Source: a virus | Taxonomy: Duplodnaviria; Caudoviricetes | Direction: 5' to 3' (one strand) | Virus record (IMG/VR): IMGVR_UViG_3300036768_001294 | Coordinates: 1 to 61,944 of that record | DNA: 61,944 nt | Shown: positions 1 through 61,944 of the stretch, piece by piece | How the letters are laid out: the number at the start of each line of letters is the position of its first letter | Position numbering within the stretch: the stretch's first letter is position 1 | Translations under genes and position numbers: made by a program | Notes under the pieces: model-generated | Seen by the model: the letters and a program-made list of their open reading frames with translations, nothing else | The model's database searches: none | What the model was told of the DNA's origin: nothing

Positions 1-2
1 CT

Positions 3-422
3 GCAAATTCTCTTCGCCGCGACCATATCGGCGAGGGCGAGCCTATTTTTACTGCTGCACGCGGTGCACTAGCGATGGCTTCCGCCACGCGCGTTAATGA
101 ATGGCGTCTCAAAGTGCCTGATAATTCCAGTCTTACGCGCGTTGATGTCATGTATGGTACGGCGCCGTCATCATCTCGTCTATTCAAAATGAAAGTATGG
201 TCTTTAGCCAGTGGCAATGTCGCGTCTCAATTCGTGGCAAAAGGATACTGCCAAGCCACAATGGCGGGGACTTCTGTGCTCAGCTTCCCGCTTAAAGTTC
301 TCTCCACGGTCACGCTTCCGGCTGGGAGTGTCCTAGCTTTCTCCATGGTCACCGGGAATCCTACCAGCACAGCCGGTGTGAGATTAGCTGTGTATTTAAC
401 GAAAGGGTTTGCCCAGGCTTAA
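3..422 (+). CDS. Small S/T/A/G-rich virion-type protein, probably 5'-truncated; paralog of 449..913
   Basis: Frame is open from position 3 (ANSLRRDHIGEGEPIFTAARG...) through the track start at 75; aligns by eye with 449..913 (NEW/DNW, YGTA/FGTA, KG, LSF/IRF). Confidence 0.6.
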   Translation, partial: ANSLRRDHIGEGEPIFTAARGALAMASATRVNEWRLKVPDNSSLTRVDVMYGTAPSSSRLFKMKVWSLASGNVASQFVAKGYCQATMAGTSVLSFPLKVLSTVTLPAGSVLAFSMVTGNPTSTAGVRLAVYLTKGFAQA

Positions 423-448
423 TAGGGACTATGAGTAGGAGTTAGCGT

Positions 449-913
449 ATGGGGGCTTCTCATCTCTCAGGGCCGCTGACAGTTGCCCAGGGAATCGCCA
501 CGGGCGGCGTTTTTGCTCGAAGCCTGGCCACGACCAGCAGCGGCCCCATGTTTTCCGTAGCCTTGAGCCGGAGCGTGTCCACCCATGTGGCAGCTAGCGG
601 CGCAATCCTGGATAATTGGGTCTTTGCTCCATCCAGGAATATTGCAATTCGTGAGATTGCCATTTTATTTGGGACGGCTGCTCAGGGTGGGAATTTTGGC
701 ATTAAAATGTTCGGCTTTTCAGCTGCTGTTGGCACCCTGACAAGCAAGGGCGTGGTCAACACTAGTGTGGCTGGTGGCCGAAAAGTCATTCGATTTACTG
801 GCTTGTCGGTGACTTGCAACACTGGCAGAGCCTTCGGCATTGCGGTCAGTGCCGTTGGCTCAACAGCACCTGGTCGGGGTGGAAAGGTTACGTTGCACTA
901 CACATATCAGTGA
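449..913 (+). CDS. Putative virion (capsid decoration-like) protein
   Basis: RBS AGGAG at 437; N-terminus MGASHLSGPL resembles the SxFSGP start of small phage head-module proteins; followed by a terminator. Confidence 0.55.
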   Translation: MGASHLSGPLTVAQGIATGGVFARSLATTSSGPMFSVALSRSVSTHVAASGAILDNWVFAPSRNIAIREIAILFGTAAQGGNFGIKMFGFSAAVGTLTSKGVVNTSVAGGRKVIRFTGLSVTCNTGRAFGIAVSAVGSTAPGRGGKVTLHYTYQ

Positions 914-944
914 TGATTCTTCAGTGGGCTGCTGCTCTTCAGCG

Positions 945-982
945 AAGGCCGGTGCCGCTGTAGCGGCCCCGGCCTTTTTTCT
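945..982 (+). terminator. Rho-independent terminator
   Basis: AAGGCCGG-TGCCGCT-GT-AGCGGC-CCCGGCC hairpin followed by T7. Confidence 0.8.
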
Positions 983-994
983 TAGAGGTGTATA

Positions 995-1318
995 ATGCAG
1001 AGTTTCTTAAGTAACATGGGAGTCTTGGTGATTACCGCCGGTGCCACATCAAGTCAGCTCCTTTCCAACTTTCGTGATGCACGGGCTATCGGCATTTTTG
1101 CGGGTTCGACTGCGCATACAGGTACGATTAAGGTACAAGTTTCTCCTGTAAGTGGTTTGACTCTGCGTGACTTGACATCGGCTGGCAGCGATGTTGTGAT
1201 TCAGGCAGGCAAGTGCGTCGTGATCACCGAGGTTGTCTTTGAGCAGATTCGCTTGATCTCATCGCTTCCTGAAGGCGCTTCTCGTTATTTCGGAGTCATG
1301 AAGCGCTGGGAGGGGTAA
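995..1318 (+). CDS. Hypothetical small beta-rich virion protein
   Basis: RBS GAGG; 107 aa; late-module context. Confidence 0.6.
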   Translation: MQSFLSNMGVLVITAGATSSQLLSNFRDARAIGIFAGSTAHTGTIKVQVSPVSGLTLRDLTSAGSDVVIQAGKCVVITEVVFEQIRLISSLPEGASRYFGVMKRWEG

Positions 1319-1322
1319 AAAG

Positions 1323-2555
1323 TTGTCCCGCAAACGGCAACACTATATAAGCCGCTATCACAAAGTTCACGCGATAAGTACGGCTGGCATAAGTCCAGCC
1401 ATGATCTTGGATAGGAAAAAGCAAACATTAGTGCCATTTTATGATGAAGAATGGATGACTTTGCCGGATGGGCTGATCATTCCAGTACCAAGTGGCGGTA
1501 TCTTTAGTGGAAGACAGATTCCCGTTTTGAGTTTTGGCATTAGCGGCACTACAGCGGGTGCACAGACCATCATCGCCCTGAATAATGCTTATGTAGCTGG
1601 GACATCTGGCAATGCTATTGCCGCTAGGATCTCACTAGACAGAAATCGAACACTTACAGATATTCTTTTTCATATTACAAGCTATACGGGCACAGCAAGT
1701 TTAGTCACAAGCATTAACTGGGAAATTAGAACGGGATCATTTTCAGCACCAACGACTGCTCCAGCTGGATTGATTGCCAGTGGTGTGATCGATCCACAAT
1801 CGGCAACCGGTTGGATTAACATTAGCGGTTTAAATGTCAGTCTCACGGGTGGTCAGTTTATCTGGATTATCATTGCCGATGCCGACGGCAGTGCAGTTAA
1901 TTTCGCAAACGTCCTCCAATTCAATAATAGTTCCTTGGTCGGCGGCATACAAACCGCATCTCTTTGTATGACGGCTACGACGACCAATGGTTTTGTAGCC
2001 ACATCATTATCCAACCAGCCAGCCTGTATTGTGACGCGCTATTCGGACGGAGCAACCTTTGGATCACCAATCACATCAGTGGCTGGCAGTGCCTCCTCAA
2101 CAAATCGTCGTGGCCTCTTCATGTCCGATGGTTTTTCTGGAGTTGTCGATATTTTTGCCGTAGCTGGTACAGCTAGTGCACTTTACAATGGTGCCGAAAT
2201 CATTGCCGATAGCAACACTCCAGGCGGATCCACACTCGGCTCTGCCAGCACGATGATTGCTTTTTCAACAGCATTATCTGGGGCCATCTTTAATCCACCT
2301 GTGCGAGTAGGGGCTAGGACGCCAATTCGCGCCGTGCTTACAGTTTCCGGTGCGGCAACTACTCCCAATAAAGCGAGCATCGGCACAGGAAGCAATGCGA
2401 TTTTGCGTTCAGCCATGCTTGGCGGCGGGAAGTGGTATTGGGCCGAATCAAATGGACTCATCGACTGGAGTAACGATGATATCAATGCTTGGCCGTTCTT
2501 GATGCTCATCGTCGATGATATTTCAGTGGCTGGAGCGCTCACATTAATCACTTAA
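1323..2555 (+). CDS. Putative virion/fibre-associated protein (S/T/G/A-rich beta-sandwich)
   Basis: 410-aa ORF; composition typical of structural proteins; start uncertain. Confidence 0.55.
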   Translation: MSRKRQHYISRYHKVHAISTAGISPAMILDRKKQTLVPFYDEEWMTLPDGLIIPVPSGGIFSGRQIPVLSFGISGTTAGAQTIIALNNAYVAGTSGNAIAARISLDRNRTLTDILFHITSYTGTASLVTSINWEIRTGSFSAPTTAPAGLIASGVIDPQSATGWINISGLNVSLTGGQFIWIIIADADGSAVNFANVLQFNNSSLVGGIQTASLCMTATTTNGFVATSLSNQPACIVTRYSDGATFGSPITSVAGSASSTNRRGLFMSDGFSGVVDIFAVAGTASALYNGAEIIADSNTPGGSTLGSASTMIAFSTALSGAIFNPPVRVGARTPIRAVLTVSGAATTPNKASIGTGSNAILRSAMLGGGKWYWAESNGLIDWSNDDINAWPFLMLIVDDISVAGALTLIT

Positions 2556-2587
2556 ACAGCATCACACCTATTATAGAGCCAATTGAA

Positions 2588-3541
2588 ATGCCAAAATTAA
2601 AAATCATGAGCTTGTCAGGTACGCAAACACCCGTCGATGATGCCGTGCTTGATATGCCATATGTTTTTGGTGTATCGATCCGCCAACTTTGGTCAAATAT
2701 TGAGCTGGCTCCTGGAGTATTTGACTGGACATTTCTCGATAGCGAAATTTCACGGATTCGGGCAAAAAGTAAAAAAGTGATGTTACGACCAGTTATGGGT
2801 GGTCAGAATGTTCCATCATGGCTATTCAGTCTTGGTGCTACGTCATACTCAACTATTGGTCCAGACGGAACACGCACGACAATTGTTCCATGGTGGGATG
2901 CTGTTTATATGGGGCGAGCCAAACTCTTTTTAGGGGCGCTTGGTACTCGGTATAAAACAAAAGTTCATACATTGGCCGTTCCCATTGGAAATACATTTAC
3001 AGCAGAAATGAATATATGGGCAAATGCTAATGATGGGGATCTTGACGAATTGATGGCTCTTGGATATAGTTTCGATGGAATGATTAATGCCTTTGTTGAT
3101 CTCTTAACATCAGCATCCAATGCCTTTCCAAATTCATTGTGCACCGTTGCTATTGGTCCAGCTTCAGCGGATCTTGTTGGGGCTGATCGCTATTTGCCAG
3201 CGAAGACGCTATGGCAGAAAGCATCTCCCATCCTGGGATCTTTGTTATATTTCCAGGGTAATGATGTGCAATACTATGCACCACTGGTTGATAAACCATC
3301 TGAACGCTGGAAGGTGCTGCAATCAGTGAGCCCGCAAGTGGGTGGCCAGATGCTTTGGTTTGTCAGCGGTGACACGTCATATCGTATGGCCCAGGGAAAC
3401 AGCACCATTCCTCCCGAAGATGTGCTTAGGCAGGCTATCCAGAACGGTGTGAATTTCCATACCCGTCATCTTGAGATCTACCAGCGCGATGTCCTAGCAT
3501 TTCCATCCATTATTCAATGGGGTTCCCAGCTTGTGGTGTAA
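2588..3541 (+). CDS. Glycoside hydrolase, GH42/beta-galactosidase-like TIM barrel
   Basis: WSNIELAPGVFDWTFLD, KKVMLR, PSW and PWWDAVY motifs typical of clan GH-A N-terminal regions. Confidence 0.65.
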   Translation: MPKLKIMSLSGTQTPVDDAVLDMPYVFGVSIRQLWSNIELAPGVFDWTFLDSEISRIRAKSKKVMLRPVMGGQNVPSWLFSLGATSYSTIGPDGTRTTIVPWWDAVYMGRAKLFLGALGTRYKTKVHTLAVPIGNTFTAEMNIWANANDGDLDELMALGYSFDGMINAFVDLLTSASNAFPNSLCTVAIGPASADLVGADRYLPAKTLWQKASPILGSLLYFQGNDVQYYAPLVDKPSERWKVLQSVSPQVGGQMLWFVSGDTSYRMAQGNSTIPPEDVLRQAIQNGVNFHTRHLEIYQRDVLAFPSIIQWGSQLVV

Positions 3542-3549
3542 ATTAGGAG

Positions 3550-3951
3550 TTGACAGGGATGGAAGCACTCTTTCCCAGAGTCTTACTGAGCAATAGATCG
3601 CTCAATGGAACGTCGGTGGTAACCTCGCCGGCAATTGATCTACGTTTTGCTGTGCGACCAGAGTCCTTATTGCTATTGGCAAGCAAGTCAGGTGGAACAG
3701 CCAACCTTAGTGTGCGATACGCGATTAGTCTCGATGGAAAGACTGTTGATGGCAGCTATCTGGCAAATCGCCCGCTTGTTGATACCCTACAGGGTGACTT
3801 TCCCAATAGTGCGAAAGTCTGGAATGCCATTGCCCTCCCAAATTTTCTTGCCCCCTATCTCTTTCTACAATTTCGCGGCGTAACAGGTAATCCAGCCACG
3901 GGTGTCTTTGTCAGTGCTACTATTTACATCCGTGAAGAGCTTAGGGATTGA
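3550..3951 (+). CDS. Hypothetical virion protein
   Basis: RBS AGGAG; 133 aa; stop overlaps next start. Confidence 0.55.
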   Translation: MTGMEALFPRVLLSNRSLNGTSVVTSPAIDLRFAVRPESLLLLASKSGGTANLSVRYAISLDGKTVDGSYLANRPLVDTLQGDFPNSAKVWNAIALPNFLAPYLFLQFRGVTGNPATGVFVSATIYIREELRD

Positions 3952-6212
3952 GATTCAGCATGTCACGATATATGTGTAAGCTTACCCCGATTTTCTGGAG
4001 TCTTTTCAGCCTAATTTTCATCATCCATAATGCCAATGCTAGCCATATTCACTCAACGAGAGCAGAGCAGACGTTAGAGGAGATGATAGGAAATTCCGGG
4101 ACCATTGAACGCCTGATTATCACGGGGCAGGGCAGCGACACAGTCAGCAAACCCAATGAAGGCAAGCTCATCTATGATCGCAATAATCAGTGCTTTGCTA
4201 CCTCTGAAAATGGTGGACCATATGGTTGTTTGTCAAAGGGTGGCTCTGGGGGCTCATTTGCACCGATAGACGCTACATATATCACCCAAACCCCCAATGC
4301 TACATTGACGAATGAGCAAGCCCTTTCTTTGCTTGGGACTGGTGCATTGATCAATACCACTGGGACCGGCGTCCTGAGCATTTACGGCGGGGCATCATGT
4401 ACCAATCAATTTATCCGCGCCCTCAATCCCTCAATCACCGCCACCTGTTCCTCGGTTTCGCTTACGTCGGATGTCACGGGCACCCTGGCTATTGCAAATG
4501 GTGGCACAGGTCAGACAACGGCGTCGGCGGCCTTCAACGCACTGTCGCCAATGACGACCCTAGGCGACATAATTTATGGAGGATCTTCTGGGTCTGGAAC
4601 ACGCTTGGCTGGGAATACGACTACGACACGCAAGTTTTTGCGCCAGGTTGGTAATGGAGTATCCTCAAGCGCTCCAGACTGGGATACCATAACAGCAGCT
4701 GATGTGCCGGGATCTGCACTGACGAAGTTTGACGATACCAACGTAACGCTCACACTTGGCGGCTCGCCTAATACAGCTCTCCTTAATGCCGCATCTATCA
4801 CAGTAGGATGGACAGGACAGCTTTCCGTTCCACGGGGCGGGACAGGGGCCAGCTCTATCTCGGGCTTGGTCCTTGGCAATGGTACTTCAGCCATGACTGC
4901 CTATGGGGGAACAAGTTGTTCCAATCAGTTTCCTCGAAGCCTTAATGCCTCTGGAGTCGCTACCTGTAACAGTGTATCCCTCACAGACGATGTCACGGGC
5001 ATCCTTGGAGTGGCCAATGGCGGGACAGGGTCATCATCTTTCACCGCCGGCTCCATTATTTTCTCAGACGGGTCTATCCTAACGCAAAACAATGCCGAAC
5101 TATTTTGGGACAATGCCAATAAGCGCCTCGGCATTGGCACGACATCGCTGACAGGCAAAGTGGGCATTTCAGCTTCAAGGACCGAGACAGACCTCAATGC
5201 TGATCCAGCAGAAGTATTGATATCAACAACTTGGAATCCATCTGGCACAGGAACAGGCTCACTTATTGGGACAAAATCTTCTGTAGACACTGCCGGTGCT
5301 CAAAATCTTGGTAGAATTATAGGTTTCCTATCATCTCCTTCACATAGCGGTACTGGTACTCTTAGCAACTTGTACGGTATATATAGTACTCCAACAGTTA
5401 ACTCGGGTGCTGGTCCGGTAACCAATATCATTTCAATGTATTTCATTACTGCAAATAGCAGTACGTCCACAGTAACAAATATGGAGGGTGTGCGAATAGA
5501 CATTAATAAGTTTACAAGTGGTCCGGTGACAAACGCCAAGGCTTTATATATTCGAAGTGGATTTCAGGGTGTCACAGGCACAAAGCATAGCATTTATGTT
5601 GAAGACACTAATGCATTAAACTATTTTGGTGGCAATGTTGGCCTCGCAACGACCAGCCCAACACAATTGTTATCACTAGGAGGCAATGCTGCTCGAACTA
5701 TCTGGATGGAACGGCATACTACAGCGAACACAGCTGGAAATAGCCTAACGATTCAGGCAGGTGGAGCAACTGTTGGAGCGACTGATAAGGCTGCGGGAGA
5801 TTTGATTTTAGCACCCGGTATTTCCACAGGGAATCAGGGTGGTAAGGTACAGATTCAAAGCACTCTTAAGGGTGCATCCGGCACAACTGATCACAATCCA
5901 GTCACACATTTTCAGATTACGCAAGGACACATAGAAACACTTGGAACGGCACCGACTCTTTCAGCTGGATGTGGCACTGGTGCAACCATTGTTGGGAATG
6001 ACAATAATGGCACGATCACAACGAATGCAACGAGCTTTGGCACATGTACGGTGACTTTCGCTAGAGCTTGGACAAATGTGCCGCAGTGTGTCTTGAATAA
6101 TAGGTCATCAGCTGGAGTGACTCGTGTAACCTCGCCTTCGACAACAGCATTTACAGTAACAGGAGCTACTGGTGGCGATATCATAGACTATAGCTGCCGT
6201 GGACAATCATAG
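3948..6212 (+). CDS. Tail fibre / long S/T/G-rich virion protein
   Basis: Repeated GTLAIANGGTG / GQLSVPRGGTG / GILGVANGGTG motifs, FWDNANKRLGIGTT and GNVGLATTSP fibre motifs; two internal SCxNQFxRxLN repeats. Confidence 0.75.
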   Translation: MRFSMSRYMCKLTPIFWSLFSLIFIIHNANASHIHSTRAEQTLEEMIGNSGTIERLIITGQGSDTVSKPNEGKLIYDRNNQCFATSENGGPYGCLSKGGSGGSFAPIDATYITQTPNATLTNEQALSLLGTGALINTTGTGVLSIYGGASCTNQFIRALNPSITATCSSVSLTSDVTGTLAIANGGTGQTTASAAFNALSPMTTLGDIIYGGSSGSGTRLAGNTTTTRKFLRQVGNGVSSSAPDWDTITAADVPGSALTKFDDTNVTLTLGGSPNTALLNAASITVGWTGQLSVPRGGTGASSISGLVLGNGTSAMTAYGGTSCSNQFPRSLNASGVATCNSVSLTDDVTGILGVANGGTGSSSFTAGSIIFSDGSILTQNNAELFWDNANKRLGIGTTSLTGKVGISASRTETDLNADPAEVLISTTWNPSGTGTGSLIGTKSSVDTAGAQNLGRIIGFLSSPSHSGTGTLSNLYGIYSTPTVNSGAGPVTNIISMYFITANSSTSTVTNMEGVRIDINKFTSGPVTNAKALYIRSGFQGVTGTKHSIYVEDTNALNYFGGNVGLATTSPTQLLSLGGNAARTIWMERHTTANTAGNSLTIQAGGATVGATDKAAGDLILAPGISTGNQGGKVQIQSTLKGASGTTDHNPVTHFQITQGHIETLGTAPTLSAGCGTGATIVGNDNNGTITTNATSFGTCTVTFARAWTNVPQCVLNNRSSAGVTRVTSPSTTAFTVTGATGGDIIDYSCRGQS

Positions 6213-6221
6213 GAGGAGAAT

Positions 6222-6539
6222 ATGCGAATATACCTTATTCTTATCATGTTAGTCAGTTATTGGTTATGTGCTCATGAAGTCATGGCTGCTAATTATTCAT
6301 ACCAAAGCACTCCAGAGGAGGATCAGGCTATCAGAGTGAAAGCCGATGAAGACGGCGTAAGTCCACAAGAAGCTTTCTCAAGAATCGTAGGGTCAGCATT
6401 AGGACAAATTTTGGATAATCTGAAAAGAAACAATGAGCAAAGAATGATGAATGATGCAAGAGCATGTACGGATCGTGGAGGTATATTCCAAGTTGATACA
6501 AGGAAAGGAGATGCTCAATGGCAGTGTATCGAGCATTAA
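6222..6539 (+). CDS. Hypothetical protein with N-terminal hydrophobic/signal segment
   Basis: RBS AGGAGG; MRIYLILIMLVSYWLCA. Confidence 0.6.
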   Translation: MRIYLILIMLVSYWLCAHEVMAANYSYQSTPEEDQAIRVKADEDGVSPQEAFSRIVGSALGQILDNLKRNNEQRMMNDARACTDRGGIFQVDTRKGDAQWQCIEH

Positions 6540-6781
6540 AACAAGCCTTTAGAGTGGGTTGTATTGGACTAGTTATGCTCACGGCAGCTTATGCACAAGA
6601 TTGTCGCGATGAACTTGCCCAAGCTCGGTCAATGATTGAAGTGCTGCGTGCTAGTCGAGATCAGTCTGAACATCTACTCTCGCAAATGTACAGCCGTCTA
6701 CAACAGGCATTGAGAGAGTTAGAATCCCTCAAGCACAAGCCCGCTGACGAGTCATCCACCCCACAAGAGCAACCCAAATAG
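6518..6781 (+). CDS. Signal-peptide + coiled-coil small protein (possibly spanin-like)
   Basis: Hydrophobic N-terminus ending AYA, then a heptad-rich helix. Confidence 0.45.
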   Translation: MAVYRALKQAFRVGCIGLVMLTAAYAQDCRDELAQARSMIEVLRASRDQSEHLLSQMYSRLQQALRELESLKHKPADESSTPQEQPK

Positions 6782-8149
6782 GTGGAAGTCACTATGCACA
6801 TTTGCTTTGTCAATCCACCAAGTCCATTTCTCATAAATGACCGTGGTGCCCCGCCATTGGGAATACTGCATTTGGCTGCAGAGTGCGATGCTGCCGGCAT
6901 GTCAGTATCATTCTGGGACATGACCGGCGATAAAAAGATCGGCAAAGCCCTTGGGGGGCGCGATGAAGATAAGCTGGAGCTGATCAAGCAAAGATTACAA
7001 TTGCTGATCGAGGCTCTCGAAGATCAAGACAATCCTATCGATCTCTTTGCAATTACTGCAACCAGCGCCCAGTATGATGCCGCTAAGCGTTTGATGTCCA
7101 TGATTCATCATGATTGGCCGAAGATTCCCATTGCCATTGGCGGACCACACGTCTCGGCTCTACCTCGGATGGCCCTTGAAGATGGATTTGATCTCGTTGT
7201 AGTCGGCGAAGCTGACATTGATTTTCCAGACTTTCTTGTCAACTATGGTAAAGATGGTCTTCGGCAACAACCATTTATCCTGACTTGTAAAAGAGAGCCA
7301 ACCGATTTAAATGCACTTCGTTACCCGCTACGCGAACTTGTGAACCTCGATAGCTACTGTGCGAATCTTACCGTTGGAGAGGGATTGGCAACAACCGTTC
7401 ACATGTCACGCGGTTGCCCATATGCTTGTGCATATTGTGTGCGGACACTTGGCTCCCTAGCGAGACGACTTCGCGTTCGCTCCATTGGCAATATTTGGAG
7501 CGAATTAACTCATCTCCGGGATACTTATGGCATTCATCGCTTTGTAGCCACCGATGATATTTGGGGCATTAAGAAAGAATGGGTGCAAGAATTTTGTGAC
7601 TGGATGGAAGGATCGCACTTTCGATTCCGTGTAAACTGCCGAGCTAATACTTTGCATAAAGAATTACTGCCTGCAATGAGGCGGGCCGGCATTACGGTCA
7701 TTTCATTTGGCTTTGAGAGCGGCTCAGAACGAGTACTCGCCGCAATTTCAAAGAATTCCGTTCAAGCCAATGAGGATGCTATAAAGGCTTGTCATGATGC
7801 TGGAATCTTAGTCAAAGCTTATCTTATTTTCGGTTTCGCAGAAGATGACGAAGCCAGCGCAGAGGCTACCAAGAAATTTATTGAGACGGCCAAGCCAGAC
7901 AGTGCTCAGATCGCTTATTTAGTACCACTACCTGGAACTCCAATCTATGAGCAAGCCATTGCAGGCGGCTGGAAGCCAAACTATAGCAGCTTATATCACA
8001 ACGGAGTCCATCATCGAGGCGGCATGAGTCGATTGCCGTGGCACACTGATAAGACAGCAGAAATTTATGAAGAACTTGTTGAATGGACCGAACGGTATTA
8101 TCAGCGAAAACAAGCTAGTCTTGAGTGTCCCATTAATCTAGGAGATTAG
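6782..8149 (+). CDS. Cobalamin-dependent radical SAM enzyme (class B methyltransferase-like)
   Basis: PPLGILHLAA, IGGPHVS and VVGEAD (B12-binding domain); SRGCPYACAYC [4Fe-4S] motif; GFESGS; PLPGTP. Confidence 0.9.
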   Translation: MEVTMHICFVNPPSPFLINDRGAPPLGILHLAAECDAAGMSVSFWDMTGDKKIGKALGGRDEDKLELIKQRLQLLIEALEDQDNPIDLFAITATSAQYDAAKRLMSMIHHDWPKIPIAIGGPHVSALPRMALEDGFDLVVVGEADIDFPDFLVNYGKDGLRQQPFILTCKREPTDLNALRYPLRELVNLDSYCANLTVGEGLATTVHMSRGCPYACAYCVRTLGSLARRLRVRSIGNIWSELTHLRDTYGIHRFVATDDIWGIKKEWVQEFCDWMEGSHFRFRVNCRANTLHKELLPAMRRAGITVISFGFESGSERVLAAISKNSVQANEDAIKACHDAGILVKAYLIFGFAEDDEASAEATKKFIETAKPDSAQIAYLVPLPGTPIYEQAIAGGWKPNYSSLYHNGVHHRGGMSRLPWHTDKTAEIYEELVEWTERYYQRKQASLECPINLGD

Positions 8150-8150
8150 A

Positions 8151-8246
8151 ATGCAGGCTTATAAAAATTGTCCCGCATGCGGGATAGGACAGCCTTATAG
8201 CTGAGGCGAAAGTTTCGTATGCCGGGTCTGCGGCTACTCAGATTAA
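8151..8246 (+). CDS. 31-codon Cys-rich minigene with in-frame TGA (MQAYKNCPACGIGQPYS-UGA-GESFVCRVCGYSD); candidate selenopeptide or broken Zn-ribbon gene
   Basis: RBS AGGAGA at 8140, ATG 8151, TGA 8202, TAA 8244; CxxC on both sides of the TGA in one frame; SECIS-like hairpin 8217-8237. Confidence 0.45.
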
Positions 8247-8259
8247 GGAAAAATTTTTC

Positions 8260-9027
8260 ATGATCTCAAAAATCTTTGCTTTTGCAATTGCCGCCATGCT
8301 CTTGATGATTCTCATGGTCGCTGGGTTATCCAGTGGTTGGTCTATTCAAGAGAGAGTCGACCAAACATATTTGACAATCAACGACAAATGCGGTGGAACA
8401 ATCATTTCAAAGAAACATAAGCTTGTATTGACTGCCGCTCATTGCATCTCGGATGATGAGCAGCAAAGTATACGCCGTGATTCTTTCAAAAATGGTCGAC
8501 ATGAAGAGCAATCGGGACAAGCCGAGATTCTTGCCAAGAATACCGATTTAGATCTGGCCATTCTTCAGATCAGCAGCAATTTCCAGATACTCAGCCAATC
8601 TTCCATCTTAGATCAGCATGAGCAAACCCTCCTCGGTGATGAGGTCTATGTCATTGGTAATCCACTAGGCCGATGGATAGCTACCGTCACCAAGGGAATC
8701 ATCTCAAATCTCTGGCGTGGAACCGAGTCAGGTCTTGACTGGGAGAATAAAGAAACACCGAGAAGGCTTTTCCAAGTTGATGCTGGCGCTTCAGGGGGGA
8801 ATTCTGGCGGCCCTGTCTATGATCGAGAAGGACATTTAATTGGCATTTTCGTTGAAAGCGCCGTTTCAGCCCAAGCCTTCTTCAATCCAATCATATCTGA
8901 GTACATCGGATTCGCCGTACATCACAGTACCATTCATAATTGGTTGAATGAGGTCTTGCCAGAAGAGCTTCTTTGTGGTATTACGTTCTACAAGCCCGAG
9001 ACATTATCAATCCTCACAACAGAATGA
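8260..9027 (+). CDS. Trypsin-like (S1) serine protease with N-terminal membrane/signal segment
   Basis: LTAAHC, DLAIL and GNSGGP catalytic-triad motifs; IGNPLG. Confidence 0.9.
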   Translation: MISKIFAFAIAAMLLMILMVAGLSSGWSIQERVDQTYLTINDKCGGTIISKKHKLVLTAAHCISDDEQQSIRRDSFKNGRHEEQSGQAEILAKNTDLDLAILQISSNFQILSQSSILDQHEQTLLGDEVYVIGNPLGRWIATVTKGIISNLWRGTESGLDWENKETPRRLFQVDAGASGGNSGGPVYDREGHLIGIFVESAVSAQAFFNPIISEYIGFAVHHSTIHNWLNEVLPEELLCGITFYKPETLSILTTE

Positions 9028-9040
9028 GATTGAGGAGTAA

Positions 9041-9238
9041 ATGACAACAGTTGACCATCTTATGTCTTGGCTTTTCGACTATCGAAACCAGGTCTTAGAG
9101 TTGCTTCCGACTTGGCTCCGTAGTCAGGTTGATGGCCTATCCCAGGATGGAAAGGAGAATAGTCATGCTATGTCTCGACCATTTCAGACGGTTTGTCGTA
9201 ACTCCAGCCCTAATGGAGGTCCCAGGGTATTACTCTGA
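9041..9238 (+). CDS. Hypothetical protein
   Basis: RBS GAGGAG; 65 aa; overlaps next gene. Confidence 0.4.
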   Translation: MTTVDHLMSWLFDYRNQVLELLPTWLRSQVDGLSQDGKENSHAMSRPFQTVCRNSSPNGGPRVLL

Positions 9239-9668
9239 TTCCGCTGTCGAGTTGCTTATCGGGACAGCCCTTATTGAAAGCAACTTAATGCTTCTCAAGC
9301 AAGGGCTAGCGAATCGATACGACGGCATGGGTGTAGCGCTGGGCCTTTATCAAATCGAGCCGGCCACACATCATGATATTTGGCTGAATTACTTGGCGGC
9401 TCGTCCCAATTTCAGCACGTATATTTCAGCTTCTGGCAAGAGGCCGGATTCGGACTTGATTACCGACCTTAAATATGCCACCAAGATTGCCAGAACGATT
9501 TATTATCGTTCACCATTGCCACTTCCCCAGGCCAATGACATTGAGGGACTCGCTAAATACTGGAAGAAAGTTTACAACACAAAAGCCGGGAAAGGTGATG
9601 CAAAAAGATTTGTAGAATTATACTCTTCACTACATCGTCTTTCCTCGCCTTCAGGAGACGGCAAATGA
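9165..9668 (+). CDS. Lysozyme-like / transglycosylase-like protein (putative endolysin)
   Basis: TALIES (catalytic Glu), GLYQIEPAT, YWKKVYNT..GKG; RBS AAGGAG before ATG 9165. Confidence 0.65.
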   Translation: MLCLDHFRRFVVTPALMEVPGYYSDSAVELLIGTALIESNLMLLKQGLANRYDGMGVALGLYQIEPATHHDIWLNYLAARPNFSTYISASGKRPDSDLITDLKYATKIARTIYYRSPLPLPQANDIEGLAKYWKKVYNTKAGKGDAKRFVELYSSLHRLSSPSGDGK

Positions 9669-10582
9669 GAATTCTTGTCACAGGTGGCATGGGAACAGTT
9701 GGCCGGCCGCTTGTCAAAGAACTTAAAATTCGCGGCCATGAAGTGTTTGCATGTGATTTAGCACATAGCTACCAGGATTGGTATCGGCGCTGCGATATCA
9801 GTGAGTTTCATGAACTCATTGATCTATTCGATAATTTGCCACCAATTGAACTGGTATATCATGCCGCAGCCGAATTTGGCCGACATAATGGCGAGCGATA
9901 CTCAGCGCGTCTCTGGAAAACCAACGTCGTTGGCACCAAACATATGCTGCGATTGCAGCGTGAGCTTGGCTTCAGAATGGTATTTTTCTCTAGCTCAGAG
10001 ATTTATGGTGACTACGACGGCGTGATGCACGAAGATGTTCCAGTCAAGTACCCCATAAGACTGCTGAACGATTATGCCATGACAAAATGGGTCTCGGAAA
10101 TGATGATTATGAACGAAACCGAGGCATGGGGAAACGAAATCGTTAGGGTTAGGCTCTTTAATACCTATGGGCCCGGCGAATATTTCACGCCTTTTCGATC
10201 AGTAATTGCCAGGTTTTGCTACTATGCAATCCATGGCAGGCCTTATGTTGTCTACCGAAATCACAAGCGCTCTTTCATTTATATTGATGATGCCGTAAAC
10301 ACCCTGGCAAATATCACTGATCATTTCAAGCCTGGTGAGGTTTATAACATAGGGAGTACGAAACTATACAGCATTGAGGAATTGTCTGATAAGATCCTGC
10401 GGTTAACAGGCAGGCATGAAAATCTTGCACATTTTCAGAATCAGGAATTACTCACGACTAAACAGAAAATTGTTGACACCGTCAGAGCCAGTGAAGATCT
10501 CGATCACAAGATTACTGTTGATATCGATGAAGGATTAACAAGAACCATAGAATGGATGAGGCAAGTTTATCATGAAGCCTGA
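9665..10582 (+). CDS. NAD-dependent NDP-sugar epimerase/dehydratase (extended SDR)
   Basis: ILVTGGMGTVG, FSSSEIYG, YAMTK, RLFNTYGP, RSFIYIDD. Confidence 0.92.
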   Translation: MRILVTGGMGTVGRPLVKELKIRGHEVFACDLAHSYQDWYRRCDISEFHELIDLFDNLPPIELVYHAAAEFGRHNGERYSARLWKTNVVGTKHMLRLQRELGFRMVFFSSSEIYGDYDGVMHEDVPVKYPIRLLNDYAMTKWVSEMMIMNETEAWGNEIVRVRLFNTYGPGEYFTPFRSVIARFCYYAIHGRPYVVYRNHKRSFIYIDDAVNTLANITDHFKPGEVYNIGSTKLYSIEELSDKILRLTGRHENLAHFQNQELLTTKQKIVDTVRASEDLDHKITVDIDEGLTRTIEWMRQVYHEA

Positions 10583-11390
10583 CTTGAGCATTGTGACTCC
10601 ATGCTACAACAAAGCTGAGCACTTGGTGAATTATTTCATTAGCCTGGGGAATCAATCATTTCCTCATGATCGTTTCGAAGTCCTCATCATTGATGATGGG
10701 AGCACAGATCAAACACTCCCAGTTGTACGAGAAGCTCGTCGGGTTTTTGATTATAAAATTCGATACATATATCTTGATCGCCCAGGTCGTTCTACAGCCA
10801 GTGTTCCGCATAATGTTGGAATACGCAAGGCTAAGGCTGATATTATCGTTCAAGTTGGGCCGGATATTATCATGGCCAAAGATGCTTTAGCATTGCATCA
10901 TGCTTATCAGAGTATGGGATTTGACCATCTCTATGTATTTGGACGATGCTATCGCGTGCACTCACCATTTGCTCAGTCCCTGCTGAATACTGTAGACTGG
11001 CAAAATGACTTTAGGCAATTAGAATCTCTTTTCATTGGCGAGTTTCATCATAGCCGTGTATGGTCAGTGCCTTATTGTGCCTCTCTTCATAAAAAGTGGT
11101 TTGAGCAGCTTCATGGTTATGATGAAAGCTATGATGACATATTCCCCGATGATTCTGACATGGTTGTGCGGTTATGGGCTATTGGCGTTGAGACATTTAA
11201 TGCCGAAGATATTTGGGCCGCTCATCAATGGCATGAGCAAGAAGATCCTCTATGCGGGCCCGATTGCCCATGTCCCTTAGCCCAAAAGAGCAAGACTTGG
11301 CCCGGCCCAGATATGAAATACAATGGGACGCCAGAGGATCTTGTAAGGAATCCGAATGGATGGGGGGAATTCCCAGCGGAGGAGATCTAA
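10572..11390 (+). CDS. Glycosyltransferase family 2
   Basis: LSIVTPCYN, EVLIIDDGSTD, NVGIRKA, GYDESY, HQWH. Confidence 0.88.
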   Translation: MKPDLSIVTPCYNKAEHLVNYFISLGNQSFPHDRFEVLIIDDGSTDQTLPVVREARRVFDYKIRYIYLDRPGRSTASVPHNVGIRKAKADIIVQVGPDIIMAKDALALHHAYQSMGFDHLYVFGRCYRVHSPFAQSLLNTVDWQNDFRQLESLFIGEFHHSRVWSVPYCASLHKKWFEQLHGYDESYDDIFPDDSDMVVRLWAIGVETFNAEDIWAAHQWHEQEDPLCGPDCPCPLAQKSKTWPGPDMKYNGTPEDLVRNPNGWGEFPAEEI

Positions 11391-11391
11391 T

Positions 11392-11775
11392 ATGCCTTAT
11401 GAACTTCTTGAGCCGCCTATTGATCAAGGGTTTATTATAAAGGATTCGGGAAAACGTCAGCAGTATAAAAGCGGGATGGTCAGAGATACAGCGGATGACA
11501 AGGTCGATTATAGTCTTGTCCTTGATGGACCGATGTTTTTGCGTTGGGCCGAGCATTTGACAAAAGGTGCAAAGAAGTATACCAAGAGGAATTGGCTCCT
11601 GGCTACGGGAAAAGAAGAGTATGATCGTTTCCGGGAATCGGCTGTTCGGCATTTTGTTCAGTGGTTTTACGGCTTCACAGATGAGGATCATGCCGCAGCC
11701 GTCTTTTTCAACATCAACGCAGCTGAGTACTTAAGAGGGATTTTAGATGGCAAGCAAAAAGGTGGTCATGTTTGA
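11392..11775 (+). CDS. DUF5664-like dATP/dGTP diphosphohydrolase domain protein
   Basis: KDSGKR..SGMVRD, GAKKY..RNW, SAVRH, DEDHAAAVFFN; RBS GGAGGA. Confidence 0.7.
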   Translation: MPYELLEPPIDQGFIIKDSGKRQQYKSGMVRDTADDKVDYSLVLDGPMFLRWAEHLTKGAKKYTKRNWLLATGKEEYDRFRESAVRHFVQWFYGFTDEDHAAAVFFNINAAEYLRGILDGKQKGGHV

Positions 11776-12346
11776 TGTCGATGGCGTTCTGGCCAATTGC
11801 AATTCGGTCTATGCAGAGCTAGCTGCGGAGAAAGTCAATAATTATATGCTACCGATGCATCCCCTAGAATCCCCTGGATGGTTTACCATGCATGAGCGAT
11901 TAGGGGATGATGCTCCAAAGATTTTCAATTATGTCTGGGAAAAGCCCGATGTCTTGGACGCTGCTGTCCCACTCTTCACGCCAGAGCAGGCCGTGAAGAT
12001 CAATCACATTCAGTCTTTAGCCAGCACCTACTTTGTGACCAATCGTGGGCCCGGATCTAAACGTGTGACCGAGGTATGGCTTGAGCGGCATCTTCGATTC
12101 AGGGCGACGGTCATCGTCAGCGCGCGTAAAGACCTTGTAGCTGAGGCCATTGGAGCTGATTTCTCAATCGAAGATCATGCGCCCAATGCCATTATGATTG
12201 CCATGGCCAGTCCAAGGACTCGGTCATATTTGCTCCATCGTCCTTACAATGAGATTGATGCCAAGCGCTTAGGAGCTTGCATTCAAATCGTGCTGAGCTT
12301 GGATACATTCCTCGACGATGTCTTGAGAGCGATTTCCAATGATTAA
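11747..12346 (+). CDS. HAD-family 5'(3')-deoxyribonucleotidase-like protein
   Basis: FDVDGVLAN, FVTNR, IEDH, RPYN. Confidence 0.78.
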   Translation: MASKKVVMFDVDGVLANCNSVYAELAAEKVNNYMLPMHPLESPGWFTMHERLGDDAPKIFNYVWEKPDVLDAAVPLFTPEQAVKINHIQSLASTYFVTNRGPGSKRVTEVWLERHLRFRATVIVSARKDLVAEAIGADFSIEDHAPNAIMIAMASPRTRSYLLHRPYNEIDAKRLGACIQIVLSLDTFLDDVLRAISND

Positions 12347-14405
12347 TATTTGGCTGGCTCAAGTAAATAATGCTTATGGCCATAGCCTTTTTCTTCCCTA
12401 CTCCGTAGGTTGCCTAGAGGCATATGCTCGGGCCCAGGAAGACCTTGCTCAATGCATATTCAAGGGCTACATCTTCAGAAGGGAGCCCCTTGACGATATC
12501 ATTAAGCGAATCGAGACTTCCGGGGACATCGACATCTTGGCAATCTCATGCTATCTCTGGAATTGGGAGTATTCCAAAGCACTCGGCACTGCTGTCAAAG
12601 AGCAGTGGCCCAATTGTCTCGTAATTATTGGTGGTCCACAGCTTCCAAGCCTTCCGCCCTCATGCCAATTATCAATCAAAGGCGAAGCTTCAGAAGCTTT
12701 GGCCCATGGTGGAGTATTTGATGAGTTCCCGTCGGCGGACATCGCGGTCTATGGTGAAGGGGAGCTTGCTTTTGCAGAAATCCTACGAGCAGTATCAGGA
12801 TTTCACAGAGGCAGAGGAATCGAGATTAAATCAGGAATCTTTGAGAAGTTACGAACGATTACAGGATTGGCTATTCGAACCGACAGAGGCACCTATTTTA
12901 CAGGAGAACCTCAGCGCATCCGAGATCTTTCCCAGCTCCCCTCCCCCTATCTCACAGGATGCTTCGATTCCCTCCTCGCTCATCGCGCCTATGACGAGGA
13001 AACGGGTGCTGAAACTCGCATAGACTGGCAAGCCAGTCTCGAAAGCAATCGTGGTTGTCCGTACATGTGCTCATTTTGTGCATGGGGTCCAGAATCACTT
13101 GCAAAGTTTTTCCAGTTTCCCTTAGAGCGCATTTATCGCGAAATTGAGTGGATGGGGCAGCAGCATATTCGATACCTGTATTCATGCGATGCCAATTTTG
13201 GGATTATCAAACGCGACGTTGATATCGCCAATATCCTAGCTTTTACCAAACAACTTTATGGCTATCCTAAGGAGTTTCGGGCTTGCACCGCCAAAAATAG
13301 CAATGATCAAGTCTTTGAAATCTCTAAAATCCTGCACGAAGCCGGCATGTCCAAAGGCGCCACACTGAGTTTTCAGAGCGTTGACCCCCACACCCTAGAT
13401 ATCATCAAACGAAAGAATATTAAGATTGATAATTTCGCCGAATTTCTTAAGCGTTACAGAGATCACGGCATTGCTACGTATACTGAACTCATTATAGGGT
13501 TACCGGGAGAAACAAGACAATCATTTGAGGCCGGGATAAACAGCATTCTTGATGCTGGCAAGCATGATGGGCTTAATATTTATCTTTGTCAAGTTTTACC
13601 CCAAACTGAATTCGATGATCCAGAGTACCGTAAAATTCACGGTATAATTACTGTCCGTTCACCTCTACTTCTGCAGCACAGCACTCCTATCAACGATCCC
13701 CACCAAGAATACAACGAGATTGTCATTGGCACCTCCAGCATGCCAACGAATATTTGGCGAGACACATACATGTTTTCGTGGGCTGTGCAGGCATTTCACG
13801 CGCTAGGTCTGACACGCTATCTCGCCATATTCTGTCGTCATGAGCTAGGCATGGCTTATTCCACATTCTATAACGCCCTGCTAGAGTGGATGCAAGCGAC
13901 CCCAAATTCCAATCTTGGCGATGAGTATCGCAATGTGTTATCGATTTGCGAGAGTGGAATGCGTGGAGGTGATTGGGGTCAAATTGATTATCGGTTTGGA
14001 AATATCATCTGGCCGACTGAAGAACTGACATTTCTGAGATTAGTGACTGATTATCAGAATACGTACAAAGAGATTGCCGTCTTCTTTGTGAATCTTCTTC
14101 GCCAGTGCTCTAGCCAATATATCTCAAGTATAGTCGTGAATCTTATTGATTATCAGAAAAATCTTCTTATTAGGCCAGATGATGATGGGCAAAGATCACT
14201 TGACATGGAAATCAACTATCATGAATACTTCTCAAAGATCTTAGATGATAAGTCGATGAAACCAATCATCAAGCCTGAATCGCTCATCATTATTTCCGCC
14301 AGATCTTATAAAGATTTGGAAGAATATGCTCGGCTGGTCGTTTGGTATGGACGAAAAGGCGGGAATTTTCTTCACAAGAATATTATTTGTTATTCGAAGG
14401 ACTGA
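12339..14405 (+). CDS. Cobalamin-dependent radical SAM enzyme (large, 688 aa)
   Basis: LPYSVG, SCYLWN, IIGGP, GEGE, LPSPY; NRGCPYMCSFC; DANFG; ELIIGLPGET. Confidence 0.9.
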   Translation: MINIWLAQVNNAYGHSLFLPYSVGCLEAYARAQEDLAQCIFKGYIFRREPLDDIIKRIETSGDIDILAISCYLWNWEYSKALGTAVKEQWPNCLVIIGGPQLPSLPPSCQLSIKGEASEALAHGGVFDEFPSADIAVYGEGELAFAEILRAVSGFHRGRGIEIKSGIFEKLRTITGLAIRTDRGTYFTGEPQRIRDLSQLPSPYLTGCFDSLLAHRAYDEETGAETRIDWQASLESNRGCPYMCSFCAWGPESLAKFFQFPLERIYREIEWMGQQHIRYLYSCDANFGIIKRDVDIANILAFTKQLYGYPKEFRACTAKNSNDQVFEISKILHEAGMSKGATLSFQSVDPHTLDIIKRKNIKIDNFAEFLKRYRDHGIATYTELIIGLPGETRQSFEAGINSILDAGKHDGLNIYLCQVLPQTEFDDPEYRKIHGIITVRSPLLLQHSTPINDPHQEYNEIVIGTSSMPTNIWRDTYMFSWAVQAFHALGLTRYLAIFCRHELGMAYSTFYNALLEWMQATPNSNLGDEYRNVLSICESGMRGGDWGQIDYRFGNIIWPTEELTFLRLVTDYQNTYKEIAVFFVNLLRQCSSQYISSIVVNLIDYQKNLLIRPDDDGQRSLDMEINYHEYFSKILDDKSMKPIIKPESLIIISARSYKDLEEYARLVVWYGRKGGNFLHKNIICYSKD

Positions 14406-14408
14406 GCC

Positions 14409-15116
14409 ATGCCAACTAAAACGATCAACGATGTCAGGTCCATCGTTAGTGGGCTTATTCAAGACCAAGCCGGCAAGCTAGATATTACTGCTCGCAATCT
14501 GGCCATTCAAAATGCCGTTGAATTGCACTCTATGAATGTGCCAGCTGTAAAATATCAGATCGTGACTGGTGTATCGAATAAAACGTCGAGAACGCCAACC
14601 GGTTGGTCTGATACAATCAGTCAGATCTTGAAAATCGAATTTCCGATTAATCAGCGTCCGCCTATTTATCTTGAAGAAGAAGACTTCGAAGTTATCAGAG
14701 CGGCAACAGCCTCAACGCCATTTCGCATTCTTTTTAAAACATTTATTCCCGGAGCCACATCGCCATTTGGCGTGATTTTCACGGCACCGCACAAATTAGG
14801 CATCACCGCTAATCAGAATACCATTCCAGATAATCATATTGTAGCTGTAGCAAATCTTGCGGCCAGTATTGCTTGTCAGCAGTTAGCGGCTTTTTATTCA
14901 CAAAGTGGAGATAGTTTGATTAATGCTGACTCGGTCAACTATCAATCCAAACTCCCTAATTATTTGCAAATATCGAGAGTGTATTTGAACTATTATATGA
15001 ATTTCTTTAAAATCGATGAGCGTGGATTTGCCAGACCAGCATCGATTACGGTGGACATTGATCGTGATTTTCAGTGGGGCGAACAATTCTTCTATCATCC
15101 GAGACGATGGAGGTAG
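14409..15116 (+). CDS. Putative head-tail adaptor (Mu-like neck protein)
   Basis: IEFPINQRPP, FTAPH, AVANLAAS.ACQQLAAFY, DS.I.ADSV pattern recalled from Mu-like neck proteins; order before gp10-like and terminator-like genes. Confidence 0.55.
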   Translation: MPTKTINDVRSIVSGLIQDQAGKLDITARNLAIQNAVELHSMNVPAVKYQIVTGVSNKTSRTPTGWSDTISQILKIEFPINQRPPIYLEEEDFEVIRAATASTPFRILFKTFIPGATSPFGVIFTAPHKLGITANQNTIPDNHIVAVANLAASIACQQLAAFYSQSGDSLINADSVNYQSKLPNYLQISRVYLNYYMNFFKIDERGFARPASITVDIDRDFQWGEQFFYHPRRWR

Positions 15117-15117
15117 C

Positions 15118-16221
15118 ATGGCGCGAATTGGGATGGTCAGCATTTGGTTTCATCGTGGTCAGACGGAAGTAACCCAGACAATTCGTCGAGCCTTAGAAGA
15201 TAATGGACATGAGGTATTCATTTTTGCACGGATGGGGCAAGTGTATGGTCAAGAGAAATGTGAAAGTGCTGATCCATATTTCGCTGTGAAAAATTTGACG
15301 ACTTGGCCCAAGTATCAGATTCCAGCTAAAGTCTTAGAATTATGGTCACGCAAGAATAAGCTTGATGCCGTAGTCTTCAATGAAGAGTATGATTTTTCAT
15401 TACCAGCTATCCTTGAAGCAAGCGGCATTAAAACCATTCACTATGTAGATTTTCTCCACAGCGATTGGAGAGAACCGCTCAAGAAGCATTATCATCTACT
15501 GTGGAGCGCTACATATAGAACCTTAAAACAGCTTGAAGATTTTGGTTTGCGCGAAAAAAGCTTTGGCATCTGGTGGGGGATTAATGCCAAACATCAACCG
15601 TATCAAGGCACAATAGAACCAGATTATGATTTCTTTACCAACCAAGGTTGGTTAGGCATCAATCTCCGCAAGGGATGTGATTTCTTTCTTAAAGCTTTTG
15701 ATCTTATCAATCAGCAAAATCGGTATACGGCCTTAATCCATGCGCAGGTGCCGCCTTCAATTCTCCCAGATGATCTGCAAGCCATTGTTCACAAATACCA
15801 AGAGGCCGGAAATCTGCAATGGCTCACGGCAACAGTGCCTCCGCCGGGTTTATATCATCGTGGGAAAGTCGTTGTGCAGCCGTCCAGATTAGAAGGTCTT
15901 GGCTTGACAATTCCTGAGGCAATGTGGCAGGGGCGGGCTGTCATCACTACCGATGCACAGCCCATGAGCGAGTTTATCGTTCAGCCAGAATTGAGGGCCA
16001 AAGTATCTAGCATTCATCAACGATATGATGGGCTTACGTTCCCGGAATGCGAGGTCGATATCTCCGATCTTGCGGAAGCCATGCAATCATGCGTTTCTGT
16101 AGGAGTGTTGTGGCGGGGCTACGGTGCATTCAACAGGAATCGCGCTGTTAGTTTATTTGACTGGGAGAAGTTCTGTAAGCAGATTCAGCGCAGCCTTGAT
16201 AGATTGGGGCTTCAGTCATGA
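15118..16221 (+). CDS. Glycosyltransferase, GT-B fold (GT4-like)
   Basis: ALEDNGHEV, RKG, PSRLEGLGLTIPEAM, VITTD..PMSE, FDW. Confidence 0.88.
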   Translation: MARIGMVSIWFHRGQTEVTQTIRRALEDNGHEVFIFARMGQVYGQEKCESADPYFAVKNLTTWPKYQIPAKVLELWSRKNKLDAVVFNEEYDFSLPAILEASGIKTIHYVDFLHSDWREPLKKHYHLLWSATYRTLKQLEDFGLREKSFGIWWGINAKHQPYQGTIEPDYDFFTNQGWLGINLRKGCDFFLKAFDLINQQNRYTALIHAQVPPSILPDDLQAIVHKYQEAGNLQWLTATVPPPGLYHRGKVVVQPSRLEGLGLTIPEAMWQGRAVITTDAQPMSEFIVQPELRAKVSSIHQRYDGLTFPECEVDISDLAEAMQSCVSVGVLWRGYGAFNRNRAVSLFDWEKFCKQIQRSLDRLGLQS

Positions 16222-16607
16222 TAAGCCCAAAGCTCTTACAGCATCAGGGAATGATTCATCATAAATTCCGTCACCATCAAATGACAATCTTACAGCTGGC
16301 AACATTTTTCCGCGTTGGCACACATACAATGAGGACCTTTCTTCGCGAAACGATGGAGGATTATAACGATATCGTTTTGGATTTGCGAAGGAAGATCAAG
16401 CAACGAAAACATGTTGCCAATCCAGGAAAATTGCGCCAGCTAGAGCTGCATCGTCGGAAAAGCGACTTTAGCGAGGCGGAATTAAAAGAAATCGAACAGC
16501 GTTTAATGGAGAGAAAGTCACAGACGCGCTTAATCTATCACGAATATATTATCGATCCCCTAGTTGGAGATGTTGACTATGTTGATCAACGTGATTGGGA
16601 AGTTTAA
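16218..16607 (+). CDS. Hypothetical basic protein, possible HTH
   Basis: TILQLATFFRVGTHTMR resembles an HTH; ATGA overlap. Confidence 0.45.
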   Translation: MISPKLLQHQGMIHHKFRHHQMTILQLATFFRVGTHTMRTFLRETMEDYNDIVLDLRRKIKQRKHVANPGKLRQLELHRRKSDFSEAELKEIEQRLMERKSQTRLIYHEYIIDPLVGDVDYVDQRDWEV

Positions 16608-17496
16608 GCAGAATCCTTGGGGCGTTGAATGGTTTGTTAAGGATGCTCTTGAAAAGCTAGAGCATCAGGTGAATTGCTTTGATATCAATGCCTCATATGC
16701 CATTATTAGAAATATTGCCGTTGGCTCTCTTACGATTGTCTTACAGGGTTATGGTTTGAAACCAGCGCTTATCGAGGGCGGGCGGCGAATCACAGGAAAG
16801 CCATGGATTCTCTGGCATGCCGAGGTCATGTCTCCTTTAGCAAATCCTCATGATGAAGTCGTCCTGTTCAAGATGTCCCAACTAGCTCCTATTGCCCCAA
16901 GCTTTGATGCCATTTTCCATAACTGCAACTGCTGTCTTGAAGGGATTAGAAAGCTCAGCAAGGGTCGTCCTGTTTATTGGGCTCCGGCCAATGGCGTTGC
17001 TCCAGAACTACATCGGAAACGGAAAGAAATCGCCAAGCGATATCCTCTTGGGTTTTATGGTTATCCTTCATCGAGACGGACGGATATTATTAACTACTTA
17101 AGATTTCATGGTGTAGAGATTGAATGGAAGAAGCCAGAAGATGGATTCTATGGAGAGAAGCTAGTAGAATTTATCAATCAGTGTCATTGCATGCTTAATT
17201 TGCACTACAGCGATACGCTCAATACTGAGTGTCGTCTGTACGAAAGTCTTGGCTGCGGTGTACCTGTGATTTCAGAGCCGATCTCCATGCCTGATCTTTT
17301 CTATGGCATTCCGAAAGCCCTGATGTTTGCTGAAGGCAAGCATGAGCTGCTGGAGCTTTGGAAATCCATCGAGGGAAAATTAAGTAAGCTCGTTGATGAA
17401 GGCGAGAAAGCCATGCATTGGCTGCATGAAAATGCCTCGTATGTGCAGCGCTGCGATCACTTGCTAAAAATGATTAATGGGCTTTCGCGATGCTGA
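16579..17496 (+). CDS. Glycosyltransferase, GT-B (CgeB/DUF3880-like)
   Basis: ALEKLEHQV, GFYG..S.RR, LNLH, RLYESLGCG..VISE, SY.QR. Confidence 0.75.
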   Translation: MLINVIGKFKQNPWGVEWFVKDALEKLEHQVNCFDINASYAIIRNIAVGSLTIVLQGYGLKPALIEGGRRITGKPWILWHAEVMSPLANPHDEVVLFKMSQLAPIAPSFDAIFHNCNCCLEGIRKLSKGRPVYWAPANGVAPELHRKRKEIAKRYPLGFYGYPSSRRTDIINYLRFHGVEIEWKKPEDGFYGEKLVEFINQCHCMLNLHYSDTLNTECRLYESLGCGVPVISEPISMPDLFYGIPKALMFAEGKHELLELWKSIEGKLSKLVDEGEKAMHWLHENASYVQRCDHLLKMINGLSRC

Positions 17497-18032
17497 TCGA
17501 AGTGACGTGTCAGCTTGATGAAGAGACCGAACGAAAGCTCTTCGAAAATCCGCGGCTCTTAGCTCGCTTCCGAGCCGCAGTCCAGCGTGCCTGCGATCAA
17601 CTAGAGGCAAATGTTAAGAAACGGGCGCCGAAGGCTACTGGAGATTTTCTCAAATCTATCGACTGTACCGTTCACGAATTTGGTCATCCATATCGCATCG
17701 TAGGCCGAGTGTACTCAGTTCACCCAGCAGCCGATGCCATTGAGTTTGGAGCCGGGCCACATGTTGTGCCGACTCGGGCAATCTTGCGCTGGATGCAAGC
17801 TGTTAATATGCCCATAGGCAAAGGATTAACCGTGCAAGAGGTTGCCGAACGTATTCAGAAGAGAATTGCTGAACGCGGTCTGAAACCGCACTTTACTTTT
17901 ACAGATGCTTATCAGGATGCCGTTGGCATTTTTAAGAGTGAGCTTGATCCAATCTTAGATAGTATTGACGGACATGCAGAATACTCAGCTGAATTGAGTT
18001 CAAGTGGCTCATGGCAACTACCTTGGGAATAG
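17490..18032 (+). CDS. HK97 gp10-like tail completion protein
   Basis: VKKRAPKATGDFLKSI, AIEFGAGPH, I..RGLKPH.F..AY. Confidence 0.75.
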   Translation: MLIEVTCQLDEETERKLFENPRLLARFRAAVQRACDQLEANVKKRAPKATGDFLKSIDCTVHEFGHPYRIVGRVYSVHPAADAIEFGAGPHVVPTRAILRWMQAVNMPIGKGLTVQEVAERIQKRIAERGLKPHFTFTDAYQDAVGIFKSELDPILDSIDGHAEYSAELSSSGSWQLPWE

Positions 18033-18075
18033 CATCAATTCCCTAACTTTGGTACTCTGGGTTATGAGGGATGCG

Positions 18076-19164
18076 ATGGAAATTGTCATATTTGTCGGCG
18101 CTAGGCCGGGATATATCAAATCATGGTCTGTCTATAAGGCTTTTACGCAGCACGGAATATTTCCAACAGTTGTGGCCACTGGACAACATCATGACATTCT
18201 CAAGCAGCACCAGGAAATATTCTTGATGCCAGTCGATCATTGGTTGATAACAGAACAGCCACATTATGATTTGGCTGACCTTTATGGACAGATCTATAAT
18301 AAATCTTTTAAGTATTTGAAAGAACATTGTCCCAAAGCTGTATTTGTCAATGGTGACACAACAAGTGCTTTGGCCGCAGCGCAAGCAGCGTTTCATTTAA
18401 ATATTCCTGTAGCTCATATTGAGTCGGGACTGAGATCATTTGATCTAGAAAACCCATACCCCGAAGAATTTAATAGAATTACGATAGATGCTTTAAGCAC
18501 TTGGCTATTTCCTCCAACGGCATTAGCCGAGAGAAATTGCCGGCTTATTAATTCGCATGCATCTTCTGTTATAACCGGAAACACAGTCATAGATGCTTTG
18601 ATGGAGGGACTAAAGCTTCTTCCGCAAAATGAAATTACCTATGCCTCTAAGTATCTGCTCATAGATCTACATCGTCGTGAATTATCGGCAAATGCATTAA
18701 GTGAAATCATGGAGAAGATATTCCTGGCTGCCAAAGATCATGACTATATGGTAATTTGGCCGGCGCATCCCAATCCCAAGATTCAAGCAGAGGCTATGAA
18801 ATGGAAAGATAATGATACCTTTCTGATCATAGAGCCTCAAAATTACTTACAGTTTATTCGTCTTATGAGAGATGCCGACCTCATCCTCACAGACAGTGGT
18901 GGCGTTGTTGAAGAAGCCATTACATTAGGCACGCCAACGCTTCAGATCAGGAAGGCTACCGATAGACAGGAAGCTATTTTGCATCAGTGCTCATGGTTAA
19001 CGGGACTAGATGCCGATGAAGTTTACAGATTCTTGATTGGTGCCATTCAATATGCAGAAGAATGGCATAAATGGATTGAACGAGTCAAGAATCCTTATGG
19101 TAACGGACATGCTGGAGAAAAGATCGTTAAGTCTTTTCTAGGGAGATTGTCGCATGGCAAGTGA
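18076..19164 (+). CDS. wecB: UDP-N-acetylglucosamine 2-epimerase (non-hydrolysing)
   Basis: GARP..IK, TGQH, GDTTS, HIESGLRS, PEEFNR, GNTVID, HRRE, HPNP, TDSGG..EEA, NPYG.G.A. Confidence 0.92.
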   Translation: MEIVIFVGARPGYIKSWSVYKAFTQHGIFPTVVATGQHHDILKQHQEIFLMPVDHWLITEQPHYDLADLYGQIYNKSFKYLKEHCPKAVFVNGDTTSALAAAQAAFHLNIPVAHIESGLRSFDLENPYPEEFNRITIDALSTWLFPPTALAERNCRLINSHASSVITGNTVIDALMEGLKLLPQNEITYASKYLLIDLHRRELSANALSEIMEKIFLAAKDHDYMVIWPAHPNPKIQAEAMKWKDNDTFLIIEPQNYLQFIRLMRDADLILTDSGGVVEEAITLGTPTLQIRKATDRQEAILHQCSWLTGLDADEVYRFLIGAIQYAEEWHKWIERVKNPYGNGHAGEKIVKSFLGRLSHGK

Positions 19165-20431
19165 GCATGTTTGTCTTGTGGTCATGACGAAAAATGAGTC
19201 TGAGAATGTTTTGGCAATGCTTAAGTCCTGTGAGGGTCTATATAGTGCCGTCGTCTGGGGCTTTGACGACAAGACCGAGGATAATACGAAGGAGTTGGTG
19301 TTAGAGTATTTCAAGGACAAAGATCATATTCAACAAGTTTTCTATGATTTCACCTGGAAGAATGACTTCAGCTATGCCAGAAATCTCTATTTGGATTTAG
19401 CTCTGCAAAAGTTTCCCAATAAGCCATGGCTACTCATTCTCGATGGTGATGATCTCTTATCTCCGGGAGATCCCGATAATGGCATCCCGGATAGTCGAGA
19501 GATTATCAAGGAGCTTACCAGCCTTCCCGTGGATCAAGTCAAGAGTAAGGCCATCAATTTTTACGTGTACCTTGATCCAGATCCATACGGTATTCCTACA
19601 CTCTTCTATCCAAGAGTGCACCTCGTGCGCAATCTCCCAGACGTGCGATTTCAGTTCGCAAGCCACAATGCTATCACCGTGAGTGGAGATGAACAGATCC
19701 TCGCCCGTGAGTGCATCGTCTTACATTCTCAGAAGCCCAAGAAGCGAGCAGAACGGGAAAAGCAACGCCTAGAGATGAACGTGCCCAATCTAAAAAAACA
19801 AGGTGATATTGAAGGGCAAGATGGTGCTAGAGGTCTCTTCTATCTCGGCAATACCTTGATGGATGGTGGCGACCATGAAGGAGCCGAGAAAGCCTATCTC
19901 GAATATCTGGAGAAATCCACTTGGTCAGATGAGCGTTACCAGACTCGATTGCATTTGGCGGGACTATATCTCCTGAAAAATAAGATCGATGAAGCCGAAA
20001 ATCAGGCGAGACTGGCGCTCAGTGAACAAAACCAGTGGTCAAGAGCTGAAGCCTATGTCGTGCTTTCTGATTGTGCACTTGCACGTGGCAATACGCTGGA
20101 ATGCATCCATTGGTTGCGCATCGCTGCCTCATGCATGCCTCAAGTCAATGGTCTTTTTCTCCAGGGACATCTTTTCACCTGGTTTCCCCATTGGCGCCTG
20201 GCCATGATTTTGGATAGGCTTGGTTTCTATGAAGAAGCGCTGCATCATGCAGAACAAGCCGCGCGATATCGGCCGTCACCCGAGATTGTTCAGGGCGTTG
20301 AGATACTTCGAAATTATATCGCCATGCTCAAGCAGCTCAATAAGAAAATTGCACAACTTCATGATGTTGAAACGTTCGTGCCACTCAATTGCATTAGTCA
20401 AAAGAAATTAGCAGAGCGACTGGGCCTATGA
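19154..20431 (+). CDS. GT2 glycosyltransferase with C-terminal TPR repeats (protein-glycosyltransferase-like architecture)
   Basis: MTKNE, WKNDFSYARN, LILDGDD (DxD), H after FASH; then helical repeats (FYLGNTL, RAEAY..L). Confidence 0.8.
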   Translation: MASEHVCLVVMTKNESENVLAMLKSCEGLYSAVVWGFDDKTEDNTKELVLEYFKDKDHIQQVFYDFTWKNDFSYARNLYLDLALQKFPNKPWLLILDGDDLLSPGDPDNGIPDSREIIKELTSLPVDQVKSKAINFYVYLDPDPYGIPTLFYPRVHLVRNLPDVRFQFASHNAITVSGDEQILARECIVLHSQKPKKRAEREKQRLEMNVPNLKKQGDIEGQDGARGLFYLGNTLMDGGDHEGAEKAYLEYLEKSTWSDERYQTRLHLAGLYLLKNKIDEAENQARLALSEQNQWSRAEAYVVLSDCALARGNTLECIHWLRIAASCMPQVNGLFLQGHLFTWFPHWRLAMILDRLGFYEEALHHAEQAARYRPSPEIVQGVEILRNYIAMLKQLNKKIAQLHDVETFVPLNCISQKKLAERLGL

Positions 20432-21681
20432 ATGTTACTGGGATATTAGAGAAAATTAAAAGCATTATTGCCGGTGTGACCGGAGTAGGAAAGGTATATA
20501 CATTTCGCAGATGGGTTCCTCAAGATAAAGATTTTCAAAGCGTGGTCGTTACAGGAAATCGGATCAATTTTTGGGATATCTATCGTTCCAGTGGTGAAGA
20601 GCGTTGGCCAAATGAATTTCAGTTTCAGAGATCCCACAACATTGTTGTGAGGGGATTTTTATCAGCAAAAGATGCCAGCGCCTCAGAACAAGAATTTCAG
20701 AATATCGTTGAGCGCGTGTCCAAACGGTTTCGTCTCAAGACAAATCGAACACTGAATGAAACAGTTGAATCATTAGGAAGTGGGGAACATCAAGGGCTCC
20801 AGATCTCATCTATCGATTACGGATCGATTCATGGTGCACTCTGTCATATGTTTCAGGGTCGAATTGTTGTCATTGAGAAACCGACCAATGTGCTTTCTGG
20901 GGCTACCGCCACTCAATTCAATGGTCCGCGCATTTTCTTCAAAAATGAAATCACTGATCCAAATCAATTAGCATCAATTTCCATTCGCCCAGGATTTCCG
21001 CTCTCATTCATGATTGATGAATCACCCAAGACTGTCTGGCGCTCAAAGGCCCTTGATACACCAGAGGCAAATGCTCCATATGTCCAGATTGATATCGATC
21101 TTGGAGCAAGCAAAGATATTCGTGCCTTTGCTGTAAAGAATCATAACTTTGGGGCTGGCACATATAGACTCTTCCATGGTATCACACAGATTGCTCTTGT
21201 TGAGATTACCAACTTGCTTAGCACAAAGACACCAGGACAGTGGGTAAGTTTCTTTCCAACCATCACAGCTCGCTACTGGCGGTTTGTTATGCAAGAGGCT
21301 CTTCAGCCGTCTGGATTCTTTCAAATTGGTGAACTGTGGCTTGGGAATGTTCTAGATTTCAGTAAGTGGCATGACGATAATTCGGAAAGCATCTTTTCAG
21401 ACAGACGACAACACGAGACTGACGGCGGCCAACGTTGGCGTTTAACAGGATTTCAGAGGCGTTCCAGAACATATTCATTTAGAAACATCGATCAAGATGG
21501 AGATTGGGCTATTTGGCAAAGGATTTTCAGTGATCGAGGTCGAGAGCATCCATTTTATTTTACGGTCAATCCCGCTGTGCCTTCTTCATCTTTTTTCTGC
21601 ACGATCAAAGAGGCACTAACTGAACGTAATGTGCAGACCAATAAAGTAAATCTTTCTATCACCCTTGATGAGGAGCTGTGA
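20428..21681 (+). CDS. Tail terminator-like N-terminal domain fused to a discoidin/distal-tail-like C-terminal domain
   Basis: N-terminal ~150 aa (GVGKVY, W.I.R, VRGF, SE.EF..IVE...RFR, GALCH) is Mu-like terminator-like; C-terminus has KTVWRS, IDLG, NHN, RYWR, IGELWLG, GR..PF.F. Confidence 0.5.
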   Translation: MNVTGILEKIKSIIAGVTGVGKVYTFRRWVPQDKDFQSVVVTGNRINFWDIYRSSGEERWPNEFQFQRSHNIVVRGFLSAKDASASEQEFQNIVERVSKRFRLKTNRTLNETVESLGSGEHQGLQISSIDYGSIHGALCHMFQGRIVVIEKPTNVLSGATATQFNGPRIFFKNEITDPNQLASISIRPGFPLSFMIDESPKTVWRSKALDTPEANAPYVQIDIDLGASKDIRAFAVKNHNFGAGTYRLFHGITQIALVEITNLLSTKTPGQWVSFFPTITARYWRFVMQEALQPSGFFQIGELWLGNVLDFSKWHDDNSESIFSDRRQHETDGGQRWRLTGFQRRSRTYSFRNIDQDGDWAIWQRIFSDRGREHPFYFTVNPAVPSSSFFCTIKEALTERNVQTNKVNLSITLDEEL

Positions 21682-21682
21682 T

Positions 21683-21922
21683 GTGGCTGAGTTTCCATTC
21701 AGACCGCCACTTCTTCCAACACCAACTCAAGTGTTAAGTCAGGCAACATCATCCATATTGAGCGCACAAGATGTTCTCAACTTGATCTTGAAACCGGAAT
21801 GGGTTGCAGCCAATCTTGTCCCAATTTTACTAGATCTCTCTCGTCGTATGATTATTATTTATGATTCCGGTGTTGATCGGTTAGCCAAAGGCAGCACCGA
21901 CGAATTGCCGTTTAGGACGTAA
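21683..21922 (+). CDS. Hypothetical protein
   Basis: RBS GAGGAG, GTG start. Confidence 0.5.
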   Translation: MAEFPFRPPLLPTPTQVLSQATSSILSAQDVLNLILKPEWVAANLVPILLDLSRRMIIIYDSGVDRLAKGSTDELPFRT

Positions 21923-21924
21923 TC

Positions 21925-24693
21925 GTGGGCTTCTTCGACGAAGTTAAAAATCCTAATCCTCATCGACTCGTCACTTTTGTGGACATTGATACCAGTGTCT
22001 CCAGGGTAACTGTAAACAGGTTTGAGACACCTTGGCGAGTTGTGGGCGCTGGTAGTGGCTATGGCAGCCCGCAAATCAGCATGGTCAGCACACCGCGGCT
22101 TGAGGGATTCTCTGCCATGCGCGTAAAGGTGCGCACTGGCGATCCGCTCTCGGTGATTTCCGATGATTTTCAGCCAACGATTAATCTGGCAAATACGGAG
22201 ACTATCCGGCTTTTCGTGCGCTGCGATAAGACTGGTTTGCCGATGCGATTGGGGATTGGAGAAGCCAGCGCTGGTGAAAATTTACTTGACATAGCGGCCG
22301 TGGCAACCGTTAACGCTTATGTAGAGCGAGAGATTAGCATTAGTCACATTCTGACGAATGACCGAGATGCCATCTCTCGCATCCAGCTAGAGATCTATGG
22401 AAAGCCCAGTGCTGGCAAGGGCACAGCATTCTTCTTTTTCGATAAATGTTTTGCCGTCTCAAAGAGTCATTTCGCCAATCATTTCCAAATCCGGACTGAG
22501 CAGCTAATTCCCGATCTCATGATTGAAACAGAGCATGCCAGCTCATTTGGGCATTTGATGGATGATTCTTATATTATGGATCAGACATCATTGATGGAAA
22601 TTGGCGGGGCAGATCTTGAAGTCAGTTCGCCGGTCAATATCTCAAATTTTAATTATTTGTTCTTACAAGTTCGGAGCAGTGTTGCTCCTCAAAATGTCAC
22701 ATTCAGTTTTGGTCAGGTTGATCCATTTGCTAATAAATTTGTACTCCCGGTTGCTACTGCTAATACCTGGCTGGACAAGAAAATCACAATTGTTAACGTC
22801 CCCAAAATAGATCGGCTAGCCGTTAAGTTTTTTTCTATTAAACCAAATGGTGACTTTGATGCTGATTTCAGATTGTTACGCGCAGGATTTTATGCGATTC
22901 CAAATCCAATTCCACAACAACGAGTGTTTCTAGAAAAGCTTCTTGACGTTGATCCGATTGTGCAGAAATTGAGCCCCATTCAGTCAAAAATCCATGTCGC
23001 TTATACACAGGCCAGATTTGATAATTCAGACGGCAGTTTCTATACCTTGCGTGATGCCGGTGAGGTATTGAACAGGCGCATTAGATTTTTCACTAATTTC
23101 GAGCATTTGCCAGTTAGCGAAGACCAGACGTTATTTCAGGGCTGGATTAATGATGAGAGCATAGATGATCTGAATTATAGGATTCAAGTTCAAGATGCCC
23201 TGTCAATTGGCATGTTTGATCTTCCAGCAAATACGACTTCTCTTCCAACTTCTTATTTCCAGAAAGCATTTTCCAGACCAGTACCCATTGTATTTGGCCG
23301 AGCACGAAGATATTTCCCAGCCCCCATTGGTGCCATCAATAGAGTTACAGTGACTATTGGCGCAACCCAATACACAGCTGGACAAATGCGCTGGTACATC
23401 AATGATCCGGCATATGGGAAAGCAGGCGGAATTTCAACTCTCTACTATCGAGGCTTACCGGTTCCTTCAGTTGCATCATTCGTCGTTGGCATTTGGGGCC
23501 CTGGAATCCAACAGCAGTCAACTGTGACTGGACGTAATTGGTCATATGATCCGGCTTCTAATCTCTTAATCACGTGGGGTGTGCCATCAAGGCCAGAGAT
23601 GATCAGCATTGATGCTCGGGGTTATAAAGATGATCCAGTGGGAACGTACACTGGCACGCCAAGTGCACTCATAGAGAATCCATCCGATGTGTACCGCTTC
23701 ACACTTCTCAAAATCCTGGGCATTGATCCAGCCATGATCGATTTTCAATCGCTAGACCAGGCTAGAACACTACTTCAGGGATATCGCGTAGCCAGAGCTA
23801 TCGTTCAGAGGCAAAATGCCTTACATCTCCTTGGGGGGAGTTTTAGTCGAGATGGTCTAGCACAGAATATGATGCTATACTTCTTTCAATCCAATACATC
23901 CGGTAAGATCAGGGTCTTGGGAGCTCAAACGCCCACGGCTATTACCATCTCAAATCGTTATTACAGCACCGGGAAAGACTCAAAAATCATTCGTGGGACT
24001 TACAAGAAAAGACCACAGCTTGATAGAATCATTACAAGGATTGAAATAGACTATGATTATGCAATGGCTTCGGGAACATATGCCGGGGGTGTTCAGATTG
24101 TCAATCCAGAAGCAGAAACCCTGTTAAAACTACAAAGGCCACAAGTTTACAAAATTATTGGCCGATGGATTCCGGGAGATGTGACGTGTTTGCATATTAC
24201 ATACCAAGGAGCAGCACAAGCCACGATGTCAATCATTGGAGAGGGAACATCCCCGAGTTATTTGATCAGGGTGACAAGCGGTAACCCTAATGAATCGTTT
24301 GAGCTGAATCTTGAGGGTGCTACGGCGCAAACCTTGACGAAGTTAAAAGCTGCCATCAATTCTAAGGCAAACTTTGTCGCAACCCTGAATCCATCAATTG
24401 TCTCAACCATGGATTCACGTGGTCTGCGGGATATTAAAAATGTATCATTAGCCACAGCAAAGCATATTAAATATAGTTATGCCAAGAGTATTGCAGCCAA
24501 GTACTTGGATGAATATTCTGGCAGCCGCGATATGATCTCATGGCGTTCGCCTTGGATTGGATATGGTCAAGAGCTTGGAACATTTGTTCGAGTTCGATCA
24601 TTAGCCGAGCCAACCTCTCGGATTGCAAGAATCTTTCAGACTCGATTAGATCCTCTAGCGGGAACAGTCGATTTTGAAGCCGAGGCAATTTAA
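21925..24693 (+). CDS. Large tail-tip / baseplate hub protein with N-terminal carbohydrate-binding-like inserts
   Basis: 922 aa; FDNSDG.F, LFQGWI, PVPIVFG, IENPSDV motifs typical of tail-tip proteins; two similar N-terminal segments (INLAN/VNISN ... VATVN/VATAN). Confidence 0.6.
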   Translation: MGFFDEVKNPNPHRLVTFVDIDTSVSRVTVNRFETPWRVVGAGSGYGSPQISMVSTPRLEGFSAMRVKVRTGDPLSVISDDFQPTINLANTETIRLFVRCDKTGLPMRLGIGEASAGENLLDIAAVATVNAYVEREISISHILTNDRDAISRIQLEIYGKPSAGKGTAFFFFDKCFAVSKSHFANHFQIRTEQLIPDLMIETEHASSFGHLMDDSYIMDQTSLMEIGGADLEVSSPVNISNFNYLFLQVRSSVAPQNVTFSFGQVDPFANKFVLPVATANTWLDKKITIVNVPKIDRLAVKFFSIKPNGDFDADFRLLRAGFYAIPNPIPQQRVFLEKLLDVDPIVQKLSPIQSKIHVAYTQARFDNSDGSFYTLRDAGEVLNRRIRFFTNFEHLPVSEDQTLFQGWINDESIDDLNYRIQVQDALSIGMFDLPANTTSLPTSYFQKAFSRPVPIVFGRARRYFPAPIGAINRVTVTIGATQYTAGQMRWYINDPAYGKAGGISTLYYRGLPVPSVASFVVGIWGPGIQQQSTVTGRNWSYDPASNLLITWGVPSRPEMISIDARGYKDDPVGTYTGTPSALIENPSDVYRFTLLKILGIDPAMIDFQSLDQARTLLQGYRVARAIVQRQNALHLLGGSFSRDGLAQNMMLYFFQSNTSGKIRVLGAQTPTAITISNRYYSTGKDSKIIRGTYKKRPQLDRIITRIEIDYDYAMASGTYAGGVQIVNPEAETLLKLQRPQVYKIIGRWIPGDVTCLHITYQGAAQATMSIIGEGTSPSYLIRVTSGNPNESFELNLEGATAQTLTKLKAAINSKANFVATLNPSIVSTMDSRGLRDIKNVSLATAKHIKYSYAKSIAAKYLDEYSGSRDMISWRSPWIGYGQELGTFVRVRSLAEPTSRIARIFQTRLDPLAGTVDFEAEAI

Positions 24694-25143
24694 ATGCCTT
24701 TCTTTATCAAAACAGATCGATGTGGATTTGATCTACATAACCAGCAGGATCTTGAGCCATTTATCCGGCTTCCATTATTTCGCAATACCAGCGGAATATT
24801 TACAGGATTGAGCCCATCATCACAGGGATTGAAAGTTCTGACATCACCGGGAAAAGCACTCATTGGCCTTAAGCTGTATTCTCTGGGAGCAATGAGCTTG
24901 ACAGTTCCGCAAGGATTCTCATTCATTATTGCCGTCCCTAGCGGGCTGCAAGCGGTAACAGGAATCAATTTCCCTTCTGCATTTGTAGCAGTTGCTAGCG
25001 TCAAGGCCATTGGTCCCGTTATTACCTATTTAAGGGATCTGCGGTATCGCATTGGAGATTACTGGTTACTTTCGCAAAGTGGCAAAGTTTGGCGACTTAC
25101 AGCAAGTTCGGCTGGTAGCTTTGGAGCCACATCCACGCCATGA
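24694..25143 (+). CDS. Baseplate/fibre adaptor-like protein, paralog 1 of 3
   Basis: C..HNQQ, SGIFTGL.P, G.ALI, LRDLR.R.G shared with next two ORFs. Confidence 0.6.
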   Translation: MPFFIKTDRCGFDLHNQQDLEPFIRLPLFRNTSGIFTGLSPSSQGLKVLTSPGKALIGLKLYSLGAMSLTVPQGFSFIIAVPSGLQAVTGINFPSAFVAVASVKAIGPVITYLRDLRYRIGDYWLLSQSGKVWRLTASSAGSFGATSTP

Positions 25144-26045
25144 ATCTATTTTGGATATTTAATACCGCATTGCGGTGCCTATTTACGAGGCACAACCAGC
25201 AGGCTCAAGAAGTGGAGGCAAGATTTCCTGACTTCACAAATAGAAGTGGAGTATTTGAAGGCTTCCAGCCTCTGGTACAAGGGAATCTTCAAATCAGTTT
25301 TTCAAATGGAATAGCTCTTATTGATGGGAAAAAGGTTGAGCAAAATAGTGCAGCTTTAGTGACTGCTGCTAATAATACATTCTCGTTCTTTGCATTGAGG
25401 CCAAATGGAGCCATTACGCGCGCAACATCACTGAGTTCCATCCCCCAGCCTCATGCCATTCTTGCCGTGGCTCAAGCTTCTGGAAATGCCATTATTGCAT
25501 TACGGGATCTGCGAATTCGGCTGGGATCATATTTTCTCATGCAAGGTTATATTCCCAGCGGAGCTGTAGTTGGCAGTGGGGGAGCACCTCCTGGCGGTGG
25601 TGGCACTGGAGGCGGCGGAGGAGGTGGCGGAGGAGGAGGCGGCGGCGGAGGTAGCGGAGGGGGTGGCGGAGCCGGACCCACTGGAAGCCAGACTCCCACA
25701 GCGGGCAAGGAGATTATTATCACAGATCCTGGTACAGTAGTTCCTGGGCCAGCCCCCATTATACCGGGACCTGGAGCGCCAACGTCTGGTATTGGTAAAG
25801 TACCGACAGGAGCTACAGTTAGAGCATTGGGTTTCTCCAATTTTTCGACGCTGTTTTTTACAAGAAAAGTATTATCCACAGGTCTAATTCCAGTAATAGG
25901 CGGAGTTTTTGAATTAAAGGTTAAATCTCTCTTGGAGATGTCACCACAGCAAATGAACGCAAAGACTAATCAGATTTCTTCCAAGGGAGCCAATATTCTC
26001 TTTGCCGATGAGCTAGAAATGTCCTTTGGTGGAGCGACAGCATGA
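25140..26045 (+). CDS. Adaptor-like paralog 2 with poly-Gly/Pro linker and C-terminal extension
   Basis: Same N-terminal domain (HNQQ, SGVFEG, LRDLRIRLG), then a long Gly run and PGP repeats. Confidence 0.6.
   Translation: MNLFWIFNTALRCLFTRHNQQAQEVEARFPDFTNRSGVFEGFQPLVQGNLQISFSNGIALIDGKKVEQNSAALVTAANNTFSFFALRPNGAITRATSLSSIPQPHAILAVAQASGNAIIALRDLRIRLGSYFLMQGYIPSGAVVGSGGAPPGGGGTGGGGGGGGGGGGGGGSGGGGGAGPTGSQTPTAGKEIIITDPGTVVPGPAPIIPGPGAPTSGIGKVPTGATVRALGFSNFSTLFFTRKVLSTGLIPVIGGVFELKVKSLLEMSPQQMNAKTNQISSKGANILFADELEMSFGGATA
25593..25670 (+). repeat. GGN codon run encoding a poly-glycine linker
   Basis: GGC/GGT/GGA repeats with mixed synonymous codons. Confidence 0.85.
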
Positions 26046-26494
26046 TTCGGCTAATTTCTGGTGAGAAGTGTTTTGCTCCACGGCACAATGCTCAAGCATT
26101 CAGTGCAGCTGGGCGGCGCTATCCATTTTCTGTTGAAGAATGCGGTGTTTTGACCGGGCTTAATCCAACAGCAGTTAGTTTGACAGCGGTGAGGATTTCT
26201 ACTGGCGCAGCAGCCGTGAATGGCGTGTTGAGAACATTTGGAGCAACGATACGTTCAGTCACGACTGGAAGACTCAATTTTATTTACGCGACGACGGGAA
26301 TCAGAGTTGCTACAACCATCTCAACTATTCCAGATGCTATAGCCTTGTTGGCAGTAGTAAAACGTACAGCTACTGGTCTCACACTTCGAGATTTACGCCC
26401 CCGTGCCGGATTCATCGTGCTACTAAGTCCAGGTGGCGCGACTGCTTGGAGATTGGCAGTTAGTTCTGGTCAATTTTTACTTTATAAACTTTAA
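26042..26494 (+). CDS. Adaptor-like paralog 3
   Basis: HNAQ, GVLTGLNP, LRDLRPRAG; C-terminal LLS.GG..WRL shared with paralog 1. Confidence 0.6.
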   Translation: MIRLISGEKCFAPRHNAQAFSAAGRRYPFSVEECGVLTGLNPTAVSLTAVRISTGAAAVNGVLRTFGATIRSVTTGRLNFIYATTGIRVATTISTIPDAIALLAVVKRTATGLTLRDLRPRAGFIVLLSPGGATAWRLAVSSGQFLLYKL

Positions 26495-26503
26495 GAGGAT
26501 TTC

Positions 26504-27475
26504 ATGGGAGTTACAATATATCGTAGTACTGATGTTTCAGCTCCAGTTCTTAGTGGAACAACGGGAACGCTCATTGCGGTCCTTGATGCCTGTTTAGTCA
26601 ATGGTTATGGCTCTAAGCCAGCTGCTGGCTGGACAAAAGCATTCAGTGGCACCAACTTAGCCGCTTATAAAATGGGAGGCTCTATTGGCCATTATCTCCG
26701 CGTGGATGATAGCGGCCCTGGGGCTGGCGGTCCCATAGAAGCCAGAGTCCGTGGCTTTGTGACAATGAGCGATGTGAATACGGGAACGGGACCGTTTCCA
26801 ACAGTGTCACAGAAAACAAATGGCTTATTTGTCCGCAAATCAGCGACCTCGGATAGCACGCCTCGACCTTGGCTTGTTGTTGCCGATAATAAAACTTTTT
26901 ATATGTGGGTCCTCACTGGCGATGCTACAGATCGACAATATGGATGGAGTTTTGGCGAGTTTTTTTCACTAGTTCCAACAGATCCTATGAGATCCATCAT
27001 TATTGCCAGGGACACTGAAAATTCATCAACTCTGTCGTCTACCGTTGATGGTCTAGGTTTTGGAGTATTTGGTTTGGGCTCATTAGATTCGAATATTGTC
27101 GGATCGTATGTGGCTGGGACAGTCAATGGTGATGTGAGTAGCACAGCCTATGCAAGATTGGGTGATGCAGGTCTTATTACATCCCCCTCAGTAAGCGGTG
27201 GTGCATATACTGGGAGCATTCAATTTCCCAATGCTGTTAACGGACTTCTTTATGTTTCCCCAATTCGACTCAAACTTGGATCATCCAATTCCCAAATTAG
27301 GGGGCGCCTCAGAGGATTATGGCATTGGGGACATCCATTCGCCAATGCTGTAAATAACATGCAATTTGCTGGAATAGAAACACTTGCCGGGCGACAATTC
27401 ATGATTGTCAAGGGTGATTCTTCGTCTGTCACGCTTTGGGTTGTAGAGATTTCAAATACTTGGGATACTAATTAG
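26504..27475 (+). CDS. Tail/receptor-binding-type virion protein, paralog 1 of 4
   Basis: YRSTD.SAP.L.G, LDACLVNGYG, GWTKAFSGTN, YLRVDD, PFPT, RGRLRGLW, EISNTW. Confidence 0.75.
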   Translation: MGVTIYRSTDVSAPVLSGTTGTLIAVLDACLVNGYGSKPAAGWTKAFSGTNLAAYKMGGSIGHYLRVDDSGPGAGGPIEARVRGFVTMSDVNTGTGPFPTVSQKTNGLFVRKSATSDSTPRPWLVVADNKTFYMWVLTGDATDRQYGWSFGEFFSLVPTDPMRSIIIARDTENSSTLSSTVDGLGFGVFGLGSLDSNIVGSYVAGTVNGDVSSTAYARLGDAGLITSPSVSGGAYTGSIQFPNAVNGLLYVSPIRLKLGSSNSQIRGRLRGLWHWGHPFANAVNNMQFAGIETLAGRQFMIVKGDSSSVTLWVVEISNTWDTN

Positions 27476-27487
27476 GGAAGAAAGCCA

Positions 27488-28438
27488 ATGACCGTTAGAT
27501 TATATCGTAGCTCAGATGTTGGTGCTCCGGCCTTGACGGGACAGGTCAATTCACTGATCAATGTCCTGAGCGCTTGCTTAGTGGATGGCTATGGAGCTCA
27601 GGCCCCTGCATTATGGACCAAAGATTTTACGGGTGTAAACAAAGCCGTGTTTAGGGCAGGGGCTGGGCCAAAGCACTATATTCGCATCGATGATAGCGGT
27701 CCTGGGATAAATGGTGCTGCTGAAGCAAGGGTTCGAGCTTTTGAATCGATGACCGACGTGGACACAGGAACATTTCCATACCCAACAACGTCTCAGCGTG
27801 CGAATGGGATTTTTATTCGCAAGTCAGCAACTGCTGATGCAACGGTCAGACAGTGGATCGTCCTTGCTGATGAACACACCATGTATATGTTCGTATCAAC
27901 TGGAGGAACAATTGATTGGGTTGGTTGGTCATTTGGGGAATTTTTCTCATTTTCATCAATTGATGCGCAGTGGAGATCTGTCCTAATCGCCATCAATGCT
28001 GAAGGCAGTAATGCTGCTTCAGATTTCTCGCTCAGTCGAAATTTTACTCCTGGTGCTGGGGCTTCAGATGCAGCAATATATATAGCGCGCTCTGAAGATG
28101 GTACTGTGAATAGCATACAAGGGTCAATCTACGGAGATAGATCTCTTTCAAGCATAGTAACGAATAATGCTACGAATGCTGGTATCTTGGCGGCTCCGAA
28201 TCCTGTGGATGGTGGTTTTTATGTGTCAAGGATGACGCTAGCATATCTTACCTCTCCCGTCATACGAGGAATGCTGCGAGGATTTCATCACTGGGGACAT
28301 CCAAGAGGAGCGGTGGGTAATGCCGTCATTAATGGGTCCGGAAATTTTGCCGGGAAACAATTGCAGTTGATAGATGCTGGAATCGGACTTAATGCATCAT
28401 ATCTTCTAGAGATTTCTAATACCTGGGAATTGAATTGA
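27488..28438 (+). CDS. Tail virion protein, paralog 2 of 4
   Basis: Same conserved N- and C-terminal motifs, divergent middle. Confidence 0.75.
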   Translation: MTVRLYRSSDVGAPALTGQVNSLINVLSACLVDGYGAQAPALWTKDFTGVNKAVFRAGAGPKHYIRIDDSGPGINGAAEARVRAFESMTDVDTGTFPYPTTSQRANGIFIRKSATADATVRQWIVLADEHTMYMFVSTGGTIDWVGWSFGEFFSFSSIDAQWRSVLIAINAEGSNAASDFSLSRNFTPGAGASDAAIYIARSEDGTVNSIQGSIYGDRSLSSIVTNNATNAGILAAPNPVDGGFYVSRMTLAYLTSPVIRGMLRGFHHWGHPRGAVGNAVINGSGNFAGKQLQLIDAGIGLNASYLLEISNTWELN

Positions 28439-29442
28439 TGACGGTTAGAGCTTTTACAAATCTTAGTGTCAGTAATAGCCTCACCGGACAAGCTGGAAGC
28501 CTTATTGACATACTCGATGCTTGTCTTGTCAGTGGTGCCGGTTGGACCAAAGCGTTTTCTGGCACGAATAAAGCTGTATATCGGGCTCCACAGGGTCAGC
28601 AATTCTATCTTCGCGTTGACGACACCGGGCCAGGGGCTCATGGAGGACGTGAAGCCAGAGTTCGCGGTTTCGAGTCAATGACCGATGTCGATACAGGCAC
28701 AAATCCATTTCCCACTGTTGCTCAGAAAGCCAATGGACTATTTGTTCGTAAGTCAGCAACTGCCGATACCACAGTTCGCTCATGGAAGGTCTTTGTGGAT
28801 GAACGCACATTTTATATGTTTATACAAACTGGTGACATTGCCGGCACCTATTTTGGTTGGGCATTTGGTGAGATCTATTCTTTCAAGACAAACGACCCTG
28901 GACGAACGATTCTCATTGCTAGGCCCAATGAAGCCAATACGAGCGGTTATGCTGGAGATGAGCCATTTGCCTATGCTATCGTGAAGCCTTCAAATCTGTC
29001 CCAACCAGCCCACTACCTCGCTAGAGCTGTTGGTGGAGGTGCTGGAGCAAAAGCTTGTGGAAAGATCCAGGCTGGTCTCACTTCTTCAAAAGACCTCGAT
29101 AATCAAGTGACCGAGGCCCTACCGATTATTGGTTATTTGGATCAACCTCCGACCACCAGTCATCGATGGAAGCTTGCAAGCTTACGAGTAATCGAAGATG
29201 ATGGCTCTGGAAACATGGTCATTCGCGGTCGGCTTCGCGGACTCATGCAAGTCTGTCATCATCCAGCGTACGCACAAACCATCCTCATAGACAATGCAAT
29301 ATTTTCAGGTCAAGGAAATCTTGCCAATCGGGCGTTCCAGACAGTTTTGGTATTGGGACGAGCAGCATTTGACTCAACGGGCAAAATCGCTTCTGGCAGC
29401 GCTGCCGCCGTTGAAATCACAGATTGGGAAGTCTCATCATGA
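28438..29442 (+). CDS. Tail virion protein, paralog 3 of 4
   Basis: Same motifs (LDACLV, GWTKAFSGTNKA, EARVRGFESM, RGRLRGL). Confidence 0.75.
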   Translation: MTVRAFTNLSVSNSLTGQAGSLIDILDACLVSGAGWTKAFSGTNKAVYRAPQGQQFYLRVDDTGPGAHGGREARVRGFESMTDVDTGTNPFPTVAQKANGLFVRKSATADTTVRSWKVFVDERTFYMFIQTGDIAGTYFGWAFGEIYSFKTNDPGRTILIARPNEANTSGYAGDEPFAYAIVKPSNLSQPAHYLARAVGGGAGAKACGKIQAGLTSSKDLDNQVTEALPIIGYLDQPPTTSHRWKLASLRVIEDDGSGNMVIRGRLRGLMQVCHHPAYAQTILIDNAIFSGQGNLANRAFQTVLVLGRAAFDSTGKIASGSAAAVEITDWEVSS

Positions 29443-30404
29443 CTGTAAGACTGTACCAGTCTACAGATACAAGCGCTCCATCACTCACAGGAGAAAATGG
29501 ATCGCTTATTACTGTACTTGATGCTTGCCTTGTCAACGGCTACGGAACAAAAACTGCTGCGGGGTGGACCAAAGCTTTCAGCGGAACAAACAAGGCTGCA
29601 TATCGCATGGGTTTGGGGCTCCAGAACTATGTAAGAGTTTACGATGATGGCTCATCCGGAGATGGGCGCCAAGCACTTACACGCGGATTTGAGACCATGA
29701 GCGATGTCGATAACGGTCTCCTGCCTTTTCCAACAGTCCAACAACGATTGCAAGGAATCTTCATTCTCAAATCCACGACAGCAGATAGTACAGCGCGCCC
29801 GTGGAAGATCTTAGCCGATGAACGCACCATCTATATGTTTACTAAGCCGGATGGCTCGACATTTTGGTCAGGCTGGATGTATGGCGAAATTAATTCTTTT
29901 GTTAGTGGTGATCTAGGTCGATCTTCCATCGTTGGAAGAATTGCTTCGATGTCGAATACACCAGCCGATGGAGAATGGCTTGATCGTTACACTCATCTCT
30001 TAGGCTTCTCAGTTGATGGTCTCTCATCTTTTCATTACATGGCACGCCCTGTAGATTACACAAAGACTGGATCAGTAGAAGGCGGCCAAGGTGGTGACCT
30101 GGAAATCCTCAAAGCTGGTACTGTGAGAGACCCTGGCATTTCCCGCCCCAATCCCGCCGACAATCGTACATATCTCTCCCGCATTTATGCATTCTCATTA
30201 GCCGTAGGCGGATCGAGAGGATCAATTCGCGGTTACTTGAGGGGCCTTTGGCAGTATTGTCATCCAAGCAGCACGGTCACGGATGGAGACGTACTAACCG
30301 GTGCCGGATCATTAGCCGGTCGATCATTTTTGATTCTTAAGCCAACGGGAAATTCAATCGTATATTGTCTTGAAACATCAAACACTTGGGACACATCTAG
30401 CTAA
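29439..30404 (+). CDS. Tail virion protein, paralog 4 of 4
   Basis: Same motifs (LDACLVNGYG, GWTKAFSGTNKA, RGYLRGLW, ETSNTW). Confidence 0.75.
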   Translation: MTVRLYQSTDTSAPSLTGENGSLITVLDACLVNGYGTKTAAGWTKAFSGTNKAAYRMGLGLQNYVRVYDDGSSGDGRQALTRGFETMSDVDNGLLPFPTVQQRLQGIFILKSTTADSTARPWKILADERTIYMFTKPDGSTFWSGWMYGEINSFVSGDLGRSSIVGRIASMSNTPADGEWLDRYTHLLGFSVDGLSSFHYMARPVDYTKTGSVEGGQGGDLEILKAGTVRDPGISRPNPADNRTYLSRIYAFSLAVGGSRGSIRGYLRGLWQYCHPSSTVTDGDVLTGAGSLAGRSFLILKPTGNSIVYCLETSNTWDTSS

Positions 30405-30460
30405 ATGTCCTATAGTATCAATATTTTTCATGTTTATTTGTCAACAAGGAATTTCATAAA

Positions 30461-30823
30461 ATGATTGGGGAGGTATTTCATCTTGTCATAAATCAATTCG
30501 GAAGCATCAAAATGTCAGATGCCATGATAGCTTTAATTTCAGCAATTATTACATCAATTGGTCTCACATTGATCAATAGATTGCTATCTACACCATCTGA
30601 GCATTGGAAGCAAGCTGCCGAGATACGAGATGAGCTTCGCAATGATCTCAAGCGTGCCCAAGGTGAGCTTGAGATGCTCAGAGGCGAGATTGCGGAAAGA
30701 GATAGAGAAATTCTTGAGTTACGAGAGCAAATTATAGATTTAAATACCGAGTTGAAGAAAGTCAAACTTATTCTTGAAGAATATCAGACCAGAAATCTAA
30801 GAGTAGAGAGTTCATTTAATTAG
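30461..30823 (+). CDS. Single-TM + coiled-coil protein (holin/spanin-like)
   Basis: AMIALISAIITSIGLTLI then a long heptad helix; follows tail genes. Confidence 0.5.
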   Translation: MIGEVFHLVINQFGSIKMSDAMIALISAIITSIGLTLINRLLSTPSEHWKQAAEIRDELRNDLKRAQGELEMLRGEIAERDREILELREQIIDLNTELKKVKLILEEYQTRNLRVESSFN

Positions 30824-30835
30824 TCGAGTTGCAAC

Positions 30836-31582
30836 ATGGATATTCCAGAAGACGAAGTTTGGATACCAACAGGAGAAAAGGGTCGTCCGCCCAAATTTTC
30901 TCCCAAGTATGGCTTAGAACATCGGGCCCTCGCTTATGAAGCATTCTTAAAAGGGGCGAATTGGACAGATTGCGCGAGGGCTTTTGCCCATCATGATCCT
31001 GCAAAAACTGGACGCATGCTCGTCAAAAAATGGGCAAAAGAAGATGGGTGGCGGCGTTCTATCAAGGCTGATCAGCAGTATAAGATGAAGATCGAACAGA
31101 GAATCACGACTGATCCCGTTCGAATCTCAAGAGAGATTGATATACTTTGCTTGAAAATGCAGCAAGTTGCAGAAAATTATATCGAAGGATTCTTTGAGGT
31201 CGATGATGAAGGGCAGCAGAAAGTTGTCATCGACGCAGCATTCAAAACCAGAGATTTTGCTGATATGGCTGCCGCATTGCGGATGATTCACGAGACCAGA
31301 ATCAAGATCCGAAAAGCCACCGAGGAAGTCAATAAGACAAATAAACAGGGTGGCGGGAAAGATTTCATCTCATTCATGAAGGAAATTGGTAAAGAGAAGA
31401 TGGCCGAGCGGAATGCCCTCGTGAAAATAGAAACTTCGCATATCAACAAGGAATCATGGGATGCCTACAAAGCGCGCAGACAAAAAGCTGACCGCGAAAA
31501 TTCGGAAGCTTCCGAAGAAGACGATGCGGGAGAATCCGAAGACACGTCTTATTCGCGAACCACCTATCCCGAGATTACATAG
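30836..31582 (+). CDS. terS: Putative terminase small subunit
   Basis: GRPPK, HTH-like region ending KWAKEDGW, helical middle; directly precedes TerL. Confidence 0.65.
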   Translation: MDIPEDEVWIPTGEKGRPPKFSPKYGLEHRALAYEAFLKGANWTDCARAFAHHDPAKTGRMLVKKWAKEDGWRRSIKADQQYKMKIEQRITTDPVRISREIDILCLKMQQVAENYIEGFFEVDDEGQQKVVIDAAFKTRDFADMAAALRMIHETRIKIRKATEEVNKTNKQGGGKDFISFMKEIGKEKMAERNALVKIETSHINKESWDAYKARRQKADRENSEASEEDDAGESEDTSYSRTTYPEIT

Positions 31583-33203
31583 GACGCACAAAGATATCTG
31601 GAACTTTATCACCGATGAACAAGTAACTCCAGATGCAGCATATGGCGAGCTTAAGCAAATCTTCAAACGCTACTACGATGATCCTGTGCGATTCGTTACC
31701 GACACTCTTGCACCGGTTGCCTACACTGGAAGACTTGGACCAGATCCCTGGCAGTGCGATGTCTTAGAAGCCCTCCTCGAACATCGTCTCGTAGCCGTAA
31801 AATCCGCCCATGGTGTCGGCAAAACCAGCTGCTGCGTGTTTGCTGCATATTGGTTTCTCACAACTCGATATCTTTCCAAAGTCCCCATCATCGCCCCCAC
31901 CTTTGGCAAGCAGATCAAAGCCATGATCTTTGCCGAGATGCATTTGTGGCGGAAGCGCTCCTTGCTGCGCGATATCTATACCAGCAATCAGACCAAAATC
32001 GGCATTGTAGGCGCAGAGATGGAGTGGTTTGCTGAGGGCGTTGCGGCTGAGGAACCCGATAAAGTTGAAGGCTTCCATGCCCCTGGTGGCGTCTTTTATA
32101 TCCTTGACGAAGCCAAAGGCATTAAGCACAAGATTTGGGATGCTGCAAGAGGCGCACTCACCGGCACAGAAGATCGCATGCTAGCCGTATCCACTCCGCC
32201 TCTCGCTCCCGTTGGCGAGTTTGTCAGAGTCTTCACCCATTTGCGAACCACCTGGAAGACCTTTTCCATTGGTCCCACACCGCGTCAATCTAAGGAATGG
32301 CGTCAAGAGCGTGAGCGAGAATGGCCAAAGGGATCGCCAGAGTATGTTTCTAAAATCTTGGGAGAAATTCCCACATCTGCAACAGATCGTACCATCATTC
32401 CGCTCAATCTCATCGAAGCCGCCATGAAACGTCAGCCGACAGCAGAGATGTTGAAAGGGCCGTCGCGGATTGGCATGGATGTGGCGCGTTATGGGCAAGA
32501 CTCAACCGTTTTAGCCTTCCTACAAGGCAAGGCAGTAACCAGGCTTGAAACATTTTCCAAGCAAGATACGGCCACAAGTGCAAAGATCCTCGAAGAGGCA
32601 CTGCCGTATTATGATAGCGCACAGATCGATGAAGTCGCCGTTGGTGCAGGAGTCATCGATCCCCTATCTCATCATCCTGAGTTGAAAAAGAAGATCATTC
32701 CCGTCCGCGCCAACGATGCTTCACCAGAGCCAGAGCGGTATCATAATCTGGCGACATGGATGTGGTTTAAATTTTTGGAGTGGCTTGAGGCTGGAGGCAT
32801 ATTGCCATACGATGATGAACTCTGCTCTCAGTTAGCCTCAAGAGAGTACGAGTGGCATTACCAGTACGGAAGGATGAGCCGGCGCCTCACCTCCAAATCA
32901 AAATTAGCCACTTCCGGCAAATCACCGGATAAAGCCGAAGCCGTCATTCTCGCTGTCGTTCAAGTACCAAGAGCAATGGCTGTGATTCTTGGTGATAAAG
33001 ATATGAAAGAAGAACAAGAGAGTCTTAGGAGTCTCGAAGAGAAAGCTCAATCCATCCGTCGATTAAGATCACAAGAAAAAGAAGCAGTTGATGAAGCACC
33101 AGAAGATCGACGGCTTGATCGTTTGGGAATCCATAGTCATCATCGTAAACAACAATTCTTTTCGAGGGAAAAATCAATTGGATTTTGGAGACGAAAGCCT
33201 TGA
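31461..33203 (+). CDS. terL: Terminase large subunit
   Basis: PDPWQ, KSAHGVGKT (Walker A), APT..Q, ILDEAKG (Walker B), STP, GMDVARYGQD nuclease motif, SPDKAEA. Confidence 0.92.
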   Translation: MPTKRADKKLTAKIRKLPKKTMRENPKTRLIREPPIPRLHRTHKDIWNFITDEQVTPDAAYGELKQIFKRYYDDPVRFVTDTLAPVAYTGRLGPDPWQCDVLEALLEHRLVAVKSAHGVGKTSCCVFAAYWFLTTRYLSKVPIIAPTFGKQIKAMIFAEMHLWRKRSLLRDIYTSNQTKIGIVGAEMEWFAEGVAAEEPDKVEGFHAPGGVFYILDEAKGIKHKIWDAARGALTGTEDRMLAVSTPPLAPVGEFVRVFTHLRTTWKTFSIGPTPRQSKEWRQEREREWPKGSPEYVSKILGEIPTSATDRTIIPLNLIEAAMKRQPTAEMLKGPSRIGMDVARYGQDSTVLAFLQGKAVTRLETFSKQDTATSAKILEEALPYYDSAQIDEVAVGAGVIDPLSHHPELKKKIIPVRANDASPEPERYHNLATWMWFKFLEWLEAGGILPYDDELCSQLASREYEWHYQYGRMSRRLTSKSKLATSGKSPDKAEAVILAVVQVPRAMAVILGDKDMKEEQESLRSLEEKAQSIRRLRSQEKEAVDEAPEDRRLDRLGIHSHHRKQQFFSREKSIGFWRRKP

Positions 33204-33228
33204 CACACGCGGCTCCATGTGATAAAAA

Positions 33229-34047
33229 TTGATAAAACTCGATCATGGTCTGCAAGAGGAAAGGCTATTGATAGAAGCTTTTCTGTCAGACATTCACTTT
33301 CCCGTTCACGAAAAAGCCACTTGGAATTTGACATTGCGATTGCTGAAGAAGATCAATCCCGATGTCATTTTCTTGGGTGGGGATATCTTTGACATGCTGC
33401 CTGTTGGCTCTTACGTAAAGAGCCCAGAGAAGGCGATTCGGCTTCAGGAAGATCTTGACATTGGCATTGCTGAGCTTCGGCGGTTACGACAGAGCTTTCC
33501 TTCCGCGAAAATCTACTTCAAATGCGGAAATCATGAGACGCGGCTAACTCGATTCCTCTTTTCACGGGCCGCCGAGCTTGCTGGATTGAGAAAATTGCAT
33601 TTGCGGAGCTTACTAGATCTGGATGAGTTAGATATCGAGTATATCGATAATGATGAGCAGTTTAAGATCGGTGAGCTTTGGCATATGCATGGCAATGAGA
33701 TCCCTGTAGGCAGCGTCTATCCTGCACGAAATCTCTATCTCAAAGTCGGCGTCAACGTGATTTTTGGGCACTTCCATCGCGAATCGAAGTATCTCGACCG
33801 GGCAATGGATAAGAAGTCCAGAGGAGCTTGGGGCAACTCTTGCATGCAGACCTTTGATCCAGAGTATCTGTTTCACAATCAATGGACCCATGGATTCCAC
33901 ATTGTCGAGTATAATCGCTACGGCCGATTTCGTGTTGAGCCTTTTACCTTCTTCCAAGAGCATTCCAAGGAATGTTTTGTTTACCAGGGCAAGCTAATGC
34001 TTGAGCCGATGTCAGAGCCCAAGAAGGTCAAAGAGCACAAGTTATGA
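33229..34047 (+). CDS. Calcineurin-like metallophosphoesterase
   Basis: SDIH, GGDIFD, GNHE, HG, GHFHR. Confidence 0.88.
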   Translation: MIKLDHGLQEERLLIEAFLSDIHFPVHEKATWNLTLRLLKKINPDVIFLGGDIFDMLPVGSYVKSPEKAIRLQEDLDIGIAELRRLRQSFPSAKIYFKCGNHETRLTRFLFSRAAELAGLRKLHLRSLLDLDELDIEYIDNDEQFKIGELWHMHGNEIPVGSVYPARNLYLKVGVNVIFGHFHRESKYLDRAMDKKSRGAWGNSCMQTFDPEYLFHNQWTHGFHIVEYNRYGRFRVEPFTFFQEHSKECFVYQGKLMLEPMSEPKKVKEHKL

Positions 34048-34080
34048 GCTGGACAGATTCGGTCTTTCAGCGTATCTTAT

Positions 34081-34443
34081 GTGGGTGGGAAATCCGCCCA
34101 TACTCATCCGACCAATGCAGCTGTCGGTATGGATGGTGGAAGCCCATTGAAAACGGTGGAGCACGATTTTTCGGCTGCCTTGGGCATACCGATATTCCAG
34201 AAGTCTATGGCGAAAGCGAAGAAAAAAGCGAGAGTGAGAGAGATCAAAGCATCGCCCAAGCTACCAGTTGAGCCTGGAGAGATTCATCATATCTCTCTCA
34301 CGCTCCGCGGCAGCTATTGGGATGCAAAGTGTTTAACATGTGGCCGTGGAGCCATGTGCGGTGGTGGTGTTGGTGATGCTGAAGCCATGCTGCGGCGTTG
34401 GGTTGAGTGGCATGCATCACCAAATGAATTCTTGGAGCCATGA
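34081..34443 (+). CDS. Hypothetical protein
   Basis: 120 aa with CxxC; competing ORF 34044..34271 overlaps, so the choice is uncertain. Confidence 0.4.
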   Translation: MGGKSAHTHPTNAAVGMDGGSPLKTVEHDFSAALGIPIFQKSMAKAKKKARVREIKASPKLPVEPGEIHHISLTLRGSYWDAKCLTCGRGAMCGGGVGDAEAMLRRWVEWHASPNEFLEP

Positions 34444-34658
34444 TGGATTGGTTAGCCGCAGGATTAACGATTCTCTCGTGTGAGCTGCTGGTGCATAAGA
34501 AGTGGTATGGTTGGATTCTTGGTTTAGTGAATCAAGGAGTGTGGTACTATATCAGCATCACGAATCGATTATGGGGCGTTGCGGTCTTAGCTACCATCAT
34601 GTCTATCATGAGCGCGCGCGGTCTGCTGCGCTGGTATAGGGAAGAGTACAATGAATGA
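34440..34658 (+). CDS. PnuC-like small membrane protein
   Basis: MDW...K.W.GW.LGL.NQ..W...GL.RW pattern of short phage PnuC-like proteins. Confidence 0.6.
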   Translation: MMDWLAAGLTILSCELLVHKKWYGWILGLVNQGVWYYISITNRLWGVAVLATIMSIMSARGLLRWYREEYNE

Positions 34659-34827
34659 GAACGCCGGACGGCGAGTCATGCTGGTTAACTGGACATTTCC
34701 CGGCAAGCTGACGTTAGGCATGACCGGCACTATCATCTCAGAGCATGAGCGCTACGTGATGGTGCAATGGGACAACTTGAGTAAGCCATTAGCCATGCGC
34801 TATGAAGAAATCAAAATCACCCTCTAA
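34651..34827 (+). CDS. 58-aa hypothetical protein (SH3-like, G.TG.I...V.WD); not in ORF track
   Basis: ATG overlapping previous gene; MNENAGRRVMLV...GMTGTII...VMVQWDN...TL*. Confidence 0.5.
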   Translation: MNENAGRRVMLVNWTFPGKLTLGMTGTIISEHERYVMVQWDNLSKPLAMRYEEIKITL

Positions 34828-34856
34828 AGGCCTTCACCTAGTTGGTCGGGAGATCA

Positions 34857-35083
34857 TGTATGCGATTGATCGAAAATCCTGGCCAGTCTTCGAAGATGAT
34901 GAAGGTCTATACGCCGTTCGTTATATATGGAATGAATTTTCCCTACAGCACACGCACCTAACCATCATTCCAATCGATGAACCCACCAGCACCCTGGCTA
35001 TTCGCCCAACTTGGCGTCCTCGTCAGCATTGGATCTCGGACATATCAGCCACTGGCACTCATCTCACAACTTCGCCAGCGTAA
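34857..35083 (+). CDS. Hypothetical protein
   Basis: RBS GGGAG before ATG 34857, within track ORF 34802..35083. Confidence 0.4.
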
Positions 35084-35630
35084 TGCCCGTTTGCGCCTGA
35101 TATTTCCCCGACCGATCCGCATACGAAACGTCACACACTTCAGCGCTGCCTAAGAAGATTACCTGTGCCACACCCTCATTAGCATAGATCTTTGCCGGTA
35201 GTGGCGTTGTGTTGGCAATCTCAATCGTCAGATGCCCTTCCCATCCCGGCTCAAGCGGCGTCATATTCACCGCGATGCCGCATCGGGCATACGTACTTTT
35301 GCCCAAGACAATCCCGAGCACATGATTAGGCATGCGAAAGTATTCGACCGAGCGCCCCAACACAAACGAATTAGGAGGAATGATGCAGACATCACCCTCA
35401 TAATCGACAAACGAGCGCGAATCAAATCGTTTGGGATCGACAACCATCGCATTGATGTTCGTGAAGATCTTAAATTCTGGGGCAATTCGCATATCGTAGC
35501 CCATCGAAGAGAGCCCATAGGAGATGACCCCTTGTCGTTGCAAACGCTCTTCAAAGGGCTCGATCATGCGATGTTCGATGGCATAGCGGCGAATCATCCG
35601 GTCTGTAAAAATCTGGCCGTAACGCTTCAT
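35064..35630 (-). CDS. dcd: dCTP deaminase
   Basis: [51 protein letters not shown]; RBS GGAGGA. Confidence 0.93.
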
Positions 35631-35664
35631 GATATCCTCCATGCAGAATAGACCCATCATATCT

Positions 35665-36372
35665 TTAATTGGGACAGATGGTTTGAGAAGGCTGACCTTT
35701 AGCAAGATAGCTGGGTGTCGCCCTTTGCATCATGCCTTTAATAAAGTCATCGATGCGTTGCTGCTGTTCTGGCGAGCGCTCGGGAATTTCTGGGGGATGA
35801 ATCATTTCCCGGTCAATCCGCATGATCTTGTAGGACTTATCGATCACATAGGTATCTTTAGGAGTTGGGTTGTAGACGGGCTCCTTAATGGGCTCGCCGT
35901 AAAAGCACATGGGGACGGGCTCTAATTTCCACCGCCACGGCCAGTGATGCAGAAAGGATTTGATGAAGAGACGCTTCAATTCGGACGCCTCAACTTCCGT
36001 ATTGACCGATAAGAACTTGTGACAAGTATTTGGCCAGGTTTGCCACATATCTTCCAAGGCATGGCCCATGACCGGATCTTCAATGATCATTGTGGCCGTT
36101 TTGCCGTACCCTAATGCCGTTTTCAGCGTCTCAAAGGCCGTGAGGGCTTGTTGCTCACCATCCCCATCGATGAAGCGTATCAACTCAGCAACTTTAGGGA
36201 ACTGGTTACACCGTTCTACCGCCACATCGATAGCCTGCAACACATCGTGCAACTCATAGTGGGAAAGATGTTTGAAATAGAGGCTCACTAGCTCAGATTG
36301 TTTCTTGCGCTCAAACGCTAAGAAGAGATCTTGAAAAGCCCTTGAGAATCGGTCAAAATCTTTAGACTCCAT
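35665..36372 (-). CDS. Replication-associated protein (DUF6475 / helicase-loader-inhibitor-like)
   Basis: LYF..L..Y....V..A, FPKVAEL, A..A, DP....LE.M...W, F...F; follows an initiator-like gene. Confidence 0.55.
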
Positions 36373-36373
36373 C

Positions 36374-36964
36374 TTACGCCTCCTCTAAGAGATTCGAACC
36401 TTCCGCATCACGCGGAGCTTCCATCATGGCATCGCCTTCCTGACCATCATCATAGTGGCCTTCCTTGATTTTGGCAAAGAACTCCACGCCATTCTTGTCC
36501 CGCGCCGTGACTAACCAGTCAAATGTGACAAAAGGGCGGCTCTTTAAAAAGCTGGATTGCTCGATCTTCCGCAGAATCTCCTCCCAGTCTCGACGCTCCG
36601 GCATCAGCTTCAGAGCCCGACGAATCGCCCGCCGTCGTCCGGGACTAATCACGGTCACGCGCTTGCGCTCATCTTGAACCCAGCTATTCCAGAGATCCAC
36701 GAGGTTTTGGACATTATCGGAAAATCGACGTGATGCCAAGTGGTGATGCCGAGCCGCCTGTTCCGGATAAGAGAGGAGGCTAGGAACATCATCATCAAGG
36801 AAAAGCTCATAGCGCGAATCAATCTTGGCAAGATCCCGAAGCGAGACAAGCGCTGCAATCGCCTTAGAATTCCGGACAATCACAATGGGCTTGCCAATCT
36901 CCTGAATAGAATCCAGCAACTTCTTCACATTAATCGACAATTCAGAAGCCGTGATTTGTTGCAT
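36374..36964 (-). CDS. Phd/YefM-type DNA-binding domain fused to a phage replication-initiator-like C-terminal domain
   Basis: N: ITASEL...KKLLD.I...GKPIVIVRN.K.IAALVS (Phd); C: LWN, R...I...L, S.FL, TFDWL, KI.EG.YD. Confidence 0.65.
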   Translation of the reverse strand: MQQITASELSINVKKLLDSIQEIGKPIVIVRNSKAIAALVSLRDLAKIDSRYELFLDDDVPSLLSYPEQAARHHHLASRRFSDNVQNLVDLWNSWVQDERKRVTVISPGRRRAIRRALKLMPERRDWEEILRKIEQSSFLKSRPFVTFDWLVTARDKNGVEFFAKIKEGHYDDGQEGDAMMEAPRDAEGSNLLEEA

Positions 36965-37035
36965 CGTCCTGCTTTCTCCTAATTTTCAGATTGTTGCGAA
37001 AACGTTTCACCAAGACCAACCATCCAGCTGCCTAT

Positions 37036-37064
37036 GATATAGCATCAAGCTAGGAACAGGTCAA
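37036..37064 (-). promoter_or_regulatory. Sigma70-type promoter for the leftward replication operon
   Basis: Minus strand TTGACC-17 bp-TATATC with extended TGn, ~70 bp upstream of the 36964 start. Confidence 0.55.
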
Positions 37065-37281
37065 GAGCGAATTCTGAATGCGATGAAAAAAATCTGACAC
37101 CCGTCTTTCCACGACGAACCTCCAATCTTTTTCCATATGTTGTTCCACAAAACCCATCCCACCCTTCTTTCCACCTTCCGCCAATAAATCCAACCATATA
37201 GCATATTCAACTGCCTCACCACCGCCACACCACAAAAGAAAATTCCCTTCCCCCCACACCCCCTATCCCTTTTAAGAAAAT

Positions 37282-37331
37282 ATGAGTGAGTGAGTGAGTG
37301 CTTGCTTTTTTTCTTTTTTTTTTTTTTTTTT
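37282..37331. repeat. (GAGT)4 microsatellite and long poly-T tract
   Basis: TGAGTGAGTGAGTGAGTG followed by T7-C-T18. Confidence 0.85.
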
Positions 37332-37372
37332 AAGAAGAAAAGAAACCAGAAGCTTTTACTTCTAGACCTTAG

Positions 37373-37464
37373 ACTGGTAGCTCATCTGAAGATTACTGGC
37401 TTCTGATTCAGCCTACGACTCTATACTGGTAGCTCATCTAGGGTCCTTACGGCTTCTGATTCAG
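37373..37464. repeat. Two-copy ~52-bp direct repeat
   Basis: ACTGGTAGCTCATCT (37373, 37425) and GGCTTCTGATTCAG (37398, 37451). Confidence 0.85.
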
Positions 37465-37508
37465 TCTTTGTCTTTTCTTTTACCCCTCAAAGGTCAAAGC
37501 TTAAACCC

Positions 37509-37695
37509 TAGATACCGTTTGCTTTGAGAGATGTTAATCCTGCCTCCCTCCAATATCTTACCACGGTGGTACTACCTTAAAAGCCACAGACTCTAGGCTT
37601 CCCACCTATCCTTAGATACGGTTTGCTTTGAGAGATGTGATTCAAACCCCCTCCATGATTCTACCACGGTGGTACTACCTAAAGAACCACAGACT
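37509..37695. repeat. Two-copy ~104-bp direct repeat containing palindrome TACCAC-G-GTGGTA
   Basis: TAGATACnGTTTGCTTTGAGAGATGT (37509, 37613), TACCACGGTGGTACTACCT (37559, 37662), CCACAGACT (37584, 37687). Confidence 0.85.
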
Positions 37696-38352
37696 TTAAA
37701 CTCCGTTCCCATTAGCTTATATTGTGAGATAGCTAGACACATCCTGACTTTAAATCAAACAAGCTAAAACCAAGTCGGAAAGCTTAAGCTGCAAATTCTT
37801 TTTGTCTTTCAAAAAATTAAAAAAAATCCCCTCTCTCACGAATGCACGCACGCACTAGAATTTCTTTGAGGTAGGGGGGGCGCGGGGGGGAAGGAACTTT
37901 CTTTTCCAGCGCCACACCGCTCGCCAAAATCCATCATCAGCAGGTCCGCAAAGGCCTATGAAATCCGGAAATGGGCGTAAAACGCTCAGAATTGGTTTAT
38001 AGGGCGAGTTAAGGAGAGAGGGTATATGTTGGTAGCGGGTAGGAGAAAAAGTTTCAATAGCGGGCAAAAGAGAGGGGAAAAAGGGGTAAATTGGAAGTTG
38101 ATGCCAGACCCATTTTTAGGGTTGGAAGAAATTGACCCTCTCCCTATAAACCATCTCGGGGGGGTTGCTCAGGGGATACAAAAAATTTTGGGTATGGATT
38201 GGGGGATGGATGGTTGGGAAATATTCTGGCTGGCATTTGGCCGCCCCTGATAGGGTCACGTAATCTGTCTCCACTCTTTATCGCTTCCCACTCTTGCTCT
38301 TCCCTCTTGCTCCCTACCAGCTCCCCCCTCCCTCATCATGAGCCCCTCATTT

Positions 38353-38403
38353 TGAGGGTCAAATTTTGACCCTCTATTTCTGAACCTCACTTTCTGACCC
38401 TCC
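38353..38403 (-). repeat. Array of four TGA-N3-TC(A) sites at 14-bp period (left array)
   Basis: TGAGGGTCA 38353, TGACCCTCT 38367, TGAACCTCA 38381, TGACCCTCC 38395. Confidence 0.8.
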
Positions 38404-38594
38404 ACAATCGCCTCTCATTTTGATAGGCCACCCCCGTTTCGGAAGTGGGAGTTTTCGTGTTCCTTGTTGCCCAGAATTACAATATCGTAATCCGATAACA
38501 TAAGTGCTGGATTTATAAGGGGGCAATTTCAAAAAAAATAAAGTGCCGAGCTGCGAGGCCACATCTGGCGCGGGTTTGCAGGCTTTTTAGGCCC

Positions 38595-39480
38595 TAGACG
38601 AGGCAGCTGGTGGGGCTAGAGCGACCAGCGGTTAGGGCAAAGCCAGGCAGCATAGGCGATGACGTGGGGAAAGAGTTGCGGGCCCGCGCGGGGCCGGCGT
38701 CGGTGGGGCCGCGTCGCCCCCGGGCATGCTGCGTGCAGGGGGCGGGCGCGGGGGCCGCCGAGGGCGCGTGGGCGGTTGGGGGCGGGGCGAGCGCCTGGGC
38801 GGGCCTGGCGGCTGCGGCACGCATCATGCCCTGGGGGCTGCGGGCGTGGGGCGGCGGCACGGGCACGAGATAGCCGCTGGGCCGATCCGGCGGGTGAGTC
38901 CTGGGGCCGTGGGAGACCGCCAAGCCCCGCCAAACCTGGGCGTCCCGGGAGTGTGGCGGGAGTTGGCCATAGTTTCATCCCACCCACTCCCACCCTAAAC
39001 ACACCAGCTCAAGCGGCCAGAGCCGGCCAAGCCGCGTGGCTGGCCGGTTCCGTATACCCCCCGGGGGTATCGAGGCCAAGCCAGACGGGCGCGTCCGGGG
39101 GGTCTCACCAGCGTCTGGCAGTTTGGTGGTGAGAAGTGTCGGTGCGCCGGGGCGCTCGGGCATGCCGCTGGCAGGCGCTGCGCGCTGGCCAGCGTCACGC
39201 CCTTCGCTTCGGGGCGTGGAGGCGCCGGGCTGGTCTCCGCGGGCGTTGGGCTGGGCCGTGGGTCCACTCCGTGCTTCCCGCTGCACGGCGCGTCCCGCCC
39301 CTGGGAGCGGGTTGGTGGGGCCGTGGGTCTACCCAGTGCTTCTCGCCCAGCTCGGTGCCCCGCCCCCCAATGGCTCGCTCTGCCTAGGGGCCTCTGCTGC
39401 TGGGGCCTGTTCAGGTTGCCACCCACGCTTCTTGGGCCTGTTCGGGTTGTCACGGCTGCTTCTTGGCTCCGCGCTATATA
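38595..39480. other. Very GC-rich island with no credible gene
   Basis: Visibly far higher GC than the flanks; all six frames give only low-complexity A/R/P/G ORFs without RBS. Confidence 0.75.
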
Positions 39481-39906
39481 CCTCCCTCCCCCTGGGGGAG
39501 TGAGAACCTGAACTAAATATATATATCTCCCCCGGGGGGATCTTTGTACCCCCCCTCCCCCCTCAGATATAGTTGTCTATTCCTCAAAATTTGAAGATTG
39601 CCTAATTGCAGCCACGTTTTCACCAACCCCCTAATTTTTCTGCACGAGGCTTGGGCGTTCCCCCGCTCGGGCGTGTGTGGTGGGCATAGGCGCTGGTGGC
39701 AAGCGGAGCCGTGGAGAAGGTCTGGCCCGAGCGGGGTCCGGCCACTCGGCAGAGCCCGAGCCCGCTTCGCGGTCTCGGCCCTACGGGCGAGTGTCCGTAA
39801 CGCCTCCGAACAAATCAGGGCAAGTTCCACTGCTGGGTGAGAAGAAGCGAAAGCAGGAGACGATCCCCCCTAAATCCCCCGCTGGGGGACTTTGGAGAAG
39901 AAAGAG

Positions 39907-40146
39907 CCCGCCCCCTCCCTGAGCTGAGGGGAATATACGCGGGGAAGCTCGCCGCAAGGGACCTCAGCCCTCCCGACATCCGGTTGTATTTGTCGAGCGC
40001 GCATAGGGGATGACACGCGCTCGACAAATCTCCACCGGAACGGTCGGGAGGGGCCGAGGGCTCCCCCGTTGCGGCGAGCGGTCAGTGGTGAAGGAACACA
40101 TACCGCATCACCCGCGTAAAGATCTCAGCTAAGGGGAGGGGGCGGG
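39907..40146. ncRNA. ~240-nt rod-like fold-back (candidate structured RNA or ssDNA element; strand unknown)
   Basis: Nested perfect stems: 39907-19/40134-46, 39922-28/40124-30, 39936-43/40111-18, 39947-57/40069-79, 39968-77/40043-52, 39979-84/40034-39, 39988-40001/40016-29. Confidence 0.55.
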
Positions 40147-40154
40147 TTTAAAAC

Positions 40155-40205
40155 TGAGGGTCAACGTGTGAGGGTCAGATTTTGAGGGTCAGAAATTGAT
40201 AGTCA
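40155..40205 (+). repeat. Array of four TGA-N3-TCA sites at 14-bp period (right array)
   Basis: TGAGGGTCA at 40155, 40169, 40183; TGATAGTCA at 40197. Confidence 0.85.
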
Positions 40206-40359
40206 GCAGGGGGAAGAGTGAGGATTGGGGGAGTGGCTCAAGGGAGCCGAAAAAAAGTTTGTGTGAGATTAAAGGATCGTGAGGACATGCCGATAATTAA
40301 ATTAGGCAAATACTTTGTGTTGTCTGGGGGAATTGTTGGACAATTGGAGGGAGAAGGCC

Positions 40360-41550
40360 ATGTACCAAGACTTCTTAGCATTCAATCATTTCACGGCAAC
40401 AGGCGAGAAGACGTTTCGGGTTTACGAGGCGCTCATAGAGCATGAGCACTGCAATGCATTGGAGCCATTAGCCGATCACTTCCCAGAGCATCGGGAAGGA
40501 GAGGCGACAGAATTAGATCCACATTATCCCATTGATCCGGCCTTTCATCATCGCCCTGATTCATTTGAGCCCGCCCCATGCGGGCTTTCGACGAGGCAAC
40601 GGATTGACTGGGAGGACCTTCGTCTCAAAGGCGGCAGGGTGATAGGCCGCCATGAAGTAGTCTCGGACATGCCGTATTATCTTACAGCGCAGTTTATTGC
40701 TCGCAAATTGGGCTGCACCGTGGCCCAAGGCCAAATTCTATCGCGTCTGTGGCAGGCCTTAGATGCCACTGAATCCATGGTGCTGGAATTTGCAGAGCAG
40801 TTTCAATCTGCGGATATGGCGATTCAGTACTTTTCTGAGTTGGTAGAACAACTGCCAGTGATCGATCCGGACGATGCGCTTGAGCATCGTGTCGAGAGCG
40901 ATGTAGCCAATCTGTATCATGACATGACGGCGGAGAAGGCATTGTTGGCACTGGAGAAGGTCCCTAGTGCCGCAATGATTGCTCACAGACTCAATGTCTC
41001 GCTGGCAAGAGCTGGTGAGATTCGCGAAGAGTTGTTACTGGCGGTATCCGATCCGCAGGTAGGCATGATGGGCGAAGACGAAGAAGAAGATGAATTGGAA
41101 GAGGAAGAGGACGATGCCGATCTTCGGGCGTGTCTTTCTGAAGGTTGGCACTTGATGGATGACCTGGATGACAGGGACCCAGATTCCTGGCTGCAAAGCC
41201 AGCCCGCTCATATCCAGGTTATCATTTCTAAAGTCCGTCGGGCCACGACCTTGGCAGAGCTAGGTCGCTTGGCTCAGCGTCTATATGCTGAGCCCGAGCG
41301 TTGGTCCAAGGTGCAGTCCGGGGCGTTCTGGGCTGAGTATTCGGCCCGGAAGCAGCACATTCAGCATGATCTCATTCACCGCCATGCTCGCCTGCGGCGC
41401 GCCCTGGAGAAGCTGCGCACCCTCCATGGCGCCGATTTGGCCAGGGCGGGGAAGCGCTTGTTCCTCTTGCAGAGGGAGCAACCATCCTTCTATACCCAGG
41501 ATGGTTGGACCCTCTTATGGGGAGAATATAAGGCCCTGAAGTCTAGGTAA
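40360..41550 (+). CDS. Hypothetical protein with two HTH-like repeats, an acidic tract and two C-terminal helical repeats
   Basis: RBS GGAGG; AQFIARKLGCTVAQG / AAMIAHRLNVSLARA; EDEEEDELEEEEDD; FWAEYSARK / LWGEYKALK. Confidence 0.65.
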   Translation: MYQDFLAFNHFTATGEKTFRVYEALIEHEHCNALEPLADHFPEHREGEATELDPHYPIDPAFHHRPDSFEPAPCGLSTRQRIDWEDLRLKGGRVIGRHEVVSDMPYYLTAQFIARKLGCTVAQGQILSRLWQALDATESMVLEFAEQFQSADMAIQYFSELVEQLPVIDPDDALEHRVESDVANLYHDMTAEKALLALEKVPSAAMIAHRLNVSLARAGEIREELLLAVSDPQVGMMGEDEEEDELEEEEDDADLRACLSEGWHLMDDLDDRDPDSWLQSQPAHIQVIISKVRRATTLAELGRLAQRLYAEPERWSKVQSGAFWAEYSARKQHIQHDLIHRHARLRRALEKLRTLHGADLARAGKRLFLLQREQPSFYTQDGWTLLWGEYKALKSR

Positions 41551-41704
41551 CCGTCAAGGGACGGGGAAGATGTTTATCTTTCCCCGTCCTAATTTTTCGC
41601 GGAACAAAACCGTCAAGGGACGGGAAAGAAGTCTTCGGTGTCCGTCCTTGGCATAAAAATTGCGGGCAAAAAATCGCCTCGCTGCGCTCGGCGATTTTTT
41701 GCCC
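41549..41704. repeat. Intergenic direct and inverted repeats
   Basis: AACCGTCAAGGGACGGG x2 (41549, 41608); hairpin GGACGGGGAA/TTCCCCGTCC; 15-bp IR GGGCAAAAAATCGCC/GGCGATTTTTTGCCC (41664-41704). Confidence 0.8.
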
Positions 41705-41797
41705 ATCGGCGTGCTTGACGTTATCGAGAATAGGCCCTCTAAATTGAATGGTATCTGTGTGGGGGCGAGTTAGGAGGTTTAGAAGGCTAGTAGCTAG

Positions 41798-42127
41798 ATG
41801 GAGGATAAAGGCATGATCAGAGTTGAGAATTATCGGACCTACACCGGTCCGGGTGAATATGTAGGAAGGCCATTCCCGCTCGGCAACCCGTTTATGATTG
41901 GACAAGATGGAAGCCGGGAAGAAGTCATTGAGAAGTATCGACAATGGCTTCGTCAGCAATGGCGGAAAGGCGGAGTGGTGAAGGAAGAGTTGCTGTGTCT
42001 TGTCGAGAAGTATAAAAGGAAAGGGTCTTTAGTCCTAGTGTGTCATTGCGCGCCGCTGCCGTGTCATGCCGATGTGATTAAGTCGGCAATCGAGGGGATC
42101 GTGAGGAAAATGCATGTGGGAAATTGA
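41798..42127 (+). CDS. DUF4326 domain protein
   Basis: YVGRP..LGNPF.IG.DG.REEVIEKY..WL, L.C.CAP.PCHADVI. Confidence 0.85.
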   Translation: MEDKGMIRVENYRTYTGPGEYVGRPFPLGNPFMIGQDGSREEVIEKYRQWLRQQWRKGGVVKEELLCLVEKYKRKGSLVLVCHCAPLPCHADVIKSAIEGIVRKMHVGN

Positions 42128-42217
42128 AGAGGATTTGGATTTCGAAAGGAGGTACATGGATATTGATCCAGTGTACCGGAAGTTTAAACGCTTTAGTAGT
42201 GATGAAAGGAGTCTATT

Positions 42218-42442
42218 ATGCTAATTCGAGCATCGCTCTTCATCTGGTTTGCAGCAACCTTCTTCACTTTAGTATCGTCGATCTATTTAGTGAAGCATGC
42301 CCAACCGCCGGAGCAGCCGCGTCCAATAATCATCATCGTGCCGGCACCGCCCGCCCCGCAGCGGGAGGTGCCGAAAGGCGATGGGATGATATCTGCAAGC
42401 AGTGAAGAAAGGACGACGTTATACATTGACAAGTGGGCGTAA
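42218..42442 (+). CDS. Small membrane protein
   Basis: RBS AAGGAG; single TM then Pro-rich tail. Confidence 0.55.
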   Translation: MLIRASLFIWFAATFFTLVSSIYLVKHAQPPEQPRPIIIIVPAPPAPQREVPKGDGMISASSEERTTLYIDKWA

Positions 42443-42467
42443 AGAGGCTTAAGAAAGGAGAATAGTC

Positions 42468-43235
42468 ATGGATTTTGGAATGTTAAACGCCATCAATCGT
42501 GCGAAACAGAGCTTAACAATGTCCGGCAATCGTGCCTATCAGCGCCATTCACTAATAGTTGAGCTTCATGGGTTGAACAAGATGCGGGTAAGTCGAAAGG
42601 AGATGATCACACGCCGGACAACGTCCTATCTTCCCAACGGCATGATCTTGGTGTACAACATGAAGTATAGTCTAGTTATCTCAGAACCATATTCCGACGC
42701 TGAGATGCCCGAACCTCCCACCCATGAGCTTTACCAGTGCGAGTGGGTTGGGGGAGAGGTCCCGAAGGGATTAGTGTCCTCCTTCATAAATGAGGCTATC
42801 GGCCTTGGATTGATCACGAAGGATGACTTCTCAAACCCCATTGTCAAGGTCTTTACATCCCGTGCCGTTGTAGGCTGGTGGCTTCCCGAAGAAGGATCAT
42901 ATCGGCAAGTCTATCGGCTGAAGGATGAGATCGACGAAGCCATAAGCTCGTCTGAAGTGTTGCTTTCTTCGAAGCGTGTTGAGATTCGAAGGGGGCAGGT
43001 GGAAATGAGCCGCCATTCATGGAATGCCTTCAATGAGACCATTAGCTTGATGGAGGGCGTGTCCCTGACGTTCGGTCGGGGGCGCGAAAGCAGGACGTTG
43101 CCGCCACTGGGATACTCGGCGGGCGAGTACAGTGTCGTTTGGTCGCTGAATGCTGATGGTCCCATCAGCATCGACGACCAGATGATTGATATCGGGACTG
43201 AGACAGTCCCGATCTTCGTGCTGTACCGTCTGTAA
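42468..43235 (+). CDS. Hypothetical protein
   Basis: RBS AAGGAG; 255 aa. Confidence 0.65.
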   Translation: MDFGMLNAINRAKQSLTMSGNRAYQRHSLIVELHGLNKMRVSRKEMITRRTTSYLPNGMILVYNMKYSLVISEPYSDAEMPEPPTHELYQCEWVGGEVPKGLVSSFINEAIGLGLITKDDFSNPIVKVFTSRAVVGWWLPEEGSYRQVYRLKDEIDEAISSSEVLLSSKRVEIRRGQVEMSRHSWNAFNETISLMEGVSLTFGRGRESRTLPPLGYSAGEYSVVWSLNADGPISIDDQMIDIGTETVPIFVLYRL

Positions 43236-43317
43236 CTTTTTGTGCCACGCCTTCCCTCTTCAATGAGACCAAAGTGAGGGGAGGGCGTGGCCTTTTTAAA
43301 AAAAATGGCCCAGAAGT

Positions 43318-43432
43318 TGCATCGACAATGCGACAATGCATCGACAATGCGACAATGCATCGACAATGCGTTAACAAGCATCAACAATGCGTTAACAAGC
43401 ATCAACAATGCGTCGACAATGTGTCGACAATG
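43318..43432. repeat. Compound tandem repeat built on ACAATG / GCATCGACAATG
   Basis: 19-bp unit GCATCGACAATGCGACAAT x2, 21-bp unit GCATCRACAATGCGTTAACAA x2, then GTCGACAATG x2. Confidence 0.9.
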
Positions 43433-43441
43433 GAGGGTATC

Positions 43442-43732
43442 ATGGAGGTTTGGATGGTTGCTGAATCGCATATAGACGGCTATTATGGACAATCTTTTAC
43501 TAACCCTCTCCTCTTTCAAAACGCCGAAAGGGCGATGGCTTGGATTAGAGAGGTTAGGAAAAGATATCAGTTATCATTTGCGCTCATGATGCGTGATCTT
43601 CCCGAGGCAACGCGCACAATTAAGGACTGGCCCCGCCCGGAAGATCTCCAGGATGTGAGCCTCATTGAGTTTACATTCTCAGGTGAAACGACTACGAATC
43701 ACGTCATGATGAGATTACCTGTGGGAGAATAG
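43442..43732 (+). CDS. Hypothetical protein
   Basis: RBS GGAGG right after the repeat; the longer track ORF only reads through the repeat. Confidence 0.6.
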   Translation: MEVWMVAESHIDGYYGQSFTNPLLFQNAERAMAWIREVRKRYQLSFALMMRDLPEATRTIKDWPRPEDLQDVSLIEFTFSGETTTNHVMMRLPVGE

Positions 43733-43734
43733 GA

Positions 43735-44217
43735 GTGTATACATTTACCAGGGTTCTGGGCCTCTTCCGCGGCTCTGCAAAGAGGCGCATGCTAGGCCCA
43801 GAGCCAGGTGGAAAGTTCTGGGGTATTGACCCCTTTCCATGGGGTCAACCCGATTCGGGGAAGAAGACTATCTATCTAGATGAGGAGGCCTTCTTCCGCC
43901 GACATGATAGAGTGTGGCTTGGTATTCCCAATGTTGGCGGGCTTATCTGGAAGCCTATCCAGAGTCCCCATGAGTTAGATCAGTATAATTTTAAATTTGT
44001 GGATGAAGTGAATGGTTTGGGCGAAACAGTAATAATCGTCCGCCCATTTCTCCCACAATTATATGCCATCAAACGGGGCTATCGCTATTCTGCGCCCCGT
44101 TTGATGCGCTGTGATGAATGTGGGCATCACGTTGATGCAATCAAACAGCATCAGCTTGCCCACTGCGATGACTGCTGGTGGGCATGCAACATGTGCCTGG
44201 GTGCATCGACAATGTGA
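43735..44217 (+). CDS. Hypothetical protein with C-terminal Cys cluster
   Basis: CDEC, CDDC, CNMC. Confidence 0.55.
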   Translation: MYTFTRVLGLFRGSAKRRMLGPEPGGKFWGIDPFPWGQPDSGKKTIYLDEEAFFRRHDRVWLGIPNVGGLIWKPIQSPHELDQYNFKFVDEVNGLGETVIIVRPFLPQLYAIKRGYRYSAPRLMRCDECGHHVDAIKQHQLAHCDDCWWACNMCLGASTM

Positions 44218-44233
44218 GAATGAAGGAGAAAAT

Positions 44234-44653
44234 ATGCTTATTAATTTGACCAATCATCCCAGCGCAACATGGTCTTCCGAGCAGCGGGAGGCTGCTATCT
44301 CCCGCTACGGCGAAATCGTGGATGTCCAATTTCCATACATCTCGCCGACCGCTAGCCGGTCAGATGTGGCTAAGCTGGCACAAGAGTATGTCAATAGATG
44401 CCGTTCTCTTTTACCCGATCCATACCGGCATGCCCCAACATGCCAGCTAGATCCCTGTGATTGCCCAGACGATGCTATCCATCTGATGGGCGAAATTTCA
44501 TTCGTGCTCTTATTCGCCCGCGCCTGGGGTGGCGTGGGCGATGATGACTCTCTAGCTCCAATCGTTGTTTCCACTACAGAGCGAGTAGTGGAAGACCTTG
44601 GGGGAGGGCAGAAAAAGGCTACCTTCAAGTTTATTTCTTTCCGAGAACTCTGA
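44234..44653 (+). CDS. Csx20/Csx15-like CRISPR-associated protein; candidate cyclic-oligoadenylate ring nuclease
   Basis: MLINLTNHPS..WS.EQ..AA..YG.IVD..FP.I.P, IHLMGE, STTER..E...K...FKF..FR; RBS AAGGAG. Confidence 0.65.
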   Translation: MLINLTNHPSATWSSEQREAAISRYGEIVDVQFPYISPTASRSDVAKLAQEYVNRCRSLLPDPYRHAPTCQLDPCDCPDDAIHLMGEISFVLLFARAWGGVGDDDSLAPIVVSTTERVVEDLGGGQKKATFKFISFREL

Positions 44654-44664
44654 GAGGTGGAGAC

Positions 44665-44898
44665 ATGTATACGGTCTATAATGATGTTGGTGGTATAATC
44701 CATCGAGGTTGCTCCTTAGAGCGTGCCATGCAGGTTGCTATCAACGATGATACGGCCGAGCCATATATTCATTCGGCCAGAGGTAAGCGGCCGGTCGTTC
44801 TTGACCAGAGAGGACAGCCTCATCTCGGAAATTATGGTGAGTCGCTTGATGACTTTCGTGACCGCCTATATGCGACCGACCAGGCATCATATTTCTGA
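44665..44898 (+). CDS. Hypothetical protein, paralog of the N-terminus of 57381..57839
   Basis: MY.VYN..GG.I..G.SL..AM, YI..ARGKRPV, G.P.LG..GE..D.F.DRL in both. Confidence 0.7.
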   Translation: MYTVYNDVGGIIHRGCSLERAMQVAINDDTAEPYIHSARGKRPVVLDQRGQPHLGNYGESLDDFRDRLYATDQASYF

Positions 44899-44934
44899 GG
44901 CATGCCTGTTTCATGGCTACAAGGGAAGACCACG

Positions 44935-45405
44935 ATGGCAATCGAGAACCCACCTGATACGCCGATTTCAGAGTGGCTCTCCGGCATCGACAATCTGCTC
45001 GCTGAGATCGAGGCCGGGGATGCTGTGCCAGCGACGGTGCCGGTGATGCTGCCCCCAATTATTTGCTGGGGGTGTCACGGCGAGATTATTAACCCTCCTG
45101 CATGGGTTGTTGATCTCATGCGGGAGGCCGAAGATGCTGGACTCTATGAGTCTATTGCCGAGATTAACCATCGAGGCACGCGCGGCGTCAACTGCTATGG
45201 CTACGACGAGGGGCGTGGCCTAGCAGTGATTCAGGTGCAATATGTTTTCGGCCGTTATCGGCACCTGCGTAAGAGCTACTTTTTGATTGGGCGTGCAGAG
45301 CAGGGACGCATCTTTGTGCGCCCCGTTGGGTCACCCAGGCGCCTTAAGAAAATTCCAAAGCGGCCCGAGGCGATTGTCCAGGCCGTGCTCTGCCGCATCC
45401 AGTGA
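44935..45405 (+). CDS. Hypothetical protein
   Basis: ORF track; start chosen by RBS. Confidence 0.55.
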   Translation: MAIENPPDTPISEWLSGIDNLLAEIEAGDAVPATVPVMLPPIICWGCHGEIINPPAWVVDLMREAEDAGLYESIAEINHRGTRGVNCYGYDEGRGLAVIQVQYVFGRYRHLRKSYFLIGRAEQGRIFVRPVGSPRRLKKIPKRPEAIVQAVLCRIQ

Positions 45406-45429
45406 TGGGAGGCTATAGAGGAGAAAAAT

Positions 45430-45948
45430 ATGAAGGTAATCACCTCAAGCGAGGAAATCTTAACCACCACCTGGAGCCGTCATCCTTCATCCCAGAGCTA
45501 CTGGGTGAAGCGGCTCAAGGCTATCTGGGATGAGTGGATGCCAGATCGCCTTATCTTTGATGGCGATGGCCGTAAGGTTGGGCCTCGTGATATTGTCTAC
45601 CGCCCTGCCACCGCGGGGCGCTGGGGGCGCTCGTCTGCTGTGTACGTTGGGCGAGCGCTCAAGCGAGAGCGTGCGGCCCGTGAGGCAGCCCAGCAGGAAA
45701 AGCGTGAGGCTGAGGCGCTTGCGCCTTATGAGGATGTACTTCATGAGGTGCTAAGTGCCTGTGGGGCCGAGGGATGCTTTGCTGTCAGTCTCCCTCCTGC
45801 ATGGATGCGGGTAGGTGGTGGCATCATGGTGCATGAACGGCTCCATGATGCCGGCGGGAGCCTAGGGTATCGCGTTGAAAGTCCTGCTGCGCTCCGAGAG
45901 CACCTACTAAGAGCTATTCCCGGCCACCGGCAAATCTATCACCAGTAA
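45430..45948 (+). CDS. Hypothetical protein
   Basis: RBS GGAG; 172 aa. Confidence 0.55.
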   Translation: MKVITSSEEILTTTWSRHPSSQSYWVKRLKAIWDEWMPDRLIFDGDGRKVGPRDIVYRPATAGRWGRSSAVYVGRALKRERAAREAAQQEKREAEALAPYEDVLHEVLSACGAEGCFAVSLPPAWMRVGGGIMVHERLHDAGGSLGYRVESPAALREHLLRAIPGHRQIYHQ

Positions 45949-46100
45949 ATTTGCATGCTGCTTTTTTACGAGGATGACCAGAACGAGGAAGCTTACTCGC
46001 TGGACGGCCCATATCGATGGCGTGGGAGATGAGGAGTAAGAATGATGGACCATGCAACCGCGGCCCTTTCAAATTTTAGCCCGCACTGAAGGGTAAGAAG

Positions 46101-46424
46101 ATGAAGCACATTAATCTTACGGTGAAATTCCTACGACAGGCATACAAACGGGCTAAGTCTATTCCAGGTTATGGATGGTGGTATCTCGTAGAGGATGAAC
46201 GGTTTGGAGGGTGCACGTATGAGTGTCCCTTCCATGTAGTATCCGGTGCTACATCCGAGAGTGAGGCTGCCGATGCGTTTCAGGTTCAGATCTGCTGTAT
46301 CGATGGCTTCCTCTCCGGATGGGATGGCGAGGATAAGATCGTCTTTCCCGATGAGTGTGAGCGGTGCTTTCGGCTTGGCAAGAAGCTGCGCGCCATACTT
46401 CATCCCGTACCAATCGATGGCTGA
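46101..46424 (+). CDS. Cys-rich small protein, paralog 1 of 3
   Basis: L...YK, G.W, Y.CP, C...F..GWD, CxxC..LG..L...L.P. Confidence 0.7.
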   Translation: MKHINLTVKFLRQAYKRAKSIPGYGWWYLVEDERFGGCTYECPFHVVSGATSESEAADAFQVQICCIDGFLSGWDGEDKIVFPDECERCFRLGKKLRAILHPVPIDG

Positions 46425-46441
46425 TTAACTTGGGAGAAATT

Positions 46442-46651
46442 ATGAAACGTGACAAAAATTCCCGAGCCCATCCACGATGTGAGGTGCATCCAGAGCGCCG
46501 CGGTTATCCCTTGGTGGGATACTGCCGTGATGGTGGTGGTGTCTTATATTTCTGTGATTCCTGTACAGCGCAAGCGCTACATAGTACTGTTGCGGATGTT
46601 CGCGAAGCTCGTCGGCTTCAGAAAGAGGCTTTAAACGATGAAGCATATTGA
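46442..46651 (+). CDS. Small hypothetical protein (CxxH ... CxxC)
   Basis: RBS GGAG before ATG 46442, within track ORF 46364..46651. Confidence 0.45.
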   Translation: MKRDKNSRAHPRCEVHPERRGYPLVGYCRDGGGVLYFCDSCTAQALHSTVADVREARRLQKEALNDEAY

Positions 46652-46961
46652 ATGCTCCATTCAGGAGCTCCGTTCATTGTACAAACACCACAATGTGCGC
46701 CCATGCAAGGGCGCTTGGTTTCACTTCGATGTCGAAGATGGATTGATTTATCATTGCCCCTTATATCTTATGTATGGGCTGAATCAGCCGTCAGAGATTC
46801 GACGTATCTACGGTATTCCAGTGGATTGCAGCTGGAGTTTTGTGAGAGGCTGGGACAACTCACCAGTTACGATTCTGTCATGCCCACAGTGCTATGAGCT
46901 TGGCCAGAAGCTGAGCCGGAAATTGCGTCCTAAGCATTTTGAGCAGGAGGAAGAATTTTAA
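46638..46961 (+). CDS. Cys-rich small protein, paralog 2 of 3
   Basis: Same motif set (YHCPL, FVRGWD, CPQCYELG.KL.RKL.PK). Confidence 0.7.
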   Translation: MKHIECSIQELRSLYKHHNVRPCKGAWFHFDVEDGLIYHCPLYLMYGLNQPSEIRRIYGIPVDCSWSFVRGWDNSPVTILSCPQCYELGQKLSRKLRPKHFEQEEEF

Positions 46962-47022
46962 ACAAATTGAGAGAAGGAATTATACAGTTACGAACTCTAG
47001 CTGAACTTTTGAGGAAATTTGG

Positions 47023-47331
47023 ATGGAACATGTAGAGTTTGATGAAGATGATTTGAAAGCCTTATATAAGGCAGAAAATGCACTACCGTGCTGCGGCGTC
47101 TGGCATATGAGTGAGGGTGGATTGCAATATCACTGTCCGCTGTCACTGAAGTATCGTGACGCCTCAGCCATTCGAGTGGCACAGAAGTCGCACATTCCGC
47201 TGGAATGTGTGTACTCTTTCATAGGAGGGTGGGATGGTATAACTTCACAAGAGGAGCATGAATGCTCGCGGTGTTTCAATCTCGGTGATCAACTACACAG
47301 GAAACTTAAACCAAAGTATTTTGAGGAGTGA
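47023..47331 (+). CDS. Cys-rich small protein, paralog 3 of 3
   Basis: Same motif set (YHCPL, FIGGWD, CSRCFNLG..L.RKLKPK). Confidence 0.7.
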   Translation: MEHVEFDEDDLKALYKAENALPCCGVWHMSEGGLQYHCPLSLKYRDASAIRVAQKSHIPLECVYSFIGGWDGITSQEEHECSRCFNLGDQLHRKLKPKYFEE

Positions 47332-47334
47332 ATA

Positions 47335-47727
47335 ATGGCCTTTAACTTCAATCAAGTGACTTTTGGGGGTAACCTAACGCGAGATCCGGAGCTGAGGTAT
47401 TCACAATCGGGTAATCCGGTCTTGAAGCTCGGTCTGGCTGTCAACAACCGGATTAAGAAAGGTGATGCATGGGTCGATGACCCATGCTACATCGATATCG
47501 CGGTATTTGGCAAGACCGCTGAATACGTCGCCGAGCGTGTGTCAAAGGGGCAGCCAGTGCTTGTTTCTGGCCGTTTGCAGTATCGGACCTGGACGGCGGA
47601 TGATGGCTCGAAGCGTGCCAAACATGAGGTCTTGGCTGATCGAGTCATTCCCCTCACGTTCTCCAAGTCACGAGAACCCGGCTCTGACGATGAACCAGAA
47701 ACCGGCGATGATCCGCTTCCGTTCTAA
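47335..47727 (+). CDS. ssb: Single-stranded DNA-binding protein
   Basis: NQV...GNLTRDPELRY, LAVN, FGK.AE, KG..V.VSGRL..R.W, acidic tail DDPLPF. Confidence 0.95.
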   Translation: MAFNFNQVTFGGNLTRDPELRYSQSGNPVLKLGLAVNNRIKKGDAWVDDPCYIDIAVFGKTAEYVAERVSKGQPVLVSGRLQYRTWTADDGSKRAKHEVLADRVIPLTFSKSREPGSDDEPETGDDPLPF

Positions 47728-47732
47728 CCAGA

Positions 47733-47778
47733 GCCCGGAGCTGTCGTCCCATCACAACGAGAGCTCCGGGCATTTTTC
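47733..47778 (+). terminator. Probable terminator after ssb
   Basis: GCCCGGAGCT...AGCTCCGGGC stem then ATTTTT; loop is long. Confidence 0.55.
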
Positions 47779-47796
47779 TCTGGTGAAGGAGCTATC

Positions 47797-48159
47797 ATGA
47801 TCGCGAATGCACTATCAAAAGTTTGGAAGTTTCTGAAGAAATGTTCGTCGTTTCTACAGCCTCTGGTGAAAGTAACTGCTCACATCATTGAAGCTATCGT
47901 TATTTCATGGGCTGTTTCTTCATTAGGAGTTGTACCCACACTGATTATAGCCACAGCATTTTTGGTTGGGCAATCATATGTCATTGATAAAGCGTCCCTC
48001 ATGGTTTCAAGCTTGGCGCATCTCATGCATAAATTCTATGAGAAGGTGCAGCGCTGGATCAGGCGCCTTCAGTTTAAGATTGCTTTCTATCTGTTCTTTT
48101 TGATACTCGCCGCCCAGCTATGGCTGGGATCTGTGGAAGAAGAAGAGTGTCCTATCTGA
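47797..48159 (+). CDS. Membrane protein
   Basis: RBS AAGGAG; several hydrophobic segments. Confidence 0.6.
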   Translation: MIANALSKVWKFLKKCSSFLQPLVKVTAHIIEAIVISWAVSSLGVVPTLIIATAFLVGQSYVIDKASLMVSSLAHLMHKFYEKVQRWIRRLQFKIAFYLFFLILAAQLWLGSVEEEECPI

Positions 48160-48172
48160 ATAGGAGGTGATG

Positions 48173-48307
48173 ATGGCGAGTGTGTGCGAGCTTCTAGCAA
48201 GCATCTGCCAATGGTTAGCTTCTATAGGCTTTGCGCTGATGCATATCAGTGCCTTGCTCATGAAGCTGATCCAGGAGCTATCGAGTACATACCAGACGGC
48301 TCTCTAG
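48173..48307 (+). CDS. 44-aa hydrophobic peptide (not in ORF track)
   Basis: RBS AGGAGGT; MASVCELLASICQWLASIGFALMHISALLMKLIQ... Confidence 0.45.
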   Translation: MASVCELLASICQWLASIGFALMHISALLMKLIQELSSTYQTAL

Positions 48308-48418
48308 CAGATGGACCCGCCCGGTAGGCAACTACTGGGCGGGGGCTCGCACCAAAACAAGGAGATGCATCGACAATGGGTGGTAATTTGTGGTTTTGTG
48401 TGTGGTATGGGATGATTT

Positions 48419-48832
48419 ATGGTCTCATTCGTGGAGGGATCTATGCAGTATCGATGGTCAAGTCCCCAACAGTGGTTTCTAGAAAAAGCGGAATTCTATG
48501 CAGATATCGGAGACAGAAAAAGTCTGATGTCGATGCTAAGACGTTCTCTTTCAGCCATTGATGGAGATTTGCTTCTGAATATCTTTCAAGATGAAGCCGA
48601 GGCTGATGGATATTTTATTCGGCTTGATCTGAAGATTTGCGATGATTGTGGCGAGGAAAAGCCACCAGAGGAATTTGCAGATCCAGACAAGCATCGGGTG
48701 CTCTATCGGGAGCAAAACATTTGTTTGGTCTGCCATCATGATTGGCTCGTTTGGAGTGGCGAGAGGTGCAACACTTGCCATGGGGAAGGAGATGATAATG
48801 GACGAGATTCGTCCACGACCAACGATCTATGA
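48419..48832 (+). CDS. Hypothetical Zn-finger protein
   Basis: CDDC, CLVC, CNTC. Confidence 0.55.
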   Translation: MVSFVEGSMQYRWSSPQQWFLEKAEFYADIGDRKSLMSMLRRSLSAIDGDLLLNIFQDEAEADGYFIRLDLKICDDCGEEKPPEEFADPDKHRVLYREQNICLVCHHDWLVWSGERCNTCHGEGDDNGRDSSTTNDL

Positions 48833-49043
48833 AGTAGCTCGTCGCTATGCCGCTTGTCTGTATGCGTTGTCAGATGTTTTGGGAATTACACCTCTTGATA
48901 TGTTGACCAGGCATCGAGAGGTTGTCACAGCAACATTCATGCAGGCCTCACGGGAGGGTATCCGCATTTCCAGTAGCGTCAATTTGCCAAAACTCACTAA
49001 ACTTTATACGCCACCAGACTTTAGAAACAAAGAGGAGAACTAA
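48798..49043 (+). CDS. Hypothetical protein
   Basis: RBS AAGGAG; C-terminal part of track ORF 48642..49043. Confidence 0.5.
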   Translation: MDEIRPRPTIYEVARRYAACLYALSDVLGITPLDMLTRHREVVTATFMQASREGIRISSSVNLPKLTKLYTPPDFRNKEEN

Positions 49044-49044
49044 T

Positions 49045-49233
49045 ATGGTTGAAAGTATTATGTTGGGCCATGGTGATGTGAAAATCAAGATTCAACACTC
49101 TGAGCACCTTCAAGATTATGTTATAATCGAATTTCGACAGTCTCCATCCGTGAGACCGTTATGTCTATATCTGTATCTCACGCGCGACCAGCTTAAAGAA
49201 CTCGCAGAAGCTGCAAAGGAGGTGGTGGGATGA
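49045..49233 (+). CDS. Hypothetical protein
   Basis: RBS GAGGAG; ATGA overlap with next gene. Confidence 0.5.
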   Translation: MVESIMLGHGDVKIKIQHSEHLQDYVIIEFRQSPSVRPLCLYLYLTRDQLKELAEAAKEVVG

Positions 49234-49592
49234 GTGAATTACCCGTAGCTAGACTCTGGATGCCGCAGAAGGATCTGATGCTCGCTCAAAAAGAAGCGAG
49301 CGAAATGGAAGAGCAATATCGGCTTTTTCTCCAACTCTCTCAGGCAGCCACACCGAATTATGCCAAGCACTTTGAACGAGAATTAGCGATAGCTCGGCGT
49401 CAGCAAATGGATAGCAATTCTTTCGTTGTTTCCTTGCGTCGCCGAGGCTATGAGTGGGCAATACGTGAATCGAAGGTCAAACGAGAAATCATCGATGAAG
49501 AAAAAGCCGCTGAGCAAGAAGCGGAACTGTGTGAACCAATAGAATCTTTTGGAAGGAACCACAAGACATGGTCGAGCCGTTGGATCAGGTAG
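49230..49592 (+). CDS. Hypothetical protein
   Basis: RBS GGAGGT; 120 aa. Confidence 0.5.
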   Translation: MSELPVARLWMPQKDLMLAQKEASEMEEQYRLFLQLSQAATPNYAKHFERELAIARRQQMDSNSFVVSLRRRGYEWAIRESKVKREIIDEEKAAEQEAELCEPIESFGRNHKTWSSRWIR

Positions 49593-49768
49593 ATATTTTC
49601 GATGAAGGCGAAATCGAATCTCGTCGCTGCCCATTTGCGAATCAAATCGCCTGCTCATGGCGGGGCGATTCATTTAAGGCAGTGCTTCAGCACTGCCGAG
49701 AACGCCATCCAGACGGTACGCCTTCATTTCGTTATCAACCACCAAGATCCGATCCTGCATTAGACTAA
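49568..49768 (+). CDS. Small C2H2-like Zn-finger protein
   Basis: CPF...CSW.G......HC...H. Confidence 0.45.
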   Translation: MVEPLDQVDIFDEGEIESRRCPFANQIACSWRGDSFKAVLQHCRERHPDGTPSFRYQPPRSDPALD

Positions 49769-49945
49769 TCGAGGTCTCGTCACAATGCTATGGTTTGGTC
49801 CATTCGATTTCCATGTGCCGCATCGTCATTACTGCGTTGAACATGAGCATATTTGGTGGTGCACTCGGAGTAACTGCAAGGAGTGGATCTTAATCTGTTC
49901 CTTACACAATGCATAGTCTTGATAATCTAGTTGGAGGTGGGTTAG

Positions 49946-51451
49946 ATGGACATCAGACAGCAATTCAAGGCTGCCAGAAATCGAAGTGTGCCACTTGTCG
50001 GGATTGTCAGTCCCGATGCTGCAGCAACAATTTCCTGGATTCAAAAATCCTTGCCAAATGAGACGCCCATCACATTATGGGATTCAGCTAGAGGTCTTCT
50101 CGGCGCTAATAATCAAGGCGCTGAGAAAATCCTTGCCATAACGGGCATTGACAATGCCCTTGAATTGCGAAATCTAACGAGCGATCCCGTCAATTCGATG
50201 GATATCGTCTCGAAACTCCCAGAGCAATCCATTAGCATCTTCTTAAATTTACAAGCCCATTGGCATGCTCCAGAAGTTGCGCAGGCTGTGTGGAACCTGC
50301 GAGATCTCTTTAAGTCTGACTTTAGAACATGCGTGATAATTGGTCCCGAGCTGAAACCACCGCTTGTGCTCCATCACGATCTCGTTATTCTTGATGAACC
50401 ACTGCCCTCTGACGATGAGATTGCGCACATTGCACTCTCAATGTATGAGGCTGGTGGTCTTCCCACTCCAGATGAAACCGTCTTGCGGCGAATTTGCGAG
50501 ACTGTTCGTGGGCTCTCCGCGTTTGCCGCAGAGCAAGCCATTGCCCTGAGCATGAATGGCAAGGGCATGAATTTTCGTCTGCTTTGGCACCATAAGCGCA
50601 AGCAGATTGAAAATACGCCCGGATTGAAAGTGCATCTAGGTGGTGAGACCTTTCAGGATCTAGCCGGCCTAGACAGCGCCAAACACTTTATCAGCGGCCT
50701 CTTCCGCGGACCAAATCCTCCACGGGCTATTGTGTACGTCGAAGAAATTGAGAAAATGTTTGCAGGCTCCTCCAGCGATTTCGCTGGCGATGGTGGTGTG
50801 GCAAAGGATGCTCTTCAGACAATTCTCACCGAAATGGAGGAGAACGATTGGTCTGGCATGATTCTTGTAGGTCCACCAGGATCAGGAAAGAGCCTCATTT
50901 CGCGGGCGGTGGGTGCAACATTTGATGTGCCAACCATTGCCTTTGATTTGGGGGCGACTCGCCAATCATTGGTTGGTGCCTCGGAGCAAAATATTCGTGC
51001 GTGTTTCCGAGTGATTCAAGCGGTGGCGCAGAAAGGTGGAGCCTTTTGGATTGCCACTTGCAATAAACATGAAGTCCTACCGCCGGAGCTTCGGCGTCGG
51101 TTTCGTTACGGCATTTGGTACACGGGCATGCCGGATGAGCAGGAATTACAGGCTATCTGGAATTTGCAGCGTGCAAAATATCATATTCCAGAGAGTGATC
51201 CTATGCCAACAGGCATCCGTTACACCGGAGCCGATGTCCGCAACATTTGTGAGATTGCCTGGCGTTTGCAAATTCCGCTTAAGCAAGCTGCACAGTATAT
51301 TGTGCCAATTGCTATTTCCGATCCGCAGTCGATTTTGCGGCTTGAGGAAAGTGCCGATGGACGATTCCTCAATGCCAGTCATCCTGGTGTCTATCGGCGA
51401 TCAAAAGTTGAGAATGTGGAGCGACCGCGAAGATTAGCGATGGAGGGTTGA
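49946..51451 (+). CDS. Ycf46-like AAA+ ATPase
   Basis: Degenerate N-terminal AAA, F.DLAGL...K, GPPGSGKS (Walker A), SLVG.SE.N.R, ATCN, LPPEL.RRF, TGAD. Confidence 0.85.
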   Translation: MDIRQQFKAARNRSVPLVGIVSPDAAATISWIQKSLPNETPITLWDSARGLLGANNQGAEKILAITGIDNALELRNLTSDPVNSMDIVSKLPEQSISIFLNLQAHWHAPEVAQAVWNLRDLFKSDFRTCVIIGPELKPPLVLHHDLVILDEPLPSDDEIAHIALSMYEAGGLPTPDETVLRRICETVRGLSAFAAEQAIALSMNGKGMNFRLLWHHKRKQIENTPGLKVHLGGETFQDLAGLDSAKHFISGLFRGPNPPRAIVYVEEIEKMFAGSSSDFAGDGGVAKDALQTILTEMEENDWSGMILVGPPGSGKSLISRAVGATFDVPTIAFDLGATRQSLVGASEQNIRACFRVIQAVAQKGGAFWIATCNKHEVLPPELRRRFRYGIWYTGMPDEQELQAIWNLQRAKYHIPESDPMPTGIRYTGADVRNICEIAWRLQIPLKQAAQYIVPIAISDPQSILRLEESADGRFLNASHPGVYRRSKVENVERPRRLAMEG

Positions 51452-51452
51452 G

Positions 51453-51899
51453 ATGAGGAAACACTTGCCTACCAAGATGGAAATTCTTGCCGACCTCTGC
51501 CGAGTAATGGAGGCGACCAAGTCTCCTCAATGGCCAAATGGTGATACGAGGTCATCTGTGTATTTTGCGAAAGGCTCTTATAGCCGTTATGCCGTCTATC
51601 ATGTCTTCACAAAAGGTTGGGAGCAAGTGCTTAAATCTCTCAACAAAGAGTTGGAGACTGTAGGCAAGGCAACTTTAAGAAATTTACGGGAGCGTGAGGA
51701 GATTGGCTCAGTCCCAAAACGTGAGTATGTTTATAAACCTAGGACTTGCTTGGCATGTGGAAAAGTGTTTAAATCATTTGGCCCGGAAAACCGGAAATGT
51801 CAGCGCTGCAAGACTCTAAGGCCTCACTTAGAGGCGGCTGGTGAAGAAGAATATCATCTCTATATACCATTTATCAGCCACGATAGCATGGAGATTTGA
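51453..51899 (+). CDS. Hypothetical protein with Zn ribbon
   Basis: RTCLACGKVFKS.GP.NRKC.RC. Confidence 0.6.
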   Translation: MRKHLPTKMEILADLCRVMEATKSPQWPNGDTRSSVYFAKGSYSRYAVYHVFTKGWEQVLKSLNKELETVGKATLRNLREREEIGSVPKREYVYKPRTCLACGKVFKSFGPENRKCQRCKTLRPHLEAAGEEEYHLYIPFISHDSMEI

Positions 51900-51916
51900 A
51901 GTTTTGGGGGTTAGGT

Positions 51917-52303
51917 ATGGAAAGGACCGTGTATAAGCTTGTCTTTGTATCTGGTAGCCGTCTAGAGTCATACGCAGCGATTGCTGGAGCCAGAGTCCGT
52001 TATCGAGTTGGCCGTTGGGTCACAGCGCGGAAACATTTGGCTGAGCGCGGATATCATCTCTTGGTCTTTGATTCGGTTGAAAATTTACAAGATTTTATTA
52101 CGGCATATAATCTGGATGAAACGCTAGTCCATGGTTATCTGGCGCAGGCAGATGGAATTATCGACAATCTTCCACCGCCTGCCTTGTTTTACAAAGTCCG
52201 TAAGGACGAGTATGACATTTTGCCGACACCGGGAGCGAAGTGGCCGAAAGGGACGCTTATGGCCAAGCGAGTTAAATTAATCAAGCGCATTTTTGGGGGG
52301 TAA
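51917..52303 (+). CDS. Hypothetical protein
   Basis: ORF track; VYK...Y.VG.W...P.GT..A.RVKL pattern. Confidence 0.55.
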   Translation: MERTVYKLVFVSGSRLESYAAIAGARVRYRVGRWVTARKHLAERGYHLLVFDSVENLQDFITAYNLDETLVHGYLAQADGIIDNLPPPALFYKVRKDEYDILPTPGAKWPKGTLMAKRVKLIKRIFGG

Positions 52304-52313
52304 CTTGGCGTTG

Positions 52314-53060
52314 CTAGATGCCATCAAATCCATTGCCTTCGCTGTCCACGGTGCCATCCCTCGTGCTAGCATAACGTATTTGATAAGGCTCCCAAAATTC
52401 AGTAGGTAGCGCAGCATCACCGATATCCGCATGTCTCATACTCAACTCAAATTGGATCATACCATTATAAAACATTGATTTTGGTGGTGTCCCATCGCTT
52501 GCAATTTCATGCTGTAACGACCATTCATTCCACCCGGGACCGGGATGACCTAGCGACCACCGGCGTAAATTCTGTGCGGGTGCAACATGTGCCTTACTAC
52601 CAACCTCAACTGGCTTTCCATATGGTACATTTTTTGTATGAATGACATTTGTGAAATATATGTAATCATACATTTCGAAATAGAAAGTCCAATAAGTCCT
52701 GACTTCGCCATTATAACCATAAAAGGAATCATAAACTAGCCATGATCGTTCAGTCCATCCAGAGGACCTAAAAAGTGGATAATCAGCTAATCGCTTTATG
52801 CCAGCGCTAAGCCTACCAGTAAAGAAAGGTGTTTGTCCTTTAATTTTTTTAATAAGAAGCTCTGTCATCCACTCAAAGTGAGTTAAGGCTTTCTGATAGC
52901 TAACTTCGCGTGCCGCCGTGTCGTAGCCGGTTATAACTTTCCATCTAAAAAGATTATCTTGCATTGGTTCTTCAACATATGCCTTAGCAATGGCCCACAC
53001 ATCATAACGAAAGCAAATCATGACGGCTGGGGCAGTATAGTTAAGTAGTACCGTAGACAT
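52314..53060 (-). CDS. Hypothetical aromatic-rich protein, the only minus-strand gene in the early region
   Basis: Long ORF with no competing plus-strand gene; W/Y/F-rich; visibly more AT-rich; start uncertain (53060 or 53102). Confidence 0.6.
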   Translation of the reverse strand: MSTVLLNYTAPAVMICFRYDVWAIAKAYVEEPMQDNLFRWKVITGYDTAAREVSYQKALTHFEWMTELLIKKIKGQTPFFTGRLSAGIKRLADYPLFRSSGWTERSWLVYDSFYGYNGEVRTYWTFYFEMYDYIYFTNVIHTKNVPYGKPVEVGSKAHVAPAQNLRRWSLGHPGPGWNEWSLQHEIASDGTPPKSMFYNGMIQFELSMRHADIGDAALPTEFWEPYQIRYASTRDGTVDSEGNGFDGI

Positions 53061-53089
53061 AGCTTTTACAGTTCGCTCCTCATCTGAGT

Positions 53090-53145
53090 GTAGCTCGCGC
53101 AACGGCGCGAGAAGCTACGCGGCTTTAGCCGAAGTAGAGTATTAC
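53090..53145 (+). mobile_element. IS200/IS605-family right-end-like remnant
   Basis: GAAGCTACGCGGCTTTAGCCGAAGTAGAGTATTAC resembles the GAAGC-[hairpin with CTTTAG loop]-GAG..T(C/T)AC end pattern; preceded by hairpin CTCGCGC-AACG-GCGCGAG. Confidence 0.45.
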
Positions 53146-53225
53146 AAGTATGTTGTCAATTATACATCACGGTGCATTTCACACAAGCATCGTCTCCTAA
53201 AAGGATTAGTAAAGGAGGGATTTTT

Positions 53226-53636
53226 ATGAGCCACATGGCACAAGTGAAGACGAAGATTCGTGATGAGACAGCTATTCTTGCTGCGGCAAAAGCTTTGGGA
53301 ATTCCCGTTGAACGAAACAAGGGAGCCCGCTTTTTTATGGGGACTTCTGAGATTTGTGATTTTGTTCTGAATCTCAGAGGTCGGTATGACTTGGGATTAA
53401 AACGTCAGCCTGATGGGACATATAGCTTCATTGCTGATGAAGAGCTTATCAACCCCGAGCGTTATTGCAGTCGTAGTGTCGAGGGAACAAACATGATTGG
53501 CAAGGGAGCCGGGAGATTCAAGCAGGAATATGCCTACGCAGTCTTGCAAGCCCAGGCGCGTAGGAAAGGTCAACGCCTTATGCGACAGGATCTTCCCAAT
53601 GGACGGATTCGCGTTATGATCACAGGTGGTCGATGA
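53226..53636 (+). CDS. DUF1257 (Ycf35-like) protein
   Basis: MSH...VKT.I.D...L..A...LG, YD.G....DG.Y....D, QEYA, G.IR. Confidence 0.75.
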   Translation: MSHMAQVKTKIRDETAILAAAKALGIPVERNKGARFFMGTSEICDFVLNLRGRYDLGLKRQPDGTYSFIADEELINPERYCSRSVEGTNMIGKGAGRFKQEYAYAVLQAQARRKGQRLMRQDLPNGRIRVMITGGR

Positions 53637-53871
53637 AAATCTTTTGAAATTCTTACAGGAGATTGGCATGAAGCCAAGGCGAATTATTCAAAGCCGAAGC
53701 GGTGAGAGATTTATTGAATCAGATCTGGAGAATTGGGAAGAACAGTACGAGGCATGGCTTTCATCGAAAAAACCTTGCCCTCTACCCAGAAACCATCCAG
53801 CATTTCTAGCCCCAGAGAAATTTGGCTGTCATTACATTGAGGAGGAAACAATTGAAACGGATCGAGATTGA
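53626..53871 (+). CDS. Hypothetical protein
   Basis: Fills gap between DUF1257 and DUF2997 genes. Confidence 0.4.
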   Translation: MVDENLLKFLQEIGMKPRRIIQSRSGERFIESDLENWEEQYEAWLSSKKPCPLPRNHPAFLAPEKFGCHYIEEETIETDRD

Positions 53872-54037
53872 GATCGATGAGCAGGGCGAAGTTTCCGTTG
53901 AAGTGAGTGGTGCTTATGGCCAGGAGTGCGAGGCCATGACGGCGGATATTGAGAAAGCCTTGGGCACCGTTTCCAGCCGTAAGCGCAAGAGTGAATATTA
54001 TCGAGCGCAGCGCCAACAACAACATATTCAGCAGTGA
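53852..54037 (+). CDS. DUF2997 protein
   Basis: IEI.ID..GEV.VEV.G..G..C...T..IE.ALG......K.EYY; RBS GAGGAGG. Confidence 0.8.
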   Translation: MKRIEIEIDEQGEVSVEVSGAYGQECEAMTADIEKALGTVSSRKRKSEYYRAQRQQQHIQQ

Positions 54038-54044
54038 GGGAAAC

Positions 54045-54347
54045 ATGGAAAACATTCATATCGAGATTACTTCAGACGGTACGTGTATGGCTATTTGGAA
54101 AGATGAGCATAACCTAGATGAGTTAGGTGATCTTGAAGTCACTCGTCTATCTGATGTCGAATTTGATAACGAAGCTCAGGGATGGAGAGTGCACTTCAGG
54201 AATGGTGTAACCTTACCTGGTGTCTATAAAGAGCGTATTAGAGCTCTGGCTGCCGAGGTGAAATACGTTGAGGAACATCTTAGTGAATTTGCAGATTGGT
54301 TGCTGAATCGATCTACACCGATTATGTACGATCCAAGCATGTCCTAA
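54045..54347 (+). CDS. Conserved hypothetical protein of the AAA/DUF1257/DUF2997 cluster
   Basis: I..DGT...IW, LG.L.V.R.S.VE, W.V, R..ALAAEV. Confidence 0.6.
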   Translation: MENIHIEITSDGTCMAIWKDEHNLDELGDLEVTRLSDVEFDNEAQGWRVHFRNGVTLPGVYKERIRALAAEVKYVEEHLSEFADWLLNRSTPIMYDPSMS

Positions 54348-54375
54348 GATGTATAGAAGAGTGGAGGTACGGACG

Positions 54376-55290
54376 ATGGAAGAGCGCGTTAATCCGTTTG
54401 ATAATAGTCTGTGTCTTAGCATTAACATTCATAAGTTCGGTACGACTCGCAAGGTAAGACCGGATCTAGTGGAGACCGATGCAGATAAGAGACTTGTGAA
54501 AATTAGCAAGAAGATTTTTGACTCAAATGCGATGCAGCAGATCAATATGATCGATACGCAAATCCGGGATTACCTGAAGCGTTATACAATTGTTAATGCG
54601 CTTATGAAGCCGGGGATCTATTTGGTGCCACTTGATCATGTCACAGCTGTCGAGGAATTTATTCGGCAGAAGCTAGAAGATCGTGGCTATTGGATCTACC
54701 AGCTGGGTGAGGAATATGAGCTAGTCAAGGAGGAATTTCGTCAGAGGCTGGGTTCACTTTATAACGAATCCGACTATCCATCGGCTGAACGAGTCAAAGC
54801 TAAATTTAGTATTACTTATGAATGGTTAGCCATGGATGTTCCCCAGAAGCTGCAGTACATTAATCGTAACATTTGGCTGAGCGAGCAGGAGAAAGCGCAG
54901 CAGAAAATTCAAGTTGTTGCTGAGCGTATTGAGCAAATTCTGACGGCTTCGATGAGTGAGCTGATCAATCATCTCATTGATCGACTTACGGATCGAGAAG
55001 ATGGTAGGCGAAAGAAGTTTGCGAGCAACATGATCGAGCGCGCCCGAGAATTCTTTGAGACCTTCCAGGCGAAGAATATCATTGGCTCGGAAACGCTTAA
55101 TGAATTAGCTGCTCGTGGGAAACTTCTTCTGGATGGTATTGATGTAGAATCCCTTCGCGATCAAGCCCATCTACGAGAGAGCGTTCGTCAAGGATTTGAG
55201 AAAATTCGGGAGGCCATGAGCTCGATGGTCGTCGCGGCTCCAAGTCGTGCCTTGCAGTTAGAAGATGACGACTCCGACTCTCTCTTCTAG
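54376..55290 (+). CDS. DUF3150-like helical protein
   Basis: SKKIFD, PGIYLVP, LGSLYN..DYP, F...F...N, LRD....R..V. Confidence 0.6.
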   Translation: MEERVNPFDNSLCLSINIHKFGTTRKVRPDLVETDADKRLVKISKKIFDSNAMQQINMIDTQIRDYLKRYTIVNALMKPGIYLVPLDHVTAVEEFIRQKLEDRGYWIYQLGEEYELVKEEFRQRLGSLYNESDYPSAERVKAKFSITYEWLAMDVPQKLQYINRNIWLSEQEKAQQKIQVVAERIEQILTASMSELINHLIDRLTDREDGRRKKFASNMIERAREFFETFQAKNIIGSETLNELAARGKLLLDGIDVESLRDQAHLRESVRQGFEKIREAMSSMVVAAPSRALQLEDDDSDSLF

Positions 55291-55296
55291 ATAAAG

Positions 55297-55340
55297 AAAA
55301 GCAAGGCTGCAACTTTCGGTTGCGGCCTTGCTTTTTTTCT
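55297..55340 (+). terminator. Rho-independent terminator (possibly bidirectional)
   Basis: AAAA-GCAAGGCTGCAAC-TTTCG-GTTGCGGCCTTGC-T7. Confidence 0.85.
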
Positions 55341-55357
55341 TGACTATAGGAGGTGCC

Positions 55358-55723
55358 ATGCCCGGAGAAGATCATTGCGAGCTCGATGAAGATCTTGAAA
55401 CAATTCATTTAATGTGTCCTTACTGCCGAGATAGTATTTCTCCTTGGATATTTCCAACCCATCGTGAAATGTATGCGCACTGCCGCATACATCATCCCGA
55501 GAAAAAATCTCTCGTAGAAGGTTTGGAGCAACCGCCGGATGGTATTCAGATTTCCTATGAGCAGCGTGTAGAATCAGACTACGGTGGGTCTTATAATATC
55601 ATGCGATTTAAAGAGCTTGATGAAAGAGGTATTGATAATTGGATAGAGTGGGAGTCCATGGAGACCAAAGCTTTCGCAGATTTTCCCAATAGGAAGAGTA
55701 ATATGCTGAGGCCACTATCATGA
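55358..55723 (+). CDS. Hypothetical protein with C2H2-like finger
   Basis: RBS AGGAGGT; CPYC...HCRIHH. Confidence 0.55.
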   Translation: MPGEDHCELDEDLETIHLMCPYCRDSISPWIFPTHREMYAHCRIHHPEKKSLVEGLEQPPDGIQISYEQRVESDYGGSYNIMRFKELDERGIDNWIEWESMETKAFADFPNRKSNMLRPLS

Positions 55724-56151
55724 TCTGGTTAGGCATCGATCCCGGACTCAGTGGCGGTATTGCTATCATACATCAAAATCTAGAGGCAATAGCCTGGAAA
55801 ATGCCACCCACTGAACGAGATATTGCTGATCTCTTACTGTCAATTTCCAAAATGGATGTGCATCTGTGTTTCATTGAGAGCGTGCACAGTTTGCCACGCC
55901 AAGGAGTGGCATCGACATTCAAATTTGGCCGAAGTTATGGATTCCTGCGTGGCTTGCTCGTCGCTTTTAAGATACCTTTTGATGAGGTCTCACCCTTAAA
56001 GTGGCAGCGAGCTATGGGCTGTTTAAGTCATGGTAACAAAAATGTTACGAAGGCAAAAGCCCAACAACTCTTCCCTCAACTCACTGTCACCCATGCAACA
56101 GCCGATGCTTTGCTCATCGCCGAATACTGTCGGCGTTCTCATCGAGACTAA
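55720..56151 (+). CDS. ruvC: RuvC-like Holliday junction resolvase
   Basis: LGIDPGLSGGIA, FIE, QGVASTFKFG, V.P..W, ADALLIA. Confidence 0.88.
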   Translation: MIWLGIDPGLSGGIAIIHQNLEAIAWKMPPTERDIADLLLSISKMDVHLCFIESVHSLPRQGVASTFKFGRSYGFLRGLLVAFKIPFDEVSPLKWQRAMGCLSHGNKNVTKAKAQQLFPQLTVTHATADALLIAEYCRRSHRD

Positions 56152-56230
56152 TCATGGATCTACATCCAGGTCCTTGTCCTTGGTGTTATCGGGTGTTTTG
56201 TTGCCGGTGTTCTAGCTTGAAGGAGCCAGA

Positions 56231-57220
56231 ATGCTTAGTCAAGAACAACGTGATCGACGAAGACAATCCATTGGTGGATCAGACATTGGAGTTATTGCAG
56301 GAGTCAACCCTTATAAGTCAGCATATGACTTATATCTCGAAAAGATCGGTGAGAAAGCCGATGATGCCCAAAATGATGCACAGTACTGGGGACTCCTGCT
56401 AGAAGAGCCGATTGCAAAGTTTTACTCCATCCAGCATCAAGAAATCCTACATGCCTTCACAGAAACCCTCATTCATCCAGATTATCCATTTCTTACCGCC
56501 AATCCTGATCGCGTCATTCTTGATGAAAATGGTCAGGCAAAACGAGTCATTGAGATTAAAACTGCTGGCATTGGCGGCATCAAACACTGGCATGATCAAG
56601 ATTCCCCTGGTAAACTGAGACCACCCGATTATGTCTCTCTTCAAGCCAATTGGTATGCTGGATTTCTTGAGTGTCAAGAGATCGATATTGTTCTCTTGCA
56701 CTTTTGCGAATCTTTTGACACGAATCGTTATGTCGAATTTCGGATGGACTTCGATCCTGAGCTCTTCAGACTCAGCGTTGAGATGGCCGTCGATTTCTGG
56801 CAGAATCATGTCATGCCGCAAAATCCTCCACTTCATACATGCACTCCAAAGGAATTCGATCATTATTTGCAGCGCAAATTCCAAGAGAGTACGGAAGAAA
56901 TCATTGAGTCAACGGCCGAGCTCGATCAGTTAGCCAGCAAATATGCGCACGCCAGTCATCAAGAAGATTTCTGGCATCGCCAGAAAACAATGCTGGCAAA
57001 TTTGTTCAAGCAAGCGATTGGTGAGAAATCCGGCATTATGGGAAAAAACTGGATTTGTCGCTGGGTTCCCATCAAGAGCGGTGGTGTGGATTGGCGAGCC
57101 CTCGCTGCTAGCAAAAATCCCAGCTATGAAGAATTGAAACAGTTTGAGCGTCCGGGTTACCGGCGCTTATATTTTCGCATGAAAGAGCAGGTGGATGACA
57201 TTCGGTCCGATGCATTATAG
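56231..57220 (+). CDS. YqaJ-like (lambda-exonuclease family) protein
   Basis: R..IGGSD...I.G.NPY.S...LY.EK, WG..LE, ANPD, IEIKT, Q..WY, FW..HV....PP. Confidence 0.92.
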   Translation: MLSQEQRDRRRQSIGGSDIGVIAGVNPYKSAYDLYLEKIGEKADDAQNDAQYWGLLLEEPIAKFYSIQHQEILHAFTETLIHPDYPFLTANPDRVILDENGQAKRVIEIKTAGIGGIKHWHDQDSPGKLRPPDYVSLQANWYAGFLECQEIDIVLLHFCESFDTNRYVEFRMDFDPELFRLSVEMAVDFWQNHVMPQNPPLHTCTPKEFDHYLQRKFQESTEEIIESTAELDQLASKYAHASHQEDFWHRQKTMLANLFKQAIGEKSGIMGKNWICRWVPIKSGGVDWRALAASKNPSYEELKQFERPGYRRLYFRMKEQVDDIRSDAL

Positions 57221-57377
57221 GAGAGAAGTGATGGATGAGCTCAGGGGTTTTGCTGAGTATGAGTTTTATCATCAAGAAGATTCAGAGATCGATGCACTTT
57301 ACGAGGATTTCTTCAAAAGTACCGATATAAGCCTTGCCGCTTATAAACTTTTCAGAGAATTTGATGATGATCTCTGA
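57195..57377 (+). CDS. Small acidic hypothetical protein
   Basis: 60 aa, D/E-rich; start uncertain. Confidence 0.4.
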   Translation: MTFGPMHYRREVMDELRGFAEYEFYHQEDSEIDALYEDFFKSTDISLAAYKLFREFDDDL

Positions 57378-57380
57378 AAG

Positions 57381-57839
57381 ATGGAGATGACAATGTACCT
57401 TGTGTACAACATAGCTGGTGGTCTTATTTACAAGGGCAAATCGCTGCAGAAAGCCATGGATTTTGCCATGGGTTTTAGGGCTGAACATTATATCATCACA
57501 GCCCGTGGAAAACGCCCCGTGGCCAAGTACCATGGCATACCGCGTTTAGGGGAATTTGGGGAAGATTATGATAGCTTCTTAGATCGATTGGAGAAGGCAG
57601 AACCCCCTCAGGAGGACAATATGAACCGAGATGAGCAATACATCGATGCCGTGCTGGCAAAAGTGAAAGCACTATGGATGCAGCATCCCTGGTTTCGGTT
57701 GGGCATCCTGCTTCACATTTTTTCCCACGATAAGACTAGTGGCCCTGTTGCCTATCTGGATGATTGTCATTTCTTCGATGATCAGGCCGAGTACGAGAAA
57801 CTTGTTCGCCACATTGATGGAAAAGGAGAGAACGCATGA
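57381..57839 (+). CDS. Hypothetical protein; N-terminal domain paralogous to 44665..44898
   Basis: Shared motifs with 44665; internal AGGAGG+ATG at MNRD suggests fusion of two small genes. Confidence 0.6.
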   Translation: MEMTMYLVYNIAGGLIYKGKSLQKAMDFAMGFRAEHYIITARGKRPVAKYHGIPRLGEFGEDYDSFLDRLEKAEPPQEDNMNRDEQYIDAVLAKVKALWMQHPWFRLGILLHIFSHDKTSGPVAYLDDCHFFDDQAEYEKLVRHIDGKGENA

Positions 57840-58867
57840 CCGAATTTGAGGGCGAAATTATCGAGAATATGCCAGCCATTGCCGACTCATCTCCAATGCC
57901 AGCGACAACTCACGGCATGATGCAGGTGCGCACACCTTACGTGGCGGCTATGCAAGTGGTGAAGCCTAGGGACATGGCCCAGGTTGAGCGAAACATTCTC
58001 AAGCAAGCCGCGATGCTTGGTGATCATGCTTTTTACTCTTGGGGCGCTGGCAAGGGCCGTGTGGAAGGCGGCACCATCGAGCTGGCTATGATGATGTTCA
58101 ACACTTATGGAAATTTAACGATCATTGCTGAGCCCGTTCAAGAGTCAGCCGAAGCCTGGATCTTTACACACTACATCGTTGATTTAGAGTCAGGTACAAG
58201 CGCACCGCGTCAATGGCGTGAGAGTAAACGTTCTAAGGTCGATGGAAATCTCGATCCAGAACGCAAAGATGCAATCCGCTTCAGCCGCGGTCAGTCGAAG
58301 AACATTCGCAATGTAATCCTTAATAAAATGCCGCGGTGGCTGATCGAGAAGGCTATCGAGGAGGCAAAGCGCGGCGTTAGGGGGCGCTTAGAGCAGTATA
58401 TTAAGAATAACGGCCTAGCAGCCGCACAACAGTATATTTTGCAGCAGCTTAAACGCTATGGTGTCACAGAAGAAATGGTCTTGGAAAAAATGGGGAGGGC
58501 AGATGTTAAGGGACTTGATATTGATGATCTTATCCAGCTTTCTGCTGACTTTAGGGCTATTGATAGTGGCCAAGAGCATGTAGCAACTCTCTTCCCGATG
58601 AAGGAAAGCACTCCGAAAATCGATTTAAAGGACAAGCTTCGCAGCAGCCTGTCCAAAGTTCAAGAAGCTGATATCATCGAAAAGAGAGATACCGAAGCTG
58701 AGATGGTAAATAGCTTATCCGTCTCACTAGGTAAAGCACCTTACACGTGGCTTGTGTCCGATGGCCTTCGAGAATATCTCGTTGAAGGCGACGACAACAA
58801 GCGCTGTAGCTGCAAGGCCAAAAATCCCTGCCTGCATATCCTCGCCGTTGCCAAGTTCACGGCATAA
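57836..58867 (+). CDS. Putative single-strand annealing/recombination protein with C-terminal SWIM-like finger
   Basis: Close to YqaJ; KPRD, FYSW, EG.TI.LA, YGN, DLE, SK..RNVIL; C-terminal CSC....CLH. Confidence 0.55.
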   Translation: MTEFEGEIIENMPAIADSSPMPATTHGMMQVRTPYVAAMQVVKPRDMAQVERNILKQAAMLGDHAFYSWGAGKGRVEGGTIELAMMMFNTYGNLTIIAEPVQESAEAWIFTHYIVDLESGTSAPRQWRESKRSKVDGNLDPERKDAIRFSRGQSKNIRNVILNKMPRWLIEKAIEEAKRGVRGRLEQYIKNNGLAAAQQYILQQLKRYGVTEEMVLEKMGRADVKGLDIDDLIQLSADFRAIDSGQEHVATLFPMKESTPKIDLKDKLRSSLSKVQEADIIEKRDTEAEMVNSLSVSLGKAPYTWLVSDGLREYLVEGDDNKRCSCKAKNPCLHILAVAKFTA

Positions 58868-58870
58868 TCA

Positions 58871-58917
58871 GAAAAGCGGGCTGCTCTGTTGGAAAACATG
58901 TGGTAGCCCGCTTTTTC
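58871..58917 (+). terminator. Probable terminator
   Basis: AAAAGCGGGCTGC ... GTAGCCCGCTTTTT. Confidence 0.6.
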
Positions 58918-58954
58918 TATCATGGATTTGGTTTCTGAAGGAAGGAGATGTTCG

Positions 58955-59392
58955 ATGGATTCCTCGCTTATTCTCGTCAGCCCAAAGAAGTTTTACCTCC
59001 CAGAAACGAAGCATTATTTGCTAAGACAAGCTGTCTCCGAGCTTATTGTTGAAGATAATCACTGGATGTTTATCCTGGCTCTCACTGATACGCATTTGTA
59101 TGATTTGCTGAAGGATTTCGTCTTCAGTCGTGAAGGTGGTTCAGTTCCCATGCTGATTCTCAACTCATTATCTATTCCCTTAACAGTTGTATTTGTTCCA
59201 AAAGAGCGTTTTAGCGAAGAGGAGGTTGAAGAGTTTTTACAAAGTTTGGGAATGAAGTACATTCGATATGAAGAAGAAGGTGAAGATAGCTCTATGATTG
59301 TTTTGGGCGAACGACCAGGATTTATTGATGGCCAAGGCATGCTCATTCAATCATTTGGCCAGTGGATGCTCATCGATTCTCTTCTCAATTAG
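58955..59392 (+). CDS. Hypothetical protein
   Basis: RBS AAGGAG; ORF track. Confidence 0.5.
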   Translation: MDSSLILVSPKKFYLPETKHYLLRQAVSELIVEDNHWMFILALTDTHLYDLLKDFVFSREGGSVPMLILNSLSIPLTVVFVPKERFSEEEVEEFLQSLGMKYIRYEEEGEDSSMIVLGERPGFIDGQGMLIQSFGQWMLIDSLLN

Positions 59393-59402
59393 GTTCCCAA
59401 TC

Positions 59403-60731
59403 ATGCCGAGTAATAATCATGTTCCGCCAGCTCTCATGAGCGCCGAGAGAAATGTTCTCGGCGCTCTGCTTCTTGATGGTGAATTATGTAATCAAGTGAT
59501 TGATATTCTTCCACCTCATCAGGGCACATGGTTTCACCATGCGGCTCATCATCTCATATTTCAGGCAATCCTTGTGCTCTATGAGCGCCATGAGCCTATC
59601 GACTTACACACGGTCTCAAATGTTCTCATTCAACGGGAACAATTGCAGAAAGTTGGCGGTAGTCGGTATCTCGCTGAGCTCATGGAGTCCGTCGTCTCCA
59701 CAGCGAATATCACATTTCATGCGAGACTTATTCGAGAAAAGGCGATTTACCGAACGCTCATCAATATTGCTTCATGTCTCTCCGATTCGGCTTACCGAGG
59801 AGAGAATCTTCAGGAAATCATAGGATCTGCCTATGATTCTTTGATGCAGGTTTCGCAGCTCCAAAATTCTTCTGATTTTGTGACCATGGAGCAAATGGTT
59901 CCGCGCATTATCTCAGAGGCACAACGTCCACGGTCACAGACACTGACTGGCCTTGATACAGGCTTTCCAGAATTAAATCGGATGACGGGTGGCTTTCAGA
60001 ATGCTGATTTGATTATTGTGGCTGCAAGGCCGGGACAAGGGAAAACGTCTTTAGGCTTGCAGTTTGCTGTAACGGCTGCTAGTATCCAAGATCGTCCCAT
60101 CGTGATCTTCAGCTTAGAGATGAGCAAGGAGCAGCTAGTCCAACGCATGATCTGTGCCGAGGCCCGGATTGACTCCTCACATTTCCGTCGAGGTCAGCTC
60201 CAGCATGATGAGTGGGACCACATTATGACAGTCAGCAGCCGCCTACAATATTTGCCGATTTTCATCGATGAGACACCGGGCTTGACAACAGTCGATATGC
60301 GTGCGCGGCTCAGACGCATCCGTACAGAGCGCGGACTTGCATGCATCATTGTGGATTATCTGCAATTGATTTCCCCTAAGAAACATCGAGATAACCGGAC
60401 GATGGAAGTATCTGAAATCAGCCGTGATCTAAAGCTCATGGCTAAGGAATTTGATGTGCCAGTTATCGCAATGGCCCAGCTCAGCCGGGCTGTGGAAAGT
60501 CGGCAGCCTCCAGTTCCACAGCTCTCAGATTTACGTGACAGCGGCGCCATTGAAAATGATGCCGATATTGTGATGTTCATTTACCGTGGCGATATTTACC
60601 AGCCCAATACTGATACAGGCGTAAGACTCATGCTTGCCAAACATCGTAATGGGCCAACGGGAGAAGTGAAATTAATGTTTCATAACGACTATGCTCGTTT
60701 TGATAGCGTTATTCGGGAGTCCTATGATTAA
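59403..60731 (+). CDS. dnaB: Replicative DNA helicase DnaB
   Basis: PP....AE..VLG, TGF.EL...TGG, AARPGQGKT, FSLEM, VDYLQL, QLSR, SDLRDSGAIE.DAD, KHRNGPTG. Confidence 0.96.
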   Translation: MPSNNHVPPALMSAERNVLGALLLDGELCNQVIDILPPHQGTWFHHAAHHLIFQAILVLYERHEPIDLHTVSNVLIQREQLQKVGGSRYLAELMESVVSTANITFHARLIREKAIYRTLINIASCLSDSAYRGENLQEIIGSAYDSLMQVSQLQNSSDFVTMEQMVPRIISEAQRPRSQTLTGLDTGFPELNRMTGGFQNADLIIVAARPGQGKTSLGLQFAVTAASIQDRPIVIFSLEMSKEQLVQRMICAEARIDSSHFRRGQLQHDEWDHIMTVSSRLQYLPIFIDETPGLTTVDMRARLRRIRTERGLACIIVDYLQLISPKKHRDNRTMEVSEISRDLKLMAKEFDVPVIAMAQLSRAVESRQPPVPQLSDLRDSGAIENDADIVMFIYRGDIYQPNTDTGVRLMLAKHRNGPTGEVKLMFHNDYARFDSVIRESYD

Positions 60732-61011
60732 AGATCAAGAGCTTAAAGAATTGTTTCTTAAATATGCTTTGCTGCTGGCTGATCTCAACTTTTACGCTCC
60801 GGAAGATGGATTTGAATTCGCGCTCTGGCGCGACATGAAGCAAGATCAATGTACATATGGTGATAGATTGGATTACCAGAATATTCGCAAAATGTCTCAG
60901 CTCCTCAACGGCTGGTTTGTATATAGCTGCGAAAAGAAGAGGATGGAGATCATACCTCTCGATCAATGGGAGGAAATCTTCGCTAGACAAGAAAAAAATA
61001 AGATGCTATGA
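60724..61011 (+). CDS. Hypothetical protein
   Basis: Overlaps dnaB stop; EF.LW...GWF...IP..QW. Confidence 0.5.
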   Translation: MIKDQELKELFLKYALLLADLNFYAPEDGFEFALWRDMKQDQCTYGDRLDYQNIRKMSQLLNGWFVYSCEKKRMEIIPLDQWEEIFARQEKNKML

Positions 61012-61176
61012 TTATCACTGCTACTTGCCCAGCAGTCCTCTGACTGCTGGGTTTTTTTTGTTCGATTTTCCGCCCATCGAAACTGCGTGGCAATCATCCT
61101 ATGGTGTTGATAAGCTTGTGTTGAAATCTCTGGTTTGACCATGTTAACAGCCCATAAACAAGTTGGAGGATTTAAA

Positions 61177-61434
61177 ATGGAAGTGACAGAGCGCTTACGG
61201 CAGCTTGTTGAGTACATGGCTCGTTCTATTCTCGACGACGAGCATCCCCTGAAAGTGCATGCTGTCAATGGTGCCGAAAACATCGTGCTTGAGGTCTCAT
61301 GCAGCCCCGATGATATTGGCTTGCTCATCGGGAGAAATGGCCGGGTCATCGAGTCTATTCGCACGATTGTACGCGCTGCCTGCCGCGGTGAGCACATTCG
61401 TATTACCGTGGAAGTTCTTAATTCTCGAAACTGA
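61177..61434 (+). CDS. khpA: KhpA-like (UPF0109) single-KH-domain RNA-binding protein
   Basis: LVEY.A..I.D, D.G.LIGRNGR.I..IRTIV.A (GxxG KH loop); RBS GGAGGA. Confidence 0.8.
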   Translation: MEVTERLRQLVEYMARSILDDEHPLKVHAVNGAENIVLEVSCSPDDIGLLIGRNGRVIESIRTIVRAACRGEHIRITVEVLNSRN

Positions 61435-61438
61435 ATAG

Positions 61439-61777
61439 GTGGATCTCATGAAGCAATTGGAATTAGCCTTTGGGGCTCCACTCTGCCTCGTCATATTTCT
61501 GGCTGGAATAGGGCTTTTGGCTGGTGCTAATGCTATGGTTGTATTCAAAGCCATAGTCATAGGACTTCCTGTCACCGCCTATCTCTGTTTCGCCATTTTC
61601 ACCGCAATTTGGGCGATTCGCGTTGGTGAGATAGGTGTCAAGCAGGGCATGACCTTTCAGGCAAAGTTTTACTTTTACCATGGCGTGGCTGTAATTCTGA
61701 CTGTCGTTCTCTCAGCCTCGGGAAGTTTTATCATCTTATTTGCATTGCTGATTGGGAGATTGCTTAGTGCCATTTAA
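61439..61777 (+). CDS. Membrane protein
   Basis: 3-4 hydrophobic segments. Confidence 0.6.
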   Translation: MDLMKQLELAFGAPLCLVIFLAGIGLLAGANAMVVFKAIVIGLPVTAYLCFAIFTAIWAIRVGEIGVKQGMTFQAKFYFYHGVAVILTVVLSASGSFIILFALLIGRLLSAI

Positions 61778-61944
61778 TGATCTACTTCAGGCAAATGGCG
61801 TTCGATTGACGGAGACCTCTGCCTACCTTGCTGGACAAGACCCAGATTATGCTGACAATTTGCGTCAGGGTTTTCGGCGTCTGAGCCAAGTGCAGAATGA
61901 TCGTGACCTGCTGCCTATCGAGCAGCAGCGCATGATCGAAATCG

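Follow-up and report, generated by a model that had tools for sequence, protein, structure and literature searches.

Between two gene blocks of a tailed phage, and directly beside a short row of repeats, one stretch of DNA folds back on itself over 240 nt. The question raised by this locus is whether the fold-back is a functional element and, if so, in which molecule, on which strand and to what end it acts. The window, by which we mean the whole stretch of DNA analysed (61,944 bases), is a contig that makes up one whole virus record, classed as linear and about 60% complete, with tailed phage genes such as a large terminase (31461-33203) and four tail-assembly paralogs in tandem. Its ORF-poor region (36965-40359, 3.3 kb) separates a leftward block, with a dCTP deaminase, a phrog_10105-like protein and a 196-aa Phd-DnaD-like protein, from a rightward early/replication operon. 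The gene for the 196-aa protein forms the left border of this non-coding region, and the first rightward gene begins 213 nt beyond the right edge of the hairpin; further downstream are genes for an SSB (47335), a RecE-like exonuclease (56231) and a DnaB-like helicase (59298). No tRNA or tmRNA genes were found. The positions of the individual features are collected in Table 1.

Table 1. Features of the fold-back and its surroundings, with positions in the window.
Feature	Position	Strand	Basis or remark
Bulged rod-like fold-back, 240 nt	39907..40146	- (likelier functional strand)	MFE, L006 homolog, compensatory pairs, G.T count
Outermost stem, 13-14 bp	39907-39920/40133-40146		MFE helix
Stem, 7-8 bp	39922-39929/40123-40130		MFE helix
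Stem, 8 bp	39936-39943/40111-40118		MFE helix
Stem, 11 bp	39947-39957/40069-40079		MFE helix
Two 4-bp stems	39958-61/40062-65 and 39962-65/40056-59		MFE helix
Stem, 4+7 bp with 1-nt bulge	39967-39977/40043-40054		MFE helix
Stem, 6 bp	39979-39984/40034-40039		MFE helix
Innermost stem, 14 bp	39988-40001/40016-40029		MFE helix
Apical loop, 14 nt	40002..40015		On the minus strand an 8-nt loop, CAUCCCCU, once three extra weak pairs form
One-sided 31-nt insert, a small side hairpin (GUG/CAC)	40080..40110	-	Minus-strand loop CCUUC
Asymmetric internal loop, minus-strand GGAG (plus-strand CTCC)	40030..40033		Opposite ACA, 39985-39987
Right array, TGAGGGTCA three times exact (40155, 40169, 40183) and TGATAGTCA at 40197	40155..40205	+	14-bp spacing
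Left array of the 9-mer TGAGGGTCA, a plus-strand copy at 38353, then inverted copies with one mismatch at 38367, 38381, 38395	38353..38403	-	14-bp spacing
GC-rich (60-86%), ORF-poor segment	38560..39906		Composition; the hairpin is its right end
Fusion of Phd/YefM-like N-terminus and DnaD-like/replication-initiator C-terminus, 196 aa	36374..36964	-	PF02604 1.8e-08; phrog_19658 4.6e-12, phrog_10469, phrog_345
First rightward gene, 396-aa acidic protein	40360..41550	+	Without Pfam/PHROGs family; anchor for the search for relatives

The nested stems, the 31-nt insert and the apical loop had first been described by a reading of the sequence alone, and all of them recur both in the sequence and among the helices of the MFE structure. 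Its expectation that the fold would stand out against dinucleotide-shuffled controls was borne out on both strands. Folded as RNA, the plus strand reaches -158.3 kcal/mol, against -98.4 +/- 5.0 for the shuffles (z -12.1), and the minus strand -163.2 kcal/mol (z -12.5), with 0 of 200 shuffles as good in either case. DNA parameters give -91.0 for the plus strand (z -12.2) and -91.6 for the minus strand (z -11.9). G.T pairs account for 2 of the 92 pairs of the window MFE structure on the plus strand and for 4 of 90 on the minus strand, the remainder being almost all Watson-Crick. When 36900-40379 was scanned with sliding windows of 150 nt, those on the hairpin gave z -5.7 to -8.8, while the next best stood at -4.9, -4.7 and -4.5; the hairpin is the sole extreme structure in the 3.3-kb ORF-poor region. 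Two more copies of the motif GCATAGG (38650, 39684) lie in folds that are unremarkable (z +0.6 to -1.7). The hairpin has a GC content of 65%, compared with about 46% (45-50%) for the phage, and structured RNAs are often GC-enriched in AT-richer genomes.

The region is not an assembler chimera, since a Logan contig of run X1 (possibly the source sample) covers 37346-43000 with 0 differences and with even depth through the hairpin, and run X2, from another study, contains 86% of the sampled words. The runs listed as containing this DNA were all DNA runs, none of them RNA. The phage belongs to a novel lineage. GenBank phages include no close relative by DNA or by three of the contig's proteins: neither blastn of 37000-40400 nor tblastn of the 396-aa and 235-aa proteins gave a match there, and blastn of 38430-40210 against plasmids gave none. 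The copy of IMG/VR that was searched returned 0 matches with the 396-aa protein, the initiator, alignment A1 and TerL, and 0 with the iteron pattern and two hairpin patterns. Alignment A1 found none among the GTDB species genomes, and the ESM Atlas held no usable match to the 396-aa protein. This protein has 5 relatives in the protein collection, at 32-75% identity, and closer relatives are present in metagenomes (proteins P0003, P0009 and P0004, the last encoded on a 63-kb contig), so that a proper covariation test is within reach.

Loci L003-L007 provide the DNA around distant relatives of the 396-aa protein (31-38% identical, by tblastn). A blastn comparison of the window region with these loci at word size 7 found nothing significant; the similarity of the hairpin in L006 is visible only by eye and by covariance model. 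For such a model, R1, the window hairpin served as the only input, taken on the minus strand with its MFE structure. R1 finds L006:3921-4143(-) over its full length and in the same orientation as in the window, with 50.0 bits and an E-value of 8.5e-10, which is rough because the calibration of R1 was short. Read on its reverse strand, the L006 hairpin reaches 5.4 bits, and among 82,830 bases no unrelated match exceeds 17.8 bits. From these three scores it follows that the match is more than the generic likeness of one long hairpin to another, and that orientation-specific features are shared.

The surroundings of the two fold-backs agree as well. In L006 (8.1 kb), the flanking (anchor) protein is about 30% identical to that of the window, and the gene order is the same, with phrog_10105-like and DnaD-like initiator genes leftward (the latter counterpart at 1489-2673(-)) and then the rightward genes. 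An integrase fragment lies beyond the leftward genes of this locus. An ORF-poor, GC-raised stretch occupies the position equivalent to the GC-rich segment of the window, and at its right edge, 48 nt before the first rightward gene, is the fold-back of 223 nt. This folds on its own as RNA, at -115.3 kcal/mol on the minus strand (z -7.7) and -93.3 on the plus strand (z -4.2). The short upstream DNA of L003, L004, L005 and L007 showed no hairpin, which is not evidence of absence. The fold-back is thus homologous, syntenic and conserved in orientation in a distant relative.

This one distant homolog allows the pairing itself to be followed. Of the 90 pairs in the model, 37 have changed on both sides and still pair in L006, 32 are identical and 4 have changed on one side, while 12 are broken and 5 gapped. 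Canonical pairs number 73 of 85 in L006, falling to 26-39 of 74-81 when partners are slid by 1-3 columns; 2000 partner shuffles gave 33.3 +/- 4.2, none reaching 73. All these pair counts come from two sequences only, in an alignment fitted to R1; the fold that L006 adopts independently is free of that bias. Unpaired columns are identical more often (26 of 48) than paired ones (72 of 174). On the minus strand the apical loop reads CAUCCCCU in the window and CUUCCACC in L006, with 5 of 8 positions identical. The side hairpin has its CCUUC loop identical in both, on a stem that is GUG/CAC in the window and GUU/AAC in L006 (pairs 48-62 and 49-61 unchanged, pair 50-60 changed from G-C to U-A). The GGAG internal loop, opposite ACA in the window and ACU in L006, lies between covarying stems, the flanking one changing from CCGGU/ACCGG to CCAGGU/ACCUGG. 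As far as the two sequences can tell, then, pair changes are compensatory and loops are more conserved than stems, in agreement with the earlier proposal that selection has acted on structure and that the fold is no recent inverted duplication.

A bias between the strands accompanies these changes. Under the model the minus strand has 4 G.T pairs in the window and 6 in L006, with 0 and 1 A.C mismatches, and model pair 81-200 is G.T in both. The tally of wobble pairs, minus versus plus, is about 10 versus 3 (2 of the 3 from the window plus-strand MFE structure), for which a binomial estimate gives about p=0.05, one-sided. In L006 the minus strand is the more stable by 22 kcal/mol with RNA parameters and by 7.4 with DNA parameters; in the window it leads by 5 kcal/mol with RNA parameters and not at all with DNA parameters, so that the strand bias rests mainly on L006, and strand-biased mutation is a possible alternative cause. 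The wobble bias and the energy gaps favour a minus-strand, single-stranded form over a duplex or a cruciform.

It is quite improbable, therefore, that the fold-back acts as duplex DNA, whether as two arms that mirror each other and bind protein or as an extruded cruciform, either of them serving the initiator or repressor at the origin or the early promoter. Such an element would account for the equal folding of the two window strands, with pairs almost purely Watson-Crick, and for the adjoining array of protein sites. However, conserved one-sided features (the 31-nt insert and the GGAG/ACA loop) break the dyad symmetry, and the stem sequences change freely as long as pairing is kept, which is the opposite of how protein sites behave. 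Furthermore, the wobble pairs of L006 fall on one strand (6 versus 1), an imbalance that would not be equally tolerable in a cruciform, where both hairpins are needed. In contrast, the L006 homolog, the 37 double-sided changes, the conservation of the loops and the minus-strand wobble pairs argue together for a selected, strand-specific, single-stranded fold, and we consider it very likely that the fold-back is one. Taking the nested odds in turn, the minus strand is probably the functional one, and the chance that the functional form is RNA is about even; as modelled by the folding energies, RNA is mildly favoured over ssDNA.

The element is real, selected and strand-specific, and is of no described family. 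Rfam gave 0 matches at gathering scores in the whole window, and at E<=1 in 36900-40400 its 3 matches were spurious ones to miRNA-precursor models, far below gathering scores, in line with the earlier remark that no Rfam family could be recognised. Our literature search, which covered its sources in part, found no description of such an element; we make no claim that it is unpublished. The general inference of the sequence-only reading, a non-coding RNA or an ssDNA structure, has held up; the candidates that it named (6S, a packaging RNA, a single-strand origin and a terminal hairpin) have not. A packaging RNA found no support, as there is no match to phage pRNA in Rfam even at E<=1.

For 6S RNA, the fold-back offers a likeness in that both are rod-like RNAs of about 200 nt. 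6S RNA binds the sigma-70 holoenzyme, templates pRNA and mimics an open promoter with a large two-sided central bubble. No such bubble is present in the MFE structure of either strand, where two-sided internal loops measure about 6 by 4 nt at most, so that the anatomy is not 6S-like; there is, moreover, no match to RF00013 and relatives at E<=1. More broadly, the fold-back could be imagined as a trans-acting decoy or scaffold RNA, from either strand, that binds protein as a 6S-like polymerase mimic or as a sponge for a regulator or defence sensor. Decoys of the 6S and adenovirus VA type resemble it in rod shape and size, its loops are conserved while the stems drift, it is GC-enriched relative to the genome, and on the plus strand the loops read as GGA-containing purine motifs (AGGGGAUG and GAAGGA), the kind bound by CsrA-type proteins. 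Two GGA loops are few for a sponge, however, the 31-nt insert is one-sided, and Rfam and the anatomy speak against the decoy as they do against 6S; we regard it as improbable.

Several simpler identities could be rejected. The fold is followed by TTTAAAAC on the plus strand and CTCTTTCTTCTCC on the minus strand, and the L006 hairpin likewise has no T-run on either side; since the T-run is absent, it is not an intrinsic terminator, and none of the 10 terminator-like sites that a scan returned coincides with it. Protelomerase sites require a perfect central dyad and a protelomerase gene. Here the 14-nt apex is not self-complementary, no protelomerase or resolvase gene was seen in the ORFs scanned on the contig, and the X1 contig reads through; the terminal hairpin proposed earlier failed on this same non-palindromic apex. 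With the N15-type telRL and poxvirus telomere junctions the fold-back shares a large palindrome but neither the central dyad nor a resolvase gene. A MITE or dispersed palindrome is excluded because the hairpin has a single copy in the 61,944-base window (by R1), is syntenic in L006, and is the source of a pattern whose 13 matches in 185,579 species genomes are all chance, none of the 13 being confirmed by R1.

A telomere or resolution site, a miniature inverted-repeat element or a duplication remnant is thus a largely refuted explanation, and we hold it to be highly improbable. It draws on the long, imperfect palindrome, poxvirus-type telomere junctions being imperfect palindromes too, and on one X2 contig among those listed that ends at 40012, within the apical loop. 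Yet the depth of the X1 contig is even where it passes through, the synteny holds despite only 30% identity of the anchor protein, and the flanks are not inverted repeats. The fold-back is not a duplication remnant, a mobile repeat, a terminator or a telomere site.

The row of 9-mers to the right of the hairpin was said to start 8 nt past it, and does so (40155). Exact TGAGGGTCA occurs four times in the window, three times in the right array and once at the start of the left array, and a lone further copy of the 9-mer lies at 38133(-). The two arrays bracket 1.75 kb reaching 86% GC, in a phage of 45-50% GC; the 10 ORFs of the GC-rich segment gave 0 Pfam matches at E<=0.1. The right array probably consists of sites for an initiator or repressor. 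A DnaD-like initiator with a Phd/YefM-type N-terminus would be a natural candidate to bind closely spaced 9-mers, a spacing that we take to resemble that of typical Phd/YefM operators. The position beside an array stands for the window but fails as a general feature: no array adjoins the L006 hairpin, and the over-represented 8-mer of that locus, GAAGTCAA (13 copies versus 0.23 expected), is scattered over 4 kb, in part within coding sequence. The homolog thus does not share the juxtaposition of hairpin and array.

The main alternative to the reading that we prefer, though we think it unlikely, is that the fold-back serves the phage origin as a signal for priming on single-stranded DNA, with the TGAGGGTCA arrays as iterons bound by the Phd-N/DnaD-like initiator. 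A fork would then leave the right array leftward, and the folded minus strand, as lagging template, would be primed by a primase, RNA polymerase or primosome. In keeping with this, the hairpin is 8 nt from an array of 14-bp spacing, the gene of a DnaD-like initiator borders the intergenic region, the function appears strand-specific on what would be the lagging template for a leftward fork, and the downstream genes include those of SSB, the RecE-like exonuclease and the DnaB-like helicase. The fold with DNA parameters is equally extreme (z -11.9 to -12.2), with window pairs nearly all Watson-Crick. Like ssoA, the M13/f1 minus origin and Frpo, it is an imperfect fold-back in the range of 150-300 nt, favoured on one strand and in one orientation (50 versus 5.4 bits, and the energy gap between strands), with unpaired features that would be recognised, beside a presumed origin.

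Those signals, by contrast, act on replicons with an obligatory ssDNA stage, whereas this is a tailed dsDNA phage without one. What defines ssoA is the RSB site together with the CS-6 motif TAGCGT in the loop, and neither is present here. Within 39907-40146 there is no TAGCG on either strand, the apical loop being CATAGGGGATGACA, and by this loop motif the fold-back is not an ssoA. For Frpo the expected mark is a -35/-10 pair at 16-18 bp in the folded stem, and no promoter-like site was found in 39907-40146 on either strand; the best pair of hexamers by eye, in the minus-strand 3' arm, is TTGCGG-N14-TATATT, with TTGACA-N13-TAAATT in L006, each 3-4 bp too close. RNA energies separate the two strands more widely than DNA energies do, and no array adjoins the hairpin of L006. 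Neither a primase, RepB'-like ones included, nor a rolling-circle (HUH) Rep was found among the 61 window ORFs scanned with Pfam and PHROGs, on a contig about 60% complete in which many ORFs have no family; the lack of such a Rep also told against the single-strand origin proposed earlier.

Precedents exist in conjugative plasmids, where Frpo sequences are ssDNA folds that mimic duplex promoters (PMC11541004), and in RSF1010, whose oriV has inverted ssi repeats used by its own primase (PMC8567376). The RSF1010 (IncQ) oriV also has its iteron array directly beside a large inverted repeat, on which ssiA and ssiB are located. The difference is that RSF1010 has two 40-nt ssi repeats on opposite strands, served by the primase RepB', while the phage has one 240-nt rod favoured on one strand.

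The reading we prefer, at a probability of roughly 0.3 to 0.4, is that the hairpin belongs to a structured RNA transcribed leftward, a countertranscript or regulator of the early operon. Known countertranscripts include CopA/CopT of R1, RNA I/RNA II of ColE1, sar of P22 and OOP of lambda. The fold-back resembles these in its place in a replication or early control region, in its long, bulged stems and in its overlap with the leader of the operon to be controlled, and it has the conserved single-stranded loops and freely covarying stems to go with such a role. It differs in being 2-4 times longer, with a helix of about 90 bp, in its three-way side hairpin, and in that its transcription is inferred. 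Transcription, action as RNA rather than as ssDNA, antisense pairing and the effect of this pairing are the steps that we infer.

On this antisense reading, leftward transcription would yield a minus-strand RNA of about 230-300 nt that is antisense to the leader of the early/replication operon, which runs rightward. Its bulged rod would present the 8-nt pyrimidine-rich apical loop (C.UCC.C.), the CCUUC side hairpin and the GGAG/AC(A/U) internal loop. The C/U-rich loops could nucleate pairing with the exactly complementary, purine-rich, Shine-Dalgarno-like loops of the plus-strand leader or, as an alternative target, with similar ribosome-binding sequences in trans. How strongly or when the early/replication genes are expressed would depend on this pairing. 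The bulges, spaced at regular intervals, would have the same part as in known countertranscripts such as CopA/CopT and RNA I/II and may keep the long helix from being a simple substrate of RNase III.

Some observations count against the antisense reading. Known antisense RNAs measure 60-110 nt, against 240 nt here, and RNase III would probably attack the perfect helices, which are 11-17 bp long. With 48 nt between hairpin and gene in L006, a leftward promoter would have to sit inside that gene. A cis-antisense RNA has a promoter and a terminator of its own, opposite in strand to the leader that it regulates. Three sigma-70-type promoter-like sites were found, none of them near the hairpin on either strand, with a consensus that may not be the host's. 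Among 10 terminator-like sites no clear intrinsic terminator bounds the hairpin; on the minus strand, weak terminator-like hairpins lie 35-55 nt downstream (39872-39854).

We give little weight to the idea of a new class of large phage ncRNA, with the hairpin as its best-folded part, in which the rod of about 230 nt, possibly continuous with the 1.3-kb, ORF-free segment of 60-86% GC, would act in trans on machinery of the host or the phage rather than as a simple antisense RNA. It might be a decoy for a polymerase, ribosome, regulator or defence sensor, or the primer or R-loop RNA that fires the iteron origin. In that case, selection for a stable RNA would account for the high GC of the element in an AT-richer phage.

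Most structured non-coding elements of phages still come to light by chance, and few candidates can show a syntenic homolog in a distant relative together with compensatory changes, conservation of the loops and a bias between the strands. The present hairpin occupies the very place where the start of replication and early transcription are controlled, with iteron-like arrays and the gene of an unusual Phd-DnaD fusion initiator as neighbours. Understanding the fold-back would reveal how replication is started or held back in this lineage. As an RNA, it would give phages a bulged-rod regulator of unusual length; as ssDNA, it would be one of the rare priming signals of the sso/ssi type to occur in a tailed dsDNA phage.

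The hairpin, the 240-nt bulged fold-back of the window, has as its apical loop the third (40001-40012) of three copies of the motif GCATAGGNGNTG; no notable fold was found around either of the other two. The count of three compares with 0.12 expected and was reached in none of 100 shuffles, although the pattern was itself derived from these very copies. Among the contigs listed for X2, one of two sequencing runs whose Logan contigs match window DNA, the contig covering 39399-40012 with no differences has its end exactly in this apical loop, an end that may reflect coverage or strain noise.

To the left of the hairpin lies a non-coding, GC-rich segment (38560-39480 and 39650-39900) in which GC content reaches 77-86%, the phage overall having 45-50%. 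Its plus strand is moderately enriched in G, folding z-scores across it are mostly unremarkable, and the 10 ORFs that it contains gave no match in Pfam. In run X2, a variant diverged by about 12% is present across 38823-39087. At the equivalent position in L006, a distant relative with the same gene order and a full-length hairpin homolog, there is also an ORF-poor stretch, with GC content raised more mildly than in the window. Some of the four short palindromes scattered through the segment were flagged as terminator-like sites. A second array of TGAGGGTCA 9-mers, mostly inverted in orientation relative to the one adjoining the hairpin, is present further left, and the two arrays enclose 1.75 kb.

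Features of the ORF-poor region and of genes beside it and elsewhere in the window
Feature	Position	Strand	Description
Replication initiator	36374-36964	-	Phd/YefM antitoxin-like N-terminal domain (PF02604, 1.8e-08) fused to DnaD-like C-terminal domain
Two tandem repeat pairs	37365-37467, 37506-37698		Periods ~52 nt and ~103 nt; 84-94% identity
74-aa ORF	38026-38250	+	Strong AAGGAG ribosome-binding site; inside nominally "non-coding" region
Second TGAGGGTCA array	38353-38403, plus 38133-38141		14-bp spacing, as in the array beside the hairpin
GCATAGGNGNTG, three copies	38650-38661, 39684-39695, 40001-40012	+ (all)	All within GC-rich region
Four C5-6/G5-6 palindromes	39053-39071, 39484-39498, 39524-39542, 39866-39882		For example TATCTCCCCCGGGGGGATC
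Two B12-binding radical SAM proteins, nucleotide-sugar epimerase, several glycosyltransferases	6782-8149, 12339-14405, 9665-11390, 15016-16221, 19154-20431
Four tandem paralogs	26504-30404		316-335 aa; "tail assembly protein" family phrog_9600/9998

The L006 counterpart of the replication initiator (394 aa) has only the C-terminal part in common with the protein of the window. Within 3691-7788 of L006, the 8-mer GAAGTCAA occurs 13 times (10 on the plus strand, three on the minus), versus 0.23 expected, a count reached in none of 200 shuffles, its copies falling in both coding and intergenic DNA of the rightward operon.

The radical SAM, epimerase and glycosyltransferase genes make up a large sugar- or modification-type set carried by a phage.

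The 74-aa ORF had no match in Pfam or PHROG. At 37274-37345, where the Logan contigs of both runs (X1 and X2) break, (GAGT)n leads into a stretch of about 25 T that includes a single C. The longer unit of the tandem repeats contains the perfect palindrome TACCACGGTGGTA; operators or genes for small RNAs are possible readings.

Follow-up and report, generated by a model that had tools for sequence, protein, structure and literature searches.

The window analysed here is the whole of an IMG/VR virus record, a linear fragment of 61,944 bp with a GC content of 47.7%, and it belongs to a tailed phage from a microbial mat. The stretch is present in two DNA runs labelled microbial mat metagenome, one of which may be its source. 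CheckV puts the completeness of the record at about 60%, with the remainder of the phage lying outside the 61.9 kb. The subject of this analysis is a small gene, referred to below as csx20, which lies in the window together with the following features.

44234..44653, + strand: csx20-like gene, stop codon included, encoding a 139-aa predicted homodimeric CARF-like ring nuclease
44222..44228, + strand: Shine-Dalgarno-like GAAGGAG, 5 nt ahead of the ATG, read from the sequence
44429..44464, + strand: codons of H66-x3-C70-x4-C75-x-C77, the core of an insert and a candidate zinc-binding knuckle
44531..44560, + strand: second subclade-specific insertion, GVGDDDSLAP, residues 100-109, between helix 3 and strand 4
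44203..44214, + strand: the 12-mer GCATCGACAATG without mismatch, 20 nt ahead of the csx20 start codon
43318..43432, + strand: intergenic array of 11/21-bp repeats of the same 12-mer (TRF period 21, 5.7 copies, score 120)
26504-30404: tail-assembly protein (phrog_9600, E 1e-34 to 1e-50), present as four tandem paralogues
31461-33203: large terminase, TerL (phrog_2, 1.9e-30)
47335-47727: SSB (Pfam)
49946-51451: AAA ATPase
56231-57220: RecE-like exonuclease
59298-60731: DnaB helicase

The csx20 gene belongs to a series of small orphan genes, closely spaced on the + strand, that continues into the replication region; the genes for SSB, the AAA ATPase, the RecE-like exonuclease and DnaB lie downstream. 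The csx20 gene starts 16 nt past the stop of the gene at 43735-44217 and ends 11 nt ahead of the ATG of the gene at 44665-44898. The frame opens with ATG at 44234, runs for 139 codons and closes with TGA at 44651-44653. A longer frame from a GTG at 44111 is unsupported as the gene start; it overlaps the upstream gene, and we rejected it because family members begin at the same M-L-I-N-L-T-N-H, with M1 kept in at least 90% of 91 aligned family sequences. The reverse-strand open reading frame at 44305-44703 was rejected as a gene, the profile match and the selection pattern both lying on the + strand. A promoter scan gave 15 sigma-70-like sites against 11.0 ± 3.2 in shuffles and was uninformative. 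The sigma-70-like site at 44206-44233 was set aside as a csx20 promoter, since its -10 hexamer would abut the ATG, in conflict with use of the ribosome-binding site.

Across ten neighbouring ORFs, neither PADLOC nor PHROGs returned any family, and Pfam at E<=0.1 gave the SSB (47335-47727) and sub-threshold zinc-finger matches on 43735-44217 and 47023-47331, with the other seven blank. No Aca-like regulator (HTH or RHH) and no known anti-defence gene was detected beside csx20 among these scanned neighbours. The gene directly upstream of csx20 (43735-44217) has a Cys/His-rich end (CDECGHH...HCDDCWWACNMC) with a sub-threshold zinc-ribbon match to DUF1451 (E 0.048).

The 12-mer array ends 10 nt before the ATG at 43442, the start of the gene that heads the csx20-containing block. 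Exact or one-mismatch copies beyond the array lie at 41935, 44203, 44984, 48367 and 50145, on the + strand only and confined to 41.9-50.2 kb. Allowing up to two mismatches raises the count to 22, compared with 7.15 ± 2.59 in shuffles. The 12-mer is absent from L001, a viral contig that carries a csx20 homologue. The repeats may function as an operator or as an array of iterons, or may be a motif associated with gene starts; we tentatively regard the array as a regulatory region.

As for the phage itself, no close DNA match to the record was found among 50,697 phage records, and the record has no tRNAs. With TerL, the tail-assembly protein and DnaB, the matches are spread over phages of diverse hosts, at 28-42% identity. 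For DnaB the top match is Planktothrix phage PaV-LD (41.8%), and the nearest cultured relatives of the tail-assembly paralogues are siphophages of Xylella, Sphingomonas, Stenotrophomonas and Xanthomonas (about 36% identity). Elsewhere, the record carries a sugar/radical-SAM cluster at 6782-21681, which might act on glycans of the virion, the DNA or the host surface, with the following members.

6782-8149 and 12339-14405: B12-binding radical SAM proteins
9665-10582: NDP-sugar epimerase
15016-16221: GT1 glycosyltransferase
18004-19164: UDP-GlcNAc 2-epimerase
19154-20431: GT2-TPR protein

A search with the UDP-GlcNAc 2-epimerase retrieved metagenome proteins at 53-58% identity and then assorted bacteria at 38% or less. 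A minus-strand trio at 35064-36964 encodes a dCTP deaminase-like protein (PF22769, 9.7e-34), a 235-aa orphan and a protein of 196 aa with a match to the Phd/YefM antitoxin domain over its first 48 residues. There is also an apparently non-coding direct repeat at 37509-37695 (103-bp unit, 1.8 copies, 83% matches).

Profile comparisons make it nearly certain that the window protein is a member of the Csx20 family. The PADLOC Csx20 model PDLC01397 matches from end to end (E 2.4e-29, 100.2 bits; residues 1-138 against positions 1-113 of 114), and a six-frame PADLOC Csx20 search of the record found a single copy (8.6e-30). The protein (P0001) bears the precomputed label PF27247.1, and a word-indexed search yielded 77 relatives, 76 of which have the precomputed label PF27247. 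An exhaustive HMMER search collected 1417 representative proteins at E<=1e-3, 237 of them at E<=1e-10, among them fusion proteins of about 560 aa in which Csx20 forms the C-terminal part. The neighbours of the protein in the atlas are PF27247/MJ1673 clusters, one of them 80% viral. A tblastn search with the protein against the 50,697 phage records gave one weak partial match only. The motifs from which the earlier note had proposed a Csx20-like protein are all present, namely NLTNHPS..W...Q (4-17), FP.I.P (33-38), HLMGE (83-87), STTER (113-117) and F.F..FR (131-137), and the identity itself is borne out by the profile match and the labelled relatives. The separation from AcrIII-1 (DUF1874), which had also been claimed, holds as well: the protein has no Pfam match, and PF08960 is absent from all six frames of the record.

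General libraries were of little help, as a Pfam-A copy without the PF27247 model, NCBIfam and PHROGs gave no match to the protein at E<=10. This includes the NCBIfam model NF040559 (CAS_Csx20, cut-off 70 bits), which matched neither the window protein nor L001. The miss is not decisive because the model is narrow, giving only 26.9 bits for the type III-D-linked copy of Tannerella forsythia (L021); in a control, none of four other records (L021, L031, L003 and L001) reached 70 bits, the best scoring 51 bits. Pipelines relying on NF040559 will overlook most bacterial and viral Csx20 genes. One representative protein of 5975 aa (P0078) matched query residues 21-52 in 41 separate stretches (E 1.4e-49) and is probably a repeat protein resembling the segment from helix 1 to strand 2.

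The conserved residues of the family are retained. N4, W13, Q17, P34, G86, E87 and F133 are invariant in the 91 aligned sequences and present in the window protein, as are N7, H8, P9, D30, F33, H83, T114, R117, F131, F136 and R137, which are kept in at least 90% of them. An AlphaFold2 model (pLDDT 90.9, pTM 0.84) has the order beta-alpha-beta-alpha-beta-alpha-beta-beta, with a strand at 2-5, a helix at 15-25, a strand at 28-30, a helix at 42-59, a strand at 81-84, a helix at 88-98 and C-terminal strands at 110-123 and 126-138. Foldseek against the PDB found no match at E<=1e-3 (best E 2.3e-2). The top PDB look-alikes, all weak and sub-threshold, are mostly cOA-sensing CARF/SAVED domains, among them Csm6 (9w3w), Cam1 (8t66), Cap5, SAVED-CHAT, Csa3, Cad1 and a Crn1-type ring nuclease (7z56). 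Foldseek against viral models gave one match, to a 128-aa protein (8e-4), and a profile search of PDB sequences returned spurious designed-repeat proteins only.

The protein is predicted to form a two-fold homodimer. The ipSAE was 0.84, 0.81 and 0.86 in three runs, and the highest of three controls scored 0.02; contacts agreed to at least 95%, with a partner pLDDT of at least 90. In the calibration of the tool, 20 of 30 solved homo-pairs reached the mark, as did 1 of 23 single chains, counts that apply only roughly here because a custom alignment was used and a zinc ligand was included. The predicted interface comprises residues 36-46, 84-96, 100-102, 110-116 and 134-139, which correspond to the conserved MGE, STTER and FR segments.

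Within this fold lies a 20-residue insert at residues 61-80 (nt 44414-44473; pLDDT 62-71), missing from the typical Csx20 proteins of 116-125 aa, whose core at residues 66-77 reads HAPTCQLDPCDC. The earlier note had called attention to an unusual H/C-rich insert, and this, the most original part of that first reading, proved to be real: of the 91 aligned family members, 6 carry it (P0001-P0004, P0079 and P0006), with all four ligand-like residues kept and a linker of 4 to 21 residues between the H-x3-C and C-x-C halves. A scan for the H-x3-C...C-x-C motif found it in 9 of 229 family proteins, in none of 58 genome-locus proteins, in 2 of 54 metagenome-locus proteins and also in L001. The two metagenome-locus carriers (L072 and L076) are on short contigs of packed same-strand ORFs of 66-98 aa, a phage-like layout, and show no type III relatives. 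The insert occurs only in a small subclade, which has so far turned up on contigs that are viral or phage-like.

One histidine and three cysteines at such spacing are a typical zinc-knuckle signature, and the insert most likely folds into a small knuckle stabilised by zinc. It lies outside the predicted dimer interface. Rossmann-fold topology would put it on the face opposite the nucleotide pocket, because the insert precedes strand 3 and the conserved loops follow strands 1 and 3. A literature search returned no paper linking Csx20 with zinc. The second insertion (residues 100-109, pLDDT 75) corresponds to a gap of five columns in all other aligned members, and its residues 100-102, together with residue 110, contact the partner chain in the dimer model. 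Both insertions could alter specificity or activity.

Cellular relatives of Csx20 are true type III genes. In Tannerella forsythia ATCC 43037, the homologue (36% identical to the window protein; PADLOC Csx20 1.4e-37) lies directly after genes for Csx1 (CARF-HEPN), a CARF-PD-DExK nuclease and the type III-D Cas5, Cas7 and Csx19. We used six T. forsythia type III-D/CARF-effector proteins as tblastn queries against csx20 loci and found relatives at 40 of 65 genome loci (30 of 37 when only genome loci of 12 kb or more are counted) and at 37 of 63 metagenome loci, all of which are lower bounds because BLAST from one locus misses distant cas genes. The window and two viral contigs, L001 and L003, gave no match in the same search. 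The 61.9-kb record has no match to Cas10 (TIGR02578, TIGR02577), no CRISPR-like array and no Rfam families. The earlier note had described a stand-alone early-region gene without cas genes nearby; the absence of cas genes extends to the whole 61.9-kb record, and the early-region label is one we infer from position. Location away from a type III locus is what is expected for a viral copy, and it bears on the term "CRISPR-associated" and not on fold or chemistry.

The history of the gene is best seen from its relatives. The closest cellular copy over 65 genome loci is 41% identical to the window protein; these loci were found with the single pattern M[LF]INLTNH, which biases their taxon range. 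Relatives at 75-78% identity were found by the word-indexed search and were not recovered by the metagenome scan. A quick maximum-likelihood tree of 82 rows and 121 columns, in which many forks are unresolved, places the window protein with P0002-P0004 and L001 (SH-aLRT 97) and then loosely with other metagenomic proteins; the named cellular copies from Bacteroidota, Ignavibacteriota, Bacillota and others all lie on the opposite side.

The viral contig L001 has a GC content of 67.7%, against 47.7% in the window. Over 138 codons, the two csx20 genes share 76% amino acid identity and 43.5% third-position identity, with pN 0.152, a saturated pS of 0.755 and GC3 of 51% versus 82%. On these codon comparisons, the insert subclade is under strong purifying selection in two phages 20 GC points apart, with purifying selection on the Csx20 core along its whole length, and csx20 is old, functional and at home in both phages. 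The window and L001 share only csx20 and one member of a small Cys-rich family. This family is represented in the window by paralogues of about 105 aa at 46101-46424, 46638-46961 and 47023-47331, which have no significant family match, and in L001 by a homologue at 9641-10003 (42% identity), 0.7 kb downstream of the L001 csx20 homologue. The GC3 of the window csx20 (50.7%) equals that of the phage (mean of 16 phage genes 49.6 ± 7.4), so there is no sign of recent capture. For the captured host off-switch that was first proposed, no close cellular donor turned up among the 65 genome loci, and the tree partners are metagenomic or viral only; recent capture is not supported, and any ancient transfer may have run in either direction.

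Ring nucleases decide the outcome of type III CRISPR signalling, tipping the cell toward recovery or death, and viral ring nucleases are enzymatic anti-CRISPRs that act sub-stoichiometrically. By analogy with its cellular relatives, the csx20 product is probably a ring nuclease used for phage counter-defence. The cleft of the Csx20 dimer would bind cA4 made by the host Cas10 once type III CRISPR senses phage RNA, and would open the ring to give linear products. The cA4-dependent effectors (Csx1, Can1/2-type nucleases and similar proteins) would then stay off, and the phage would escape the type III signalling arm. The H-x3-C...C-x-C knuckle would be a structural or partner-docking add-on, apart from catalysis.

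The analogy draws on published biochemistry. Cellular Csx20 is a proven cA4 ring nuclease that also acts on cA3 at 10 uM enzyme, in an EDTA buffer (PMC12409355), in agreement with the earlier note's statement that some proteins of the group are reported to degrade cyclic oligoadenylate. PMC12409355 also ranks cellular Csx20 first in frequency among the ring nucleases of type III loci, with 78 loci. Background on Crn4 and on predicted catalytic residue types is given in PMC12830947 and PMC8284326. A literature search returned no assay of any viral Csx20.

Alternatively, the protein might be a sponge for cyclic oligoadenylate and not an enzyme, its dimer sequestering cA4 or cA3 without useful turnover, as phage sponge proteins do. 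The conserved pocket residues fit binding alone equally well, the two insertions set the subclade apart as divergent, and the sponge idea has been raised as a possibility for Csx15 in PMC12409355. We consider this unlikely, however, as all polar residues invariant in the enzyme family are retained (H8, E87, R117, R137 and others), and the cellular Csx20 tested in that paper turned over a 100-fold excess of cA4.

A target other than type III signalling has about the same low standing. Here, the protein would be a ring nuclease acting mainly against another cyclic-oligoadenylate pathway, such as cA3-signalling CBASS, or broadly across several. The complete degradation of cA3 by cellular Csx20 at 10 uM enzyme (PMC12409355) would allow for this, and PMC12830947, on Crn4, makes the case that a viral nuclease acting on cA3 could work against CBASS as well as type III systems. 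Yet Csx20 prefers cA4 and co-occurs with cA4 effectors (PMC12409355), and in T. forsythia, the one annotated cellular locus, the genes ahead of it include CARF effectors of the Csx1 and PD-DExK types.

It is rather improbable that the insert has given the protein a different function, such as binding nucleic acid or another protein by way of a zinc knuckle, with ring-nuclease activity secondary or lost. The insert is conserved and subclade-specific, and the silence of NF040559 might be read in the same direction, but the Csx20 core is intact and under purifying selection throughout, and the insert would lie away from the pocket by topology and falls outside the dimer interface. A housekeeping role in the phage or lysogen, damping cyclic oligoadenylate from prophage self-targeting or controlling a system in the remaining 40% of the genome, is highly improbable: the record is only about 60% complete and cellular ring nucleases act as off-switches of their own system (PMC12409355), but the 61.9 kb contain no Cas10, CARF effector or CRISPR array, and the 59 ORFs of the record that were scanned yielded neither an integrase nor a repressor.

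Counter-defence through ring opening therefore remains our preferred reading, and it can be set against the systems already described. Cellular Csx20 (PF27247 "MJ1673", PDLC01397; Hoikkala et al. 2025, PMC12409355) matches the window protein over the full profile length and has in common with it NLTNHPS..W..Q, H.MGE, STTER, F.F..FR, a modelled alpha/beta fold that is putatively CARF-like, and a predicted homodimer. Unlike cellular Csx20, the window copy is encoded by a phage whose 61.9-kb record shows no type III genes. Its identity to named cellular copies does not exceed 41%, it has the 20-residue H/C3 insert and the second insertion, and it is missed by NF040559. Similar to the published phage Csx20 genes, it stands alone on a mobile element and is read as a cas gene co-opted to counter host defence (PMC12409355, PMC13551039). 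It belongs to the insert-bearing subclade, a feature that the published phage Csx20 might share, and differs from the csx20 paired with Aca14 in PMC13551039 in having no RHH/HTH Aca-type gene among the scanned neighbours.

AcrIII-1/Crn2 (DUF1874, PF08960) has the same proposed role as the window protein, that of a small dimeric destroyer of cA4 directed against type III signalling, but is unrelated in family and fold, with PF08960 matching neither the protein nor the record. In the consulted text of PMC12830947, no viral ring nuclease other than AcrIII-1 is cited as an established anti-CRISPR. To Crn1 (CARF ring nuclease; Sis0455 7z56, Sso2081 7YGH), the window protein has no sequence-level relation, and the structural match is below significance.

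Because cellular Csx20 is a proven cA4 nuclease and phage Csx20 has already been published, the anti-CRISPR reading is plausible and not new. The earlier note overstated its novelty: phage Csx20 as a likely anti-CRISPR is in print, with Csx20 in 4 and AcrIII-1 in 36 of 28,114 phage genomes (PMC12409355) and with phage csx20 presented as a co-opted cas gene in acr operons alongside the RHH regulator Aca14 (PMC13551039). What is new are the details, namely the subclade with the H/C3 insert, its apparent restriction to viral settings, the 12-mer adjoining the gene and the purifying selection in two phages of divergent GC content. A broader scenario, possible but doubtful, would join them: a virus-restricted Csx20 lineage that gained a zinc knuckle and a second loop, was long kept in phages of very different composition and became specialised for counter-defence, its extra module stabilising the protein or docking onto a host component and its expression possibly tied to the phage-specific GCATCGACAATG.

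On its own, the window copy leaves the picture of viral ring nucleases unchanged, because the concept has already been published. The phage csx20 copy described here encodes a variant that is well conserved, seems specific to phages and may have a metal site, and for these reasons the window Csx20 is a reasonable candidate for an assay of a viral Csx20.
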